From NCBI GenBank assembly GCA_018056705.1, contig JAGPFE010000007.1, forward strand, positions 11,220 to 75,219: a DNA stretch of 64,000 nt, in the 5' to 3' direction. A program made the translations under genes and the position numbers. Origin of the DNA: Candidatus Hydrogenedentota bacterium (GTDB taxonomy: Bacteria > Hydrogenedentota > Hydrogenedentia > Hydrogenedentales > CAITNO01). Under the pieces are notes generated by a model. It did not search any database, was not told the origin of the DNA, and was given only the letters and a program-made list of their open reading frames with translations. Shown piece by piece: positions 1 through 64,000 of the stretch (position 1 is its first letter; each line of letters begins with the position of its first letter).

Positions 1-1317
1 GCGTTCCCGTTCCCGGTCGGGGATGAAGTTGTCGTGTTCTGCCAGGAACTGCTGCACCGCGCGCAGGGGGTTGTCTTCAAACCAGGCCTTGTTTCCATGT
101 GGGACGTCATAGAGATACCGGGTAATGGTGTCAAACACAACAAGGTAACTTCCCGGAGTGACCAGGTCGTGGTAACACCTCATCTCGTTTAGCACGTGCG
201 CGTAACTGTGATCGGAGTCCAGAAACACCATGACGGGCCCTGGCACCGTTCGCGTGGCGGAACGAACCTGTTCCACTATCCGTGGATCGGTGGAACTGCC
301 TTCGAAAATCTGGATCATGTCCCGGAAAGGACTGTTGGCGATCCGTCGCCGGGTTTCCTCCGTTATGGTGACATCCATGGTGTAGACTTGTCCTCCCCCA
401 TGCAGCAGGTAAAGCAGGGACGCGAAAAACAGGGCGGATCCGCCCCGGTTGGTACCCGTTTCAACGATCACCCGTGGCCTGATTTCGCTGACCAGTTCCT
501 GGAGGGTCATGAGATCCGTGGGAATCTGCCAGATGGGGTTGCCCAGCCACCGGGCGTTTTTCCAGCACATGCTGACGTAATACCACCTTGAAAGGTTGGG
601 ATCGAAGGCCGAGGGGCTCAATTCACGCCGCCATTCTTCCGGGGTAAAGTCGTGGAAACCGGATACCGAAACCTTGCCCCACTGGTCGTGGTACGCGCGC
701 AGGGTTTCGATCTCCCCGCGCAGGGCCGTTTCCCGGGGATGCACCCACCCGCATCCGGTGAACGTGTCTGGCATGCTGTGTACCGCGCGCTGTACCTGTT
801 CTTTCTCCCGGTCTGTCAGTCTGCCGCCTTTGCGGACTACCGCTATGATGGTATGGGGAAAATCGGGTACGCCCTGGGTCAGGATGATGGGCTCCCCGAT
901 GGGAGCGGTAAGCCGCCGGAACGTCTCGGGGGTGAATCGCCAGTAGTCGTAGGGATGCGCGTGAATGGGATAGTACATTACCGAGACGAGCCATAAAAGC
1001 CCACCCGGAGCCAGAACGCGGTTGACCTCTTCCATGAAATGAAACACGTCATACACGTGCTCCACCGTGTCCAGCGAAATAATCGTGCCGAAATGAGCAT
1101 CCGGGAACGAGGTGCGCTGCTCGAAATTTTCCACCTGGTCGACGCCCGGTCCCTCGCGCATATCCACGGCAAGGTAGGCCTTGTCCCGGAAAAAGGGACG
1201 GATGTCGCCGTAACCTTCCTGGCCCTCCACCTGCAGGGCACCGATTTCCAGGACCGGCTCGGGAACGTCGAAGATCTCCGTGAAACGCCTGACCAGTTCG
1301 CGTGTGTTGGGACGCAT
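1..1317 (-). CDS. Fused methyltransferase: N-terminal class I SAM-dependent methyltransferase domain plus C-terminal CmcI/cephalosporin-hydroxylase-family (sugar O-methyltransferase-like) domain. The 3' end runs off the window.
   Basis: Own minus-strand translation; the frame is missing from the ORF track because it is open at the window edge. N-terminal part: MRPNTRELVRRFTEIFDVPEPVLEIGALQVEG...ISLDTVEHVYDVFHFMEEVNRVLAPGGLLWLVS. C-terminal part: WLGNPIWQIPTDLMTLQELVSEIRPRVIVETGTNRGGSALFFA...VFLDSDHSYAHVLNEMRCYHDLVTPGSYLVVFD. ATG at 1317; the frame stays open upstream to about 1474, so the start is uncertain. Confidence 0.75.
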   Translation of the reverse strand, partial: MRPNTRELVRRFTEIFDVPEPVLEIGALQVEGQEGYGDIRPFFRDKAYLAVDMREGPGVDQVENFEQRTSFPDAHFGTIISLDTVEHVYDVFHFMEEVNRVLAPGGLLWLVSVMYYPIHAHPYDYWRFTPETFRRLTAPIGEPIILTQGVPDFPHTIIAVVRKGGRLTDREKEQVQRAVHSMPDTFTGCGWVHPRETALRGEIETLRAYHDQWGKVSVSGFHDFTPEEWRRELSPSAFDPNLSRWYYVSMCWKNARWLGNPIWQIPTDLMTLQELVSEIRPRVIVETGTNRGGSALFFASLLYLLHGGGQVYTMDVTITEETRRRIANSPFRDMIQIFEGSSTDPRIVEQVRSATRTVPGPVMVFLDSDHSYAHVLNEMRCYHDLVTPGSYLVVFDTITRYLYDVPHGNKAWFEDNPLRAVQQFLAEHDNFIPDRERER

Positions 1318-1604
1318 AAAGAATGGATCCTTTTCAGACCAGCGGACACGTGACGCGATTCCCGTAAACAATACCGGTCCCGCGGTGTTTCGCTCAACCC
1401 GACAAACAGGTCGGGGGACCGGAGCGCAATCTTCCGTGACTGTGTTAATTTGAAACAAAAGAAGCGGCCCCGTGATTCATCTTGAAAAGACATCAACGCG
1501 TCTTTTTTATAAGTCTTTTCATTTCAATTTGTTAAAAGATGGCATTTTTCTTGATACCCGGTGGTGAATCCAAATTACGTCTGGACGCAGAAAGGAATGG
1601 AAGT

Positions 1605-4220
1605 ATGTTTCGACTGGATAAACTGACCATAAAAGCCCAGGAGGCCCTCTCGGCGGCACTGGATCGTGCCATCGAGCGCGGACATCCCGAGGTGACCGCG
1701 TGGCATATGCTGGAAGCGATGGTTCGCCAGCAGGATGGCGCGGTGCCGTCGATCCTGCGGCGCATAGGGGTATTTCCCGAACAGGTGGCCACGGCCTGCG
1801 CGGAAGCGTTGAATCGGTTGCCCAGGGTGGAAGGCGGGGGTACCCCCGGCCTGGATCGCGGCCTGCAGCAGGTCATGACCGAGGCCCGGAAATTCGCCGG
1901 CCAACTCAAGGATGATTACGTCGGGACCGAACACGTGCTCATGGGAATGATCCGCGCGGGCGTGGAGGCGGGAAAAGTTCTGGTCCGCGCGGGGGCGGAT
2001 CCTGACCGGGTGCTGCAGGCCCTGAGGGAAGTTCGAGGCACCCAGCGGGTTACGGATCCCAACGCGGAATCCACCTACGACGCGCTGGAACGGTTCGGTC
2101 GCGACCTGACCCAACTGGCCCGGGCGGGCAGGCTGGATCCCGTGATCGGGCGGGACGAAGAGATCCGTCGGGTTATGCAGGTGCTGTCGCGCCGCACAAA
2201 AAATAATCCCGTGCTGATCGGCGAACCGGGCACGGGCAAGACGGCCATCGTGGAAGGCCTTGCCCAGCGGATCGTGTCGGGTGATGTGCCCGAGGGCCTG
2301 CGTGACAAGCGGATTATCGCCCTTGACCTGGCCGCGCTGGTTGCCGGCTCCAAGTTCCGCGGTGAATTCGAGGAACGGCTCAAGGCGGTGTTGTCGGCGG
2401 TGCAGCAGGCGGAAGGGGCCATCATCCTGTTTATCGACGAACTCCACACCCTGGTGGGGGCGGGCGCGGCGGAAGGCGCGATGGACGCGTCGAACATGCT
2501 CAAGCCGGCCCTGGCCCGGGGTGAACTGCACTGCATCGGCGCGACGACCCTGGATGAATACCGCAAGCACATCGAAAAAGACGCCGCGCTCGAGCGGAGG
2601 TTCCAGCCGGTACTGGTCGGTGAACCCAACGTGGAAAACACCATCGCGATCCTTCGGGGATTGAAGGAACGGTACGAGGTACACCATGGCGTGCGTATTC
2701 AGGACAGCGCGCTCGTGGCCGCCGCGGTGCTCAGCGACCGTTACATTGGCGATCGGTTCCTGCCGGACAAGGCCATAGACCTCGTGGATGAGGCGGCCTC
2801 CCAACTGCGCATCGAGATCGACAGCATGCCCTATGATATCGATGTGATCGAGCGCAAACTGCGGCGGCTGGAGGTGGAGGCCCTTGCCCTGCGCAAGGAA
2901 AAAGACGCCGCGAGCCAGGAAAGGCTTCGGGCGATCGAGGCCGAAATGGCTGAATTGCGCGAAAAACTTTCGGCCGACAAGGCCCGCTGGCAGGCGGAAA
3001 AGGACGTGATCGGTGAAATCCGCCGGATCCAGGCCGAGATCGACGAGGCCCGCCGGCAGGAAGAGATTGCCGAACGCCGTGGGGATCTGGGCCGGGTGGC
3101 CGAGTTGCGGTACGGGACCATCAACGCGCTCCAGCGACAACTGGAAGACGCGCAACGGCGGCTGGCTGAACTGCAGCGAAACGGCGCGTTTCTGAGCGAG
3201 GAAGTGACTGCCGAACACATCGCCCGGATCGTGGCACGCTGGACCGGTATCCCCGTCGAGCGCCTGCTGGAGAGCGAAATGCGCAAACTGTTGCGGCTCG
3301 AAGAAGAAATCGGCAAGCGGGTCATCGGCCAGGAAGAAGGCATCAGGGCCGTCTGCGAAGCGGTGCGTCGTGCCCGAGCCGGACTGAAGGAACCGGGGCG
3401 GCCAATCGGTTCGTTTATTTTCCTGGGTCCCACGGGCGTGGGCAAAACCGAACTGGCCCGCGCCCTGGCGGAAACGTTGTTCGACGATGAGGACGCCATG
3501 GTGCGGCTGGACATGTCGGAATACATGGAGAAACACGCCGTGTCGCGGCTGATCGGCGCGCCGCCTGGCTACGTGGGCTACGAAGAGGGGGGCCAGTTGA
3601 CCGAAGCGGTCCGGCGTCGGCCTTACACGGTCATCCTTTTCGACGAAATTGAAAAGGCCCACCCCGACGTCTTCAACATTCTTCTGCAGTTGCTTGATGA
3701 CGGACGGTTAACCGACAGCCAGGGCCGGACCGTGGATTTCCGGAACACCGTGATTATCATGACCTCCAACATCGGTAGCGACCTGTTCCAGGTGGATGGC
3801 GAGGTGGATGACCGGTTACGAGAATGGCTGCAGGCCGCGTTGCGACGGCATTTCCGCCCGGAATTTCTGAATCGCGTGGATGAAATCGTCATTTTCCATC
3901 CGTTGCGGCGGGAACATATCCTTCGGATCGTGGACGTGCAATGGGCGCGGATACAGGATCGCCTGGCCGACCGGGGCATTGACCTGGTTCTTGAACCCGA
4001 AGCGCGGGAACGGATCGCCGAGGCAGGTTACGATCCCCAGTTCGGCGCCCGTCCCCTCAAGCGGACCCTGCAACGGCTTGTACTGGATCCACTGGCCCGG
4101 GAGATCCTGGCCGGCAACATACCCGACAAGTGTGAAGTCCGGGTCGGCGTCCGCGACGATCAGATCGTCTTTGACACGATTATCCGGTCAGATGCCGAAC
4201 CGTTCTCCATGGCCTCCTGA
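1605..4220 (+). CDS. clpB: ATP-dependent chaperone/disaggregase ClpB (two AAA+ modules with a coiled-coil middle domain)
   Basis: Track ORF 1539..4220. N-domain [15 protein letters not shown]; Walker A motifs GEPGTGKT and GPTGVGKT; long coiled-coil insert between the two modules. ATG at 1605 follows AAAGGA and gives the canonical N-terminus. Confidence 0.95.
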
Positions 4221-4250
4221 ACTCGACGCGCGTCGTTGCTAATATCCGCA

Positions 4251-4280
4251 CGCCGGAACGCAGAACGTTCCGGCGTTTTG
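4251..4280 (+). terminator. Rho-independent terminator downstream of clpB
   Basis: Perfect 10-bp stem CGCCGGAACG / CGTTCCGGCG with a 5-nt loop (CAGAA), followed by TTTT. It lies 31 nt after the clpB stop. Confidence 0.7.
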
Positions 4281-4283
4281 ATT

Positions 4284-5744
4284 TCAGGTCATACGCCGAA
4301 CGGCAAACAATAGTAAACGAAAGGCCTGTAAAGGATTCCGGGGCAGGCTGTGTCGAAATATGCGTGTCGCGATGCGATAAGCGGTATATGCTCTACCCAG
4401 TACATAATAAAAAGGATTTAAAACAGGTATATTTACATTTATCATTAATCGTATTATTTTATGTAATGGACCAGGTAGATGACAATACAGAGGTCCCAGT
4501 AAACTCATTTTCCAGTGTCGCTGTTTTTCAGGGCTTGTGAAGCAGTCCAAAGGAGGTGTTTGACTAATGTGGGTGGTGGGAACGTTCATCGGGTTAATGA
4601 ACTGGTTTTCAAGACAGTAATCCCACAGGCGCGTGCCGTAAAAAGGCGTGCAGATATTGAAAATGGTGGCGGAAGGTGATACCCGTCGCACAAAGTCAAG
4701 GGAGTAATAATCTGAATCTATCGAAGTACCTGGAATCCCTACCATTGTGCTGGCATAAGTCCTGATCCCGTATTTTCGAGCAATTTCGAAGGATTCGATG
4801 AGCAATTCATCTGTAATGTTCCGCTTTAGAATCCGGTTTCTGATTTCTTCGTTCCCTGCTTCGATGGACATGCCGATACTCACGCACCCCGCTTCTGATA
4901 GAAGTTTCGCGGTCTCATCCGTAAGGGTGTTAGACCTCATGAGACAATAAAACGGTATTCCAATTTCCCTTCGGTAATACTCCGCGAATTTTTCAAGCCA
5001 CGGGTCGGCACGGTGACAGAAAGTATCGTCCGCGAAACGGATAAAGCGTGCTCCTGGGAAATCGCGCTGTGTTTTTTTGATTTCCTCGATAACATTTTCC
5101 ACCGAACGACGCCGGAGTATGGTGCCCTGCCCAGCGAAGAGCTTGTTATACGCATGGTTGAAACAGTATGTACACTGGTATGGGCATCCCCTGCTGGTCA
5201 TGAAGGAACGTAAGCCAGTCTGAACAGCCAGAGGCATAACTCTATAAAATATATGTCGATCAGGAAAGGGAACTTCGTCTAAATCTTGAACCAGTTGGAG
5301 CGAACAGGGATTTTTCAAGCCCTTTGGGATCACGTTGGGTATGTTATCAAGGGATTTTCCAGATACCAGTGCTTCTAGGATCGCAGGAAAAGCCAGATCT
5401 CCTTCGCCGATACAAATGGCGTCAAGATCCAACTCTTCCAAGATATTTGGATAAAAAGTTGGGTGGGGACCGCCCATGATTCTGAAAGGAATCTTTTCAC
5501 GGTTTTGCCGTAGCCCGGCAACAAGATCACGATCCTCTGTTGCAAACAACGTTATGTCGGCACTGGACGCACTGTACGCCACTATGTTCGGTCGCAACCG
5601 CTGGACCGCGGGTAACAATTTCCCTGGACGCAGTAAAAGAATGTGCGCTTCATGTCCTGATCGCCGCGCAAGGGCGGCAAGGATCATAATGCCCAAGGGT
5701 TCCATCAAAAACGGTAACGCGATAACAAGCAGCACGCGCATCAA
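4284..5744 (-). CDS. B12-binding-domain (class B) radical SAM protein, paralog 3 of the operon
   Basis: N-terminal Rossmann-like block MMRVLLVIALPFLMEPLGIMILAALARRSGHEAHILL; radical SAM motif SRGCPYQCTYC (CX3CX2C). The start overlaps the upstream stop (5741-5744). Conspicuously AT-richer than its neighbours. Confidence 0.9.
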   Translation of the reverse strand: MMRVLLVIALPFLMEPLGIMILAALARRSGHEAHILLLRPGKLLPAVQRLRPNIVAYSASSADITLFATEDRDLVAGLRQNREKIPFRIMGGPHPTFYPNILEELDLDAICIGEGDLAFPAILEALVSGKSLDNIPNVIPKGLKNPCSLQLVQDLDEVPFPDRHIFYRVMPLAVQTGLRSFMTSRGCPYQCTYCFNHAYNKLFAGQGTILRRRSVENVIEEIKKTQRDFPGARFIRFADDTFCHRADPWLEKFAEYYRREIGIPFYCLMRSNTLTDETAKLLSEAGCVSIGMSIEAGNEEIRNRILKRNITDELLIESFEIARKYGIRTYASTMVGIPGTSIDSDYYSLDFVRRVSPSATIFNICTPFYGTRLWDYCLENQFINPMNVPTTHISQTPPLDCFTSPEKQRHWKMSLLGPLYCHLPGPLHKIIRLMINVNIPVLNPFYYVLGRAYTAYRIATRIFRHSLPRNPLQAFRLLLFAVRRMT

Positions 5745-7213
5745 TTATGTTCTTTCGCGCTGAACACGTCAACTTCTTCTGAATACTGAAAAGAGAGCAA
5801 TCCTTTCGTGGCCCGGTAGCAGAAAATGGGAAGATAGGCGGGCAGCATCCACGACTGGGGATGGGATCGCATAAGACGCGCGATACGACGTGGGCTGGAG
5901 TAGAATTTTCTGAAGGCTTTACGCTGGTACGCGAATAGAACGTCATCTGGCAGGTCGGTGAGGTTGACCCGCATGCCCGAAAAATCCATGTCATTGTAGC
6001 GCAGGCGGGAGAGTTTTTCCGGATGAGTCTGGGCAACCATGTCGTACAGTGGGGTGCCCGGGAATGGAGTTACCGTGTAAAATGACGCGGTGTGGAAAGG
6101 TGACGCGCACGCGGTATCAATGGTAAGTTGCATCTCTTCTTCCGTTTCCGTGGGAAATCCGAGCATACAGAAAACATTACAATATACGTGCTTAGCAGTA
6201 GCGTATGCTCCGGCTTCAAGCAACTTGGCGATGTTCAGATTTTTGCAGGTGTATTTCTGCAATCTCGGCGAGGCCGTCTCAAGGGCGAAAGACGCCTGGT
6301 ACATTCCAAAACTGACCAGGGCATCAATGACCTCGTGGGTCAACAGGTCGGAGCGTAAGCCCGTAGGAAAGCAGACACGGGTTTTAAGGTTTCGTTCCTT
6401 GATCAGGTCGTGTATGGCCAGCACCCGCTTGGGATAGAAATTAAAATTGTCATCCAGGAATTCGAAATCGTTGATGCCGTAGGTTTTCATCAGCCATGCG
6501 ATTTCCTCGACGACCCGTTCGGGGCTGTGCGTCCGGATGGCCTTGCGGAAAATTTTGTGGCACCAGATGCACTGGTACGGACACCCCCGGCTGGAGACCA
6601 GCGAAGCGTAACGGCGCCGATAGACGGGAGCAATCGATTGTTTACGCCAGTAGGCTGGCAGGTCGATCAGGTCCCAGGCGGGCATGGGAAGGGTATCCAG
6701 TTCTTCAACCTGCGGTACCAGCCCCGGGTTGATGGTAATATCTCCGTTCGTGTCCCGCCAGATGAGCCCAGGAATATCGCTGAAATCGCGGGTTCCCTCC
6801 ATGTATCGCTGCAATACCGCGGTGGTGATCAGTTCGCCCTCTCCAGGCACGACCACGTGGGCCTCGCATTCGTTCAGCACGTGGGCCTTGGCGGATGACG
6901 CGTGGGGGCCGCCTACCATGATCAACGCGTTGGGCAGGGCGGCCCGCGCCTGGGAAACGGCTGCCGGTAAGAAATGACTCGAGGTGGTAAAACAGGAAAA
7001 TCCGACCACATCCGCTTCAAAATCCCTGGCCCGGCGAACTACTTCTTCAACCGGACAATTTTCAAGTCTCTGGTTGATGATCCGCACATCCACAGGAAGG
7101 TGTTCGCGGAGATAGGCGGCAAGGGCCAGCAGTCCCACGGGTGGGGTCACCAGGGGGAACGTCCGGGTGTGCCTTCCGAGGTTGGCCAGAAAGACGCGCA
7201 GCCTGCTGCTCAT
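5741..7213 (-). CDS. B12-binding-domain (class B) radical SAM protein, paralog 2
   Basis: PPVGLLALAAYLREH...VVGFSC...MVGGPH B12-binding-like N-terminus; SRGCPYQCIWC motif. 4-nt overlaps with both flanking radical SAM genes. Confidence 0.9.
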   Translation of the reverse strand: MSSRLRVFLANLGRHTRTFPLVTPPVGLLALAAYLREHLPVDVRIINQRLENCPVEEVVRRARDFEADVVGFSCFTTSSHFLPAAVSQARAALPNALIMVGGPHASSAKAHVLNECEAHVVVPGEGELITTAVLQRYMEGTRDFSDIPGLIWRDTNGDITINPGLVPQVEELDTLPMPAWDLIDLPAYWRKQSIAPVYRRRYASLVSSRGCPYQCIWCHKIFRKAIRTHSPERVVEEIAWLMKTYGINDFEFLDDNFNFYPKRVLAIHDLIKERNLKTRVCFPTGLRSDLLTHEVIDALVSFGMYQASFALETASPRLQKYTCKNLNIAKLLEAGAYATAKHVYCNVFCMLGFPTETEEEMQLTIDTACASPFHTASFYTVTPFPGTPLYDMVAQTHPEKLSRLRYNDMDFSGMRVNLTDLPDDVLFAYQRKAFRKFYSSPRRIARLMRSHPQSWMLPAYLPIFCYRATKGLLSFQYSEEVDVFSAKEHN

Positions 7214-8748
7214 AACGGGTTTGAATCCTGTCGGTTCAAGGTTACACGGCCAGATTCACATGAAACTTTATTATTCGTTGAAATTCTATCATGATTTTCA
7301 CATAAAGCGGAGTTTCGACGGGGAAGTAATCCCCGGGCCCACATTCGGAGCGCATACCGCCCGCCACTGATGACCCTGCGGAAATACCAAGGATGTCTCA
7401 GTTTTAAAGCGCTTTTCACCAGGTAGGATGGGCGAAAATAAAACGAGATGTAAGCCTCGCGCACCATGGCTGCCAGAGTTTCCGCGTCTGGATAGGTGTT
7501 GGGTACATAGGACGGTTGCACAAAGGTGTTGTTCCATGGAACTTTTTGTCCATGGGCCAGAGCGAAAGATTCCAGTTCGACGCCTGGCCAGACATGGAAT
7601 GGGATAAACTGGGCGAAATCGATACCCAGTTCACAGGCAAACCGAATGGTTTTCCTGGACATTTCCGGGGTTTCTGTCGGGAGGCCGAGAATGAAACTGC
7701 CACGGATTTCCATGCCGGCCTCTTTAGCCCAGGCTACCGCCTCCCGGACCTTGTCCACCGTGTATCCCTTGTCGATCAGGTCCAGCAGTTCCTGGTTACC
7801 CGACTCGATACCGTAAAAGATGTTGTAACATCCGGAAGCGGCCATTCGTCGCAGCATGGTCCGCGTAACCGTGCGCACGTGACCCTCGACCGTCCACGCG
7901 AAGCGTAATTTTTCCCGGTCGATCAGGTCACAGAATCGTTCGATCCATTTTTCGTGGATACAGAAATTGTCATCGAAAAAAATGATCTCCCGGTATCCCA
8001 GGTCGCGGGTCAGCCACCGGATTTCATCGATGCAATTTTCTGGAGATCGACGCCGGTAGGGGTGGCCATAGCACGACCGGTGGTAACAGAACCTGCACCG
8101 GGACCACGGACATCCCCGAGAGGTGAGCATCGTGGCCACAGGATGGTAACGGCCCTGGCTGGGGAGGGGACGATATAAGTTGCGGTCGTACAGGTCCCAG
8201 GCCATGATCGGCAATTCATCCAGGCGTTTAACCGGTTCATGAGGAGGGCCGAAAATCCATTCGCCCTGCGGGCTCCGGCAGTCGACTCCCGGAAGTCCCG
8301 TGGGATTCCGGCCGGCATCGATGGCATCCACGTAGTCCGCGAAGGTCCATTCCGCTTCCCCGGGAAACAACGCGTCTATTTCCGGGCACTGCTCCGGAAT
8401 TCGCGTATGAAACGCGGTCACGTGGGGACCGCCCATGGTCAGGATCAGGTCTGGTTTTTCCCGCCGGAGCACCCGGGCCAGATCATACGCCGCGCCCGCC
8501 CGCGCGGTAGTACATGAAATGCCGACAATTGTTGGTTGCTCACGGAGAACGGCTCGTGCCGCGTCGTTCACGTCGTATCCGAGGGCGGGGCTGTCGATAA
8601 GAACCACGTCATGCCCCCGTTTTCGCAAGGCCGCCGCAAGGTACCCCACACCCAGCGAGGGAAGAATCCCTTCCCTCATGGAAGATTTTCCGCCCCATGA
8701 ATGCCCCAGGTTGAAGGGTGTAACGACCAGAACGACTCGAACCGCCAT
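7210..8748 (-). CDS. B12-binding-domain (class B) radical SAM protein, paralog 1 (first gene of the operon)
   Basis: LPSLGVGYLAAALRKRGHDVVLIDS...GISC...MGGPH N-terminus. The cluster motif reads SRGCPWSRCRFC, a CX4CX2C spacing checked at nucleotide level. This differs from the CX3CX2C of the other three paralogs in the window. Confidence 0.9.
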   Translation of the reverse strand: MAVRVVLVVTPFNLGHSWGGKSSMREGILPSLGVGYLAAALRKRGHDVVLIDSPALGYDVNDAARAVLREQPTIVGISCTTARAGAAYDLARVLRREKPDLILTMGGPHVTAFHTRIPEQCPEIDALFPGEAEWTFADYVDAIDAGRNPTGLPGVDCRSPQGEWIFGPPHEPVKRLDELPIMAWDLYDRNLYRPLPSQGRYHPVATMLTSRGCPWSRCRFCYHRSCYGHPYRRRSPENCIDEIRWLTRDLGYREIIFFDDNFCIHEKWIERFCDLIDREKLRFAWTVEGHVRTVTRTMLRRMAASGCYNIFYGIESGNQELLDLIDKGYTVDKVREAVAWAKEAGMEIRGSFILGLPTETPEMSRKTIRFACELGIDFAQFIPFHVWPGVELESFALAHGQKVPWNNTFVQPSYVPNTYPDAETLAAMVREAYISFYFRPSYLVKSALKLRHPWYFRRVISGGRYALRMWARGLLPRRNSALCENHDRISTNNKVSCESGRVTLNRQDSNPL

Positions 8749-8842
8749 TACGCGTTCCGCGGAATTTAATCCTTCTGCCTTGCTTTGTTACAATTATACT
8801 TTCCAGAATTCATTTCAAGGTAACTTTTTGGGAGACCGGCCC

Positions 8843-9826
8843 ATGGATGGCGCGGTGATGGGTATAGGTTCCCCTATTGTGGATCTCCTGGCGCGGGTAG
8901 ATGACTCGTTCGTGGAAGCGGCAGGAGGAGGCAAGGGGGGGATGATGCTGGTGGACGAACAGACGATGGCATCGCTTTGTTCCCGTCTGCCAGAGTCACC
9001 GGAACGCGCGCCCGGGGGATCCGCCGCCAATACGGTTCGCGCGATGGCCGGGCTGGGCCGGGAGGCGTGGTTCCTGGGAACGGTGGGAGATGATGAGGCA
9101 GGCGCGTTTTACCGGAACCGGTTTGAAGCAGATGGGGGGCAATCCGGGCGGATTCGGGTGGTGCCCGGTCGCGCGACGGGCCAGTGCCTTAGCCTGATCA
9201 CGCCGGATTCTCAGCGCACGATGCGAACCTGTCTCGGGGCTGCCCAGGCGTTACGACCGGAGATGATCACGCCCGAAGATTTCGAGCACTGCGCGCTGGT
9301 TCACGTGGAAGGATACCTGCTGTACGATCGCGCCACCGCCTTCAAGGCCATGGAAACCGCCCGCGAGGCAGGGTGCGCGGTCAGCCTGGACCTGGGATCC
9401 TTCGAGGTGGTGGAAACGTCGAAGGATATTCTGCCCGATCTTCTGCGGGACTGGGTAGACATCGTGTTTGCCAACGAGGACGAGGCCGCGGCGTTGATCG
9501 GGAAAAGTGATCCCGAGGCCGCGCTGGAAGCGTTACTTTCGCTGACGCCCACGGCCGCGGTGAAACTGGGCGCGCGGGGGGCGCTGCTGGGACGGGGGGA
9601 TGAGCGAGAGCGGGTGCCGGCGGTGCCCGCGCGCGCCGTGGACACCACGGGCGCGGGAGACTGTTGGGCTGCCGGCTTTCTTCATGGGTGGCTCGCGGGA
9701 TGTTCCCTGTGGTGGTGCGGGATGGCGGGTGCCGTTCTCGGGGCGGAAGCGGTGAGCCGGGTGGGCGCGGTGCCGGAGGGTGACGCGTGGCCGCGGATCC
9801 GGACACGGCTGGATAACCTGCAATAA
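8843..9826 (+). CDS. PfkB-family kinase, probably adenosine kinase
   Basis: Real part of track ORF 8435..9826, starting [16 protein letters not shown] after GGGAGA. GGSAANT and DTTGAGD ribokinase/adenosine-kinase motifs. Sits directly upstream of ahcY. Confidence 0.75.
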
Positions 9827-9905
9827 CTACTTGAGTCGAGGTGTTACGGAACATTGGGATCTGTTCGGGAGTGTTCCTGACAGGACAATAGAAGGAAATC
9901 GAGGC

Positions 9906-11363
9906 ATGGCAGTAGCGCGGATTGAGATTCCCCGGGTGGCGGAGCGTCCCGCCTACAAGGTCGCGGACCTGTCGCTGGCGGAGTGGGGACGCAAAGAGAT
10001 CGAAATGGCGGAGAAGGAGATGCCCGGACTGATGGCCGTGCGGGAACGCTATGCCGCGCAACAGCCCCTCAAGGGCGCGCGGATCATGGGATCACTGCAC
10101 ATGACCATTCAGACGGCGGTGCTGATCGAGACCCTGAAAGCACTTGGGGCCGAGGTGCGCTGGGCCAGTTGCAATATATTTTCCACCCAGGATCATGCCG
10201 CCGCCGCCATCGTGAAAGCGGGCGTGCCCGTGTTCGCGTGGAAGGGCGAAACCCTTGAAGAGTACTGGTGGTGTACGTGGCAGGCCATGCAGTTCGACGG
10301 TGGGCTGATGCCGAACATGATCGTGGACGACGGCGGCGACGCCACGCTGCTGATCCACCGCGGGTATGCCCTCGAGGAGCACGTGGCGAAAACCGGCTCG
10401 TTGCCGCCCGTGGCCACCGGGCATCGAGAACTCCAGATCATCGACACGCTGCTGCACGAGGTTTACCGGGAGCGACCGGGGGTGTGGCATGAAACGGTAA
10501 AGGGCTGGATTGGCGTCTCTGAAGAAACCACGACGGGGGTGCATCGGCTGTACCAGATGATGGCCGAGGGCAAACTGCTTACCCGCGCGATGAACGTTAA
10601 CGACTCGGTGACGAAATCGAAATTCGATAACCTGTATGGTTGCCGGGAATCGCTGGCCGACGGGATCAAGCGCGCGACGGACGTCATGGTGGCAGGGAAG
10701 GTCGTGGTCATCGCCGGTTACGGTGACGTGGGCAAAGGGTGCGCCCAGGCGATGCGGGGACTCGGCGCGCGCGTGATCATCACGGAAATCGATCCGATCT
10801 GCGCGCTGCAGGCCGCCATGGAAGGCTACCAGGTGATGCGGATGGACGACGCCGCGCCCATAGGGGATATCTTCGTGACGGCGACCGGTTGTTGCGATGT
10901 CATTACGGGCGAGCACATGCGGAAGATGAAGGACCAGGCCATCGTGTGCAACATCGGACATTTCGATTCCGAGATCGACGTGGCCTGGCTGGAGTCACAG
11001 CCCGATATCCGCGAAGTGAACGTGAAGCCCCAGGTGGACAAGTTCATTTTCCCGGACGGGAAAGAGATCATCCTGCTGGCCCGCGGACGGCTGGTGAATC
11101 TTGGTTGTGCCACCGGCCATCCCTCGTTCGTGATGTCCAATTCATTCACGAACCAGACCCTTGCCCAGATTGCATTGTGGACCGAGCCTGAAAAATACGA
11201 GGTCGGCAAGGTGTACACGTTGCCGAAAAAACTGGATGAAGAAGTGGCCCGCCTGCACCTGGAAAAACTGGGGGTCAGGCTGGACACGCTGACCCCCGAA
11301 CAGGCCGCCTACCTTGGCGTGCCGGTCGAAGGCCCGTACAAGCCGGAGTTTTACCGCTATTGA
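9906..11363 (+). CDS. ahcY: Adenosylhomocysteinase (S-adenosyl-L-homocysteine hydrolase)
   Basis: [40 protein letters not shown]-binding motif, C-terminal KPEFYRY. ATG at 9906 is in frame inside track ORF 9780..11363. Confidence 0.95.
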
Positions 11364-11395
11364 AGCGGGATCCTTGCCCCGGATCACGCGAAAAG

Positions 11396-11423
11396 CCCCC
11401 GATTACCCCGTCGGAATCGGGGG
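11396..11423. terminator. Bidirectional hairpin terminator between the convergent ahcY and minus-strand operon
   Basis: 9-bp stem CCCCCGATT / AATCGGGGG with a 10-nt loop. Flanked by AAAAG on one side and TTGATGTT on the other, so a U-tract is available on both strands. Confidence 0.6.
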
Positions 11424-11436
11424 TTGATGTTCCGGT

Positions 11437-12648
11437 TCAGCGACGGACCAGAACCACCTGGATTTCGCGGCCGAAAGCCTTTCGCAGGTCCAGTCGATAA
11501 TTCCCCGCTTCCATTTGCTGGAGAAGGTCAGCCAGTTCGACCATGCGCAGGGCCGCCCGTATCCTGATGCGGGCCAGTGCGGGCCCGGTGGACAGGATCT
11601 CAACCGCCTGTGTTTCGGGTAGTTCTCGCAGGACTGCGGCCACGGTTTCCACGGCCGTGGCGTCGGGTGGTTGCTCGATGAGTACCACCACCGCGTCCGG
11701 ATCCTCCCTTCGGGAGGCGGCGGACGACAGTGTCAGCGCGGCCACGCAGTCCGTGGTGAGTTTTGCCGCGGCGTCCTCCAGGGCGAGTTTCGCGCCTTCC
11801 GCGGGGTCCACGCTCTGAACTACCGACGTCATGCCCAGGGAATCCAGCATCTTGCCATCCTCAGTCCGGAACAGCCGGATGTTGAACACGGCTTCTTCCC
11901 GTAGGACATTTGAATCGGGATGTACGGGCTGGACACGTACGCTGCCGTCACAGGCAAGCAGGAAGGGTTGACGAGCCTGGCGGGCCAGTTTTCCGAGGGA
12001 TTCGACGCCCTCCTGGAATGCCGTCTCGATGACCCGCGCGGAGAATGGTTCCGCCCGATCGGCAAGGACGCCGGAGAAACCGAGTTGTCCCAGCGTCTCC
12101 ACCAGCCGGCGAACGGCAGGATCCAGCAGGTGTTCGGTGGAGGAGAGTGGAATGGATCCGGCGATTTCCACCGGCCCGGTGATCAGCGCGTAAGCGGGTT
12201 TTTCCGGCAGACGCGGCAGCAGGGCCGCCGCGAGATCCCGTCGCAAGGGTAGTTCACGAAGGGTGACGTCCGCTTCCAGGCGCAGGCGGTTGCCATCCCG
12301 GGTAGTCCGAAGCACGTCGGTCTGCCTGACGTAAGCCCGGGCATGCCTGAGCAGGCCACGATAAGGTTGTGGGTCCATGTCCGGCACCCACGAGCGGATC
12401 ACTTCTTCCATGGCCATCACCTCGGCCTGGTCCTGGGCCAGTTTACGCGCGACCGCGCCGTTGCCCTCCACTTCCGCCGTGATCCGGACGGTCAGCACGT
12501 CGTCAGGGGAGAGGGCGACAGCCGCCGCGTTCAGCCAGAACGGCAGACTGGCGAACACGAGCCACGCCCACCCGGAGAAAAAACATGCCGCCCGACGCGG
12601 CGGGCGGACATGACCGAAAGCCGGAATGGACGAGCGCGTCGGCGACAC
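11437..12648 (-). CDS. Hypothetical exported or membrane-anchored protein, last gene of the bactofilin operon
   Basis: 403-aa ORF with a GTG start abutting the upstream stop. N-terminal hydrophobic segment ACFFSGWAWLVFASLPFWLNAAAVA. No motif I recognise. Confidence 0.6.
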   Translation of the reverse strand: MSPTRSSIPAFGHVRPPRRAACFFSGWAWLVFASLPFWLNAAAVALSPDDVLTVRITAEVEGNGAVARKLAQDQAEVMAMEEVIRSWVPDMDPQPYRGLLRHARAYVRQTDVLRTTRDGNRLRLEADVTLRELPLRRDLAAALLPRLPEKPAYALITGPVEIAGSIPLSSTEHLLDPAVRRLVETLGQLGFSGVLADRAEPFSARVIETAFQEGVESLGKLARQARQPFLLACDGSVRVQPVHPDSNVLREEAVFNIRLFRTEDGKMLDSLGMTSVVQSVDPAEGAKLALEDAAAKLTTDCVAALTLSSAASRREDPDAVVVLIEQPPDATAVETVAAVLRELPETQAVEILSTGPALARIRIRAALRMVELADLLQQMEAGNYRLDLRKAFGREIQVVLVRR

Positions 12649-13353
12649 TTAATCGTTGCTCCGTCCCAGGCCACCGAAAATCAGCAGCAGCCGGAGCAAT
12701 TGCAGGATGGCCGCCGCGGCTGCCGCCACATAGGTCAGCGCGGCCGCACTGAGCACCGCTCGAACTCCTTTCAGTTCGTCGTCGGTCAGGTATCCACCCT
12801 GGGCCAGGGCCAATACCGCCCGACGACTGGCATCAAATTCCACGGGCAGGGTGATCAGGGTAAACATGACCGCCGCGCTGAACATCCAGATGCCGAGGTT
12901 GATCAGCCATGACCCACCCATTGGGCCAAAAATGACCCCGAGCAGGATCAGCGGAAAAGCCGCCATCGAGCCGATCGAACTGATCGGGTACACCAGTTGC
13001 CGCAACTGCATGGGGGCGTAAGCCCGCGCGTGCTGAATGGCGTGGCCGGCTTCGTGGGCGGCGATGCCAAGGGCCGCCACGGAATTCGAGTGGTAAACGC
13101 CATCCGACAGGTTCAGTTCCCGGGTGGCCGGGTTGTAGTGATCGGTCATTTCACCCGGGATCCGCCCGATACGCACCCCGCTGACGCCCGCGTTGCGCAG
13201 GACTTCCTCGGCGATGTCCCGGCCGGTCAGGCCGGAACGGGTCGCTATCCGGGAGTACCTCGCGTACGCGCCGTGGACCTTTGCCTGGGCCCACAGGGCG
13301 AACAGCAGGGCCGGAATCATCAGCAGATCGGCAGGGTGAAAGAAATAGAACAT
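12649..13353 (-). CDS. Zinc metallopeptidase, YugP/Zn_peptidase_2 family, membrane-bound
   Basis: MFYFFHPADLLMIPALLFALWAQ...VAALGIAAHEAGHAIQH (HExxH) plus C-terminal TM helices. ATG at 13353 preceded by AAGGAG. Confidence 0.85.
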   Translation of the reverse strand: MFYFFHPADLLMIPALLFALWAQAKVHGAYARYSRIATRSGLTGRDIAEEVLRNAGVSGVRIGRIPGEMTDHYNPATRELNLSDGVYHSNSVAALGIAAHEAGHAIQHARAYAPMQLRQLVYPISSIGSMAAFPLILLGVIFGPMGGSWLINLGIWMFSAAVMFTLITLPVEFDASRRAVLALAQGGYLTDDELKGVRAVLSAAALTYVAAAAAAILQLLRLLLIFGGLGRSND

Positions 13354-13358
13354 AGGCG

Positions 13359-13997
13359 TCACGCTCCTTTCTCTTCCGTTTCTGGAGCCCGGCGTTGAAC
13401 GCCCATGGCGCATTGACCGTTGAGCGTTCCTCCGTCCTCCATGTAGAGAACGTGCATTTTCAGGTTTCCGTTTACGCGTCCGGTTTTCAGGATACGTACC
13501 CGGCCCGGGGTAGTTATGTCACCCTCAACGGACCCGCTGATTTCTACCGTGCCGCCCGCCTGGACGGGCGCGCTGACGCTGCCGGTGCTCCCAATCAGCA
13601 CATCTCCAGCCGCGTGAACGGTTCCCTTTACCGAACCGTCTACCCGAACCGATTGGGCGTTTACTTTTCCCCCGACAGCCCCCGTCTTGATTACCCACAC
13701 GGTGCCTTCAGCGTTCAGATCCCCTTCAACGATGCCACCGATTTCGGCATCCGCGGATCCGATGATCGAGCCGGTAATGCGTACGCCATCGGGAATAACC
13801 ACGCGGCGAGGGCTGGCATTCCTGGAACGCCTCGAGACCATTTCCGCCATCTGTTCGGCCTCTTCCGCGATCAGGGTGGCTTCCAGCGACCTGCCACCGC
13901 CGCGGTTATTTTCCAGGGTGCGATTCAGCGACTGAAAAAAACGGCTGAACAAGCCCGCGAGTCTCTGTTCGTTCCGCTGATTCATCGCGTCTGTCAT
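13359..13997 (-). CDS. Bactofilin-family polymer-forming cytoskeletal protein
   Basis: Beta-helical repeat pattern ITGSIIGSADAEIGGIVEGDLNAEGTVWVIKTGAVGGKVNAQSVRVDGSVKGTVHAAGDVLIGSTGSV. ATG at 13997 with an upstream GGAAAGGG; an alternative GTG lies at 14018. Confidence 0.85.
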   Translation of the reverse strand: MTDAMNQRNEQRLAGLFSRFFQSLNRTLENNRGGGRSLEATLIAEEAEQMAEMVSRRSRNASPRRVVIPDGVRITGSIIGSADAEIGGIVEGDLNAEGTVWVIKTGAVGGKVNAQSVRVDGSVKGTVHAAGDVLIGSTGSVSAPVQAGGTVEISGSVEGDITTPGRVRILKTGRVNGNLKMHVLYMEDGGTLNGQCAMGVQRRAPETEEKGA

Positions 13998-14114
13998 GGT
14001 TTTCCCTTTCCGTGTCACGCGTCACGGCATTTTATAGTTGGCATTATAGGATGTTCCCCATGATGACCGGTAGCGGGCTCCCTGGATGATTACTGTGCCC
14101 GGCCAGGGCCAGGA

Positions 14115-15113
14115 TTAAATCAGGCCCAGGGAAGGATCAGCCCCCGCGCTGAGGGTTTGGGCCGCGTGTCCCGCCTGGAGACGGTAATACGCCGCGCAGG
14201 CGATCATGGCCCCATTGTCCAGGCACCAGCGGATAGCCGGCAAGAAGACTTCCACCCCCAGGTCCTGGACTCTTTCCCGGAGCAATCGATTGGCCGCGAC
14301 ACCGCCCGCGATGACCAGCCGCTCGCATCCGGTGCGCGCAAGGGCCTGTTCGGTTCGTTCCAGCAGCATGTCGATCGCCGTTTTCTGAAAACTGGCGGCC
14401 ACGTCCGCTACTGGCAGGTCGGGGTGATCCCGCAGGGCGTACAGCACGGCCGTTTTCAGCCCGCTGTAACTGAAATCCAGGCCGTCGCTGTCCCGCATCG
14501 CGCGGGGGAAGACGTACGCGTCGGGATTTCCCGTCTCGGCCGCTTTCTGGATGGAGGGGCCGCCGGGGTAAGGCAGTCCGAGCAGGCGGGCGACCTTGTC
14601 GAAGCATTCCCCCACGGCATCATCCCGGGTGGTACCCAGTATTTCATATTGGAGGGGCGCCGGACAGTACACCAGTTGCGTGTGACCACCGCTGACGATC
14701 AGGGCCAGGAAGGGAAACTCGGGGGCTTTCTCGTTCAGGAACGCCGCGTAAAGGTGTCCCTCGATATGGTGCACGGGCACGAACGGCTTGTTCCATGCCC
14801 ATGCCAGGGACCGGGCGAATCCCATGCCGACGAGCAGCGATCCCATCAGGCCCGGTCCCCGGGTTGCGGCTACGGCGTCGATCCGGTGTCGCGCGGAGGC
14901 CTGGTCCAGGCCTGCTTGGGCCAGGGTGTCCCGGGTCAACTGGTAGATCACTTCGATATGCTTTCGCGAGGCAATTTCCGGTACAACCCCGCCAAACACC
15001 TTGTGAATGTCTACCTGGGACAGCAAGGTTTCAGCGACAACCCGTCGACCGTCTTCCACCAGGGCGATGCCGGTCTCATCACAGGAAGTCTCGATGCCCA
15101 GAACTAGGCTCAT
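14115..15113 (-). CDS. tsaD: tRNA N6-adenosine threonylcarbamoyltransferase TsaD
   Basis: MSLVLGIETSCDETGIALVE, HHIEGHLY, GGVAAN motifs. Confidence 0.95.
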   Translation of the reverse strand: MSLVLGIETSCDETGIALVEDGRRVVAETLLSQVDIHKVFGGVVPEIASRKHIEVIYQLTRDTLAQAGLDQASARHRIDAVAATRGPGLMGSLLVGMGFARSLAWAWNKPFVPVHHIEGHLYAAFLNEKAPEFPFLALIVSGGHTQLVYCPAPLQYEILGTTRDDAVGECFDKVARLLGLPYPGGPSIQKAAETGNPDAYVFPRAMRDSDGLDFSYSGLKTAVLYALRDHPDLPVADVAASFQKTAIDMLLERTEQALARTGCERLVIAGGVAANRLLRERVQDLGVEVFLPAIRWCLDNGAMIACAAYYRLQAGHAAQTLSAGADPSLGLI

Positions 15114-16945
15114 GGCAAGATCTCCGACACGTGAACAAGGTCAATTTCCTGCTTGTCCAGTTCTGGCAGCCACTCTTTGAGGGCCTGAACGGTATTGGGC
15201 CGGAAGTGCCCGATGGCCAGGGCCTTGCCGTTTTTTTTCGCGAGCGCGATCAGGGCCCGAAACTGGCTGTCAATGTAGGTCCGCGTGTTCACGTGGTCCA
15301 GAAAAATTTCCCGGTTCAAGGCCGGAACGCCTTTTTCCACGGCTACGGTGTACGCCACGCTACGCGTCGTGGTCCGGCTGTCCACGAAGAACCAGCCCAG
15401 TTCGGACACGACGTCCATGAAGGCCTCCACGCCGGGACGATTCCGGGTGAAGGTGGTTCCCGTATGATTGTTGGTGCCGCAGGCCCCGGGAACCTGTTCG
15501 ACGGCCCGCAGGGTCAGTTCCCGGATGGTTTCAGCATCCATGTCCACGCGGATTTCCCCGGGAAAACATCCTTTTCCGTTCTGCATGGGCATGTGAAGCA
15601 TGATCTCGAACCCCAGTTCCGAAGCCCGCAACGCGGTTTCGGTGCCATAGGGCGTATGGGGCAGAATCGACAGCGTCAACCGGCTGTCCATGGCCAGAAT
15701 TTCTTCTGTTTCCCGGCCGCCCCATCCGCCATCGTCCAGGATGATGGCCACCCGGGGAGGGGTACCTGGAAGGAGCGTTAGATCGGCAGCGGCCTGGTCA
15801 TCCGTAGTGGGTACCGGCTCTTGCGGGGGGGCGCCCGGCGCGGTGGTCGTCGTCTCGGATGGATCAGGGGTCCAGACATCCGGACCTGGCGACACGGAAG
15901 GATCCGGAAGCGAGTCGATATTTTCCTGGTCATCGCTCTCCGGGGAGGTATAGGCGAGGCTGCCCAGCAACACCGTGGGCGGGACAAGGTTGAACAACAC
16001 GTGGCCGGTCTGTTTCAGGAACGACGTTCGCGCGTTACTCGTTGTCGCAGTATCACCGGAATCGGTGGGGGGCCCTGGCGCGGATTCAGGGGGGGAAGAG
16101 GGTGGCGTTTCGGGCGTCGGGGCGGTTTCATCTACAGCCCCCGGGGAGGCTTCGGAACCTGCGGCTGGCGCAGGTGGCTGGGCTACCAGCCGGAACACGG
16201 CACAGGGTCCCGATTTGTGGCTCATCCGGATCGCCCGATCCCCGGGGGTTGCTTCGACGACTTCGAGGTATCCATCGAAGGGAGATATGGCGTCCGCGAG
16301 GGCGTTTTCGAGTTTCAGTGGGTCAATCCCGGGCGGCAGGTGGACCGTGACCGACGTTTCCGAACTGTTGGAACGGTTCTCCGATTCCATCGTGATCGCG
16401 CCGGAAACCACGCCTACGGCCAGCATCGCCTGGCGGGCCACGTCCACGAGTTCAGCGCAATCAGGTCCACCGCCCGCGCCAGTTTCCGGGGTGACGAAAA
16501 CCGCTTCCACGAAAGGACAGCGCCCCAGGGACAAGGTTACTTTATGTTCTCGGGCATTCCCGTCCCCCGCGGATTCCACCAGGGTGACCTGTTTCCGGGC
16601 AAGGGCTTCCACCAGTAACCGCCGTAACCCTGGCCAGTTGATGGTGTCGGGAAGCAGGATTTCGTACGTTCGGACGTTGTACCGCTCCCGCCCTGAAATC
16701 ACGGTGTCTTCCCGGGCCAGGCGGATATTCTGGGCGGGGATGAAATTGTCCGCCAGCAGTTGTTCGAACTGTTCCGCGAGAGGATTTACCAGGGGCGTGA
16801 CATCGGTCGGTCGATCGCGCAGGTAGGTGGACACGGAAAACCCGAGCGCCCCGAACAGGGTAATCAGCAGGGAAAGCACGAAAATATCGCTCCATCCGAG
16901 CGGAATGGAGCGACCGTGGTCCTTGCCGTGCTCCGTGCCAGCCAT
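15110..16945 (-). CDS. Divergent polysaccharide deacetylase (YibQ-like) with an N-terminal TM anchor and a long Pro/Thr/Ser-rich linker
   Basis: C-terminal VAIILDDGGWGG...LSILPHTPYG...MLHMPMQ...GTNNHTGTTFT. The linker is rich in P, S, T and E. Confidence 0.8.
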   Translation of the reverse strand: MAGTEHGKDHGRSIPLGWSDIFVLSLLITLFGALGFSVSTYLRDRPTDVTPLVNPLAEQFEQLLADNFIPAQNIRLAREDTVISGRERYNVRTYEILLPDTINWPGLRRLLVEALARKQVTLVESAGDGNAREHKVTLSLGRCPFVEAVFVTPETGAGGGPDCAELVDVARQAMLAVGVVSGAITMESENRSNSSETSVTVHLPPGIDPLKLENALADAISPFDGYLEVVEATPGDRAIRMSHKSGPCAVFRLVAQPPAPAAGSEASPGAVDETAPTPETPPSSPPESAPGPPTDSGDTATTSNARTSFLKQTGHVLFNLVPPTVLLGSLAYTSPESDDQENIDSLPDPSVSPGPDVWTPDPSETTTTAPGAPPQEPVPTTDDQAAADLTLLPGTPPRVAIILDDGGWGGRETEEILAMDSRLTLSILPHTPYGTETALRASELGFEIMLHMPMQNGKGCFPGEIRVDMDAETIRELTLRAVEQVPGACGTNNHTGTTFTRNRPGVEAFMDVVSELGWFFVDSRTTTRSVAYTVAVEKGVPALNREIFLDHVNTRTYIDSQFRALIALAKKNGKALAIGHFRPNTVQALKEWLPELDKQEIDLVHVSEILP

Positions 16946-16958
16946 GATCAGCCCCCGG

Positions 16959-17786
16959 TTATGGATCCAAGTCTACCCATTCTACCTGTTCCAAGGGGTG
17001 CCCCCAGAAACGGGATCCCGTCCGGGCAAAAGTTTTCGGGTCGTCGGTGACCAGGAAAAGGCTTTTTCCCGGCGTGCCGACCGGTCGGGCAAGTTCCCAG
17101 TCCACCAGCACGCGCTGGGTTTCCCTGGCGGTTTCCTGGGCACTGTCCACCAGGGTTACCTCGGGCCCCATGATTGCCGCGATGACCGGGCGAAGCAGGG
17201 GATAATGGGTACAGCCCAGGACAAGCGTGTCCACGTGGCGCTGTTTCAGGCGTTCCAGGTATTGCTCCGCGATGAGGGCGGGTACCTTCCCGCGGATCCA
17301 GCCTTCTTCAGCCAGCGGCACGAAAAGTGGACAAGCCTGAAGAAACACCCGGAAGCGGGGTTTTACCTCATGGATCACCCGTTCGTAGGCACCGCTTCGG
17401 ACGGTGCCGGGCGTACCGATGACCCCGATTCTCCCGCTCCGGGTTGCCCGGAGGGCCGCGCGGGCCCCCGGTTCCACCACGCCGATGACTGGTACACGCA
17501 GGCTGGAACGCAGGGCATCCAGCGCGTACGCCGAGGCAGTGTTGCATGCCACCACCAGCAGTTTGATTCCCCTCCGGGTCAACATTTCCGCGCAATGACG
17601 GGCGTACCGGATAACCGTTTCGGGGGACTTGGTGCCATAGGGAACCCGGGCCGTGTCACCGAGATACACCAGGTCTTCTTCCGGGAGCAGGCGACGGATC
17701 TGGCGCATGACCGTGAGACCGCCAACGCCCGAATCGAAAATGCCCACCGGGCCGTGTGTATCGGCGAAAACAGCGGCGCGGGTCAT
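16959..17786 (-). CDS. murI: Glutamate racemase
   Basis: VGIFDSGVGGLTV, YLGDTARVPYG, VVACNTAS, LGCTHYPLL. Confidence 0.95.
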   Translation of the reverse strand: MTRAAVFADTHGPVGIFDSGVGGLTVMRQIRRLLPEEDLVYLGDTARVPYGTKSPETVIRYARHCAEMLTRRGIKLLVVACNTASAYALDALRSSLRVPVIGVVEPGARAALRATRSGRIGVIGTPGTVRSGAYERVIHEVKPRFRVFLQACPLFVPLAEEGWIRGKVPALIAEQYLERLKQRHVDTLVLGCTHYPLLRPVIAAIMGPEVTLVDSAQETARETQRVLVDWELARPVGTPGKSLFLVTDDPKTFARTGSRFWGHPLEQVEWVDLDP

Positions 17787-18496
17787 GGGGACGTGTCCGA
17801 AGCAGTGGTCATGGCCCCGACGTCGATGGCCTCGGATAGGTCGAGATGGGCCGGAAATTCATTTCCCGGCGAAGCCCCTTCCACCAGCACCCGCACCCGC
17901 CTTACGGTGGTTTCATCGTTGCCCCGGAGTTTTGGACTTCCGAGGGTGAGCGCGAGACAGTGGACCATCGCGGATTCCCACAGCGCGCAGCCCCCGGCGA
18001 ACGGACCGATCCGGGTGACGTCACCCGAGAAATCGATCACAATTTCTTCCTTGCCGAGTAGATAAAATCCACGGACCCGGGTTCCCGGGGGAAAGGGGCT
18101 ACGGATGGGACTGTCTTCGGGAAAGGGTTCCAGCAGGGCGTTCAGGGCCTTACGGCAGTTCATTTCGGTAACGGTAGATCCTTCGATCGTCACGGTGCGG
18201 GGCATGACGTTTCCCGTTCGCGGATCGTAACCGTAAATCTCTATGTTCCGTTGTTCCGCCTGCGAGCGATTGCCTTCCGGCGAGGCGGATGGTAGCCCCG
18301 GAGACGCGGTATTCAAGGTGACCGCTGTCGGTTGGGTCCGGTCCGGGGTTCGCGCGCCCAGGTCCACCACCTGCCAGTACAGCAGCACCGTGGTGACCGC
18401 GAGCAGGAAGGTCACCAGGGCCCACACGGCAAGGCCGAACTGCAAGATCACGCGTTTTGACCACGACGGTTCCACGTCCATACTCCGGTTGTTCAT
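17783..18496 (-). CDS. GerMN-domain protein with an N-terminal TM anchor
   Basis: Real part of track ORF 17783..18811, starting MNNRSMD; its ATGA overlaps the amidase stop. TM segment VILQFGLAVWALVTFLLAVTTVLLYW. The amidase/GerM pairing is a common arrangement. Confidence 0.7.
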   Translation of the reverse strand: MNNRSMDVEPSWSKRVILQFGLAVWALVTFLLAVTTVLLYWQVVDLGARTPDRTQPTAVTLNTASPGLPSASPEGNRSQAEQRNIEIYGYDPRTGNVMPRTVTIEGSTVTEMNCRKALNALLEPFPEDSPIRSPFPPGTRVRGFYLLGKEEIVIDFSGDVTRIGPFAGGCALWESAMVHCLALTLGSPKLRGNDETTVRRVRVLVEGASPGNEFPAHLDLSEAIDVGAMTTASDTSP

Positions 18497-19509
18497 GGTG
18501 TTCCGGCGGCCTGGATGGCCTCCGCCAGGGCCTGGATCATCGGGTCGCGTTCCGATGCGTCGGTCAGCATCCGGCGTCCCGTCTCGCTTTCCAGGCATCC
18601 GCATTCCAGTAACAGGGCAGGCGCGTCCGCCGCGCGCTGCAGCCGGAGCGGCACGGTGACCGTTCTGACGGTGTAGCCCTTTTCCTGGAGAGCCACCGCC
18701 AGCCTGTCCGTGAAAGACCGGGCTTTTTCCGCCGCGGCGTCGGCGCGGTTTCCTCCCGAACCGGGGTCCCGGACGAGTGTAATGGCGATTTCTTCCTGGC
18801 CTTCCACGCAACGTCCCACGTGCAGGCTGATCAGTACAGCGTTTTGCTGATCCTTGGACAGGGCCGCCCGCTGGGACGCCGTCATTGCCCGGTCATCGGA
18901 ACGCGTGTACAGGGCGCGCCTGCCAGCGCTGAGCAGGACCTGGCCGATTCCCTGGGCGAGTACGAGCGTCAGGTCTTTTTCCCTGGTGTCGTCGCTACCG
19001 GTCACGCCCGGATCAATGCCACCATGCCCGGGGTCCAGAACGAAGGTGTCCACCTTGAAAGGCTCGGTAGGCCCGGCCGGTGTTTCCCTGTTCTCGGGTG
19101 GGGCACTGGTGACCGCCTGCGCGGAAGGGGTGGATGCCGGAGACGCCGGCGATCCAGGTTCCTGGGGCGCGGTGCTGGGCATGGCAGGGGGTTCAGTTCT
19201 GGAGTCCGCGGTCTCTTCAGGGGGTGAGGATGGCGGCGTAACCGGCGTGATTTCCGCCCGGGAAGTGGGCGGGGCCTGGGATTCCGCGTCCGGAAGGGGT
19301 GCGAGCAGTGACTCCGGAGACTCGGGCGTTTCCGGTTCTGGTTCCGGTGTCAGCGGCTGAACGGGTTCCGTCGATAGGGTGTCGGCCGGGGGAGCCAGCG
19401 GGGTAACCGACGCTGCTTCCCGGTCCGTCTGGGACCAGGCTTTGCCCGCCGTAACCAGGAATACCGTTACCAGGCAGGTGAAACGTACGTATACCCCTGT
19501 CCGACCCAC
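18493..19509 (-). CDS. N-acetylmuramoyl-L-alanine amidase (Amidase_3) with signal peptide and Pro-rich linker
   Basis: VLDPGHGGIDPGVTG...EKDLTLVLA...ISLHV. N-terminal signal-like TCLVTVFLVTAGKAWSQ. Confidence 0.85.
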   Translation of the reverse strand: MGRTGVYVRFTCLVTVFLVTAGKAWSQTDREAASVTPLAPPADTLSTEPVQPLTPEPEPETPESPESLLAPLPDAESQAPPTSRAEITPVTPPSSPPEETADSRTEPPAMPSTAPQEPGSPASPASTPSAQAVTSAPPENRETPAGPTEPFKVDTFVLDPGHGGIDPGVTGSDDTREKDLTLVLAQGIGQVLLSAGRRALYTRSDDRAMTASQRAALSKDQQNAVLISLHVGRCVEGQEEIAITLVRDPGSGGNRADAAAEKARSFTDRLAVALQEKGYTVRTVTVPLRLQRAADAPALLLECGCLESETGRRMLTDASERDPMIQALAEAIQAAGTP

Positions 19510-19538
19510 AGGTTTTGGACCTCTTGATCGCGCCGGTG

Positions 19539-19688
19539 TTACTGGGCGCTTTTCTGCAGGTTGATGATACGCTGGCGCACGAAGATACTGTCCTTCGGGT
19601 CATGTATGCTACCCGATGGACGCGCGAAGGTCCAAATCAGGACACCTGCCAGAAAAAGTAGTAACGCCGCCAGTACGATCGCGCCCAT
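19539..19688 (-). CDS. Possible small single-pass membrane protein (49 aa)
   Basis: Below the track's 60-aa cutoff. Own translation: MGAIVLAALLLFLAGVLIWTFARPSGSIHDPKDSIFVRQRIINLQKSAQ. Same orientation as the amidase, 29 nt upstream of its start. Confidence 0.35.
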   Translation of the reverse strand: MGAIVLAALLLFLAGVLIWTFARPSGSIHDPKDSIFVRQRIINLQKSAQ

Positions 19689-19745
19689 GATGTCCCGTCG
19701 ACTCACGACCGGTTCTCCGGGCCGGCACGGCCCGTGAACATCTTA

Positions 19746-20180
19746 CTACTGTTTACGCTTGATGTGCACGGTTTCCACGACGTTCAGTTTGTTGTCGTAG
19801 GTGCCGATCTTGGCTTCCGGTTTGTCTCCCAGGCGGACCTGCCGCTGCATCTGGGCGACCTCGGCGTTGAGTTTTTCCAGGCAGGCCTGGCAGAGCCGCT
19901 TGCTCATGCTGATGGCCGGGGCACCGCAGCGGCCGCATTTCGGCTGATTCTCCGTGAGGTTGAGAATAGTCAGCGACCCGTCGGCCATCATCCGTTCGAC
20001 CACGCCGAGCGAAACTTCGGCCCGCTCGGCGAGTGCTTCGGCGTTCAGGTTTGGATTTTCGTCCAGGACCGCCCGGACCTTATCCTGGTCCGCTTTTTCG
20101 TCCGCCTGGCAGGCCGGGCAGACTTGGACGTTGGATTTGTTGAACATTTTCTTGCATCGCGGACAACTGGCCAGCGGCAT
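19746..20180 (-). CDS. YvyF-like flagellar-operon zinc-ribbon protein (TIGR03826-like architecture)
   Basis: MPLASCPRCKKMF...VCPACQ at the N-terminus and a second CGRCG...CQAC pair, matching B. subtilis YvyF as I recall it. ATG at 20180 preceded by GGAGG; the track start at 20195 is the alternative. Confidence 0.65.
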   Translation of the reverse strand: MPLASCPRCKKMFNKSNVQVCPACQADEKADQDKVRAVLDENPNLNAEALAERAEVSLGVVERMMADGSLTILNLTENQPKCGRCGAPAISMSKRLCQACLEKLNAEVAQMQRQVRLGDKPEAKIGTYDNKLNVVETVHIKRKQ

Positions 20181-20204
20181 GACGCGTTCCTCCATGTGTC
20201 CCGG

Positions 20205-20945
20205 TTACCGGGAAGATGCTTTCGGGTCGATTTCCAGGTTGCCGATCACGTTTCCTTTCAGGATCATTCCGTTCGCGTCCCAGTTCAGGCCCACCACGAG
20301 GGTTTTGTAGGGTTTCCCCGCGGGAGACTTTGGAGCCGCATCCGGTTGGGGATAGGTAACCCGGATCCAGTCCCGGCCTGCCGCGGGGGCTTCCAGGCCC
20401 GAAGCGCCCCCGTCATGCCCGATCCGTTCCAGTCGGCATCCAGGCACGAAAACATACTGGTCTTCAATGCCTTCCTCCCGGAGCACGGCACCTTCGGGAG
20501 AGCGATCCAGAATCTCCCGGGCAAGCCGTTCCCGTTCCCGCTGTACCGGTTCACCAGCCCCCTGGGAACGTTGAACGTGATTGAGGCGGTCTCGAACCCA
20601 TGACAGCATCGCGATGGCCGTTTCCCCGTCCCCAGCCATCAATGCTTCGGCGTATCGGAGAGCGGGGGTTTGGCCGGTCGGGTCGGAAGGGTCGGAATCC
20701 GTGGACGCGGACGAGATGAGAAGAGGCACACCGGGGGTGGTGGTTCCCGGCATCCAGAGGTCCGCCGGCGTGACCGGTGATCCCGTGCGAACGGGCAGGG
20801 ACGGTTTCGGCGTGCCCGCCTGGGGAATGGACATGGCCAGGGTCTGTATCGTGGCCACGATGCCGACGCCCACGACAATACCGCCACCCGCAGCGAACAG
20901 GAATCGTCCGGCATGCAACAGCCCGGTTTTCACACGTGGTATCAT
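20205..20945 (-). CDS. Hypothetical membrane-anchored protein
   Basis: 246-aa ORF with TM segment FLFAAGGGIVVGVGIVATIQTLAM followed by a Pro/Thr-rich linker. 24 nt upstream of the YvyF-like gene start at 20180 (9 nt if the track start at 20195 is used). No recognisable motif. Confidence 0.55.
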   Translation of the reverse strand: MIPRVKTGLLHAGRFLFAAGGGIVVGVGIVATIQTLAMSIPQAGTPKPSLPVRTGSPVTPADLWMPGTTTPGVPLLISSASTDSDPSDPTGQTPALRYAEALMAGDGETAIAMLSWVRDRLNHVQRSQGAGEPVQRERERLAREILDRSPEGAVLREEGIEDQYVFVPGCRLERIGHDGGASGLEAPAAGRDWIRVTYPQPDAAPKSPAGKPYKTLVVGLNWDANGMILKGNVIGNLEIDPKASSR

Positions 20946-21081
20946 TTTTTATCCAGCCATGCGTGGATTGCGGTCTTTTCGGATTAAATTGTAGCATTTT
21001 TTCATTAAATTTTCAAGGTTTTTATGGAAAAATTAAAGGGCCAGAAGAAAGGATGGTTCGGTTCAGGAAAGGTCGGTGGTT

Positions 21082-21089
21082 GCCGATAA
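21082..21089 (+). promoter_or_regulatory. Candidate sigma-28 (FliA/SigD) -10 element upstream of flgK
   Basis: Exact GCCGATAA 78 nt upstream of the flgK ATG. The expected TAAA -35 at a 15-nt spacing reads TCAG, a match at only 2 of 4 positions. Confidence 0.35.
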
Positions 21090-21166
21090 GATTTTCAGCA
21101 GCGGCATAAAACGTGCTTTTTGGGTACAAGTACCAAATTGACATCCTGAAACCGGAAAGAATTGCC

Positions 21167-22876
21167 ATGGGAACGCTTTTCAGTGCCCTGCATATCGGCA
21201 GAAATGGGCTGATGGTGGCCCAGGCCCAGTTGGACACGGCGGGCCATAACATTGCCAATATCAATACCGAGGGTTATTCCCGTCAGCGGGTGGACGTAAC
21301 CACCTGGCAGCCGAATTACACGTATTATGGAGAACTGGGACGCGGTCCGAAAATCGCCGGGGTGGAACGGGTACGGGAGGAGTTTCTGGACAAGGTTTAC
21401 CGGACCCAGATGGCCAGCTTGGGCCAGGTCAATGTGCAGGACCAGTTCTACGCCCGGCTCGAGGATATCTTTCAGGAACCCGGCAACCAGAGTTTCGGGG
21501 TGAGACTGAGCGCCTTCTTCGAGGCCCTTTCCGAATTTTCCAGCAATGTCGAGGACCCATCCGTCCGCGAATCGTTGCTGTCTGAAACGCGGGCCGTCTC
21601 CAACGCCCTCAACGAAACCGCCAGGCGTATCGAAGTGGTCCGGTCGAACGCCAACGAAGAAATCCGCAACATGGTTCCGGAAATCAACGCCCTGGCCCAG
21701 CGGATTGCCGAGACGAACGTTTCCATCCGACGGATTGAGGCGAACGGTGCCCGGGCGAATGACCTGCGGGACGAGAGGGACCGGTTGCTGGACCGGCTTT
21801 CCCGGCTGGTCCGGGTGACCTACCGTGAACGCGACACGGGGGAAGTCGAAGTGCTTCTGGGCGATGAGCAACTGGTGAACGGGGACCGGTGGCGAGCCCT
21901 GACCACCGTTGCGGATGACACGATTGATCCGGACCGGCCCGACCTGCTGCGGGTGCGCTGGGCTGACACCGGCCAGAACGCCCAGATCGTGGGGGGAGAA
22001 CTCCGCGGCCTGTTGCTGATGAGAGATTACGTGGCCGCCGAGTACCGGGACCGGACCGACGAAATCGCGCGGGCCCTGATTGAAGCGGTGAACCAGGTAC
22101 ACAGCCAGGGCCGGGGATTGGCGCCGCTTTCCGGAACGGTGACTGGTGGCGTCCGCCGGGTAGATCCCTCGCTTCCCCTGGATGATCCGGCCAACCAGGT
22201 ACCCTTTACGGTGAACAACGGATCGTTCACGGTGAACGTGTTCAACGCCGCGGGAAACCTGGCGGAAACGCTCACGATTCCCGTGACCGCGGGGACAACC
22301 TCCGCGCTGGACGTGGCCGCGGCCATCAACGGCATGACGAACCTGTCGGCCACGGTGGACGCGGATGGCCGGCTGGTGGTGACCGCGGCGGCAGGGTTCG
22401 GGTTCTCTTTCGCGAACGACACGTCTGGCGCCCTGGTGTCCCTTGGGATGAATGGCCTGTTTGAAGGCACGGACGCCGCGACCATTGGCCTTTCCGCTCA
22501 TCTCGCCCAGCGGCTGGAATGGATTTCATCGGGTTACGGCACGGATTTTCGATTGACGGGGGACAACCGGGCCGCCCTGGCCATGCAGTCGTTGCGGTCG
22601 ACGACCATCGCGGACGCGGGCCGCCAGACGCTCGAGGGGTATTACCAGGCGACCGTGGCCCGGCTGGGTATCCAGGCCAGGGACAACGCGGCATCCCTCC
22701 AGGTGGAACAAGGATTCGCCCAGGATTTTGATCGCCGTCGCGAGGAGGTTTCCGGGGTCAACATGGACGAAGAGGTGACGAACCTGATCGCGTACGAGCG
22801 GGCGTTTCAGGGTTCCGCCCGGATTATTTCAGTGGCCGATCGCCTGCTCGAGGTCCTGGTAAATCTCGGAGCGTGA
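21167..22876 (+). CDS. flgK: Flagellar hook-associated protein 1, FlgK
   Basis: MGTLFSALHIGRNGLMVAQAQLDTAGHNIANINTEGYSRQRV N-terminus and C-terminal SGVNMDEEVTNLIAYERAFQGSARII. Confidence 0.9.
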   Translation: MGTLFSALHIGRNGLMVAQAQLDTAGHNIANINTEGYSRQRVDVTTWQPNYTYYGELGRGPKIAGVERVREEFLDKVYRTQMASLGQVNVQDQFYARLEDIFQEPGNQSFGVRLSAFFEALSEFSSNVEDPSVRESLLSETRAVSNALNETARRIEVVRSNANEEIRNMVPEINALAQRIAETNVSIRRIEANGARANDLRDERDRLLDRLSRLVRVTYRERDTGEVEVLLGDEQLVNGDRWRALTTVADDTIDPDRPDLLRVRWADTGQNAQIVGGELRGLLLMRDYVAAEYRDRTDEIARALIEAVNQVHSQGRGLAPLSGTVTGGVRRVDPSLPLDDPANQVPFTVNNGSFTVNVFNAAGNLAETLTIPVTAGTTSALDVAAAINGMTNLSATVDADGRLVVTAAAGFGFSFANDTSGALVSLGMNGLFEGTDAATIGLSAHLAQRLEWISSGYGTDFRLTGDNRAALAMQSLRSTTIADAGRQTLEGYYQATVARLGIQARDNAASLQVEQGFAQDFDRRREEVSGVNMDEEVTNLIAYERAFQGSARIISVADRLLEVLVNLGA

Positions 22877-22893
22877 CGCCGTCAACACGTCAC

Positions 22894-24111
22894 TCAGGAT
22901 GTTCCTGCTTCACAACGGGCAAGGAATTCTCGCAGTTTTTCGGCCCGTAACCGGGCAAGTTCCAGCCGGGAAAGGAGCGTTTGACCGGCACGAGGCGCGA
23001 GGTGCGCGGCTTGAATCTCGATGAGCGCGCGATTGGCCATCGCGGGGGTGAGGCCCGGCGCGCGCAGGATGCCCAGGGCCGCTCCTAGGCGAATGCGGGA
23101 AAGCCAGTCCAGCGCTTCGCCGAAGCCAGCCAGGTGGGTTCCCCGTGCCAGGGCGACGGCGCGTCCGACCCAGTCCTGCAACCAGAGGCTGTTGCTCTTG
23201 AGCAGGGTAAGCCGGGTTTCCTCCTCCTGGGTGCGCCATTCCTGGACCGCGCGCTGGACCCGGTAGGCGATTTCCTCTTCGGACAGGCCCAGGGAGTGCT
23301 GGCTGATCACGGCATACAGGGCGCCAACGGACTGGTCCAGGGGCGCCGGGATGATCCCTTCCACTTCGGTCAGCAGGCACTGACCGGAGATGGATTCCAC
23401 GGGAATGTAAGGTATGGCCATGAGTTGCTGGGGATCACCCTGGGCAGTGGCGGGCAGGGCAAGGTCCAGGCCACTGCCCGTAGCGGCACCGCATAGCACG
23501 ACTTCCCGGTTCCGCGCCGCCGCGGCCTCGGCGTGGGGCATGCCGATGAGAGACAGGGCGGGCAGGTGCAGGATCGCGCAGACTTTGAGCCCCGTTCCGG
23601 TGCAGGTCAACCGGGTGGTGAGAAAGCCTTGCGTGTCATCGTAGGCGAAGTCGAGGGCGCTACCCAGGGTTTCTTCGATCGCGAGGACCTGCCGCAGCGC
23701 GCGTCCGGGATCGTTGCCCGGGGCCAGCGCCCGGATGGTAACGTGATCCAGCGCGTTGACCATGACAGCCCGGGTGCCCCCGCGATCGGTGAAGATCGCC
23801 CGTGGACCATGTCCATGCAGCAGTTCGCGGGCGGCCAGGTGACGTTCCGCCAGCAGGGCTCCCACCGGCGATTCGAGTTCCTTTTCCGTGAAGCCCAGGG
23901 TATCCCCCAGGGGAGCGAGCAATTGCACCGCGTCTTCCACCCGGCGGGTTACCTCCAGGCGTTCTTCCTGGCGGGCGGCCGGGGGAAAAGGCAGGTCGGG
24001 CAGGTTGCGGAAAAGGGTGCAAGCCGTCGAGATTTCAATCCAGTTGGCCGGCTCTGTTTCCGTGCCGCACCAGTCGGGAAGGGCTGCCGGCAACAGGTCT
24101 GTCACGTTCAT
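22894..24111 (-). CDS. mcsB: McsB-like ATP:guanido phosphotransferase (protein arginine kinase family), divergent
   Basis: TCTGTGLKVCAILHLPAL matches the phosphagen-kinase GTG..HLP.L block. The NEEDH block reads NALDH. Start overlaps the mcsA-like stop. Confidence 0.75.
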   Translation of the reverse strand: MNVTDLLPAALPDWCGTETEPANWIEISTACTLFRNLPDLPFPPAARQEERLEVTRRVEDAVQLLAPLGDTLGFTEKELESPVGALLAERHLAARELLHGHGPRAIFTDRGGTRAVMVNALDHVTIRALAPGNDPGRALRQVLAIEETLGSALDFAYDDTQGFLTTRLTCTGTGLKVCAILHLPALSLIGMPHAEAAAARNREVVLCGAATGSGLDLALPATAQGDPQQLMAIPYIPVESISGQCLLTEVEGIIPAPLDQSVGALYAVISQHSLGLSEEEIAYRVQRAVQEWRTQEEETRLTLLKSNSLWLQDWVGRAVALARGTHLAGFGEALDWLSRIRLGAALGILRAPGLTPAMANRALIEIQAAHLAPRAGQTLLSRLELARLRAEKLREFLARCEAGTS

Positions 24112-24635
24112 GGCATCTCTTCTCCGCCGCCGGTTCGCAGTCCCGCTTCGAGTCGCCGGATTTCATCGCGCAGGACCGCGGCCTGTTCGTAGTCTTCCAT
24201 CTTCAGCACGCTGCGCAGGAGGGCCCGCTTGTTCCGCAGCTCGGTGCGCAGTCGGGCGCGCGCGTCATCGCGGGCCCGCCCCCGTCCCTGGTGCCGGGTA
24301 TCAGGCTGAAGGCGGTTCAGCATCTCCTCCACCGTGTCATGGAAGTGCCGGTAACATTCCGCGCATCCAACCGTTTTTTTCTCCATAATCACCGACAGCG
24401 CGGTATTGCAGGCCGGGCAGGTCTGTCGCGCGCGACGCTGGGGCGGGCGCGTTTCCATGCGCGCGCCGGGTTCGCGCAGGCGAGGCTTCACCTCGTTCAG
24501 CGTGAAGGCTTCCGGTCCCCCCTGAAGATACTTCGCCAGGCAGTCCACGCAGACATGCTGTTCGACCGCCCGCCCTTCCACCACCTCGATGTACCGGGCC
24601 GTCGCCGGTTTCTGATGGCATTTCTGACAAAGCAT
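24108..24635 (-). CDS. mcsA: McsA-like activator: paired zinc-finger motifs plus a UVR domain
   Basis: MLCQKCHQK...CVDCL, CPACN...CAECY, and C-terminal LKMEDYEQAAVLRDEIRRLE (UvrB/C motif). Confidence 0.8.
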   Translation of the reverse strand: MLCQKCHQKPATARYIEVVEGRAVEQHVCVDCLAKYLQGGPEAFTLNEVKPRLREPGARMETRPPQRRARQTCPACNTALSVIMEKKTVGCAECYRHFHDTVEEMLNRLQPDTRHQGRGRARDDARARLRTELRNKRALLRSVLKMEDYEQAAVLRDEIRRLEAGLRTGGGEEMP

Positions 24636-24827
24636 AACGATTCATCCTCGTTCCTAAACGTAAGTATATCCCGTGATGATTACCCGCGACTACCACGAGG
24701 GTTGCCGGGTTATCCGCGTTCCGCGTACAATAAGTATCCAGCCGGTCTCTGCCGGAGCGCGCGGCCGGGTTTATGGGGAAAATCGTGGCTCAGGGGATGG
24801 TATTCCGATTCCAGTGAGGATAGTAGC

Positions 24828-26120
24828 ATGGCACCCAAAAACGTCATTGTCGCCCAGTCCGGTGGTCCCAGTCCCGTGATTAACAGTTCCCTGAGGGGCG
24901 TTGTCGAAACCTGCCGGATGTTTCCAGACACTTTCGGCACGGTGTACGCCGGGTGGCATGGTATCGAAGGGGTACTGAAGGAGGAACTGCTCGACCTGTC
25001 CGCCCAGGACGAGGAAGAGATTGCCCTGTTGCGGTACACGCCTGCCGCCGGGGCCATCGGGACCTGCCGTTATAAACTCAAGGAACACCAGCAGGAAGAT
25101 TTCCAGCGGATCATCGACGTGTTCCGGGCCCATAATATCGGCTATTTCTTCTACAACGGCGGTAACGACTCGATGGATACCGCCAACAAGGTGGCGAGAC
25201 TGGCGACAGAGCAGGGACTGGACCTGGTGGCCGTCGGCGTGCCAAAGACCATCGACAACGACGTGGGCGATTCGGAATTCAAACTGATCGACCACACCCC
25301 GGGTTACGGCAGCGTGGCCCGGTACTGGATGGGGCTGATCCAGAACGCCAACGAAGAAAACGCGGGATCCTGCCCCGCGGACCCCGTGCTCGTGATTCAG
25401 GCCATGGGCCGGAAGATCGGCTACATTCCGGCGGCCGCCCGGCTCGCGGACCCGAAACGGGAGATGCCCCTGCAGATCTACATGGTGGAATCAAAGGTGA
25501 CGGCGGAGCAGATGTGCGACCTCGTGAACGACCAGTTGAAGCGGGACGGCCGGTGCATCGTGGTGGTGAGCGAGGGTTTCGACGTGGGAGACCTGGGCGA
25601 CGCCCGGGACAGTTTTGGCCACACCACGTATGGCTCCACCAAGTTGACCGCGGCCCAGAAGGTGGTAAACCTGCTCAACGACCGGGGACTACCGGTGTCG
25701 GGCAAGGCCCGGGGCCAGGTTCCGGGAACCGATCAGCGCAGCACCTGCCTGTACGCGTCGGTGGTGGATCTCGACGAGGCGTACCGGGTTGGTCAGCAGG
25801 CGGTGGTGATCGCGAAGTCCGGAGAAAACGGCTGGATGGCGACCATTCTCCGGGAACCCGGCGTGATTTACAACGTTCGCTATGACAAGGCTCCCCTTGA
25901 ACTGGTGGCCAATTCCGAGAGAACCTTTCCGGAAGCGTGGATCGCGCCCAACCGGATCGACGTGACCGATGAGTTCATCCGCTATGCCCGCCCGTTGATC
26001 GGAGAAGACTGGGCCAGTGTTCCGGTGGTGAACGGACGCCAGCGGTTCGCACGGTTCAGGCCGGTATTCGCCGAGCAAAAACTCGACCGGTACATTCCCC
26101 AGGCCACGCGTAAAGGATAA
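24828..26120 (+). CDS. pfp: 6-phosphofructokinase, probably pyrophosphate-dependent
   Basis: Real part of track ORF 24291..26120, starting MAPKNVIVAQSGGPSPVIN. NGGNDSMDTA and VPKTIDNDV: the Asp and Lys at the two positions that are Gly in ATP-dependent PFKs (GGDGS, PGTIDND). Confidence 0.85.
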   Translation: MAPKNVIVAQSGGPSPVINSSLRGVVETCRMFPDTFGTVYAGWHGIEGVLKEELLDLSAQDEEEIALLRYTPAAGAIGTCRYKLKEHQQEDFQRIIDVFRAHNIGYFFYNGGNDSMDTANKVARLATEQGLDLVAVGVPKTIDNDVGDSEFKLIDHTPGYGSVARYWMGLIQNANEENAGSCPADPVLVIQAMGRKIGYIPAAARLADPKREMPLQIYMVESKVTAEQMCDLVNDQLKRDGRCIVVVSEGFDVGDLGDARDSFGHTTYGSTKLTAAQKVVNLLNDRGLPVSGKARGQVPGTDQRSTCLYASVVDLDEAYRVGQQAVVIAKSGENGWMATILREPGVIYNVRYDKAPLELVANSERTFPEAWIAPNRIDVTDEFIRYARPLIGEDWASVPVVNGRQRFARFRPVFAEQKLDRYIPQATRKG

Positions 26121-26149
26121 GCGATCCGGGATGGGATTCGTGGACGGTC

Positions 26150-26479
26150 TTATTTGTCGTCCGACTCGGGGAAAAGATCCTGGGCGTCGCGCGTGAGTTG
26201 CTTCAGCATCGACTGCAGGCGCTGTAGCCGCCGCCCGATTTCCGCTTCATCCGATTCCTTTTCGCGGCGCAGGGCGTCGAGTTCGCAGGCGAAGGCGTAG
26301 GCGGTCAACAGGGCGAAATGCAGGGTATTGACCACGTCCGCGCGCGCGGAGATCTCTTCGAATTTTTCCGTAACTTCCCGCGCGATACGGGCGGATGTTT
26401 CCGGATCCTGGTACACGGGCACCTCAAGGGTGACGTTACCCAGCCGCGCGCGCGTTGTGGGATCCACGGGCCGGATCAT
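26150..26479 (-). CDS. zapA: Probable cell division protein ZapA
   Basis: 109 aa. Helical C-terminal half VNTLHFALLTAYAFACELDALRRE. It lies downstream of pheT, as in Bacillus. Sequence support is modest. Confidence 0.55.
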   Translation of the reverse strand: MIRPVDPTTRARLGNVTLEVPVYQDPETSARIAREVTEKFEEISARADVVNTLHFALLTAYAFACELDALRREKESDEAEIGRRLQRLQSMLKQLTRDAQDLFPESDDK

Positions 26480-26775
26480 GTCAGTTCCGCTTTCCGGGAG
26501 AGATCGCGCGCCAGGGTAAGAATCTTCTGGACGCGTTCCCGGGCCTCCGCGACCTGTCGCTTGAGGTGTTCGTTTTCGGCCAGCACGCCCTGTAACCTCC
26601 GGTAGGTTTCCTCGTAGATGCCCGCCCGCCGCTCGGCATCCCAGAATTGTTTCAGGATCAACTTGCGGTTGGCTTCTTCCGCGACCTGTTTACGCGCGGC
26701 CTCGTCGAGGGCATCGCGCAACTGGGCGGCCAGTTGCTCCACCGCGTCGAACTGCTGTTCCAGAAGTGGATTCAC
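26476..26775 (-). CDS. Hypothetical coiled-coil protein between pheT and zapA
   Basis: 99 aa, heptad-rich and charged (AEEANRKLILKQF...ENEHLKRQVAEARERVQKIL). Its stop overlaps the zapA start. Confidence 0.5.
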   Translation of the reverse strand: MNPLLEQQFDAVEQLAAQLRDALDEAARKQVAEEANRKLILKQFWDAERRAGIYEETYRRLQGVLAENEHLKRQVAEARERVQKILTLARDLSRKAELT

Positions 26776-26806
26776 GAGGTATGCCCCGCCACCGGGTTTC
26801 GGAAAA

Positions 26807-29224
26807 TTACCGTAGCACGGCCTGGAATTTTCGTTCCAGGTGCCTGACGATTCGATCGAAGGCCTGCTGGGTGTCGGCGTCGGTCAGCGTGCGTTCAGGG
26901 GACTGGAACACGAGGCTGATGGCCACGCTTTTCTTGTCGGGCGGAACCTGCCTGCCCGTGTACACGTCGAACACGCGGGCATCCCGGAGCAGCGCGCCGC
27001 CTTTTTCCCGTACCGCGTCGAGCAAGTCTCCGGCAGGCGTGGTCCGGTCCACGAGCACGGCGAGATCCCGCGGACTGGGCGGAAACGCCGGCAGTTCCCG
27101 GAACTGGGCGGGACGCGACGGGGCGTCAAACAGCGCGCGCAGGTCTATCTCTGCCACGTAACAACCAAATGGCAGATCAAAGGCTTTGCCCACCCGGCTG
27201 GAGACCGCGCCGAGGTATCCGACGACCTGGTCGTTCAGCAGCACTTCCGCCGCCTGGCCCGACGTGAACAGCGGCCACGGGGTTTCCATGGGCCTGAACC
27301 GGGGCTCATGGCCTAACCAGCCTGCCAGCGTTTCCACGATGCCCTTCAGGTCGTACAGGTCATACGGGCGGGCGGGCGAGGCCCAATGCGGGGACGTGTT
27401 CCCCCCCAGGAGGATTCCCAGCGTGGGGGGTTCATCGGGCAGGGAGTCCGGCGTGACCGCGCCGTTTTCCGGTACCCGGAACACGGGTCCGAGTTCAAAC
27501 ACGGCTAGCCCCGTGGTTCCCCGGCGGGCGTTTCGTTCGGCTATGGACAGCAGGCCGGGTACCAGTGAGGTCCGCATGGCCGCGTGATTTTCCGTCAGTG
27601 GATTGCTGAGCGTCACCATGCGGGCGTAATCCGTGGGCAGGCCGGAGCGCTCCACCAGGGCTGGAGCACTGAAGGTCCACGAGAATACTTCGGTCAGGCC
27701 GCGGTCGGCCAGGAATCGGCGGACCCGCTCCTGCGGTTCGTCGTACGGCGCGAAGTTCATGGCGTTCGCGCGCACCGGGGGCAGGGTTTCAGGCAGCCGG
27801 TCATAACCGTAGAACCGGGCGAGTTCCTCGAGGAGGTCCGTTTCCATCGATACGTCGTGGATACGCCAGGAAGGTACCCGGAATGTGGTAGAGGTATCAT
27901 CGCCGGATTCGGGCTCGAACCCCAGGCGACGCAACGTTTCCCTCTGGGTTTCGGGTGGGATGTCCACGCCCAGGAAGGACATGGCCCGGTGATGGCGCAA
28001 GGGGACGGAGACCGTTTGCGGCGGACAGGGTGCGGCATCCCACAGTCCCGCGGCCAGGATGCCTCCCGCCAACTGCAGCACAAGGTCTGCCGCGCGGTTT
28101 ATCGCGTATTCGGCCATGTTCCAGTCCGCCCCCCGCTGGAAATGCTGGGCCGCTTCAGTGACGAGGCCGAGCGTCCGGGCCGTTCGTCGGATCAGCGACG
28201 GTTGGAAGACCGCGCTTTCCAGGAGGACGCGCGTGGTGGCGCCGGTCACCTCGCTGTCGGCCCCCCCCATCACGCCCGCGACGGCCTGGGGGTTTTCCGC
28301 GTCGGCGATTACCAGCATGTCCGGGGTGAGGGCGCGCTGTTCGCCGTCCAGGGTGGTAATCCGTTCACCCGCGCGGGCCCTGCGGACCACGATACGGTTT
28401 TCGGCCAGCCGATCGTAGTCAAAAGCATGCAGCGGGTGTCCCGTTTCCATGAGCACGTAATTGGTCACGTCCACCACGTTGTTGATGGGCCGCATCCCGG
28501 CGGCGGTCAGTCGGCGGGCCATCCACTCGGGCGACGGTCCCACCTTTACGCCTTCAATGACCCGGGCGATGTAGCGGGGACAGCCTTCGGGATCCTCGAT
28601 GGTGACCGAGGTGAGTTCCCGAACCGGTTTCGGGCCCTCGGCGGGTGCTGCCGGTGGCAGGCGCAATTCCCGACCGAACCACGCGGCCAGTTCCCGGGCC
28701 ACGCCGATCATGGAAGCCCAGTCGCCCCGGTTCGGCGTAACCTCAATTTCGAGGATCGCGTCGTCCAGTCCGAGGTACGTTCGGATGTCCTGGCCGATGG
28801 GCGCGTCTTCCGGCAGGATCAGCAGGCCCATGTGGTCTTCACCCATGCCGAGTTCCCTGGCGGAACACATCATGCCGAAGGATTCCACGCCACGCATTTT
28901 GCGTCGGCCGATTTCGAATCCGCCGGGCAGGGTCGCGCCGACCAGGGCAGTGGGTACCTTGTCTCCGGGTTTCATGTTGGTCGCGCCGCAGACGATCTGC
29001 AGCGGTTCTCCCTGGCCAACGTCCGTGCGGCAGACGGAGAGTTTGTCCGCATCGGGATGTCGTTCCACCGAGAGCACCTGTCCTACCACGACTTTGTCGA
29101 TACCCTCACCGGGGCGGGTGACTTTCTCGATTTCCAGTCCGAGCAGGGTGAGCCGTTCGCACAACGCTTCCACCGTTTCCGGCAGGTCCACGTAGTCCCG
29201 TAACCAGTTCAGTGAGATCAGCAT
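26807..29224 (-). CDS. pheT: Phenylalanine--tRNA ligase beta subunit
   Basis: MLISLNWLRDYVDL start, tRNA-binding domain VVGQVLSVERHPDADKLSVC, B3/4 and B5 regions, 805 aa. Confidence 0.95.
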   Translation of the reverse strand: MLISLNWLRDYVDLPETVEALCERLTLLGLEIEKVTRPGEGIDKVVVGQVLSVERHPDADKLSVCRTDVGQGEPLQIVCGATNMKPGDKVPTALVGATLPGGFEIGRRKMRGVESFGMMCSARELGMGEDHMGLLILPEDAPIGQDIRTYLGLDDAILEIEVTPNRGDWASMIGVARELAAWFGRELRLPPAAPAEGPKPVRELTSVTIEDPEGCPRYIARVIEGVKVGPSPEWMARRLTAAGMRPINNVVDVTNYVLMETGHPLHAFDYDRLAENRIVVRRARAGERITTLDGEQRALTPDMLVIADAENPQAVAGVMGGADSEVTGATTRVLLESAVFQPSLIRRTARTLGLVTEAAQHFQRGADWNMAEYAINRAADLVLQLAGGILAAGLWDAAPCPPQTVSVPLRHHRAMSFLGVDIPPETQRETLRRLGFEPESGDDTSTTFRVPSWRIHDVSMETDLLEELARFYGYDRLPETLPPVRANAMNFAPYDEPQERVRRFLADRGLTEVFSWTFSAPALVERSGLPTDYARMVTLSNPLTENHAAMRTSLVPGLLSIAERNARRGTTGLAVFELGPVFRVPENGAVTPDSLPDEPPTLGILLGGNTSPHWASPARPYDLYDLKGIVETLAGWLGHEPRFRPMETPWPLFTSGQAAEVLLNDQVVGYLGAVSSRVGKAFDLPFGCYVAEIDLRALFDAPSRPAQFRELPAFPPSPRDLAVLVDRTTPAGDLLDAVREKGGALLRDARVFDVYTGRQVPPDKKSVAISLVFQSPERTLTDADTQQAFDRIVRHLERKFQAVLR

Positions 29225-29226
29225 GG

Positions 29227-30249
29227 TCAGAATTGCTCCAGGAATCGCAGGTCGTTTTCATAGAGGTGCGCGATGGCGTTGATTCCGTGACGCACCATCG
29301 CGATCCGATCCACGCCCATGCCGAAGGCAAAGCCCGAATACTGCTGGTAATCGTAGCCGACAGCCTCGAACACCTTCGGATGGACCATGCCGCAGCCCAG
29401 CATCTCCAGCCACCGGGTCTTCATGCCACCGCCTTCCCGGTCCGGGGCGGTCCAGAGGATATCCATTTCCGCCGAGGGCTCGGTAAAGGGGAAGAAATGA
29501 GGCCGGAACCGGACCTGGGTCTTCGGTCCGAAATATTCGCGGACGAAGTGGGTCAGGGTGCCTTTCAGGTCGGCGAAGGTAACGTCCCGGTCGACCAGCA
29601 GGCCCTCGATCTGGAAGAACATGGGGCTGTGGGTCGCGTCCCAGTCCACGCGGTACACCCGGCCCGGGGCCACGATGGCCACGGGAGGACGGGTCCGCTC
29701 CATCACGCGGATCTGGACCGGGGAAGTCTGGGTCCGCAATACCACGCCCGGGGTGACGTAAAACGTGTCGTGAGAATCCCGGGCAGGGTGATCCGACGGC
29801 GTGTTCAGGGCGTCGAAGTTGTAGTACTCGGTCTCCACGTCCGGACCCCACGCGACCTTGAACCCCATACCCCGGAACACGTCGACCACCTCGCGGGCGG
29901 TCCGGGCGATCAAGTGGGTCCGTCCGGCGGGAAGGGTCCGGCCCGGAAGCGTCCAGTCAAAGAAGATATCCCTGGCCCGCCGCGCTTCCTCCTGTTCCTC
30001 GAGTTCCGCCTTGCGGCGGTCGATCGCTTCGGTGAGTATTTCCTTGACGCGGTTGGCTACCTTGCCGACTTCGGGACGTTCCTCGGCGGGCAGGCCGGCA
30101 AGGCCCCGCAGGATTTCAGTCAGTTCTCCCTTGCGGCCCAGCAGTGATACCCGCAACGCCTCCAGTTGCCGCGGATCGTCGCAACGTCCGGCTGCTTCCA
30201 GTCCCCGCTGTTCGAGGGCTTCCAGTTTTTCGATCAGAGAAGTGGTCAT
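29227..30249 (-). CDS. pheS: Phenylalanine--tRNA ligase alpha subunit
   Basis: HPARDSHDTFY, FRPHFFPFTEPSAE, GCGMVHP, GFAFGMGVDR class II motifs. Confidence 0.95.
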   Translation of the reverse strand: MTTSLIEKLEALEQRGLEAAGRCDDPRQLEALRVSLLGRKGELTEILRGLAGLPAEERPEVGKVANRVKEILTEAIDRRKAELEEQEEARRARDIFFDWTLPGRTLPAGRTHLIARTAREVVDVFRGMGFKVAWGPDVETEYYNFDALNTPSDHPARDSHDTFYVTPGVVLRTQTSPVQIRVMERTRPPVAIVAPGRVYRVDWDATHSPMFFQIEGLLVDRDVTFADLKGTLTHFVREYFGPKTQVRFRPHFFPFTEPSAEMDILWTAPDREGGGMKTRWLEMLGCGMVHPKVFEAVGYDYQQYSGFAFGMGVDRIAMVRHGINAIAHLYENDLRFLEQF

Positions 30250-30302
30250 GGTTCCATCCGTTATGTTCGGGCGGAGTCACGGGCTCGCCCGTTTATTTCA
30301 CG

Positions 30303-30980
30303 TCAGGCCAGATTCCGTGGAATCGTTTCGAAAAGGGCCCGACCGATCCGCACCATGGTACTGCCTTCTTCAACGGCGATTTCGAAATCATCACTCATGC
30401 CCATCGAGCGTTCCCGCAACCCGTTGGCCTCGGCCAGGTCCCGCAGGGTCCGGAACACGCGCCGCAATACCGTTTCCTCCGCCCCCCACGGGGCCATGGT
30501 CATCAGCCCGTCCACCCGCAGACGGTCCAGCGGTCGGATGGCCCGGAGGGCTCCCTCCAATTCCAGGGGCGCGAAACCGTGTTTGGAAATCTCTCCCGAC
30601 ACGTTGACCTCAACAAGGACCGGTACCGACCGATCCAGTTCCTCGCATCGCCGCTGCAGCGTTTCGGCCGCCGCGATCCGGTCGATGGCGTCAAAGGCAT
30701 CGAACCATCGCAGGGCCTCCGCGGTTTTCCGTCGTTGCAGGGGGCCGATGAGCCGCCAGGTGATGCCCTGCGGGGCTTCCGGTACCACGATCGCGCCCCG
30801 TTCGACCCGGTTTTCGGCCATGTCCCGGACGCCCGTGGCCCATAGTTCCCGGATTTCCGCCGGCCCCACGCTCTTGGTGACCGCCACCAGCCGGACGGCT
30901 TCGCCATTGCGTCCCGCCCGCGCCGCGGCCTGGTGAATCCGTTCCCGTATCCGGGCTACATTGGCGGCAATGTCCGACAT
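30303..30980 (-). CDS. yggS: YggS-family pyridoxal-phosphate homeostasis protein
   Basis: MSDIAANVARIRERI, LVAVTKSV, GENRV-like MAENRV, MGMSDDFEIAVEEGSTMVRIG. ATG at 30980 preferred over the TTG at 30998. Confidence 0.9.
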   Translation of the reverse strand: MSDIAANVARIRERIHQAAARAGRNGEAVRLVAVTKSVGPAEIRELWATGVRDMAENRVERGAIVVPEAPQGITWRLIGPLQRRKTAEALRWFDAFDAIDRIAAAETLQRRCEELDRSVPVLVEVNVSGEISKHGFAPLELEGALRAIRPLDRLRVDGLMTMAPWGAEETVLRRVFRTLRDLAEANGLRERSMGMSDDFEIAVEEGSTMVRIGRALFETIPRNLA

Positions 30981-31184
30981 GAGCAGTGTATACCCCAACC
31001 GACCAGCGGACTTTTGGGAATTCTCCTTGCGACGGGGAAACCGCAGAAATCATAGTCCTATCTGGCCTTCCACTGCAAATGCTTAGTGTAAAACATAATT
31101 ATGTTTTTTATTTACCATACATGTACATTGAAAAAAAGATTCATTCAAGTGGTATCATTTGAAAAAACCAATGGGGGAACGCAG

Positions 31185-32219
31185 ATGTTTACACGAATCG
31201 CGCGCGTGGTAATGGGGGTCTGTCTGTTCGCGTTACCGGGGTTCGCCGGGGAGGAGGCCATGATTTACCCGACGCTTCCGGGAACCACCCTGCGGGATTA
31301 CTCCAAACCAGGCATACGGGTGGAACGGGACAGCCTGGGCAATGAATACGCTTATCCGACCCTGCCCGGAAGCAGTCTGCGGGATTATTCCCAGCCAGGA
31401 ACCCGGGTGGAACGAGATTATTCCGGTAACGCCGTGATTCAACCGACCCTTCCCGGGAGTAGTCTTCGGGACTATTCGAGACCCGGGGTCAAGGTGGAAC
31501 GGGACAGCTTGGGCAATGAATACGCTTATCCGACCCTGCCCGGAAGCAGCCTGCGGGATTATTCCCAGCCAGGAACCCGGGTGGAACGAGATTATTCCGG
31601 TAACGCCGTAATTCAACCGACCCTTCCCGGGAGTAGTCTTCGGGACTATTCGAAACCCGGGGTCAAGGTGGAACGGGACAGCCAGGGCAATGAATACGCT
31701 TATCCGACCCTGCCTGGTTCCAACCTGCGGGATTATTCACAACCGGGTATTAAAGTTGAGCGGAATGCCACGCGGGATGACTCCATATCCCGCCCCTTTT
31801 CCGATGTGGGACTTCAAAATCCCCTGGATCCCCGAAGCAGGTCGGGAAGCGGTTCCACCGATGAGGATCCATCGCAAAGGCCGCTTTCAGGATGGAACGG
31901 ATCATACGGGGTACTGCCGGATTCCAATCTGAACCTTGACGTAAGGCGAAGGAGTGAGAACAAATTCGAGGTGCACGATCGGGAGACGGGTAACTCTTAC
32001 GAGGTCACAACCCGTGGAAACCGGGCGGAAGTGTATGACGTGAATTCCGGCCAGTATCTGAACCTTGACGTAAGGCGAAGGAGTGAGAACAAGATCGAGG
32101 TGCACGATCGGGAGACGGGCGACTTTTACGAGGTTACAATACGTGGAAACCGGGCGGACGTGTATGACGTGAATTCCGGCCAGTCTTATTCCGTACCCCT
32201 GCCCCAAAACTACCGTTAG
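31185..32219 (+). CDS. Secreted tandem-repeat protein of unknown function
   Basis: Signal-like MFTRIARVVMGVCLFALPGFAGEEA. Then six 29-aa repeats (PTLPGSSLRDYSxPGxxVERDxxGNxxxx), a Ser/Asp/Pro-rich linker, and two 43-aa repeats. ATG at 31185 preceded by GGGGGA, inside track ORF 31101..32219. Confidence 0.8.
   Translation: MFTRIARVVMGVCLFALPGFAGEEAMIYPTLPGTTLRDYSKPGIRVERDSLGNEYAYPTLPGSSLRDYSQPGTRVERDYSGNAVIQPTLPGSSLRDYSRPGVKVERDSLGNEYAYPTLPGSSLRDYSQPGTRVERDYSGNAVIQPTLPGSSLRDYSKPGVKVERDSQGNEYAYPTLPGSNLRDYSQPGIKVERNATRDDSISRPFSDVGLQNPLDPRSRSGSGSTDEDPSQRPLSGWNGSYGVLPDSNLNLDVRRRSENKFEVHDRETGNSYEVTTRGNRAEVYDVNSGQYLNLDVRRRSENKIEVHDRETGDFYEVTIRGNRADVYDVNSGQSYSVPLPQNYR
31269..31790 (+). repeat. Six tandem 87-nt (29-codon) repeats. 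Units 2+3 and 4+5 form a near-identical 174-nt super-repeat.
   Basis: Unit starts (CCG ACC CTx CCx GG) at 31269, 31356, 31443, 31530, 31617 and 31704. 31356-31529 and 31530-31703 differ at only a handful of bases by eye. Confidence 0.9.
31929..32186 (+). repeat. Two tandem 129-nt (43-codon) repeats in the C-terminal part of the repeat protein
   Basis: LNLDVRRRSENKFEVHDRETGNSYEVTTRGNRAEVYDVNSGQY versus LNLDVRRRSENKIEVHDRETGDFYEVTIRGNRADVYDVNSGQS. Units start at 31929 and 32058. Confidence 0.9.
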
Positions 32220-32243
32220 CAAGATCAGGACGCGGGCAGTCGT

Positions 32244-32819
32244 TCAATCGTCGGCAAAGCCGGCTGCCAGGGTTTCCAGCCGGTTCAGTTCCTGGTGGTA
32301 TTCTTCCAGGATGAGATGGTTCCAGCCGTCATGGAGAACGGCATACACGGCCCGGTAGTACCAGAGAGTTCCGCCGCGGCCACCGCGGAAATGATCCCAC
32401 AGGGCAGCCCCCTCGGTCTGCAGGCCACGGATTATCGCCCGCATGTTATGGATTTTATCGGCGGCGGCGATGAGTCGCGTTTCCGGTGGGACGGCACGCA
32501 GGGCGCGCAGGTAGTTCTCTTTCCGTTCGCGCCAGGGCGGTTTGGGAGATTCCAGGGTATCGCTGAGGGCGGCGACATGATTGGCAACGGCGTTACCGAA
32601 TTCCGATCGGATCCGTTCGAGCGTTTCGTGTCCACCCTGGTCCTCCACGGCATCGTGCAGGAGGGCGGCGATGATAGCGTCCTCCGATCCGCCATGCTCC
32701 GCCACCATGGCCGCTACCGCCCACAGGTGCGCGCAGTACGGGATATTGCCCGGACCCTTTCGGCGTTGCCCGGCGTGGAGACGCATGGCCCAGGTTGTCG
32801 CGTGAATCAGCCGTTCCAA
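32244..32819 (-). CDS. HD-domain protein of the RelA/SpoT hydrolase type (small alarmone hydrolase-like)
   Basis: AMRLHAGQRRKGPGNIPYCAHLWAVAAMV...AALLHDAVEDQGG. The track start at 32951 overlaps the upstream gene out of frame. An in-frame TTG at 32819, just after the upstream stop, is more plausible. Confidence 0.75.
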   Translation of the reverse strand: MERLIHATTWAMRLHAGQRRKGPGNIPYCAHLWAVAAMVAEHGGSEDAIIAALLHDAVEDQGGHETLERIRSEFGNAVANHVAALSDTLESPKPPWRERKENYLRALRAVPPETRLIAAADKIHNMRAIIRGLQTEGAALWDHFRGGRGGTLWYYRAVYAVLHDGWNHLILEEYHQELNRLETLAAGFADD

Positions 32820-32823
32820 GGGT

Positions 32824-33687
32824 TCAGTTCCGCGCGGCCCCGGAATTGTCCCGTTGCCGGAGCAGGGCAATGAGGGATTCCGGATCGTCGGTCTGGATGC
32901 CATCCACCCCCATGGCCAGCAGGGCAGGCCAGGAATCCGGACCACCGTCATCCACGAAGACCATTACGCCCGCCGCGTGACAGGCCGCTACCATTTCGGG
33001 GGTGACTGTTTTCGCGTCCGTGGCGATGACCGGCGGTGGATTATCTTTCAGCAACCGGTCCAGGCCTCTGGGCGAGAGTGGGTCGGGCATGGGGTGGCAC
33101 TCCGGGCAGCAGTCTCTTAATGCCCGTAACGGTCCGGGCCCGGCATACCACACGCAGCGCTTTTCCAGGTCATGTCGACGCAGCGCTTCCGCCACCACGC
33201 AGGGATCCGCCGCCTTGAGATCGATGTATATACCGATTTTGCCTTCGCACAGCGCCAGGATTTCTTCGAGTTCGGGAATCCGCTCGGTTTTCCATTCCGG
33301 CCCGACGCGGCTGCCAATATCCAGGGTTTTCAACTGCTCGAGGGTGAGAGCCGAAACCGGTCCCTTGGCGTCCTGGGTATAGGCGTCCACGGTGGCGTTG
33401 TGCGCGCTGACGATATGGCCGTCGGCGGTAGTCCGCAGATCGACCTCAACGAAGTCACATCCCAACTCGATGGCCCGGCGGTACGCGGCAAGGGTATTTT
33501 CTGGGATATCACGATGGGACCCGCGATGCGCGATAACGTACACGCCGCCCTGCCGGGGGGCGGGCAGGGGAGATGATACGTTTTTCGTCTGACCGGCGAG
33601 CGTTCCGGACGGGGCATCCGCCCACGTGACCAGTCCCAGGGTTGCCACGCAAAGTATCGGCAACAGGTAAATTACTCGGGGGGTCAT
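32824..33687 (-). CDS. Glycerophosphodiester phosphodiesterase with signal peptide
   Basis: [44 protein letters not shown]-terminal [20 protein letters not shown]. Confidence 0.9.
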
Positions 33688-34253
33688 TTTGCGGTTTGCT
33701 CCCGGATGAGTTGCAGGAATTCGTGCCGGGTTATGGGATCGTCATGAAAGCTGCCCAGCACGGACGAGGTCGTCATAACCGAGTTCTGCTTTTCCACTCC
33801 CCGCATCATCATGCACAGGTGGCGGCACTCCAGCACCACGCCCACGCCTTCGGCCTGGGTATGATCCATGATGGCCCGGGCGATCTGGGCCGTCAGCCGC
33901 TCCTGGATCTGCAGCCTGCGGGCGTAAAAATCGACGATCCGGGCCAGCTTGCTCAGGCCGATTACCTTTTTCCGGGCGATGTACCCGACATGCGCCTTGC
34001 CGAAGAAAGGCAGGATATGGTGTTCGCACAGGCTGTAGAGCTCGATATCCCGGCAAATGATCATGTTGTTGGACTCGGACTGGAAAATGGCGTTGTTGAT
34101 GATATGGTCCAGGTTTTTCGTGTAGCCCGAGGTGAGGAACTGCAAGGCCCGCGCGTACCGTTCCGGTGTTTTTCGTAATCCTTCGCGGTCCGGGTCTTCC
34201 CCGATTTCGATAAGTAACTGGCGGACCAGGTCACTGACTCGTTCCAGGTTCAT
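33684..34253 (-). CDS. folE: GTP cyclohydrolase I
   Basis: [55 protein letters not shown]. Confidence 0.95.
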
Positions 34254-34761
34254 GGGTAATTATCTCCTCGATGGTTCGCGTGAGGGGAACATCCACAGGG
34301 TACGCTTTCAGTGCGGCACAATCAAACCGGTTCGAAAGTAAACCAATGCCTGGTAATGTATATTCTGGATCGATGCTGAGTACCGCCGCGGCCAGAAACG
34401 GTCGCTCCAGCAGGTCTGGATCGGGCAGCCGCAGTCCGGATTCGTTCAAAATGATACCGCCCCAGTCAAGCAGGTCCAGGTCGACCGTCCGCGCGGCGTA
34501 GGCATCCTCTCCGCGGACTCGGCCGCATTCAGCCTCGATGACCCGCAACACGTCGAACTTGAGCGCGCGGGGTTGAAGCTCCGACTGGCAACGGAGCACG
34601 CCGTTTCGGTAATCGGGCTGGCCGCTCCGCCGCAGGGGCGGCGTGATAAAAAAGGGCGAGGTGGCCTCTACCCGCGCGAAATCCCCCAGGCGGCGTACCG
34701 CGATGGGTAACCAGCGAAGCGGGTCGATATTACCCGATACGGCAATGAGACAGGAGGTCAT
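34231..34761 (-). CDS. folK: 2-amino-4-hydroxy-6-hydroxymethyldihydropteridine diphosphokinase (HPPK)
   Basis: IAVSGNI..., [31 protein letters not shown]. Confidence 0.9.
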
Positions 34762-34770
34762 GGCGTGTGC

Positions 34771-35163
34771 TCACGGCGCGCCTGCCGTCCGGCTCCGCGA
34801 AATTTCCACCGCGACGCTGCGGGCAAAGCGGAGCGCGCCTGGCTTGTCAATCGTTACATCCACCCGTTCCACGCCGTCGAAGGCCAGGCAGCAGTCCGCG
34901 ACCGCCTGCGCCAGCCGTTCGACGAGGTAAAACGCGCTGTTTTCCACGAGGGCTACCACGGCCTTTTTCACCCGCTTGTAATCGATGGTGTCGGCGATGT
35001 CATCAGACTGGCAGGCCTTGGACAGGTCGGCGTGCAGGGTAATGTTGAGGATGACATCCTGGAGGTTTTCCCGTTCTTCGGGGTATATACCCACGACGCA
35101 CCGCAACATGAGATCCCGGATGTGTACCCGGTCCAGGGAGCGGTCGGCGGCGAGATCACTCAT
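34771..35163 (-). CDS. folB: Dihydroneopterin aldolase
   Basis: IRDLMLRCVVGIYPEERENLQDVILNITL...DTIDYKRV...LVERLA. Confidence 0.9.
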   Translation of the reverse strand: MSDLAADRSLDRVHIRDLMLRCVVGIYPEERENLQDVILNITLHADLSKACQSDDIADTIDYKRVKKAVVALVENSAFYLVERLAQAVADCCLAFDGVERVDVTIDKPGALRFARSVAVEISRSRTAGAP

Positions 35164-35908
35164 ACACGTGTCCTTTCATGTGGCGTCCACCGTCGATGTA
35201 AAGGGTCTGACCTGTCACGAACCGGGCCCGTACCAGGTAAAGTACCGCGTCCACCACGTCTTCGGGTCCGCCCCAGGTCAGCAGCGGCGTGGAAGGCGCC
35301 AGCGCGGCAAGGTAGGATTCATCCTTCCCTTCAGGGGGGAGCACCAGGCCAGGGGCGACCGCGTTGACCCGGATGCGGGGCGCGAATTCCAGGGCCATGA
35401 TCCGCGTCAGCGTGGCGAGCAGGCGTTTACTCAGGTGATACGGAACGTGAGTATGATCGTAATCGAGAGCCCGGGTATCGAGCAGGTTGATGATGACGCC
35501 GTCGTCGCAGGTCTCAGCCATGGCCCGGCTGGCTTCAAGGGGCGCGAAGGTATTGACCCGCAAGTTCCGCTCGATGTCATCCAGGGTCGTCGTGGCGAAG
35601 GTCTGCTCGTGAAAAATACTGGCGTTATTGATGAGGATACTGACCGGGCCCATGGCTTCCGACACGCGCCGCATCAGCTCTCGGGCGGAAGCGGGCCGAT
35701 CGAAATCCGCCTTAAAAATTTCACAGCATCCGCCGGAGTCCCGAACGGCCCGGGCGACCTCTTCCGCGGCCTGGGACGAAGTGGCGTGGTGAATGGCCAC
35801 GCGCGCGCCCTGTCGCGCCAGGTTTAACGCGATGGCCCGGCCAAGACGCTTTGCCGCTCCCGTCACAAGAGCCACGCGTCCGGTAAGGGACCAGCGATGA
35901 TCCGCCAT
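35156..35908 (-). CDS. Short-chain dehydrogenase/reductase, pteridine-reductase/FolM-like by context
   Basis: GRVALVTGAAKRLGRAIALNLARQGARVAIHH; YHLSK (YxxxK) active-site motif. ATG at 35908 begins just after the htrA stop; the track start at 35974 overlaps htrA. Confidence 0.8.
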   Translation of the reverse strand: MADHRWSLTGRVALVTGAAKRLGRAIALNLARQGARVAIHHATSSQAAEEVARAVRDSGGCCEIFKADFDRPASARELMRRVSEAMGPVSILINNASIFHEQTFATTTLDDIERNLRVNTFAPLEASRAMAETCDDGVIINLLDTRALDYDHTHVPYHLSKRLLATLTRIMALEFAPRIRVNAVAPGLVLPPEGKDESYLAALAPSTPLLTWGGPEDVVDAVLYLVRARFVTGQTLYIDGGRHMKGHVYE

Positions 35909-35912
35909 ATTT

Positions 35913-38027
35913 TCAAGGTGTTCGGGAAGCATGATTTCGCGTTTCCTGGTGACTTTCCTCCCACTTTGGTTCAATCTCCACGAAGCGGGTGCGTACGCCC
36001 CGGCGGATTTTTAAAACCATCCGGGGATTCTGGGCTGTTTTCGCGGCTGCGACCCGGGTTTCGTAGTCGGACACGTTATTAATGGCAACGCCGTCAATTT
36101 CCATGATCAGGTCGCCGGCGCGTAGTCCGCCAAGGTCAGCCCATCCCCCGCTGGTGACCATTTCCGTGACCACGCCGGTAAACTGGTCCTCCAGTTTACG
36201 CGTGGCACGATCCCGGAAGGCCATGTCCCGGACAACCAGTTCCAGGGCATCATCGCGGAAACGTTTCATTTCCCGCTCGGAAGGAGGGGCCGGTTCCAGG
36301 GTTACCGGGATTACCCGGGCTTCACCGTCGCGCAGGATCCGCAGGGACACGCTGGCGTCCGGCGCGTACTGGCGAATCAGCACGGCGAGTTCTTCGGCCT
36401 CTTCCTGGCGGGAGGCGGTAAGGGGCATCTCGTCCACGGCCACGATCAGGTCCCCGGTTTTCAATCCCGCCCGGTCTCCGGGGCCTCCCTTCAGGACATT
36501 GGTGATCCGGAAACCACGCAGGTCGGGGTTGCCGAGCATCCGCGCGATTTCCCGGGTAATGACCTGCGTGTCCACCGCCAGCCAGGGCTTACGGGCTTCC
36601 GCGGCCGGGGCCACGATCGACGGTTTTCCCAGGGAGACGACCGTAACCAGCCGCTCGTTACGCCGCTCAAAGGTCACGAGCACGGGCACGCGGTTTTCCG
36701 TGGCGTTTTCCAGCAGGGTATTCGTCGCCTGGCGCAGGGCCTCGATGTTCGGAATGGGTGTATCGCCGACGGCCACGATGACGTCGTCGGGCTGCAGTCC
36801 CGGCTTGGCCTCTGCCGCGGGCCCCCCCGTGCGCGTGGAGGTGACAAGAACGCCGTCCGTGGTATCCCGATTCATTTCCCTGGCTTTCAGGAAGGACAGG
36901 TCGCGTCCCGTGATGCCCCACGCGGTCAGTTCTTTCTCCCGGGGTTCATAGGGTTCCCGGATCGTGGGGGTCACCTCGAGTGTCAACGCATTGCCTTCGC
37001 GCCGAACTACGGCCTTCACGGGTTTTCCGGGTGTGAGGGCAGCTTCGTGGCGTTTGAACTCGGGAATCTGCACGTCGAACTGGATATCCACGGGCTGCCC
37101 GTCCAGGGACAGCAGCAGGTCTCCGGGTCGGAATCCTGCCTGGTCCGCGGGGCCGCCGGATATTACCCCGGCCACCAGGGCCCCCGTTGTGTCGGGATCG
37201 GATTTCAGGCGTTCCTGGATGTCAAGTCCCAGCCATGCCCGGGTTACCGAGCCGTCCTTGAGCAGGGCCTCCGCCACCTGGCGGACCAGGGAGGATGGAA
37301 TGGCTCCGCCGAGTCCCAGTTGAATCTCGTTGATGCCGATCACCTCGCCAGCCAGGTTGACCAGCGCCCCCCCGGAGTTTCCCGGAAAAATTTCCGCGTC
37401 ATGCCCGATCCAGACCACCAGTTCCCCCGGGTCTTCACCTTCCTGGCGCAGCCGGCCGGCCATGAAGAACGGCAGGGTCATGCGGGGATTGCTGACGATA
37501 CCCGCCGTGACGGACTGCGATAGGGCCAGTGGACTGCCCATGGCCAGCACGCGGTCTCCCGTGCGGATGGCGTCGGAATCCCCGAAAGGCGCCACGGGAA
37601 AACTCCGCGGCGCCGTGTCGGGCGGCGTGATGATCCGGATCACCGCGATATCGCTTAACGGGTCGGACCCCACCAGTTCCGCGTCGTACTCTTCCCGGTT
37701 CCAGAAGGTGACCCGCAGATGCCGGGCGCGCCCCGCCACGTGGTGATTCGTGACAATGGCCCCGTCCTCGCGGATGACCACGCCGCTGCCAAAACCGCGG
37801 GATTTCTGTTCACGGCCGTCGCTGTAATCCGTTTCCACCACGCTGATCCGCACCAGGGCCGGTCCGATCCGGTCTACCACCCGCCGGATCTGCTCCACTT
37901 CCGAGTCGGGCAGGGCGGCAATGGATTCATGCGGGGGCGTTTCGAGGGGGGACGGCGGAGCGTCCGCCACGGCGACCATCGCGGCCGCGACGCAGACAAG
38001 AAACAGCAGGCGGATCCAAGTTCCCAT
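35913..38027 (-). CDS. HtrA/DegP-family serine protease with four PDZ-like domains
   Basis: Signal LFLVCVAAAMVAVADA. Trypsin fold with TNHHV, D..AV.R and GNSGGALVN. Then four GGPA/GGPG/GGWA...GD.I carboxylate-loop PDZ signatures. Confidence 0.9.
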   Translation of the reverse strand: MGTWIRLLFLVCVAAAMVAVADAPPSPLETPPHESIAALPDSEVEQIRRVVDRIGPALVRISVVETDYSDGREQKSRGFGSGVVIREDGAIVTNHHVAGRARHLRVTFWNREEYDAELVGSDPLSDIAVIRIITPPDTAPRSFPVAPFGDSDAIRTGDRVLAMGSPLALSQSVTAGIVSNPRMTLPFFMAGRLRQEGEDPGELVVWIGHDAEIFPGNSGGALVNLAGEVIGINEIQLGLGGAIPSSLVRQVAEALLKDGSVTRAWLGLDIQERLKSDPDTTGALVAGVISGGPADQAGFRPGDLLLSLDGQPVDIQFDVQIPEFKRHEAALTPGKPVKAVVRREGNALTLEVTPTIREPYEPREKELTAWGITGRDLSFLKAREMNRDTTDGVLVTSTRTGGPAAEAKPGLQPDDVIVAVGDTPIPNIEALRQATNTLLENATENRVPVLVTFERRNERLVTVVSLGKPSIVAPAAEARKPWLAVDTQVITREIARMLGNPDLRGFRITNVLKGGPGDRAGLKTGDLIVAVDEMPLTASRQEEAEELAVLIRQYAPDASVSLRILRDGEARVIPVTLEPAPPSEREMKRFRDDALELVVRDMAFRDRATRKLEDQFTGVVTEMVTSGGWADLGGLRAGDLIMEIDGVAINNVSDYETRVAAAKTAQNPRMVLKIRRGVRTRFVEIEPKWEESHQETRNHASRTP

Positions 38028-38045
38028 GACAGGGCCTTTCTGGTT

Positions 38046-39461
38046 TCAGGCGGCTGGTGAATCGGTTGCCCGGCGGACCCGTGGTCCTTTCGGGGTGTCT
38101 TCGATGATCCATCCCTCGGCCTGCAGGGCGTCGCGGATGCGGTCGGCCTCGGCAAAGTCCCGGCGGCGGCGGGCCTCCTGGCGCTGGTTGACCCGTTCGA
38201 GCACTTCCGGGGGCACCTCTTCCCGGGCCAGCGGGGGAAACAGTCCGGTGGCGCGGTGCAGGTCGTCCAGGAGGGACTGGGCGGCGGCCGCGCCGGTCGC
38301 GCCGATTTTACCGTCGTCCAGCAGGCGGTTGACGTCGCGGATAAAGTTGAACACGGCGGCAAGTGCCGCGGAGATGTTCAGGTCGTCGTCCATGGCTGCT
38401 TCGAATTCCGCCCGGCACCGGGCGAGTTCTTCTTCTCCGCCCCCACCGGGGGCGACGCGTTCGGCGAGGCGCGTCCGGAAATCCTGGATCCGGCGCAGGG
38501 CCTGGGCCGCGGCGTCCACCGCCTCGAAGGTGAAATTGTTGGGCTGGCGATAGTGCGTGGTGGCCAGTACCCACCGGATGGCCCGGGGCGACATGCCTTT
38601 GTCCAGCAGGTCCCGAAGCGTGAAGAAATTGCCCAGGGACTTGGACATTTTTCGGCCGTCAACCATGAGGTGGGCGCAATGCAACCAGTAATTCACGAAG
38701 GGTTGACCCGTGCAGCAGACGGACTGCGCGATTTCGTTTTCGTGGTGGGGGAAGATGTTGTCCACGCCGCCGCAGTGGATATCGAAGTGGGGGCCAAGGT
38801 ATTTCATGCTCATGGCGGAGCACTCGATGTGCCACCCGGGACGTCCCCGTCCCAGTTCGGTATCCCAGTACACGTCGCCGTCCTCGGGGGTCCAGGCTTT
38901 CCAGAGGGCGAAGTCGCGGGCCTCTTCCGAATCGTACTCATCGGTATCGACCCGGCCGCTCGCGCCCGCCTTGAGGCCTTCCGGATCAATGTGGGCAAGC
39001 CTGCCATATTCCGGGAACGTACTGATGCGAAAATAGATACTGCCTTCGTGTTCGTACGTGTGGCCGCGGTCCCGCAGGATCTTGATCATCTCCACCATTT
39101 CCGGGATGTGATCCGTGGCGGCGGGATAGACGTGAGCGGGCAGGATATCAAGGGTCTGGATGTCCGCGAAAAAAGCCCTGGCGTAAAAATCGGTGATTTC
39201 CTTCAGGGGGCGACCCGTTTCCCGGCACATGCGGATCAGCTTGTCTTCCACGTCGGTCAGGTTCATCACGTGGCGCACTTCAAACCCCCGGTACTCGAGG
39301 TAACGGCGAAGCAGGTCCTCGAAGACATAGGCCCGGAAATTGCCAATGTGCGCGAAGTTATAAATGGTCGGGCCGCAGGTGTACAGGCGTACCTTGCCGG
39401 GCTCGATGGGCGCGAAATCCTGGAGGGATCGGGTCAGGGTATTCCAGAATCTGATACTCAT
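38046..39461 (-). CDS. cysS: Cysteine--tRNA ligase
   Basis: LYTCGPTIYNFAHIGNFR (HIGH) and KMSKSLGN (KMSKS). Confidence 0.95.
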   Translation of the reverse strand: MSIRFWNTLTRSLQDFAPIEPGKVRLYTCGPTIYNFAHIGNFRAYVFEDLLRRYLEYRGFEVRHVMNLTDVEDKLIRMCRETGRPLKEITDFYARAFFADIQTLDILPAHVYPAATDHIPEMVEMIKILRDRGHTYEHEGSIYFRISTFPEYGRLAHIDPEGLKAGASGRVDTDEYDSEEARDFALWKAWTPEDGDVYWDTELGRGRPGWHIECSAMSMKYLGPHFDIHCGGVDNIFPHHENEIAQSVCCTGQPFVNYWLHCAHLMVDGRKMSKSLGNFFTLRDLLDKGMSPRAIRWVLATTHYRQPNNFTFEAVDAAAQALRRIQDFRTRLAERVAPGGGGEEELARCRAEFEAAMDDDLNISAALAAVFNFIRDVNRLLDDGKIGATGAAAAQSLLDDLHRATGLFPPLAREEVPPEVLERVNQRQEARRRRDFAEADRIRDALQAEGWIIEDTPKGPRVRRATDSPAA

Positions 39462-39688
39462 CCGTAAACCTTTCCACGCGCGCGGTGCGCGGATCGGGCG
39501 CGTGCTCCGCGCGGGGCTTCGTGATCGAAAAACAAAGCGCTATTCCCCGTCCGCGAACGGGGCGGCAAACCGCTACATGGGAAGATACCGCCCCGCTCAC
39601 CCGTGACGACTTATATTGTACACCGCGCGTTGAGTGGAATCTGAATGATAACGGGAACCTGGGGGTGGGATGAGATAAACCCAGGGGT

Positions 39689-40273
39689 TTAACCCGATTT
39701 ACGGCCCATGTAGACCAGGCTCGGCGGCATGTTTTTCCAGACGGGTCCCACGCGTTCGATCTTGCCGAAACGGGCGGGCAGTTTTCCTTCGAAGAAGCGT
39801 TTTCCAGATGGAATGTACGGACTCATGGCGTAGGCGAAGGTAACGAACCGTCCGCCGGGGGCTAGCGCGTCCCAGGCCGCCTGTAACAGGCGATCCTGCA
39901 GGTCATCTTCGAAGCGCGTCCAGGGAAGGCTGGACACGATGGTATCGCAGTGTTCGTGACCTGCTTCCCGCAGGTGTTTGACCACGTTTTCGGCGGAATC
40001 CTGGATGATCAGGGCTTCCGGACAACGTTTTTTCGCCGCGGCGGCCAGGGTGGGGTTGATCTCCAGGGACATGAAGAAGGCGTCTGGGCGCTTTTTTTGC
40101 AGGATGACCTCGGTGAACACGCCGTCACCCGATCCGAATTCAACGATCACGCCGGCCTTGCTGACTTCGGCAAGATCCGTCACCGCGTGGGCGAGTTCCC
40201 GGCTGCTGGGAGCAAAGGCGCCCGTGGTCTTGTTGTGCGCGATGACCTCTTTCATGAAAGTGAGCCACGGCAT
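39689..40273 (-). CDS. Class I SAM-dependent methyltransferase (phospholipid N-methyltransferase / rRNA adenine methylase-like)
   Basis: Real part of track ORF 39689..40402, starting MPWLTFMKEVIAH after GGAGG. VIVEFGSGDGVFT SAM-binding motif. Confidence 0.75.
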   Translation of the reverse strand: MPWLTFMKEVIAHNKTTGAFAPSSRELAHAVTDLAEVSKAGVIVEFGSGDGVFTEVILQKKRPDAFFMSLEINPTLAAAAKKRCPEALIIQDSAENVVKHLREAGHEHCDTIVSSLPWTRFEDDLQDRLLQAAWDALAPGGRFVTFAYAMSPYIPSGKRFFEGKLPARFGKIERVGPVWKNMPPSLVYMGRKSG

Positions 40274-40398
40274 GACTGAACCTCCAACATGCTCCGCCCG
40301 TGGAAGGTACATTCTGGCATATCCGCACTTTCTCCGGCAAGTTCGCTTCAGCAGGTTTGCGGACGTAGCCAGTGAACGCGCCTGGCCGTGAGCACCCG

Positions 40399-42441
40399 TC
40401 AAACCGGAGCTGAGACGCCAGCGCGCTCCGCGAGCCTGAACCGGAGTTTGTCCGCGACGGTTTCCAGCGTCGCATGGTGGATGATTTCGCCGTCAATGGT
40501 AACCGTGGGTCCCGCGTCGCAGTGTTCCATGCAGCAGGTGGCCTCCACGCGGACCTGGCGGAGCAGACCACTTGTTCCCAGGTAGTCCATGAGTTCTCCG
40601 AGCAGGCGGCGGCTTCCATTCAGGTGACAGGCCGTGCCCAGGCAGACCGTGACGCGCGCCAGGGGATCCGCCGCGTCAACAATCGGCGCGGTAATCTCCC
40701 AGTGCCGTTTTCGGGGCGCGTAATGGGTGTGAAGCAGTTCCCGGCCGATGACGTGGTAGCGGTTGCCCACCAGTTCCCGGTAGAACCGGTCGACCTCCGG
40801 GTTGTCCTGGGGACGGTGGAAATCCAGGAAGGTGTCCAGGTCGCGCAGGCCCTGGGCGCGCTGCTCGTCTCCGGCGGACGCCGTAGACGCGGGTTGCCCC
40901 GCTCCATTGACGCAGCCACCGGGACAGGCCATGATCTCCACGAGGTCCCACCGCGCGTCTCCCGTCCGGACCAGTTCCGCGATCCGCCGGGCCTGGCCCA
41001 GGGTATGCACAACCGCTACCCGTAAGCGCCGGTGTCCCACCCGGAACTCCGCTTCCCGGAACGGGCCATTTTCTCGCAAGGCGGCGAAGGCGGCCCGGTT
41101 CGCCTGTTCGTTAGGTTCCCGGTCGGCATCCAGGCAACGCAGGACGGCCTCGGCAACGCCGCCGGACGAACCGAAAATCAACCCCGCTCCCGTTTTGAAA
41201 CCCATGGGCAGGTCGAAGGATCCGGGTTCCAGCCTTTCGATTGATAGGCCTGCCCCCCGGATCATGTCGGCCAGTTCTTCGGTTGTGATGACGTGGTCCA
41301 CGTCCGGCTGGCCGTTACGACGGTATTTTTCCAGCCGGGCCTCTTCTTTTTTGGCGGTACAAGGCATGATCGAAACGACCACCAGTTGGCGGTGATCCCG
41401 CGTGGCGGGGTCCTCGTAGTACCGTCGGGCCACCGCCCCGAACATCTGTTGCGGTGAACGGCAGGAGGACAGGAGCGGCAACAGTTCAGGATAGTACTGC
41501 TCGGCAAAACGTACCCACGCCGGGCAGCACGAAGTGAACATCGGCAGAGACCCGCCGTGGTCCAGCCGATGTAACAGTTCGCGGGATTCTTCGAGCGCGG
41601 TCATGTCCGCCGCGAAGGCCGTGTCGAACACCCGGTCGCAACCGATGTGCCGCAGGGCGGAAACGATTCGCCACGTCATGGTAGGGCCCGGCTTGAGGTG
41701 AAACCGCTCGCCGAGGGCCACGCGAACAGCAGGCGCGATCTGCGCGATGACAAAGGTACGCGGATCGTTCAGGGCGCGCCACACGGCGTCGGTTTGCGGG
41801 CGCGGGGTCAGGGCCCCGGTGGGACATACCCGCGCGCACTGGCCGCAGTACACGCATTCGCTTGCGGCGAGATCCCGACCGAAAGCGGGCGTTACGCGAC
41901 TGTTCACGCCCCGGAACGCGATGTCGATAGCCCCGATTCCCTGGATTTCCTGGCAGGCTTTCACGCAGTCTCCACACAGGATGCAGCGATTCGGGTTACG
42001 GACCAGCGCGTGATTGGACAGGTCCAGGGGCTGGGGTTCCATGACACGGTGATAGCGGACCCGGTCTATGCCGAGGCGGCGGGCCAGTTCCTGCAGCCGG
42101 CAGGCCCCGGTCCGGGGACAGGTGGGACAGTTCATGTCGTGGTTGGCCAGTAGCAGTTCGAGGGCCACTTTTCGCACGGCCCTTACGGCGTCGGTGTTGG
42201 TTTTCACGACAAGTCCCGGTTCGGGAGCCAGCGTGCAGGACGCGGTGATGCCCCGGCCGGGGATTTCCACCATGCACAGGCGGCACGCGCCATGGGCGCT
42301 CAGTTCCGAGTGGTAGCAGAAGGAGGGGATGTCGATGCCCGCTTTCCGAGCGATCTCGAGCACGCTGCGTTCCGTGTCGAAGGGGATGAGTCGTCCGTCG
42401 ATTTCAATCTGCTTCAAACCCGAATTGACAGGTTGATTCAT
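40399..42441 (-). CDS. hydA: [FeFe]-hydrogenase catalytic subunit HydA (2Fe-2S and 4Fe-4S N-terminal domains, H-cluster domain, C-terminal thioredoxin-like 2Fe-2S domain)
   Basis: Starts MNQPVNSGLKQIEIDG after AAGGAG. H-cluster motifs FTSCCPAW, IMPCTAKKEE and EIMACPGGCVNGAGQP. C-terminal CLGTACHLNG...CCMEHCDAGP. Confidence 0.9.
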   Translation of the reverse strand: MNQPVNSGLKQIEIDGRLIPFDTERSVLEIARKAGIDIPSFCYHSELSAHGACRLCMVEIPGRGITASCTLAPEPGLVVKTNTDAVRAVRKVALELLLANHDMNCPTCPRTGACRLQELARRLGIDRVRYHRVMEPQPLDLSNHALVRNPNRCILCGDCVKACQEIQGIGAIDIAFRGVNSRVTPAFGRDLAASECVYCGQCARVCPTGALTPRPQTDAVWRALNDPRTFVIAQIAPAVRVALGERFHLKPGPTMTWRIVSALRHIGCDRVFDTAFAADMTALEESRELLHRLDHGGSLPMFTSCCPAWVRFAEQYYPELLPLLSSCRSPQQMFGAVARRYYEDPATRDHRQLVVVSIMPCTAKKEEARLEKYRRNGQPDVDHVITTEELADMIRGAGLSIERLEPGSFDLPMGFKTGAGLIFGSSGGVAEAVLRCLDADREPNEQANRAAFAALRENGPFREAEFRVGHRRLRVAVVHTLGQARRIAELVRTGDARWDLVEIMACPGGCVNGAGQPASTASAGDEQRAQGLRDLDTFLDFHRPQDNPEVDRFYRELVGNRYHVIGRELLHTHYAPRKRHWEITAPIVDAADPLARVTVCLGTACHLNGSRRLLGELMDYLGTSGLLRQVRVEATCCMEHCDAGPTVTIDGEIIHHATLETVADKLRFRLAERAGVSAPV

Positions 42442-42452
42442 GGCGATACTCC

Positions 42453-44369
42453 TTAACAGTGAATGGCCTGGCGTCGGCAGGCGGTCAGGCACGCGCCGCA
42501 GCGGATGCAGGTGTCCCGGTCGATGACATGGGGGCTTTTCCGTTCCCCCCGGATCGCGCCGACCGGGCATTGCCGGACGCACAGCCCGCAGCCATTGCAG
42601 ACCTTGGGATCGATTTTCGGCACCCGCAGGGCCGGGCACCCATCAGCGAGACATCGTTTTTCCCGGATATGCGCGAGATATTCTTCGCGGAAATACCGCA
42701 GGGTGGACAGCACGGGGTTCGGCGCGGTTTTTCCCAGTCCGCACAGGGATCCCACGCGGACAGCCTGGGCGGTCTCCTCGAGGATTTCCAGGGTTTCTTC
42801 GGTGCCCCGGCCTTCGGTAATATCCTCCAGCAGGGCCAGCATCTGCCGGGTGCCTTCGCGGCACAGCACGCACTTGCCGCAGGACTCGTTCCGGGTGAAC
42901 TCCATGAAGAACCGGGCCATCTGCACCATGCAGGTGTCATGGTTCATGACGACCAGCCCGCCAGAGCCTACCATCGCGCCAACGCCTTGCAGGGAATCGA
43001 AATCCAGGGGCAGATCAAGGTGTTCCGAAGTCAGGCAACCACCCGATGGTCCGCCGATCTGTACCGCCTTGAATCCCCGCGGGTCGGGGTTTCCCTCATG
43101 GTCCAGCACCCCTCCACCAATCTCGAGCACGATTTCCCGTAACGTGGTACCGAAAGGCGCCTCGATCAGTCCCGTGTTGGCCACGTGACCGGTCAGCGCG
43201 AAAGTCTTGGTGCCCGGAGAATGATCCGTGCCCATTCGCCGGAACCATTCGGGACCCTTGCGGAGAATGATGGGCACCGTGGCCAGGGTTTCCACGTTGT
43301 TGATAATGGTGGGTTTTCCCCACAGGCCGGATTGCGCGGGAAAAGGTGGCTTGGGCATGGGTACGCCGCGGCGTCCTTCGATCGAGGCGATCAGCGCGGT
43401 TTCTTCGCCGCACACGAAGGCCCCCGCGCCTTCCATGATTTCGATGTCGAAATCGAAATCCGAATCGAACAGGTTTCTCCCGAGAATCCCCAGGGCCCGG
43501 GCGTCCTCGATGGCCTTGCCAAGCCGCCGCACGGCGAGGGGATACTCCATCCGCACGTAAATGAATCCCCGGCACGCGCAGGTGGCGCGCCCGGCAATGA
43601 GCAGGCCCTCCAGTACGCTGTGAGGATTTCCCTCCATGATGCTGCGGTCCATGAACGCCCCGGGATCGCCCTCGTCCCCGTTGCAGATGACATATTTCTG
43701 TTCCCCCGGCTGGGCGAGGGCCGCGGCCCATTTACGACCGGTCGGGTATCCGCCCCCACCGCGTCCCCGCAGCCCCGACCGGGTTACCAGGTCGCAGATA
43801 TCCGCCGGCTCCATTTCCAGCATGGCGGTCCGTGCCATGTGGTATCCGCCCCGGGCGATGTATTCCCGGATGTCCTCCGGGTCGATTTCGCCACAATATC
43901 CCAGCAGCACCCGGCGTTGACGTTGGTAGAAGGGAATGTCCACGGGACCCCGGTGGCGCTCCCCCGTGGCGGGATGCCGGTACAGCAGGTGTTCCACCAC
44001 GCCGCCCCGCACCAGGGTTTCGCGGATGATGTCTTCGGCGTCATCCGGGCGCACCTTGCAATAGAGGATGCCATCCGGTTGAATGGTGACCAGCGGGCCC
44101 ATCTGGCAGAAGCCCTGGCAGCCGCTTCTGGAGAGAAAGATGCCGGGGTGTTCCGGATCGTCGTCGAGCCGCGTCGCGATATCGAGGTTTGCGTGCCGGG
44201 CCGCGTCGACCAGTGCCCGGTACACGGCTTCCGCGCCGCTGGCCAGGCATCCGGTACCACTGCAGACGATGATCCGCCGGTTAAACCGGGCCAGGCGATC
44301 ACGATACTGGTCAGCCAGTTCTTCGAGGGGACATGACACGTTGGTCATTGCCAGGGATTGGGTACGCAT
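42453..44369 (-). CDS. hydB: NuoF-like NAD(P)H/FMN-binding subunit HydB of a bifurcating-type hydrogenase
   Basis: GRGGGGYPTGRKW, NGDEGDPGAF, ESCGKCVLCREG, plus two C-terminal CxxCxxCxxxCP ferredoxin motifs and an N-terminal 2Fe-2S domain. Confidence 0.9.
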   Translation of the reverse strand: MRTQSLAMTNVSCPLEELADQYRDRLARFNRRIIVCSGTGCLASGAEAVYRALVDAARHANLDIATRLDDDPEHPGIFLSRSGCQGFCQMGPLVTIQPDGILYCKVRPDDAEDIIRETLVRGGVVEHLLYRHPATGERHRGPVDIPFYQRQRRVLLGYCGEIDPEDIREYIARGGYHMARTAMLEMEPADICDLVTRSGLRGRGGGGYPTGRKWAAALAQPGEQKYVICNGDEGDPGAFMDRSIMEGNPHSVLEGLLIAGRATCACRGFIYVRMEYPLAVRRLGKAIEDARALGILGRNLFDSDFDFDIEIMEGAGAFVCGEETALIASIEGRRGVPMPKPPFPAQSGLWGKPTIINNVETLATVPIILRKGPEWFRRMGTDHSPGTKTFALTGHVANTGLIEAPFGTTLREIVLEIGGGVLDHEGNPDPRGFKAVQIGGPSGGCLTSEHLDLPLDFDSLQGVGAMVGSGGLVVMNHDTCMVQMARFFMEFTRNESCGKCVLCREGTRQMLALLEDITEGRGTEETLEILEETAQAVRVGSLCGLGKTAPNPVLSTLRYFREEYLAHIREKRCLADGCPALRVPKIDPKVCNGCGLCVRQCPVGAIRGERKSPHVIDRDTCIRCGACLTACRRQAIHC

Positions 44370-44373
44370 GACT

Positions 44374-44949
44374 TTATTCCTCTTGTCCGGTTATCCGCGA
44401 GGGCTGTTCCGCCGGACTGTCCTGGGCGGCCCGCTCCGCGGCCAGGATATCGTCGATCAGTTTCACGCAGGCTTCCGGGGTCATCTGACCATGGGGCGTG
44501 CCGTCCACCACGATCACGGGGGCGAGTCCGCAGGCCCCCAGGCAGGAGACGGTTTCCAGGCTGAAGGACAGGTCCTCCGACGTGCGCTGTCCCGCTTTCA
44601 GTCCCAGGCGTTCGCGCATGGCCCGGATCAGGGATTCCGACCGCTTCACGTGACACGCCGTGCCGTCACAGACCTGGATGATGTGTCGTCCCCTGGGTTC
44701 CAGGCTGAAGTGGGTGTAAAAAGTGGCCACGCCATATACCCGGGCTGCCGGTATTTCCAGCAGCTCCGAGAGGAACTCAAGCAGATCCTCCGGAAGGTAA
44801 TGGAATTGATCCTGAATTTCCCGCAGAATGGGGATGAGTCGGGCGGGGCTGTTGCCCTGTCGCGCGACGATTTCTCTCACTCTTTCGTACCGTTCGAGAT
44901 CGGTCCGGACGGTTTTGAGGGTGTCCAGCGTGCTGTCAACGGTTTCCAT
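44374..44949 (-). CDS. hydC: NuoE-like [2Fe-2S] subunit HydC
   Basis: LIPILREIQDQFHYLP, VYGVATFYTHFSL, IQVCDGTACHV, VSCLGACGLAPV. ATG at 44949 preceded by AAGGAG; an alternative GTG lies at 44967. Confidence 0.9.
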   Translation of the reverse strand: METVDSTLDTLKTVRTDLERYERVREIVARQGNSPARLIPILREIQDQFHYLPEDLLEFLSELLEIPAARVYGVATFYTHFSLEPRGRHIIQVCDGTACHVKRSESLIRAMRERLGLKAGQRTSEDLSFSLETVSCLGACGLAPVIVVDGTPHGQMTPEACVKLIDDILAAERAAQDSPAEQPSRITGQEE

Positions 44950-44963
44950 GGCAACTCTCCTTT

Positions 44964-46145
44964 TCACAGGTAGCGCGCCGAGGTCTCCTTGAGATAGCGT
45001 TCTTCCAGGGCGCGGCGCATCCGTCGCACGATATTCCGCCGAATTTCCAGGTCTTCGGGCAGGTTGGGATCCTGGTGCGCCTCGTTAATCCGGGTTCCCA
45101 CGACGAAATCGATCATGTCGCTGTCCAGCAAGAGTTCCACGAGCCGCGCCGCGGGGCTGTCCGGTGGTGGTGGTGGTCCATCCCCTTCGAGTGTCCGCAG
45201 GGCCCGTGTCAGGGTCAGGATGCCTTCCGTGACCAGGTCCACCCCTTCAAGACGGCAGGGTGGCGGGAGTTCCGGGTCCATCTTCCCCATCATGACGTGA
45301 AGTTCCTGGCCCAGTTCCCGCGCGACGATGGCGGCCGTGGTGCCCCCGCAAATGACGCGCCTTCCCGGGAAGGTGTCGATGAGATGGGCGTATTCCCCGT
45401 CCCGTTCCCGGGCGTAGGGCGGCCCGGTGAGCAGCATCAGGCGACGGGGTTGCCGGAAATACACCACGCCGACGGTCATGTCATCCTGGGCCTGGCGCGC
45501 CGGTTCCCGGACCAATGCCGCCGTAAGGATGTTTGCCGCCAGTTGACGCGCCGAGATCCGCGGGTTGGCCCGTACCTGTTCCAGGGCGTAGTCCCGGCAT
45601 CCTTCCCACCGCCACCCCAGCGGATACCGTTCCGTGGACAGGCCGGCTTGGCTGATCCCGTCGCTGAAGACCACGATGCGGTCCTCGGCCTGGGTTTCCA
45701 GCTCGGAAAATCGCAGGCGCCGGTTTTGCCAGCGGGGTGCCGCGCGCCATTCGGAACGCGCTTCGGCCAGCGTGCCGCCACGGATCCACAGGAAAGGCGG
45801 GTTGTCCAGTTCGATCACGCGGCTGGTGCCCCGGGCGAAGCAGTCCAGGATGGTGAAAGTGGCGTAACTGATGCCCCGGACCCGGCACACCGGCAGCACG
45901 CTGATCATGGTTTCCGCGCTGCGCAGCATGTCCAGACCCGACGCGCAGAACCGGCAGGCCATGGCGGCAGTCATGGTGGAGAGAATGGCTGCCTTGACCC
46001 CGCTGCCAAGGCCATCGGACAGCACCGAAATGACCCTTGACGTTTCGGGGATTTTCAGCGTGCGGCCAGCATCCCCGCAGACACGCTGGCCATGCTTGCG
46101 GCATTGCCGGAACTCCACTTCGATGAACAGGTCTTCCCGGTTCAT
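44964..46145 (-). CDS. SpoIIE/PP2C-family serine phosphatase with an uncharacterised C-terminal extension of about 150 aa
   Basis: VCGDAG...VLSDGLGSGVKAAILS...VVFSDGISQAG metal-binding blocks. Start overlaps the hydS stop and the stop overlaps the hydC region. Confidence 0.8.
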   Translation of the reverse strand: MNREDLFIEVEFRQCRKHGQRVCGDAGRTLKIPETSRVISVLSDGLGSGVKAAILSTMTAAMACRFCASGLDMLRSAETMISVLPVCRVRGISYATFTILDCFARGTSRVIELDNPPFLWIRGGTLAEARSEWRAAPRWQNRRLRFSELETQAEDRIVVFSDGISQAGLSTERYPLGWRWEGCRDYALEQVRANPRISARQLAANILTAALVREPARQAQDDMTVGVVYFRQPRRLMLLTGPPYARERDGEYAHLIDTFPGRRVICGGTTAAIVARELGQELHVMMGKMDPELPPPCRLEGVDLVTEGILTLTRALRTLEGDGPPPPPDSPAARLVELLLDSDMIDFVVGTRINEAHQDPNLPEDLEIRRNIVRRMRRALEERYLKETSARYL

Positions 46146-47902
46146 GGCAGGGGCGCTCCCGGTTCCTCTCCCGGCGGCATTTCACCCTCAGGGGCATAGG
46201 CCTCGGCGATGGATCGCAGCAGGATTTCCGTTTCCGCCATGTGTTCGCCCAGGCGGCAGGCGATCTCCTGCACGGTCAGCAGGTTGCGGGTGATGACTTC
46301 GTTGGCTTTCCGGGCTATTTCGTCCCGCTGGAATTCCTGGCGGGTGACGTCCTGGATAACCGCGCCTACCGTTTCGCCGGGGTCCAGGGAAAAAACGGTG
46401 ATATCGTAGAGATGATTGGCGCAACGGTAATGATCGTAGTGACATTCCCTTCCCGTGAGCAGCACGGATTCGAACAGGTCGACAAAAGGTACCACCTTCG
46501 ACAGGCGACATCCCGTCAGGCCGGGCTTGAGTTCCCACATTTCCCGCAGGTCATCACCAAAAAGCCGCGCGAAAGCCTCGTTGCACTCGACTATCCGCAG
46601 GTTCCGGTCAACGATCACCACGCCCGATGGCATGCACCGCAACAGGGCGTTGGCTTTCTTCTGCGCCAGTTTGCGCATCCAGGAGACGCACATGGTGGGT
46701 TCGGCGCGTCCAAGGGCCAGTGCGCGGGCGAAATCCCTGCAGGTGTTGTAGCCGCATCCGCCGCAGTTGAGTTCGTCCTCGGCTGACGTCTTGCCCACAC
46801 GGCGCAGGGCCTGGCGAACGCCGTCTTCCCCGGGGTCGGGTTCTTCCGGTATATCGGGAGCGGCCCAGAAGGACGCGTCCATCACGGATACCCGCGGCGC
46901 GTGACAATCCCCGGTCGGGCCTGTCAACGTGACCGCGTCTTCTACCCGCAGCCGCCGGGCCAGCGTGTCCGGCGTGGGGGTGGCGCAGGGTCCCGCCACG
47001 CATCCCCCGGCACAGGCCAGGCATTCCACGAACACGGGCTGTTGGAATGTCACGTCGTCTATTCCCGCCAGGGCGTTGTGGATGGCTTCCAGCCCCGCGA
47101 TACTTACCACGCGGACCGTGGCCGGTAACCGTCGGAATTCGATGGAGCGGATCATGCCTCCCTCGACGGGGTAGAGCGCCCCGTCCGTTGCCCGTTCCGG
47201 TTCAAACCGGTCTTCCGCGATGGGAACCACCCGTTCCGGGTCGATTTCGGCGTCCTGCAACAGTTCCCGCAGGTCCTGGAACGTCAGGGCGACATCCAGT
47301 AGGTCGGGATGCCGGTCAGCCTCATTCTTTTTTGCGGCGCAGGGCCCGAAAAACACGACCGCGCAGCGCGGTCCGAACACGGTTTTCAACAGGCGGGCGT
47401 GGGCCAGCGCGGGCGAGAGCATGGGTATAATCCGGGGCGCGACCCGGGGCATCATGAGCCGGATGTAGTCCACCGCGACCGGGCAGGCGGAAGAAAGGTA
47501 GAGGCCCGGTGTGGCGCTGGTCAACATGGCGGCGGTAGCGGCGGAGATTTCCTGCGCCCCGAGAGCGGTTTCGCTGACGTGGTGAAAGCCGAGTTGTTTC
47601 AGGGCGGCCACGAGACGCGGTTCGTCAAGGTTGCCGAACTCGGCCACCCAGGAAGGAGCCACCGCGGCCACCAGCGTCCGGCCAGACGCGATCAGTCGTT
47701 TCGCGACGCCCCGGTCGTTCCGGATGGTCTTGGCACGCGCCGGGCAGGTGGTCACGCACCGGCCGCAGGCCACGCACCGTTCCGGTTGCACGACGGCATG
47801 TCCGCCGGACACGCTGATGGACTTGGTGGGGCAGTGGCGCAGGCACTTGTAACAATCCTGGCACTCCGCTTCGAGGGTGAACACGGGATACCGTCGGTTC
47901 AT
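46142..47902 (-). CDS. hydS: HydS-like putative sensory [FeFe]-hydrogenase: 2x[4Fe-4S] ferredoxin, modified H-cluster domain, extra Cys cluster and PAS domain
   Basis: CQDCYKCLRHCP and CVACGRCVTTCP. Modified H-cluster motifs LSSACPVAV, FFGPCAAKKNE and ECLACAGGCVAGP. NCGGCGYNTC. PAS-like LLRCMPSGVVIVDRNLRIVECNEAFARLFG. ATG at 47902 in an ATGA overlap. Confidence 0.85.
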   Translation of the reverse strand: MNRRYPVFTLEAECQDCYKCLRHCPTKSISVSGGHAVVQPERCVACGRCVTTCPARAKTIRNDRGVAKRLIASGRTLVAAVAPSWVAEFGNLDEPRLVAALKQLGFHHVSETALGAQEISAATAAMLTSATPGLYLSSACPVAVDYIRLMMPRVAPRIIPMLSPALAHARLLKTVFGPRCAVVFFGPCAAKKNEADRHPDLLDVALTFQDLRELLQDAEIDPERVVPIAEDRFEPERATDGALYPVEGGMIRSIEFRRLPATVRVVSIAGLEAIHNALAGIDDVTFQQPVFVECLACAGGCVAGPCATPTPDTLARRLRVEDAVTLTGPTGDCHAPRVSVMDASFWAAPDIPEEPDPGEDGVRQALRRVGKTSAEDELNCGGCGYNTCRDFARALALGRAEPTMCVSWMRKLAQKKANALLRCMPSGVVIVDRNLRIVECNEAFARLFGDDLREMWELKPGLTGCRLSKVVPFVDLFESVLLTGRECHYDHYRCANHLYDITVFSLDPGETVGAVIQDVTRQEFQRDEIARKANEVITRNLLTVQEIACRLGEHMAETEILLRSIAEAYAPEGEMPPGEEPGAPLP

Positions 47903-48165
47903 GGCGCGGCCTTTCGGGTTGGATTCATCCATTGCCGGACCCACGTTTCGAGCCATTCCGAGGTGACCCGGCAGAATCTTTTACCGTCCACGTAGATGAT
48001 GGGGCCGTCCTGGCACATATTCTGGCAGTGGCATCCAGCGAGACGAATACCGGAGTCTCCCAGGAGGTCACCACACAGGGATTCTAGGATGCGCAGGTTT
48101 TCACGGTTTCCGCGTGCCCAGCAGGCGCTTCCCGCGCAGAGAGTGATCTGTTTCGGGTGATTCAT
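47899..48165 (-). CDS. Small thioredoxin-like [2Fe-2S] ferredoxin-domain protein, first gene of the hydrogenase operon
   Basis: 88 aa: ITLCAGSACWARG...LAGCHCQNMCQDGPIIYVDG. Confidence 0.7.
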   Translation of the reverse strand: MNHPKQITLCAGSACWARGNRENLRILESLCGDLLGDSGIRLAGCHCQNMCQDGPIIYVDGKRFCRVTSEWLETWVRQWMNPTRKAAP

Positions 48166-48186
48166 GACGGCACCTATTAAGGATTT

Positions 48187-48214
48187 ATTTCTCGATAAAA
48201 TTATATCGAGAAAT
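48187..48214. promoter_or_regulatory. 28-bp near-perfect palindrome directly upstream of the hydrogenase operon (candidate operator or 5'-UTR hairpin)
   Basis: ATTTCTCGATA-AAATTA-TATCGAGAAAT: perfect 11-bp arms, and the central AATT is also self-complementary. 22 nt from the start codon at 48165, in an AT-rich gap. Confidence 0.4.
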
Positions 48215-48437
48215 TATTCATTAAATCAAGGCCGCCACGAAAATTTTCCCAAAAAGACGCCCAACACCCTCCTGGTAGATTTTCCCCCTTCTTTCATCGA
48301 CATGACAGCACCTGGTCCGGGTTAAAGCGCCCTTCGCGGGGAGCCCCGCCGTGGCTCAGCCAGGGAATCAACCGCGCCGCGTCCCCAGTGGTACAATATT
48401 GTTAAACAGGTGGTTTAGAGTTTATGGAGGCTATCCA

Positions 48438-48697
48438 ATGTCTGATGATCATCCCCCAGAACAAGCGTTTAGCCATTGGTTTAATCTTCCGGAAAAATGT
48501 CCCTGCTGTGGAAATACTCGTTTCATTAAGCATATATACGGATACGTAGCTATCGATGAGCACATGTTTTTTCAGGGGATTACGTATTTGAAGGCTGTAT
48601 CATAACCAGGGGGCTACCCCGGCCACTGTTGCATTGCGCCAGTTGCGGGTACACGATATATGCCAAACCGGAACAACCGGAACGAGGCTCGCGATAA
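48438..48697 (+). pseudogene. Small double CxxC zinc-ribbon protein split by a frameshift in a T6 run
   Basis: GGAGG plus ATG at 48438 gives MSDDHPPEQAFSHWFNLPEKCPCCGNTRFIKHIYGYVAIDEHMFF, then a stop at 48605. From the T-run at 48567-48572 the -1 frame continues SGDYVFEGCIITRGLPRPLLHCASCGYTIYAKPEQPERGSR and supplies the second Cys pair. Confidence 0.5.
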
Positions 48698-48788
48698 GAC
48701 GGTAAGTACGCTTAATAAGAAGGCATGACCGCGATTAGACCGTCGTTGGGTTAAAGGGCGAAGAAGTACGCGCCTTCAGTCGGTTTTG

Positions 48789-49703
48789 TTACCGGATCAG
48801 TCCCAGTAGAATGGCTATGCAACCAGCCAGCCAGAGGGCCACGGTGAGCATCAGGGGATAATCGCGCAGGAGGGTCCTGCTGGGATCGCCTCCATCCTTT
48901 CCCAGGCGCAGCAGCCAGAGGTACCGTCCAAGACCGTACACCACGAATGGCAGGGTCAGGTACATCTTGTCCGTTCCCACCCGGCTGACCACTTCCTGGG
49001 AACAGGTATAGATGGTGTAACAGACCATGGCCGCCCCGGCGACCAGCAGGATCATGGCATCCAGGAAGTCCACGGTATAGTCGTCATACACCGCGCGATG
49101 CTCTTTCGCGTCGGCGTCTAGGATGGCCAGTTCGTGCCGGCGCTTTCCCAGGGCCAGGAACAGGGCCAGAAAGAGCGTGCAGACCACCAGCCAGTTGGAG
49201 AAACGCACGTCAATGGCCACCGCTCCACCCGTGGCGCGCAGGACGAACCCCATGGCCACGCTCAGGACGTCGATCAGCAGCAGATGTTTCAGACCCAGGG
49301 AATAGGCGGCCATGAGGGTGACGTATCCGCCCGCTACCAGGGCGAACCGGCCACCCAGCAGCACCGCTCCCGTCATGCCGGATGCCAGCAGCAGGCCGCA
49401 CAGCACGATGGCCAGGGGAACGGATACGGCCCCGGATGCCAGGGGACGGTTACGCTTATCGGGGTGTAACCGGTCCAGTTCCCGGTCCCGCAGGTCGTTG
49501 AACACGTATACGGCGCACGACAGCACGCAGAAAACACCTGCCGCGGCCAGCGCGCGGACAACGGATTCCGGGTTGCCCATTTCCTGGGCGAACACGAGGG
49601 GCAACAGAACCACGCCGTTTTTGGTCCACTGGTAGGGCCGCAACAGCCGGATGAGCGCGTTCGCCCCGCCAGAAATGGCAGGTGTATCCGGGTGGCTGTT
49701 CAT
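48789..49703 (-). CDS. UbiA-family prenyltransferase, decaprenyl-phosphate phosphoribosyltransferase-like (DPPR synthase)
   Basis: Real part of track ORF 48789..50228, starting MNSHPDT in an ATGA overlap. LLRPYQWTKNGVVLLPLVFA, NDLRDRELD, multiple TM helices. Synteny with DprE1 and DprE2. Confidence 0.85.
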   Translation of the reverse strand: MNSHPDTPAISGGANALIRLLRPYQWTKNGVVLLPLVFAQEMGNPESVVRALAAAGVFCVLSCAVYVFNDLRDRELDRLHPDKRNRPLASGAVSVPLAIVLCGLLLASGMTGAVLLGGRFALVAGGYVTLMAAYSLGLKHLLLIDVLSVAMGFVLRATGGAVAIDVRFSNWLVVCTLFLALFLALGKRRHELAILDADAKEHRAVYDDYTVDFLDAMILLVAGAAMVCYTIYTCSQEVVSRVGTDKMYLTLPFVVYGLGRYLWLLRLGKDGGDPSRTLLRDYPLMLTVALWLAGCIAILLGLIR

Positions 49704-50461
49704 ATGTTGGTCCGCACGAACAGGAGTTCCGGAATGACGCGCACGGCCAGCATGATCCAGCGCCACCATCCTGGCACGTAAACCACCCGTCGGCCCGCCA
49801 GAACGGCGTTTACGGCCGGGGCAGCCACCCGTTCCGGGTCGGTGACCAGCGGCGCGGGCAACTCCATCCCCGCCACCATTTTCGTGCGGAGGTATCCCGG
49901 CTTGATCGTGGTGACCGTGACCCCCGATCCGTGGAGTCGGTGGCGCAGTCCCTCGAGGTAGACATTCAGACCGGCCTTGGCCGCCGCGTAATGGTAGTTC
50001 GATTTGCGACCACGGTCGCCCGCGACCGATGTGACCACGCCCAGGAAGCCAGCCCGCCGGGCTTCGAACTGGTTCACGAACGGATCCAGCGCGGTAATGA
50101 TTCCGGTGAGGTTGGCGGTCAGGCAGGCCCGGGCCAGGGTGGAGTCGTGGCGGACCTGTTCCGGGTCGGGGAGCAGGCCCACGCAGGATATCACCCCGTC
50201 CGGTAGGCGGCCGAGGATGTCCCGACAACGGTCGGGCAGGCTCGCGTGATCTTCTGGACGTTCCGCGTCGTAACGCAGGACGGGCACGCTGACACCACTT
50301 CGGACCTCCAGATCCCGCGCGATTTGCCGCAGGGCCTCCTCATGGCGACCCGAGAGAAGGGGAAGCCATCCCCGGCGGAGGAATTCCCGGGCCACGCGCA
50401 CGCCAAGGTCCGATGTTCCGCCGAGGATCAGCACGGACGGCATATAGGTTACATCCGCCAT
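49700..50461 (-). CDS. dprE2: SDR-family reductase, DprE2-like (decaprenylphospho-2-keto-ribose reductase)
   Basis: VLILGGTSDLGVRVAREF, YAAAKAGL (YxxxK). GGAGG upstream of the ATG at 50461. Sits between the DprE1-like and UbiA-like genes. Confidence 0.8.
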   Translation of the reverse strand: MADVTYMPSVLILGGTSDLGVRVAREFLRRGWLPLLSGRHEEALRQIARDLEVRSGVSVPVLRYDAERPEDHASLPDRCRDILGRLPDGVISCVGLLPDPEQVRHDSTLARACLTANLTGIITALDPFVNQFEARRAGFLGVVTSVAGDRGRKSNYHYAAAKAGLNVYLEGLRHRLHGSGVTVTTIKPGYLRTKMVAGMELPAPLVTDPERVAAPAVNAVLAGRRVVYVPGWWRWIMLAVRVIPELLFVRTNI

Positions 50462-50488
50462 GATGGTGCCTCCATCCGTTGCATGCCG

Positions 50489-51856
50489 TTATTTTCGATC
50501 ATCCCATCCAAGCCGGTCCGACAGGTCGGAGGCGAGGGTTCGTCCGGGGTCAACCTCCGCGCGGACTGCCAGAAATTCTTCCAGCCGGGGGTACATCGCG
50601 GCAATGGTATCCGGCAGGGCCAGCGCGTCCTTCGCCAGGTACAGCCGGCCTCCCCAGTCCAGCAGCAACCGGTCGCATTCCCGCAGAAAGCGATCCAGTC
50701 CCTCCCGTACCGGGAAATCCAGGGTCAGGGTATAACCCGGCATCGGGTGGGACAGCATGCCGTTTCCCGCCGATCCGAATCGTTTGAGGACGCCCAGGAA
50801 GGACGCGAATCCCGCGGTGTTGCAACGCCGGAGCAGGTCTGCCAGGCCCTGTCCCGAGGCGGGAGGAACGGTCGCCTGGTACTGGACGAAGCCCCGGCGG
50901 CCGTACATGCGGTTCCAGTTGGCGACGCTGTCCAGGGGGAAGAAATAGCGATCCATGTCGAGGAAGACCCGGCCGCGCGCGCCGAATCTCCGCCAGTTCA
51001 GCGCGTTGAACAGCCGGACGGACGTGGGATTCAACAGCCACTCGGGCATGTTTACCGGGACGTTGAGTCGGGCCCTGCGCGGCATTCGCAACGGGTCGGC
51101 ACAGGGACCAGGGGGCAGGGCCGAGGCGGGCAGCCAGTTCCCCCGGGTAAGAACGGTACGCCCCTGTCCACCCTTCCCGATGGCGTCTACCCAGCCGACG
51201 GAAAACCGGTAGCCGGCGTCCGTGGCGTCCATGACCACCAGGGCTGACGCCAGGTCGGGGCACATTTCATATTCCACCTCGAGCCACGCGCTCTCGATCC
51301 GTTCCAGGCGCAGGCGCGCGTTCAGAATAATGCCCGTCAGGCCGACTCCACCCACCGTGGCCTCGAACAGGCGGGGTTCCGAACCGGGACCACACCGGAC
51401 CACGCCCCGCGCCGGCGTGAGCAAGTCAAAATCCACCACGTGGTTGCAGAAGGATCCGTCCACGTGATGGTTCTTGCCGTGCACGTCGTTGGCGATCGCG
51501 CCGCCCACGGTGATGTGGCGGGTTCCGGGCACCACCGGCAGGGTCCATCCCCGGGGCACGAACCACGCGAGAATTTCAGAAAGGGTGACCCCCGCTTCGC
51601 AATCGAGGATGCCGTTTTCGGGATCGAAATCCCGGAAGCCGTTCATGTCCGTCATGTCGAGAATACCGCCACCCGTGCGCTGGGCGGCATCGCCGTAACT
51701 GCGGCCCATGCCCCGGGCCAGTTTCGGCTGGATATCGGCCGCGAGGGCGGCTTGAACCTGTTCCGGGTCACGCGGGTGGCACACGCGCGCGGTAGCGGGA
51801 TGGTACCGTCCCCATCCCGACAGGGTTTCCGTCGTCCATCGCAACGTTCCGCTCAT
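50489..51856 (-). CDS. dprE1: FAD-dependent oxidase, DprE1-like (decaprenylphosphoryl-beta-D-ribose 2'-oxidase)
   Basis: LSGWGRY, ARGMGRSYGDAA, PGTRHITVGGAIANDVHGKNHH, ATVGGVGLTGII, GGRLYLAKD. Collinear over its full length with M. tuberculosis DprE1 as I recall it. Confidence 0.9.
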   Translation of the reverse strand: MSGTLRWTTETLSGWGRYHPATARVCHPRDPEQVQAALAADIQPKLARGMGRSYGDAAQRTGGGILDMTDMNGFRDFDPENGILDCEAGVTLSEILAWFVPRGWTLPVVPGTRHITVGGAIANDVHGKNHHVDGSFCNHVVDFDLLTPARGVVRCGPGSEPRLFEATVGGVGLTGIILNARLRLERIESAWLEVEYEMCPDLASALVVMDATDAGYRFSVGWVDAIGKGGQGRTVLTRGNWLPASALPPGPCADPLRMPRRARLNVPVNMPEWLLNPTSVRLFNALNWRRFGARGRVFLDMDRYFFPLDSVANWNRMYGRRGFVQYQATVPPASGQGLADLLRRCNTAGFASFLGVLKRFGSAGNGMLSHPMPGYTLTLDFPVREGLDRFLRECDRLLLDWGGRLYLAKDALALPDTIAAMYPRLEEFLAVRAEVDPGRTLASDLSDRLGWDDRK

Positions 51857-51900
51857 GTTCTCTCTTCCATGCCTGTGAAACCTGACGCCTTATTAATGTA

Positions 51901-53115
51901 TCACGTTCCGACGTTTGCCCGGGGCCCGGACAGGGCCTCCACCATTCTGGGCAGGAAGGTTTCGATCAGGATCCGGTTACCCTGCTCGTTCAGGTGGCAG
52001 TGATCGGAAAACAGGGTCTCTCCCGGTACGCCATGGGGCTCACGGGCGCAGATGGTGGCTTCCACGTCCGCCAGGGGTACCTGCCATCGCTCGGCCACTT
52101 CGCGGATGATCCGGTTTTCCTGGTCGGAGGACTGGTGCCGGGGAGAGGCTTCCGCCAGGATTTTACGCGCCAGTTCCAGGCCTTCCTGCCATCGACCACT
52201 TTCGTACAAAGGGCGTACCTCCCGCTCGAACCGTTCGCCCTCGGGACCGGGCAGGTTCGGTTGGAACAGGTTGGAAGGCACGGTTCCGATGACCACGGGA
52301 ACACCCGCTTCCCGGCACAGCCGGATGATGGATTCGAGGTTTGCCCGGTACGCGTCCATGCGCCCGGCTATTTCTTCGGGCGTGAACCGGTGAAGCCAGG
52401 CCTTGGAAGCGTCGGGTACCGACAGGGCCAGTTCGCGCCGCCGGCGGTCCGCCTCCAGTTGGCCAATCGCCCTGCGGGCCTGAAAATCCCGGATGAATCG
52501 GTACAGGGCGCTCCGGGACAGGGCGCGCTGCACCCGAACCTGTTCCACGCCGGACAGGTGCAGTTGCTGCAGTTCTTCGAACTCGTTATGGCCCGAGTAG
52601 ATCATAACCAGGTCCAGGTCGTAATGCAGGACTTCCCGCGCCACGAGTACGAGACGGTGGGAACCGTAGGACAGGCCGCCGCAGTTCAATACTTCCAGGT
52701 CGTTGAATCGTCCGTTCAACGCGGGAAGCAGGGTTTCACCCAGCCGCGAAAACTCGTAGTGCAGGTAGTTCACCGAGGATCCGCCCAGGGCGGCCAGCCG
52801 GAGGGTTCCCGGAACCTTGATCCGGCGGAAGCGCTGGTTCTGAAAACTTACCAGTCGATCGGGATTCACGCGCATGTACAGCCGGTCCCCGGGATCGGGC
52901 TCAAACAGGCGAACTGACGCGTCGAACCCCTGGCCAAGGTCGACCCGCATCGGGGGATTCCACATTTCCCAGAGCCGGGCCGCGCCTTCCAGTGCGCCCA
53001 GCAGCATCAGCGTGGCGAAAAGGATCCACACGACGCTGAACAGGATCGATGGAGACGGTCGCGGTGACTGGGCCACCGGGTCAGTAGACATGGGTTGTTC
53101 CCGTGCTTCGCTCAT
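51901..53115 (-). CDS. Membrane-anchored SGNH/GDSL-like hydrolase or acyltransferase, paralog 1
   Basis: TM segment ILFSVVWILFATLMLLGAL. Blocks ALGGSSV, NCGGLSYGS, YSGHNEF and FSDHCHLN. Confidence 0.7.
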   Translation of the reverse strand: MSEAREQPMSTDPVAQSPRPSPSILFSVVWILFATLMLLGALEGAARLWEMWNPPMRVDLGQGFDASVRLFEPDPGDRLYMRVNPDRLVSFQNQRFRRIKVPGTLRLAALGGSSVNYLHYEFSRLGETLLPALNGRFNDLEVLNCGGLSYGSHRLVLVAREVLHYDLDLVMIYSGHNEFEELQQLHLSGVEQVRVQRALSRSALYRFIRDFQARRAIGQLEADRRRRELALSVPDASKAWLHRFTPEEIAGRMDAYRANLESIIRLCREAGVPVVIGTVPSNLFQPNLPGPEGERFEREVRPLYESGRWQEGLELARKILAEASPRHQSSDQENRIIREVAERWQVPLADVEATICAREPHGVPGETLFSDHCHLNEQGNRILIETFLPRMVEALSGPRANVGT

Positions 53116-54356
53116 TTCCTCGGTTCCAGCAGATGATTTTCCCGCAGGAACGATTCGAGTCGCGGCGCGAACAGTTCAGCCAGCAGGGCGTGGCCCTTCG
53201 CGGTGAGATGACCATCGAAACGGAAAAACAGGTCGGGGTCTTCCGAGTGGGCGAGGAACCCCTCGCTTACCGTGAAAAAAGGCAATCCGGCAAGGGCAGC
53301 CGCCTGCCGGGGACCCTCGTCGGCATTGCGCGCGGTCATGAGACCGGGATCCGTTTCAAAGCCCACCCTGGATATGGCCTCCAGGGCATGGCGGTTCACG
53401 TATGGACCGTCAGGAATGGACAGGACGATTACCGTGGCCCCTTCCTGTTCCGCAGCCCGCCGGATCCGGATCAACTGGTCCGCCATGTTCTTGACGCACT
53501 GACGGATCCAGGGATCTTCCAGGTTCATCGGCAGCATGTAAATTCGGGGATTTTTCAGGGCGAGATCGATCATGTAGGGATTGAATTCCCCCCGGAAGAA
53601 GGCTTCGCGGACTTCCGCCGCGATCGTTTCGAATTTCGCCTTTTCCTCCGGGGTCATCTTCTCGTAAAAATCGCGCGCCGTGTTTTCCTGCCACCGGCGA
53701 TTATCCTCCTCGGAGCTGACCTGGGGCGGTGTTTCCTGTTTTCGCGCGTCCCCAAGACGGGCCAACCGGGCATTCCGGATCCATCGCATGGTGTTCGGAA
53801 ACAGGGTCCAGGCCCATTGCCTGATTCGACTGACCGGCGCCAGGGTCACCTCCGGGCCCGCGCCGGCAAGGTCGTTACCTTGCAGAATGCCCACCACCAC
53901 CAGTTTCGGATGAACGATCGGCAATCCTTTTTCGGCTATCTCGGCGTAAAAGGGCGGTCCGCTGCCGGGCTTGCCCATGTTCACGGTGAACACGGGATAG
54001 CCCCGATCAAGCAGGTACTGCTCTGTTTTTCGCAGCCAAGTGTCTTCGGCTTCCACGCCCCAGCCGTACGTGTAAGAATCCCCGATGGCGGCGACGCGGA
54101 AGAGCCTGGGATCCGACGGCAGTTCCCGTTCCCGCAGGCCGATACGGTTGATCCGGGCTGTGTAGGCGAATTCCATGGACCGGAAATGCTGTTCCGCCCC
54201 GGGTGGAAAAATCAGTTCCAGGGTACCCCGTACTTCTGGCGGGATCATCATCCGCCCCAGGACGCGGTCTCCGGCCACGGCCAGCAGGCACACCAGCAAT
54301 GGCGCGCCTGCCAGGGTGAACAGGGTGAACAGCGCGGTTTTCAGTCCGGATCGCAT
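53112..54356 (-). CDS. Membrane-anchored SGNH/GDSL-like hydrolase or acyltransferase, paralog 2
   Basis: MRSGLKTALFTLFTLAGAPLLVCLLAV anchor. Blocks AAIGDSYTYGWG, NMGKPGSG, ILQGNDL and FRFDGHLT. ATG at 54356 preceded by GAGGA; the track GTG at 54401 is the alternative. Confidence 0.75.
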   Translation of the reverse strand: MRSGLKTALFTLFTLAGAPLLVCLLAVAGDRVLGRMMIPPEVRGTLELIFPPGAEQHFRSMEFAYTARINRIGLRERELPSDPRLFRVAAIGDSYTYGWGVEAEDTWLRKTEQYLLDRGYPVFTVNMGKPGSGPPFYAEIAEKGLPIVHPKLVVVGILQGNDLAGAGPEVTLAPVSRIRQWAWTLFPNTMRWIRNARLARLGDARKQETPPQVSSEEDNRRWQENTARDFYEKMTPEEKAKFETIAAEVREAFFRGEFNPYMIDLALKNPRIYMLPMNLEDPWIRQCVKNMADQLIRIRRAAEQEGATVIVLSIPDGPYVNRHALEAISRVGFETDPGLMTARNADEGPRQAAALAGLPFFTVSEGFLAHSEDPDLFFRFDGHLTAKGHALLAELFAPRLESFLRENHLLEPRK

Positions 54357-54460
54357 TGCCGGGGAGTCCTCACGGGTACCGCGCGGAGGGTTCACGTCCA
54401 CGCGGGGATTGCGGTTCCATTATATGTTAGTGTCATAATGACCCGGCAAGGCATCACGTA

Positions 54461-56788
54461 ATGACGGGAAGCAATCGTCTCATGATGACACCAGTCCCGG
54501 CGCAACCGTCTCAGGTCCTCAACCCGCCCGGGTTCGGCAACAGCATAAACTGGCGGTTTATCTTGGTATTTTTCGGAATCCTGCTTGTGGGCCTGGCCGT
54601 CCGGGTCCAGGGATTGGGCCGCGAATCAATATGGTGGGATGAATTTACCAGCGTGATGCACCTGCAGCCGCCTTCGGCCTGGCAGGCGTCCCCGGACTAC
54701 TCCCGGTGGAACCAGCAGGTGATCCGGGAAACGACCCCGTCGCTCATGGCCTTCTGGCGGCAGAACCGGACGCTCGATCCCGCCACCATGCCCCTGTATT
54801 ACACCTTTGAGTACCTCTGGAACCGGTACCTGGACCATGACTGGGCGTCACTTCGGTGGCTGTCGGTTTTCATAGGCATGCTGCTGTTGCCCGCGGCGTT
54901 CGCGCTGGGCGCGGTGTTCTACGGTCGCTGGGCGGGCCTGCTGGTTATGGCATGCGTGGCGCTGTCTCCCATCCATGTCCAATTTTCCCGCGAGATCCGC
55001 ATGTACGGCCTGATGACCCTGCTGGCTGCCCTCTCCATGCTGACATGGGTGTTGCTTGTGCGCACGGGACGGGTTCGATGGTGGCTGGCGAATGGCGCGG
55101 TGGCCCTGTTTCTCCTGTGGACCCATCCGTTCGCGATCCTGGTGCCCTTCACGCAGGGTTTGTGCTGGCTGGTACTGTTCCCCCGGGATTTTAATCGCCT
55201 GTTTCTTTGGGGCTTGTGGATGCTGCTGGCGTTCGTCCCGATCACGGTGTACGTCATGTCGATCCAGTTCTGGCAGCGGGATACCACGGATTCCTGGATG
55301 CGGATTCCCCTGTGGCATGAATTCCTGGGGGACCTTTTCGGAGATGATGCCATTGGCGCGACCTACCAGTTGTACGCCACGTCCGGGTTCTGGGAAAAGA
55401 TACTGCCGGACGATCTGGTGGTGTCCGTGGTCCGCGCGCGGTGGACCATTGCCCGGGTCTGGATGGTTTTCACTGCGGCGGTCGCGATCTGCGTGCCCCT
55501 GCTGAGCGTATGGAAGAAATGGCATTTCCGGCGACAGGCCGGCGGCGACACGGCAGCAGATTCTCCGGCTGCTTTCGGTGATGCCCGACAGGTTCTGGTG
55601 GGATTCGAATTCCGCTGGACCCTGGTGCTCGTGGCGTGGATGCTGCTGCCGCCCCTGGTGCTGCTGGCGGCGTCATGGGTGTGGCGGCCGTGCATCATGC
55701 CCCGGTACACGCTGCACGCCTCGCTGGCCCTGTACGTGCTTCTGGCGGGGTGGATTGCCCTGCTGCCCGGGCGCACGCTTAAAACCATTTTCACGGCGGC
55801 AGTCCTGGGATTTTTCCTGTACCAGCAGACCCTCCTCTGGGGTGGGCCCCAGCATCCCGACTGGCTCAGGGCCCGGCAGACGCTGGCCGAGCACGGCAGA
55901 CCCGACGATGTGCTTCTCGTCCACAACTGGTTGTGGAAACGGGTATTCGCCTGGAACCTGGGTCCCTCCGACCACGTGGTCAGTTACGGCGACCGCTGGG
56001 ATTCCCTGGCGGCCATGGCGGACCTGGTCAGCCGGTTGAATCTGCCTTCCACCGCGGGAGGTGGGCCGCGGATACCATGGGTAATCCTGCAGACCGATTA
56101 TTTCGCCCAGGGGCCGGTTCCGGAACTGGAGGCGGAACTGGCCGCGCGGGGGCTGGCCTGGCAGTACTGGGAGTACCCGGCAATTCAGAATGTTGTCCTC
56201 TACCGGGTTTTTCCAGCCAGCCCGGAAACACGCCCCCTGCGTGAATTCCCACTGCCCCGGCCGGGAGATCCGGCGGAACGGGAACGCTTCGCTAAGGAAG
56301 TTGCCGATCTTTCGCTGGAATTCTGGCGCAACGGGGAGTATGAAACCGCCGCGGCCGTCGCCCGGACCGCCACGGAGATCGATCCGGGTTACGTGACCGC
56401 GTGGTCCTATCTCGGGATGGCCCTTAAAGAAATCAACGCGGTCACGGAAGCGATCGAGGCCTTTCAGCGGTCTACTGCCCTCAATCCGTCCGCCTACCCG
56501 TGGGACCACCTTAACCTTGCCCAGTTGCTGATGGTCCGGGGGGATCATGAAGGGGCCCTTGCGGCCGCGCGGGAAGGGCTCAAGTTGCTGCCGAACGATT
56601 CATGGGGCCATACGGTGCAGGGCATGGCCCTTGAGGGACTGGGGAGGTTCCAGGAAGCGGCCGAAAGTTATCGCCGGGCGATCGAACTGGATCCCGGTGA
56701 CACGAGACCGCGGGATGCCCTCGCGGCCATCCAGGAAAAATTGACCATGCAGGATCCCCTTGGCGCGCCTTCCGGGGGACAGCCATGA
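54461..56788 (+). CDS. GT-C fold glycosyltransferase (PMT_2/GT39/ArnT-like, about 10 or more TM helices) fused to C-terminal TPR repeats
   Basis: First-loop acidic motif GRESIWWDEFTSV. Many hydrophobic helices through about residue 520. C-terminal TPR-like EYETAAAVARTATEIDPGYVTAWSYLGMALKEINAVTEAIEAFQRSTALNP... Confidence 0.85.
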   Translation: MTGSNRLMMTPVPAQPSQVLNPPGFGNSINWRFILVFFGILLVGLAVRVQGLGRESIWWDEFTSVMHLQPPSAWQASPDYSRWNQQVIRETTPSLMAFWRQNRTLDPATMPLYYTFEYLWNRYLDHDWASLRWLSVFIGMLLLPAAFALGAVFYGRWAGLLVMACVALSPIHVQFSREIRMYGLMTLLAALSMLTWVLLVRTGRVRWWLANGAVALFLLWTHPFAILVPFTQGLCWLVLFPRDFNRLFLWGLWMLLAFVPITVYVMSIQFWQRDTTDSWMRIPLWHEFLGDLFGDDAIGATYQLYATSGFWEKILPDDLVVSVVRARWTIARVWMVFTAAVAICVPLLSVWKKWHFRRQAGGDTAADSPAAFGDARQVLVGFEFRWTLVLVAWMLLPPLVLLAASWVWRPCIMPRYTLHASLALYVLLAGWIALLPGRTLKTIFTAAVLGFFLYQQTLLWGGPQHPDWLRARQTLAEHGRPDDVLLVHNWLWKRVFAWNLGPSDHVVSYGDRWDSLAAMADLVSRLNLPSTAGGGPRIPWVILQTDYFAQGPVPELEAELAARGLAWQYWEYPAIQNVVLYRVFPASPETRPLREFPLPRPGDPAERERFAKEVADLSLEFWRNGEYETAAAVARTATEIDPGYVTAWSYLGMALKEINAVTEAIEAFQRSTALNPSAYPWDHLNLAQLLMVRGDHEGALAAAREGLKLLPNDSWGHTVQGMALEGLGRFQEAAESYRRAIELDPGDTRPRDALAAIQEKLTMQDPLGAPSGGQP

Positions 56789-58389
56789 AACGCCTGGTCG
56801 CGCGCGTGTTATTCGGCCTGTTCGTGTTGATGCTCTGGTCGGGGGTCCTGGTACTGGGTTTGGTAGCCTGGGGACGCTGGGAATTTGAATCTTCCCTCGT
56901 GAACAACCGGTTTATCCAGGCCCGGTACGGCTCGGCAGACTGGCCACTGACCCGGGAAACCACCCTGGATCCCGTTACGCTGGATGTCGCGGAACGGGAA
57001 GCCTGGATCGGGCCAGGCAAGTCGACGAAGCCTATTCCCCTTTCCGTGGAGCAGGAACGACAACGCTGGATCGAGCGGGCGCGGTATTTTCCTGAGCTCC
57101 CGGTTCCCCTCCGGTTTACCTTCGCGCGCATGTACAAGGTGGATATCTACGGCGTTAATGACCAGGGGGAAGTGGTCGCGCGGTATCCCGAGGAACTGCC
57201 CCAGCCTGCCATGCCCATGATCGACGTGGTTCCCGGGCCTGTGGTGCCGCTGCTGGCCTCACTGGCCGGTGGCACGGACGAATCCGCGGAATGGATTGCC
57301 GATCCCGCGGGAACCGGAACTCCCCCATGGGTCATACGGCTCCGGGGAACCTTTGTTCACCAGGATGGGGAACCTCCAGGCCCATCGGACGCGACCAGGC
57401 TGCTGCTTTTCGTGCCCCGGTCAGGGGAATACCGGGAACACGCGCTCTGGGATAGCGAGTATTTCGCGATGCATCCCTATTACCTGGAAGATGATCCGCC
57501 GCCGGGGCCAGGGCAGCCACGGGGAGCGTTCATCTCCATCAACAACGTGGGACTGCGGGATTATGACGTGATCTTGCCGAAGCCCCCCGGGATTTGTCGC
57601 GTGCTGTGCGTGGGCGCGTCCACCACGTACGAGGGCATGCACAACCTGCTGACCTATCCCGGGTTCGTGGAATACCTGTTGAACAGGCGGGCCGGAACCC
57701 GTCGCGTGGATGTAATCAACGGTGGGGTTTCCGGCATGAATAGCGCCAAGCACCGGGTTAAACTGGCTGATTACCTGTTTCTCGAGCCGGATATCGTGGT
57801 GTTTTACCTTGGCGCGAACGATGTCATGCATGTTATCTACCCGCCCATGAAAATCTGGCTGGATGGTCCACGGCAGTTGCTGAGTCTCCGGCCGGTGAAG
57901 CGAATGCTATGGCGGGTAATGCTTCCCGATGAGACGGAGATCGACCGTCGCGTGGCACGCGTCCAGGAGGATCTGAGGGCGGTAGCGGAGAAGTTTATCG
58001 CGCGCGGCATTCGAGTGATGTTCTGCACCTTTGCCGCTCCCGACCCTGCCCGCCTGACAGGCGAGGAACGGGCCTACCTGGAATACTGTATCGAGCGGGA
58101 ATGGGGTGGGGACCAATGTTCCTACGCGACCTATTACTATCTGCTATCCCGCTACAATCTTGGCCTGCGCCGCATGGCCCGGGAACTGGACGCGCCCTGT
58201 ATACCCGTCGCGGAGGCAATCGGCGAAGGGCTCGTTCTATTCGGGGATATCTGTCACATGAGGAATCCCGGTATCGAACGGAAGGCGAAAGTCATCGCGG
58301 AGGCCCTGGAACCCCTGATCGAGGCGTGCCCGAAGGAACAGGACCTTTCCGGTAGCGAAACACCCAGAACCGGCTCGCAAGGTAATTGA
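56785..58389 (+). CDS. Membrane-anchored SGNH/GDSL-like hydrolase or acyltransferase, paralog 3
   Basis: MKRLVARVLFGLFVLMLWSGVLVLGLVAW anchor. Blocks LCVGASTTYEG, INGGVSGMNS, FYLGANDV and FGDICHMR. ATGA overlap with the GT-C gene. Confidence 0.7.
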   Translation: MKRLVARVLFGLFVLMLWSGVLVLGLVAWGRWEFESSLVNNRFIQARYGSADWPLTRETTLDPVTLDVAEREAWIGPGKSTKPIPLSVEQERQRWIERARYFPELPVPLRFTFARMYKVDIYGVNDQGEVVARYPEELPQPAMPMIDVVPGPVVPLLASLAGGTDESAEWIADPAGTGTPPWVIRLRGTFVHQDGEPPGPSDATRLLLFVPRSGEYREHALWDSEYFAMHPYYLEDDPPPGPGQPRGAFISINNVGLRDYDVILPKPPGICRVLCVGASTTYEGMHNLLTYPGFVEYLLNRRAGTRRVDVINGGVSGMNSAKHRVKLADYLFLEPDIVVFYLGANDVMHVIYPPMKIWLDGPRQLLSLRPVKRMLWRVMLPDETEIDRRVARVQEDLRAVAEKFIARGIRVMFCTFAAPDPARLTGEERAYLEYCIEREWGGDQCSYATYYYLLSRYNLGLRRMARELDAPCIPVAEAIGEGLVLFGDICHMRNPGIERKAKVIAEALEPLIEACPKEQDLSGSETPRTGSQGN

Positions 58390-59482
58390 AGACGAGTCCC
58401 GCCAGGATACCGAGCACGGAAGCCACCTGGGGAAAACGCGCCGCGAATGGCCATGCCGCGATCACGCTCAGCGTTACCCCGTAGTTCACAACCGCTCCCA
58501 CCGAACACGCGGCGATGAACGCGGCCAGTTGCCGGGGAATGGCCCCCTTCGGACCCTCGGTGAAGGTAATCCACCGGTTGAGGAAATAATTGAACACCAT
58601 CGCCGTGAGAATGGCCAGGGCAACGGACAGGCGGATCGGTAACCCCGCCCAGTCCAGCAGGGTCAGCACGGCGAGGTTTACGCCCGTACCCAGGAATCCC
58701 ACCAGGCCGAAGTGGAGAAAATGGGCCAGGTGATCGTACTTGAACATGGCCAGTCGCCGAAGGTGCAGCAGGTATCGCCACTGCTCGCGGAATGACAGTT
58801 TACTCTGCCCCTTGTGGCGCTGATCGAAAAAGATGGGCACCTCGACCACGCGCTCGCACCGGCATTTGACAAGCACCTCCAGCCCGATCTTGTAGCCAAT
58901 GGGGTTGAGAGGCGCTCCCGTTTCGAGGATCCGGCGGGGGAACGCGAAAAAGCCGCTCATCGGATCGGATACCGAGGTAAAAGGCCTCGCGAGAAGGGTG
59001 GCGACGCGACTGTTGAGCCACCGGAACCAGCCCCAGTTCTCCGCCGTGCCTGCCCCGGGGACATAGCGCGACCCGATGGCGAAATCAGCGCCCGCGAGAA
59101 TCGCGGCGACCAGGTCTGGCAGGGACTCCGGGGGATGACTCAGGTCGGCGTCCATGACGGCGATGATCTCTCCTCCTGCCAGGCGGAATCCATCAACCAC
59201 CGCGGGGCTCAACCCCCGGTTTTCTTTGCGGGTAACCAGTCGTACCCAGGGCAGGGCAAGCCCGGCCACCACCTCCGGCGTGCCGTCACCGCTGTCGTCA
59301 TCCATGACGAGGGCGTCCATGGCCGGCAGGGATCGTTCCCGGACGGCGGCCAGACGGCGGAACAGTTCCGGCAGGTTTTCCGCTTCCTGGTAGGTAGGGA
59401 TGATCACCGTTACCCGAACGGGCGTGGGGAGGATGTCAGGTGTTTTCTGGGACAAAACCTCTTCCTGTCGCGCGCGACCCAT
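58292..59482 (-). CDS. GT2 polyprenyl-phosphate glycosyltransferase (DPM1/Ppm1-like) fused to a C-terminal GtrA-like 4-TM domain
   Basis: VTVIIPTYQEAENL, VMDDDSGDGT, AVMDADLSHPPE. C-terminal LHFGLVGFLGTGVNLAV...NYLASRFWVFR. Confidence 0.85.
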   Translation of the reverse strand: MGRARQEEVLSQKTPDILPTPVRVTVIIPTYQEAENLPELFRRLAAVRERSLPAMDALVMDDDSGDGTPEVVAGLALPWVRLVTRKENRGLSPAVVDGFRLAGGEIIAVMDADLSHPPESLPDLVAAILAGADFAIGSRYVPGAGTAENWGWFRWLNSRVATLLARPFTSVSDPMSGFFAFPRRILETGAPLNPIGYKIGLEVLVKCRCERVVEVPIFFDQRHKGQSKLSFREQWRYLLHLRRLAMFKYDHLAHFLHFGLVGFLGTGVNLAVLTLLDWAGLPIRLSVALAILTAMVFNYFLNRWITFTEGPKGAIPRQLAAFIAACSVGAVVNYGVTLSVIAAWPFAARFPQVASVLGILAGLVFNYLASRFWVFRYRKGPVPSGTPRSGVPGPPR

Positions 59483-59532
59483 GATTACATGATACTCGAA
59501 ACCCTCTGAACGGGTACGCCGTGGTCACGCGA

Positions 59533-60789
59533 TCATGATGGGGGCTCGGCGGGAGGATACACGGGCGTTTCGTCAGGGGCGGGCAATTCCACGTTGGTTG
59601 CCGTGATCAGTTCATCCAGGATCCGCGCGGTTTCGATGGCATCCCGTCGGGATAACTCCTGTAACAGGCGTAGCACTACTCGCTGAACCCTTGACGGCAC
59701 TTCCGCGAACTCGTCAAACATGCGGTACAGGTGGGTGGCATAGATGTCAAATACCTTGCGTTCCTGTAATTCCCGCTGGTTCTGAGGCTCGCCGGCGTAG
59801 GGATACAGGCCCCCGCGTTTCCACGTTTCCAGGGTGGCCTGGGCGTCTTCGGCCTCTCGCAGGCTGAAGTGCCGTCTTAGAATATTCCGGCATTCCTGGA
59901 GGATGGACCGCGTGTCGGGATGCAGTTCACCCACGGTTAGCACGCCTTCCGCGTCCAGTTTCTCCACGTGCGCGGATTTCAGGTAGGCGGTATAACTGAA
60001 CCCACGGAAAGTGAGGCGCTGCATGAAAGTTTCCCGGGCAAAGCCCGCGGTGTCGCAGAAAACCACGCCTCGCCGTCCGGGACGGTACCACTCCACGACG
60101 TCAAGGGTACCCGTTACCCGCTCCCCACTTTCCATGACCAGTTCTTCCAGGGGATAGGATTCCACGCGGGCCTGGGCACTGGCCGGATCCAGGGGCACGC
60201 CATCATAGACGATTCGAATATCCGGGTACTGGCAGAGGTAGAGGGCAAATTGCTCGGTCGCGTCCTCCTGGGCTTTCACGCCCCGGAGTTGCTCGGCGGG
60301 AGGCTGGACACGTTCGATGATCACGTCCATGCCGGGCGTGCCCTCTGACAGGGGCTTTGGATCGGAGAGGTGAAATTCTCCAGGATGGTCGGCGGAACCT
60401 TCAATGGTGAAACCCAGCAGTTGACCATTCCTTTCGAACCGGGATAGCCATGTGACATGACCCCCTATGGAAAAAGCCCGGAACCGGCCTTTGCCAAACT
60501 TGCCGTGCATGAGCCGTTGACGGGCCGCGCTGCGACGGGACATCCGTTTCCAGGAACCGCCGAGGTTACCGAACGCGGCCACCGCCTCCTCGTGGGACAG
60601 GCCATGGCCGTTGTCCCGCACTTCCACCCGTTCGATGCCACCAAGGGTGTTTTCGGTGAAAATGACCGTGACCCGGGTGGCCTCCGCGTCCAGCGCGTTC
60701 CAGACCAGTTCCGCCAGGGCGGGCATGGGCCGGGTTCGGGCCAGCGTTTCCAGGTGATCATCCCGCACTTCCACCCGGATGGTTTTCAT
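59533..60789 (-). CDS. GHKL-superfamily ATPase (HATPase_c_3-like N-terminus) with an uncharacterised C-terminal region of about 270 aa
   Basis: LAELVWNALDAEATRVTV...IERVEVRDNGHGLSHEEAVAAFGNLGGSWK (N-box and G1-box pattern). ATG at 60789 preceded by GGAGG; the track GTG at 60807 overlaps that RBS. Confidence 0.75.
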   Translation of the reverse strand: MKTIRVEVRDDHLETLARTRPMPALAELVWNALDAEATRVTVIFTENTLGGIERVEVRDNGHGLSHEEAVAAFGNLGGSWKRMSRRSAARQRLMHGKFGKGRFRAFSIGGHVTWLSRFERNGQLLGFTIEGSADHPGEFHLSDPKPLSEGTPGMDVIIERVQPPAEQLRGVKAQEDATEQFALYLCQYPDIRIVYDGVPLDPASAQARVESYPLEELVMESGERVTGTLDVVEWYRPGRRGVVFCDTAGFARETFMQRLTFRGFSYTAYLKSAHVEKLDAEGVLTVGELHPDTRSILQECRNILRRHFSLREAEDAQATLETWKRGGLYPYAGEPQNQRELQERKVFDIYATHLYRMFDEFAEVPSRVQRVVLRLLQELSRRDAIETARILDELITATNVELPAPDETPVYPPAEPPS

Positions 60790-61063
60790 GAGACGCGCTG
60801 CCTCCACTTGTATCGAGTTGTTTTTACATTTTTGTCAATAATATACGCCGTGCCGCCCATGGAAATACAACCATAACCAGAGCCCCGGCACGTTTTTTTG
60901 TGAAAGAATAATACTGTCCACCGTGTTCGCCCAGGTAAAGTATCAAAAAAGGAACATGGCCGACATGCGCGTAATCGGCAGGCAAGCAAGGCAGGATATC
61001 CCATGAATATCGTTCTGCTGAACTCGTGTTGTATCTCGCCTTCCCCGGATCCCTTTCAGCGGT

Positions 61064-61152
61064 TGACGCCCCATCTGCGGGTGGGGGTCGCCCGTACCCG
61101 GGCGAGTCCAGCGTCTCCCAGCCGTGACGCCCCATCTGCGGGTGGGGGTCGC
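61064..61152 (+). repeat. Two identical 28-bp direct repeats separated by 33 bp, inside the 5' end of a radical SAM gene
   Basis: TGACGCCCCATCTGCGGGTGGGGGTCGC at 61064-61091 and again at 61125-61152, checked base by base. Offset is 61 nt, which is not a multiple of 3. Confidence 0.9.
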
Positions 61153-62443
61153 GGTGATCGCCGCGTGCCTGCGCGACGCGGGGCACACGGTCCACGTGTT
61201 GGATCCCCACGTCGATGATTCCTCCGTGGACCAGTTCGTGAACAAAATAACCCGGCTTAAACCAGACGTGGTCGGGTTATCCGCGTTCACGGAAGAAATC
61301 CGTGATGCCGCCATGATAGCGGAGAAAATCAAAGCCGCTAGCCCGGAAACACGCCTGGTAATAGGCGGATATCACGCGTCCGCGGTGCCTGGAGAGACGC
61401 TGGAACAATTCCCGGTTTTTGATCTGGTGGTCGCGGGAGAGGGAGAACAGGCCATGCTGGAAATCGCGTCCGGGGCGCCTTGGGACAGCATTCCGGGTGT
61501 GGCCTGGCGTGATGCCGATGGAAACACGATACATGTTAATCCACCCCGGGAATCCTTTCCCCCCTTTGAGGAACTTCCCCCGCCCGCCTGGGACCTGTAT
61601 GACTTGAGCCGCTACGATTACACGATTCCGGTGGAACCATCCCGGACCTGTCCGTTTCGTTGCGTATTCTGTTACCAGGCGACATTTGAGAAAACCCGGT
61701 ATAAGGCCCCGGAAAAAATCGTGGATGAAGTGGAAGAAGCGGTTCGACGATATGGGGCCCGTCGTATTTCTTTCGGAAGCGCGGGAGCTTTTCCCCTGAA
61801 TCGGAATCATGGCCTGGCGGTCTGCAAGGACCTGATCGCCCGGAAAATAGGCGTGCCGTGGTATACCACAACCCGGGCGGATGTGCTGGACCGGGAATTG
61901 CTGGAGGCCATGCGGGACTCGGGATGCCGTTATGTCAGCCTGGGAATTGAAACGGGTGACCAGGAAATTCTGTCCCGGTGTAACAAGGGCTTGCTACTCG
62001 ATAAGGCCGAAGAAACCATCCGGCTCATTCACGACGTGGGCATCGAAAGTGAGTTGTGTTTTATCCTCGGACTACCGGGAGAAACGCCCGAGTCGCTGGC
62101 CAGGACACGCGCGTTTGCCGCGCGGATGCGGCCGTACGCGACACTGGCCAGTTTCGCGATTCTGACCCCGTATCCGGGAACGGAGATTTTCCGGATGGCC
62201 TCGTGCGGCATGGAGGGGTTAAGGTTAAACACCCGAGACTGGAACCAGTACACGAAGCACAGTGGCGCGGCGTTGCGGCATGGCGCGTTTTCCGACCGGC
62301 AACTGAAACGCTGGCAGGCGCGCATGTACTTGGCGTTTTACCTGGGTTCGCCCGCCAAAATACTGCAACTGCTTCGGTCGGAAAACGCCCGGGAACTCGT
62401 AAGTACCCGACGGCTACTATCGTTGATCAGAAGGATGTTCTGA
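61124..62443 (+). CDS. B12-binding-domain (class B) radical SAM protein, fourth paralog. The N-terminal strand appears displaced into ORF 61003..61218 by a 61-nt insertion.
   Basis: GVAVIAACLRDAGHTVHVLD...VVGLSAF...IGGYHAS; SRTCPFRCVFC. The GTG start at 61124 lies inside repeat copy 2. ORF 61003 begins MNIVLLNSCCISPSPDPFQRLTPHLRVGVA, a typical first strand for this family. Confidence 0.8.
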   Translation: MTPHLRVGVAVIAACLRDAGHTVHVLDPHVDDSSVDQFVNKITRLKPDVVGLSAFTEEIRDAAMIAEKIKAASPETRLVIGGYHASAVPGETLEQFPVFDLVVAGEGEQAMLEIASGAPWDSIPGVAWRDADGNTIHVNPPRESFPPFEELPPPAWDLYDLSRYDYTIPVEPSRTCPFRCVFCYQATFEKTRYKAPEKIVDEVEEAVRRYGARRISFGSAGAFPLNRNHGLAVCKDLIARKIGVPWYTTTRADVLDRELLEAMRDSGCRYVSLGIETGDQEILSRCNKGLLLDKAEETIRLIHDVGIESELCFILGLPGETPESLARTRAFAARMRPYATLASFAILTPYPGTEIFRMASCGMEGLRLNTRDWNQYTKHSGAALRHGAFSDRQLKRWQARMYLAFYLGSPAKILQLLRSENARELVSTRRLLSLIRRMF

Positions 62444-62535
62444 CGCGTGGATGGCGCCCATGGAAGTGATTTCACGGTCGTTATTGGGAGAATGGCGTGT
62501 CTTGTCGCATAATGACCTGGATTGGAGGTTATGCC

Positions 62536-63807
62536 ATGTCAGAGCAGCGTTTCCCAAGTCACGGCAACGATACCACGCGGCGCGAATTCATGCGGGCCCT
62601 GACGGTGCTTGGTGGAAGTGGTCTGCTGGCCGGTTGCGCGACAACCGTCCGCCGAAATACCCCGGTGGTCGCGGCGGAACCCAGGCCTGCCGACCGGCCG
62701 GACATCCAGGGCTTTGAAAACACCCTCAACAACGTGGATCCTTCAAAACCCTGGGAACCGGTATCGGACCGGAAGATCCGGGTGGGTATCGCCGGATACG
62801 GGGTATGCAAGTTTGGGGCGGCCTTCGGTTTCCAGGATCATCCCAATGTCACGGTCACGGCCGTGACGGACCTGATTCCCGAACGATGCCAGGAACTGGC
62901 CCAGCGCTGCCGTTGCGAACGTACCTATCCTTCCCTGGAGGAGATGGTCAAGGACCCTGAGATTGAGGCGATCTTTCTGGCCACCGACGCGCCCAGCCAT
63001 TGTAATCACGCCATTTTGTGCCTGAAACATGGCAAGCACGTGGCATCCGCCGTGCCCGCCGTATTTGGATCGCTGGAAGACGCTGACCGGTTGTACCAGG
63101 AAGTCAGGCAGTCGGGCTTGACCTACATGATGTTCGAAACAAGCGCGTATACCAACGAGTGTTACGCCATGCGGCAGTTGTATCGGGCGGGAGCCCTGGG
63201 CACGCTGGTGTATGCCGAAGGGGAGTACTACCATTTCATGGAGGAACCCATTGACTCCTTCAGGGGATGGCGGGTCGGTCTGCCTCCGCAGCATTATCCA
63301 ACCCATTCCACCGCCTTTCACGTGGCGGTGTGCGGCGGAGCCTTTACCGAGGTGAGTTGTTACGGTTTCCGGAGCAAGACGTACTGGTTACAGCCGGAAA
63401 ACAACCCATATAAAAATCCTTTTGGCACGGAAATCGCGCTTTTGCGGACCACTGATGGTGGCATGGCCCGGATGGCGGTCAGTTGGGATACCCCTGGACA
63501 TGGGGGGGAAATCGGGCGGGTCAGGGGTACCCGCGGAAGCGTGTACGGCATGACCTACCACGGGCTGGACAATGTGCAGCAGGTACAGCTTCAGAAACCC
63601 GCGCTGCCGCCCGGGGTGGAAGCCGGGGGACACGGAGGCTCGCATGGATACCTCTGTGAAGAGTTCGTGAATGCCCTGCTGACTGGACGTCGCCCCCTGG
63701 TGGACATTGCCGCCGCCCTGAACATGACGGTTCCGGGGATTGTGGCGCACCAGTCGGCCCTGCGGGACGGCGAACCCCTGAAGATCCCCGTGTACCAGCC
63801 GGTGTGA
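62536..63807 (+). CDS. Gfo/Idh/MocA-family oxidoreductase with a twin-arginine signal and lipobox-like Cys
   Basis: MSEQRFPSHGNDTTRREFMRALTVLGGSGLLAGCA, IRVGIAGYGVCKFG Rossmann motif. GGAGG upstream of the ATG at 62536. Confidence 0.85.
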   Translation: MSEQRFPSHGNDTTRREFMRALTVLGGSGLLAGCATTVRRNTPVVAAEPRPADRPDIQGFENTLNNVDPSKPWEPVSDRKIRVGIAGYGVCKFGAAFGFQDHPNVTVTAVTDLIPERCQELAQRCRCERTYPSLEEMVKDPEIEAIFLATDAPSHCNHAILCLKHGKHVASAVPAVFGSLEDADRLYQEVRQSGLTYMMFETSAYTNECYAMRQLYRAGALGTLVYAEGEYYHFMEEPIDSFRGWRVGLPPQHYPTHSTAFHVAVCGGAFTEVSCYGFRSKTYWLQPENNPYKNPFGTEIALLRTTDGGMARMAVSWDTPGHGGEIGRVRGTRGSVYGMTYHGLDNVQQVQLQKPALPPGVEAGGHGGSHGYLCEEFVNALLTGRRPLVDIAAALNMTVPGIVAHQSALRDGEPLKIPVYQPV

Positions 63808-64000
63808 TCAGTTGCCGTCGTTTTCCGGCCCGCGCGGCCTGTCCGGGGCGTGAGGGGGATCCGTGACGGACTTGTTGGCATCAGCCAGCGCGCGAACCTG
63901 CCGCCGGAATTCGGGATCACCAAAGGTTTCAAGAAAAATGCGGCGTTCCTCGAGTTTGCGCAGCAAGGACGTGTACCGCAGGTCCAGCGCGACCGTGTAC
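63808..64000 (-). CDS. C-terminal fragment of an unidentified protein; the gene continues beyond the window
   Basis: Own translation in the frame ending at TGA 63808-63810: ...YTVALDLRYTSLLRKLEERRIFLETFGDPEFRRQVRALADANKSVTDPPHAPDRPRGPENDGN. Open to the window edge. Confidence 0.4.
   Translation of the reverse strand, partial: YTVALDLRYTSLLRKLEERRIFLETFGDPEFRRQVRALADANKSVTDPPHAPDRPRGPENDGN

Follow-up and report, generated by a model that had tools for sequence, protein, structure and literature searches.

The window analysed here, a stretch of 64,000 nucleotides from a Candidatus Hydrogenedentota contig, carries three adjacent genes (A, B and C) for anciently diverged, uncharacterised enzymes of the radical SAM superfamily, of the class B type with a B12-binding domain. 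Comparison with relatives indicates that A and B form a conserved core, probably a selected working pair in the lineage, and that C is best regarded as a strain-variable accessory gene. The gene neighbourhoods of the orthologs point to a tentative function in which sugars of the envelope, or lipid-linked sugars, are tailored in the cytoplasm, a reading to which we give slightly less than even weight.

Layout of the cassette

The trio lies on the minus strand, flanked on one side by clpB and on the other by the divergent pfkB-ahcY pair (Table 1). At the A/B junction (...TTATGAGC...), the ATGA at 7210-7213 is common to the stop codon TGA and the start codon ATG. At the B/C junction (...AATTGATGCGC...), a TTG start at 5744 gives C a 4-nt overlap with B, and an alternative ATG at 5741, the codon after the TTG, gives a 1-nt overlap (TGATG); the public gene call (485 aa) uses the ATG. 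B and C abut with either start. The open reading frames, the Pfam domains and the junctions all agree with the first-pass annotation, which had described three overlapping class-B-type genes in one compact unit.

Table 1. Coordinates of the cassette, its flanking elements and the distal paralog with its context, numbered along the window.
Feature	Coordinates	Strand	Description
Hairpin	4250..4276	+	11-bp stem with 8 G-C pairs, then T-run; intrinsic terminator of convergent clpB
Indel segment	4277..5800		gene C and last ~20 codons of B; 88 bp instead in L089
Gene C	4284..5741/5744	-	485/486 aa; B12-binding domain and radical SAM core; CX3CX2C; accessory
Gene B	5741..7213	-	490 aa; B12-binding domain and radical SAM core; CX3CX2C; stop of A overlapped by 4 nt (ATGA)
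Gene A	7210..8748	-	512 aa; B12-binding domain and radical SAM core; first gene of the unit
Divergent intergenic region, A versus pfkB-ahcY	8749..8842		perfect TATAAT at 8798-8793 (minus strand)
Context module near D	54461..59482		Pfam; same gene families flank A, B and C orthologs in other genomes
PMT_2+TPR polytopic GT-C	54461-56788	+	Pfam
GDSL protein	56785-58389	+	Pfam
GT2-GtrA fusion	58292-59482	-	Pfam
Paralog D	61124..62443	+	fourth gene of the B12-binding radical SAM type; identity to A, B and C 25-33%; outside the operon

The gap upstream of A spans 94 bp (8749-8842), with the PfkB start at 8843, and that downstream of C spans 63 bp (4221-4283), reaching the clpB stop. Neither has room for a peptide ORF, in line with the earlier statement that the operon includes nothing further, and in particular no gene for a substrate. 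The clpB terminator hairpin fills most of the 63-bp gap and coincides with the left edge of an indel that covers gene C. In the divergent region, the TATAAT was read in the sequence, 44 nt 5' of the ATG of A; a scan for consensus promoters called none in this interval. The nearest glycan-type module in the window lies 46 kb from the cassette and has its own radical SAM gene, paralog D.

Conservation of the A-B pair and variability of C

Five related contigs (L089/L090/L094, L091/L092, L093, L095 and L097) carry the A-B pair at this same syntenic position. Against these relatives, dN/dS is 0.04-0.17 (0.05-0.15 for A and 0.04-0.17 for B), and these ratios indicate that both genes are under purifying selection and functional. 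Together with the syntenic recurrence, they argue that the A-B adjacency does not reflect chance.

Gene C is absent from L089 and L091, and in L093 it is a frameshifted pseudogene. A blastn comparison of the window with L089 matched positions 14000-5801 at 96.1% and 4276-1 at 98.5%, with no match between them. The GC content of C is 47%, and its GC3 is 0.48, as compared to 0.62-0.66 in A and B and 0.70-0.79 in most neighbouring genes. Its dN against relatives is 0.18-0.28, as compared to 0.07-0.10 for A and B, so that its non-synonymous evolution is 2-3 times faster. The deletions, the frameshift, the elevated dN and the low GC3 would all be consistent with C being a non-functional or dispensable passenger in the window strain, the operative unit then consisting of two enzymes. 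We regard this as doubtful, since C of the window is an intact, full-length ORF that has both domains and the cluster motif and abuts B. Moreover, a full-length homolog with 72% identity exists (P0241), and L097 also carries A-B-C. Only A-B is thus kept throughout the sister strains, and the three enzymes do not form an obligate unit, given that C is dispensable among the relatives and evolves faster.

The divergent pfkB-ahcY pair is kept in L001, L089/L090 and L093, while L091 keeps a homologous upstream fragment, and the ahcY product scores above its NCBIfam cut-off (657 versus 498). Class B methylases release SAH, which counts in favour of a link between the cassette and the SAH hydrolase. 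The radical SAM enzymes might accordingly serve nucleoside or SAM-cycle chemistry tied to the PfkB kinase and to AhcY, either by a rearrangement like that of OxsB, which is among the structural matches of A, or by methylation with local SAH clearance. We consider this highly improbable, because the adjacency is confined to one narrow clade, where it may be inherited synteny, and neither pfkB nor ahcY recurs beside those orthologs of A, B or C that are less closely related. In addition, ahcY evolves like a housekeeping gene (dN/dS 0.015-0.035), and the Rfam search of the whole window gave no match, and thus no SAH, SAM or cobalamin riboswitch.

Domains, fold and relation to characterised enzymes

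A, B and C exceed the Pfam gathering thresholds of both the B12-binding domain (PF02310; 70.2, 80.2 and 52.1 bits, respectively, versus 32.1) and the radical SAM domain (PF04055; 80.9, 58.9 and 85.5 bits versus 29.5). None of them has a signal peptide or membrane span. Their pairwise identity is 25-28%, so that the term paralogs, applied to them in the first-pass annotation, holds in the deep sense only. Each belongs to a separate large clade within uncultivated bacteria. The cluster motif of A is CX4CX2C (GCPWSRCRFC; C213, C218 and C221), as compared to CX3CX2C in B, C and paralog D, a difference already pointed out from the sequence; the CX4 spacing, with all three cysteines, is invariant in 121/121 A-family sequences.

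The AlphaFold2 model of A has a pLDDT of 89.6, and its C-terminal ~40 residues (474-512) form a low-confidence tail that most homologs lack. In the fold comparison with solved class B enzymes, which covered A only, the top Foldseek matches were AprD4, MgmA, TsrM, OxsB, TokK and CysS (E 1e-20 to 4e-25). AprD4 is the best PDB match of A by structure (TM 0.79, normalised to the target), and it is also the top PDB match by sequence for all three proteins (PDB 6FD2; E 2e-17 to 5e-21), with MgmA as the second or third best. AprD4 is a radical SAM 1,2-diol dehydratase that acts on the aminoglycoside sugar of paromamine, and its substrate is therefore a carbohydrate. However, the identity is only ~20%, and the NCBIfam model of AprD4 (NF033070) gives 73, 68 and 75 bits for A, B and C versus a cut-off of 500. 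Cobalamin use by the three enzymes is putative, and we know of no sequence motif that is diagnostic of cobalamin binding. Since the N-terminal domain of AprD4, the best PDB match, binds no cobalamin (PMC12931638), neither use of the cofactor nor transfer of a methyl group should be taken for granted; the scores of A, B and C are well above the Pfam threshold for the B12-binding domain.

None of the three proteins reached the cut-off of a curated NCBIfam subfamily, their best scores being 99-185 bits versus cut-offs of 360-750. Placement in a well-characterised subfamily and loss of the adjacency in all relatives were the two outcomes named beforehand as fatal to the first-pass description, and neither was found, as no characterised subfamily was reached and the adjacency is conserved in relatives.

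The best NCBIfam match of A and C is HpnJ (TIGR03471; 184.7, 101.0 and 98.8 bits for A, B and C versus 577.6), a hopanoid-associated radical SAM enzyme with a B12-binding domain, the substrate of which is a lipid-linked sugar (PMC13459092). HpnJ, for which contraction of the glucosamine ring in BHT-glucosamine has been proposed, has the two-domain architecture of A, B and C, and A matches it nearly end to end (residues 49-450 versus profile positions 48-446 of 472). The gene order also resembles that of Mycetohabitans, in which GT2 (hpnI) and hpnJ are followed by an LPG-synthase-TM gene; a Hydrogenedentota cluster of A orthologs has GT2-A, with LPG_synthase_TM nearby. On the other hand, A is 28.5% identical to HpnJ, no closer than to BchE, and has CX4CX2C in place of the CX3CX2C of HpnJ. 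The GT2 neighbours show no similarity to HpnI at E < 1e-3, and the cassette, flanked by clpB and pfkB-ahcY, has neither an hpnI-hpnJ-hpnK context nor adjacent hopanoid genes.

The first-pass annotation had proposed alkyl-chain methylation of membrane lipids. In its broader form, this alternative holds that alkyl, isoprenoid or hopanoid chains are methylated, cyclised or cross-linked, as by HpnP/HpnR, GrsA/B, Gmm or the ladderane enzymes. HpnJ, HpnR (TIGR04367; 100, 83 and 79 bits for A, B and C) and the ladderane-lipid family TIGR04072 (86, 73 and 89 bits) are indeed among the NCBIfam matches, class B includes many enzymes known to modify lipids (PMC13459092), and polytopic membrane proteins recur as neighbours of the orthologs. 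However, the HpnR and ladderane scores are far under their cut-offs (650 and 360 bits), and HpnJ modifies a sugar head group, not a chain. The annotated neighbour families of the A, B and C orthologs include no recognised lipid-synthesis gene, be it for fatty acids, isoprenoids, squalene-hopene cyclase, ether lipids or tetraethers; an SDR/enoyl-ACP-reductase-type family found in 4 loci is a generic dehydrogenase. Since it is envelope-glycan genes that recur there, chain methylation has no support in these data, and we consider modification of the lipid core improbable.

A peptide or protein could also be the substrate, as for the RiPP-type and protein C-methylases ApyD, PoyB/C, MgmA and Mmp10, perhaps a protein that is later glycosylated by TPR-bearing GT-C partners. 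ApyD (NF050148) is the top NCBIfam match of B (147 bits) and of D (188 bits), MgmA ranks high among the PDB matches, the partner proteins carry TPR domains, a protein-binding type of domain, and SPASM and other radical SAM genes adjoin distant paralogs. We nevertheless regard this alternative as quite improbable. The scores for A, B and C are far below the cut-offs for ApyD (163, 147 and 78 versus 750), the PoyB/C-type TIGR03975 (133, 68 and 46 versus 281.85) and MgmA, the MCR glutamine C-methyltransferase (TIGR04014; 71, 82 and 67 versus 360 bits). Furthermore, the gaps flanking the cassette are too short for a precursor, and no leader peptidase, C39 ABC exporter or RiPP recognition protein is present among the annotated neighbour families (ORFs of at least 90 aa in related loci).

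A further member of this large and unexplored group of the superfamily (PMC12931638) is BchE (TIGR02026), which is the anaerobic cyclase of Mg-protoporphyrin IX monomethyl ester. Its model gives A, B and C 156, 117 and 57 bits versus 481.35, and no photosynthesis or tetrapyrrole genes lie near the cassette. Public pipelines often label A/B/C-type proteins 'BchE' or 'YgiQ'. With scores below the cut-off and no such genes nearby, we rejected the 'BchE' label as over-annotation.

Ortholog neighbourhoods and the proposed function

The orthologs of A (37-52% identity) were examined in 80 metagenome loci, with a GT2 gene directly upstream in 11 and a class-I methyltransferase in 11. Other recurrent neighbours are TPR, GT4, PMT_2, DUF2298, AsnB-like and Pfam-less 9-10-TM proteins. 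Once the loci are dereplicated at 80% identity, a glycosyltransferase lies at most two genes away in 14/47 groups, and 22/47 have a glycan-type gene of some kind. Orthologs of B (at least 45% identity) directly adjoin a polytopic membrane protein in about eight of 11 non-redundant loci, and PMT_2 was recognised in five of these neighbours (L006, L007, L008, L013 and L131/L134). A PMT_2 or PMT_2+TPR gene abuts the C ortholog in 3/3 contexts examined (L006, P0251 and P0273). In a Hydrogenedentota cluster common to A and B orthologs, GT2-A-x-esterase is followed on the opposite strand by PMT_2-(B)-x-HisF-HisH-carbamoyltransferase, and B itself occurs in only some versions of the cluster. The set that recurs across the orthologs of all three genes (GT2, PMT_2/TPR GT-C, GT4, class-I methyltransferases, AsnB-like and HisH/F-like amidotransferases, and carbamoyltransferase) is envelope-glycan machinery.

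As a control, the 122 immediate neighbours of B-family genes were compared with 129 genes of the same loci at distances above 5 kb. The former include 7 GT2, 6 PMT_2 and 11 further radical SAM genes, while neither glycosyltransferase family is among the frequent families of the latter. The enrichment of glycosyltransferases is modestly significant (Fisher p = 0.02, with the control at its upper bound and many neighbours unannotated). The cassette itself has no glycosyltransferase next to it in the window or in the five close relatives, its neighbours being clpB and pfkB-ahcY. Within the window, the association is found at paralog D, where the GT2 is 61% identical to L013:1798-2907, a member of a B-ortholog cluster. 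D lies beside PMT_2+TPR, the GT2-GtrA fusion, a decaprenyl-phosphate phosphoribosyltransferase and a DprE1-like oxidase, the window's own polyprenyl-phosphate-sugar and GT-C glycosylation module.

A stack such as that in the window is not unusual. At least two paralogs lie within 10 kb in 46/84 related loci, some loci have seven or eight, and fused multi-module proteins are common as well as stacks of 2-8. On plasmid pDCAR1 of the cultured Solidesulfovibrio carbinolicus, four such radical SAM genes lie in one annotated cluster that also encodes an epimerase, acyltransferases, a glycosyltransferase, a SIS-domain protein and a PfkB-family kinase. Among known systems, there are clusters in which two or three class B paralogs perform successive modifications of one scaffold; BotRMT1-3, PctJ/N/O, ThnK/L/P and PoyB/C are such sets, with the names as given in PMC12931638. 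However, genes for the scaffold itself (precursor peptide, PKS/NRPS or aminocyclitol) belong to those clusters, whereas the A-B-C cassette has no further gene and can do without its third member.

We favour sugar tailoring over lipid-chain methylation, because the orthologs elsewhere mostly adjoin genes that build cell-surface sugars. The evidence is guilt by association, with glycan-type genes within two genes in ~30-47% of the dereplicated A-ortholog neighbourhoods. Precedents exist among the class B C-methylases: GenK, GenD1/GntE, Fms7 and MoeK5 act on sugars and methylate their unactivated carbons, MoeK5 on a lipid-linked saccharide. All four are named as class B C-methyltransferases in PMC12931638, and HpnJ and Cds likewise have lipid-linked sugars as substrates (PMC13459092). 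These methyltransferases belong to the superfamily of A, B and C and catalyse a reaction type proposed for the cassette; they differ in serving actinomycete antibiotic pathways, as compared to the envelope-glycan/GT-C context of the A, B and C orthologs.

A, B and C, with neither signal peptide nor membrane span, are cytoplasmic and require SAM and a low-potential reductant. If the cassette tailors envelope sugars, the substrate would be a sugar, or a polyprenyl-phosphate-linked or lipid-anchored saccharide, bound for the cell envelope, and its tailoring would precede the outward hand-on by PMT_2/TPR-type GT-C glycosyltransferases outside the membrane. The chemistry is probably of one of two types: either an unactivated carbon of the sugar is C-methylated, C-methylation being the reaction most common in class B, or the sugar undergoes a radical rearrangement or dehydration of the kind seen with HpnJ, Cds or AprD4. 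A and B would be the working pair, and C an optional third step in the course of loss. For the PMT_2/TPR partners, the substrate may be a protein, lipid A or some other lipid.

With low confidence, we further suggest that A, B and C may represent three unrecognised class B clades that act on polyprenyl-phosphate-linked or lipid-anchored sugars at the inner membrane face, generating C-methylated or rearranged sugars that PMT_2/TPR-type GT-C enzymes would then install on envelope targets. If so, uncultivated Hydrogenedentota, Nitrospirota, Desulfobacterota, Planctomycetota and Omnitrophota would make branched or rearranged sugars for the envelope by a widespread route that does not depend on NDP-sugar C-methyltransferases. 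The paralogs would be interchangeable modules, shuffled, stacked and fused to diversify the cell surface.

For the window, the functional unit is A-B, with C as a strain-variable extra, and the lipid-methylation idea should not be carried on without new evidence. Class B radical SAM enzymes are among the largest enzyme groups with mostly unknown functions. A 2026 review counted ~84,000 sequences that fall into over 100 groups, the biggest of which are still unexplored (PMC12931638), and one query alone retrieved 7,332 representative clusters at 50% identity (E <= 1e-30). Linking three clades to GT2/GT-C envelope-glycan loci would provide a concrete, testable substrate class for a sizeable unexplored part of the family and, if true, would place radical C-H chemistry within the primary cell-surface biosynthesis of never-cultured phyla.

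Genes A, B and C, their domains and their clades

The three class B-type radical SAM genes described by the first-pass annotation are present (see table): A, B and C abut on the minus strand between clpB and the divergent pfkB-ahcY pair, and each encodes an N-terminal B12-binding domain and a radical SAM core above the Pfam gathering thresholds. The gaps on either side of the cassette indeed measure 94 bp and 63 bp. The ATGA at 7210-7213 is common to the stop codon of A and the start codon of B, as claimed. At the B/C junction, TTGATG, the claimed 4-nt overlap is obtained with the TTG start of C, whereas the alternative ATG at 5741, used in the public gene call (485 aa), leaves an overlap of 1 nt. 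The cluster motif is CX4CX2C in A, and CX3CX2C in B, C and D, a fourth B12-binding radical SAM paralog outside the unit, confirming the earlier reading. With pairwise identities of 25-28%, A, B and C are paralogs in a deep sense, but not close copies of one another.

Features of the window, by position
Feature	Position	Strand	Remarks
Fused methyltransferase	1-1317	minus	595 aa; Methyltransf_11/23 + CmcI/rhamnosyl-O-methyltransferase-type; runs off window start
C	4284-5744	minus	486 aa; B12-binding + radical SAM
B	5741-7213	minus	490 aa; B12-binding + radical SAM
A	7210-8748	minus	512 aa; B12-binding + radical SAM
Decaprenyl-phosphate phosphoribosyltransferase	48789-50228	minus	UbiA family; NF008977 277 bits, cut-off 234
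DprE1-like FAD oxidase	50489-51856	minus	488 bits, cut-off 500
GDSL protein	51901-53115		
Protein of no assigned family	53103-54461		452 aa
PMT_2+TPR GT-C	54461-56788		9 membrane spans
Second GDSL protein	56785-58389		
GT2-GtrA fusion	58292-59482		
HATPase_c_3 protein	59533-60807		
D	61124-62443	plus	B12 radical SAM paralog
GFO/IDH/MocA oxidoreductase	62497-63807		

The A/B overlap is due to a C-terminal extension of A. This tail of about 40 residues (474-512; window 7210-7330) is modelled with pLDDT below 50 and is missing from most homologs, which are 467-490 aa long; in the related contig L093, 53 nt separate the end of A from the start of B. The 63-bp gap consists mostly of a hairpin with an 11-bp stem (4250-4276) followed by a T-run on the plus strand, the terminator of the convergent clpB. 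A consensus scan of the 94-bp gap upstream of A gave no sigma-70-type site. Visual inspection shows a perfect TATAAT at 8798-8793, lacking a -35 hexamer at the canonical distance. The G+C contents of A, B and C are 56%, 55% and 47%, as compared to 60-66% in the flanking genes, and their GC3 values are 0.62, 0.66 and 0.48, as compared to 0.70-0.79 in most neighbouring genes.

At E <= 1e-20, database searches with A, B and C returned about 1,000 relatives apiece, almost all metagenomic, and the best 120 of these have identities of 40-96%. The few named relatives belong to Hydrogenedentes, Nitrospiraceae, Thermodesulfobacteriota, Phycisphaerae, Patescibacteria, Bacteroidales and Magnetococcus. 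Each of the three proteins lies within its own large clade. The CX4CX2C spacing occurs in all 121 A-family sequences and, among 50%-identity representatives, mostly within the best 40 or so matches, with CX3CX2C dominating beyond them. The spacing therefore marks a coherent clade rather than a one-off variant.

The NCBIfam subfamily search suggested by the first-pass annotation gave matches far below the curated cut-offs for all three proteins. The best were HpnJ (185 bits, cut-off 578), ApyD (163, 750) and BchE (156, 481) for A; ApyD (147, 750) and Sden_1168 (134, 575) for B; and HpnJ (99, 578), PhpK (98, 600) and the ladderane-lipid family (89, 360) for C. Membership of A in the HpnJ clade is ruled out by its score, by the motif, which is CX3CX2C in the HpnJ of a Mycetohabitans megaplasmid as opposed to CX4CX2C in A, and by the 28.5% identity between these two proteins, HpnJ being no closer to A than BchE. 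Sequence comparison with solved structures ranks AprD4 (6FD2), a sugar diol dehydratase, first for each of the three proteins, ahead of MgmA (9CCB), TokK, OxsB and CysS. The AlphaFold2 model of A, built with 43 homologs (pLDDT 89.6), structurally matches the same set, with a TM-score of 0.79 to AprD4. AprD4 itself does not bind cobalamin (PMC12931638). A, B and C thus have the domains, the cluster cysteines and the fold (modelled for A) of the superfamily, and reach the cut-off of no subfamily. Besides the cluster ligands, C121 is conserved in 93% of the A clade and C273, C307 and C372 in 95-99%, the latter three being located in separate secondary-structure elements of the model, whereas the conserved cysteines of the B clade are the three cluster ligands only. 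The four additional cysteines of A were considered as possible ligands of an auxiliary Fe-S cluster.

An A-B core and a variable gene C in close relatives

The proposed conservation of the cassette was checked in related genomes and held for A and B, which are kept in the order ahcY-pfkB, A, B, clpB in five related contigs, but not for C, which is variable. One strain matches the DNA on either side at 96.1% and 98.5% but lacks window 4277-5800, which comprises C and the last 20 or so codons of B; 88 bp stand in its place, and the clpB terminator hairpin bounds this indel on the left. Only A and B, without C, are present in a Hydrogenedentes MAG with a B of 86% identity. In a contig whose B is 84% identical, C is found at the same site with frameshifts that break the B12-domain region, and a fourth related contig (L097) has all three genes. 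The dN/dS values of A and B against the relatives are 0.04-0.17, similar to those of clpB and pfkB. The dN of C is 0.18-0.28, two to three times higher than that of A and B (0.07-0.10), while its dS is saturated. The pattern of decay and absence indicates that C was at this site before these lineages diverged and is repeatedly being lost. The unit under selection is the A-B pair, a finding at odds with an obligate three-step pathway. That C is dispensable or inactive in the window strain seems less likely than not.

The constant position of A and B beside ahcY and pfkB could be read as functional coupling to this divergent pair. However, the adjacency is confined to a narrow clade and absent from distant orthologs, and ahcY evolves as a housekeeping gene. 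Furthermore, scanning the full window against Rfam with gathering thresholds gave no match at all, and hence no riboswitch of the cobalamin, SAM or SAH type. We regard such coupling as very improbable. The PfkB-family kinase truly starts at 8843 (327 aa), and the mechanically listed long ORF at 8435-9826 on the plus strand overlaps A on the opposite strand. No cut-off was reached by the kinase in the NCBIfam scan, and its assignment as an adenosine kinase would be a guess from the ahcY adjacency only.

The fused methyltransferase just beyond clpB (15897-17684 in contig L001) is kept in all of the relatives and is split into proteins of 251 and 326 aa in L091 and L092. A link between it and the methyltransferases next to A orthologs was rejected, as its N-terminal domain shares about 30% identity over some 140 residues, a generic class-I likeness.

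Gene neighbourhoods of the orthologs

We collected 80 loci from species-representative genomes with a B-family profile and 80 metagenome loci with an A-family profile, and added individual homologs of the three genes. Two or more B12-radical-SAM genes lie within 10 kb in 46 of 84 loci, and consecutive runs of seven or eight such paralogs occur in L024 (1-10319), L045 (1386-14664) and L067 (1889-13998). These arrays come from MAGs of unrelated lineages, and some members of the L045 array are separated by 0.4-1.3 kb. There are also single polypeptides of 926-2633 aa with two to five tandem B12-radical-SAM modules, each with CX3CX2C, which hint that stacked paralogs work together; the multi-module proteins include P0365, P0367, P0399, P0402, P0391, P0411, P0498, P0387 and P0413.

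The immediate neighbours of B-family genes (n = 122) are enriched in further radical SAM (11), GT2 (seven) and PMT_2 (six) genes. Among control genes of these loci at distances above 5 kb (n = 129), GT2 and PMT_2 are not among the frequent families (Fisher p = 0.02 for near versus far glycosyltransferases, with the control at its upper bound). A polytopic membrane protein directly adjoins B orthologs (at least 45% identity) in about eight of 11 non-redundant loci: five are PMT_2 proteins, often with TPR repeats, and three have 6-10 predicted spans and no Pfam match. Directly upstream of A orthologs, GT2 and class-I methyltransferase genes each occur in 11 loci, and TPR, GT4, PMT_2, DUF2298, AsnB-like amidotransferases and a Pfam-less protein with 9-10 spans recur nearby. 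When A orthologs are grouped at 80% identity, a glycosyltransferase is found within two genes in 14 of 47 groups and some glycan-type gene in 22, so that fewer than half of these dereplicated neighbourhoods are visibly glycan-type. A PMT_2 or PMT_2+TPR gene adjoins C orthologs in all three contexts examined. The GT2 genes that precede A orthologs were not accepted as HpnI-like, with no match at E < 1e-3. A 763-aa neighbour family in nine loci is apparently an artefact: its representative, the minus-strand ORF L049:9437-11728, lacks a Pfam match and overlaps the radical SAM gene encoded on the other strand.

A single cluster holds orthologs of both A and B in several contigs of the Hydrogenedentota type. 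One strand reads GT2-A-unknown-esterase and the other PMT_2-(B)-unknown-HisF-HisH-carbamoyltransferase; genes for a DegT aminotransferase, another radical SAM protein and an LPG_synthase_TM protein lie close by. The B ortholog between the PMT_2 gene and a 383-aa gene is present in L131 and L134 but absent from L135, L145 and L146, a presence/absence that parallels that of C in the window's lineage.

The membrane-protein neighbours, together with the weak sub-threshold family matches, could also suggest modification of a lipid core, for which the first-pass annotation had proposed alkyl-chain methylation. No lipid-synthesis gene recurs among the annotated neighbours of the orthologs, and we consider this reading unlikely. 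Modification of a peptide or protein would fit the likeness to ApyD and MgmA and the TPR partners; the 94-bp and 63-bp gaps hold no precursor gene, and RiPP accessories are absent from the annotated neighbour families. We hold it quite improbable.

A possible role in sugar tailoring

At the inner face of the membrane, polyprenyl phosphate receives sugars from GT2 and GT2-GtrA enzymes; on the outer side, the lipid-linked sugars are used by PMT_2-type GT-C enzymes, as in the ArnC/ArnT and Gtr systems. Radical SAM enzymes require SAM and a low-potential electron donor. As no signal peptide or membrane span is predicted in A, B or C, their substrate must be accessible from the cytoplasm. We therefore favor, tentatively and at slightly less than even chances, a model in which these enzymes would alter a sugar between GT2 loading and GT-C transfer or, alternatively, an NDP-sugar just before these steps. 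The reaction could be C-methylation, or a radical rearrangement or dehydration of the sugar; in this lineage, A would work together with B, and any modification by C would be an additional, optional one. Among the precedents, AprD4 is a sugar dehydratase, and GenK, GenD1 and MoeK5 are sugar C-methylases. The last three are among the enzymes listed in a 2026 review (PMC12931638), and ring contractions of lipid-linked sugars have been proposed for HpnJ and Cds (PMC13459092). Since the cassette itself is flanked by housekeeping genes, the sugar-tailoring model rests wholly on orthologs elsewhere, which is its main weakness; the minority share of visibly glycan-type neighbourhoods among dereplicated A orthologs is another.

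The window also contains a module around D, the GT2 of which is 61% identical to that in a B-ortholog cluster (L013). Its phosphoribosyltransferase, which has an extra N-terminal region of about 190 residues, and the adjacent DprE1-like oxidase correspond to the opening steps by which actinobacteria make decaprenyl-phospho-arabinose, here in a genome that its nearest named relatives, 'Candidatus Hydrogenedentes' MAGs, suggest to be Hydrogenedentota.

Class B radical SAM genes without an assignment abound, and the largest groups of the family are unexplored according to the same review (PMC12931638). Given this abundance and the frequent stacks, a trio without a substrate gene would not surprise a specialist. 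What is new is the strain-level indel and decay of C, the delimitation of three distinct clades, one of them marked by an invariant CX4CX2C, and the recurrent association of all three with GT2 and GT-C envelope-glycan genes. We found no description of a glycan-gene association of B12 radical SAM clades in the literature searched, which largely excluded subscription journals. Plasmid pDCAR1 of Solidesulfovibrio carbinolicus, a cultured sulfate reducer, carries a glycan-type cluster in keeping with this association (L176, record 66129-86013) with four radical SAM genes, three of them with B12 domains, together with an epimerase/dehydratase, acyltransferases, a glycosyltransferase, a sialate O-acetylesterase, a SIS-domain protein and a PfkB-family sugar kinase by curated annotation. 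This cluster could serve as a genetically tractable model for such enzymes.
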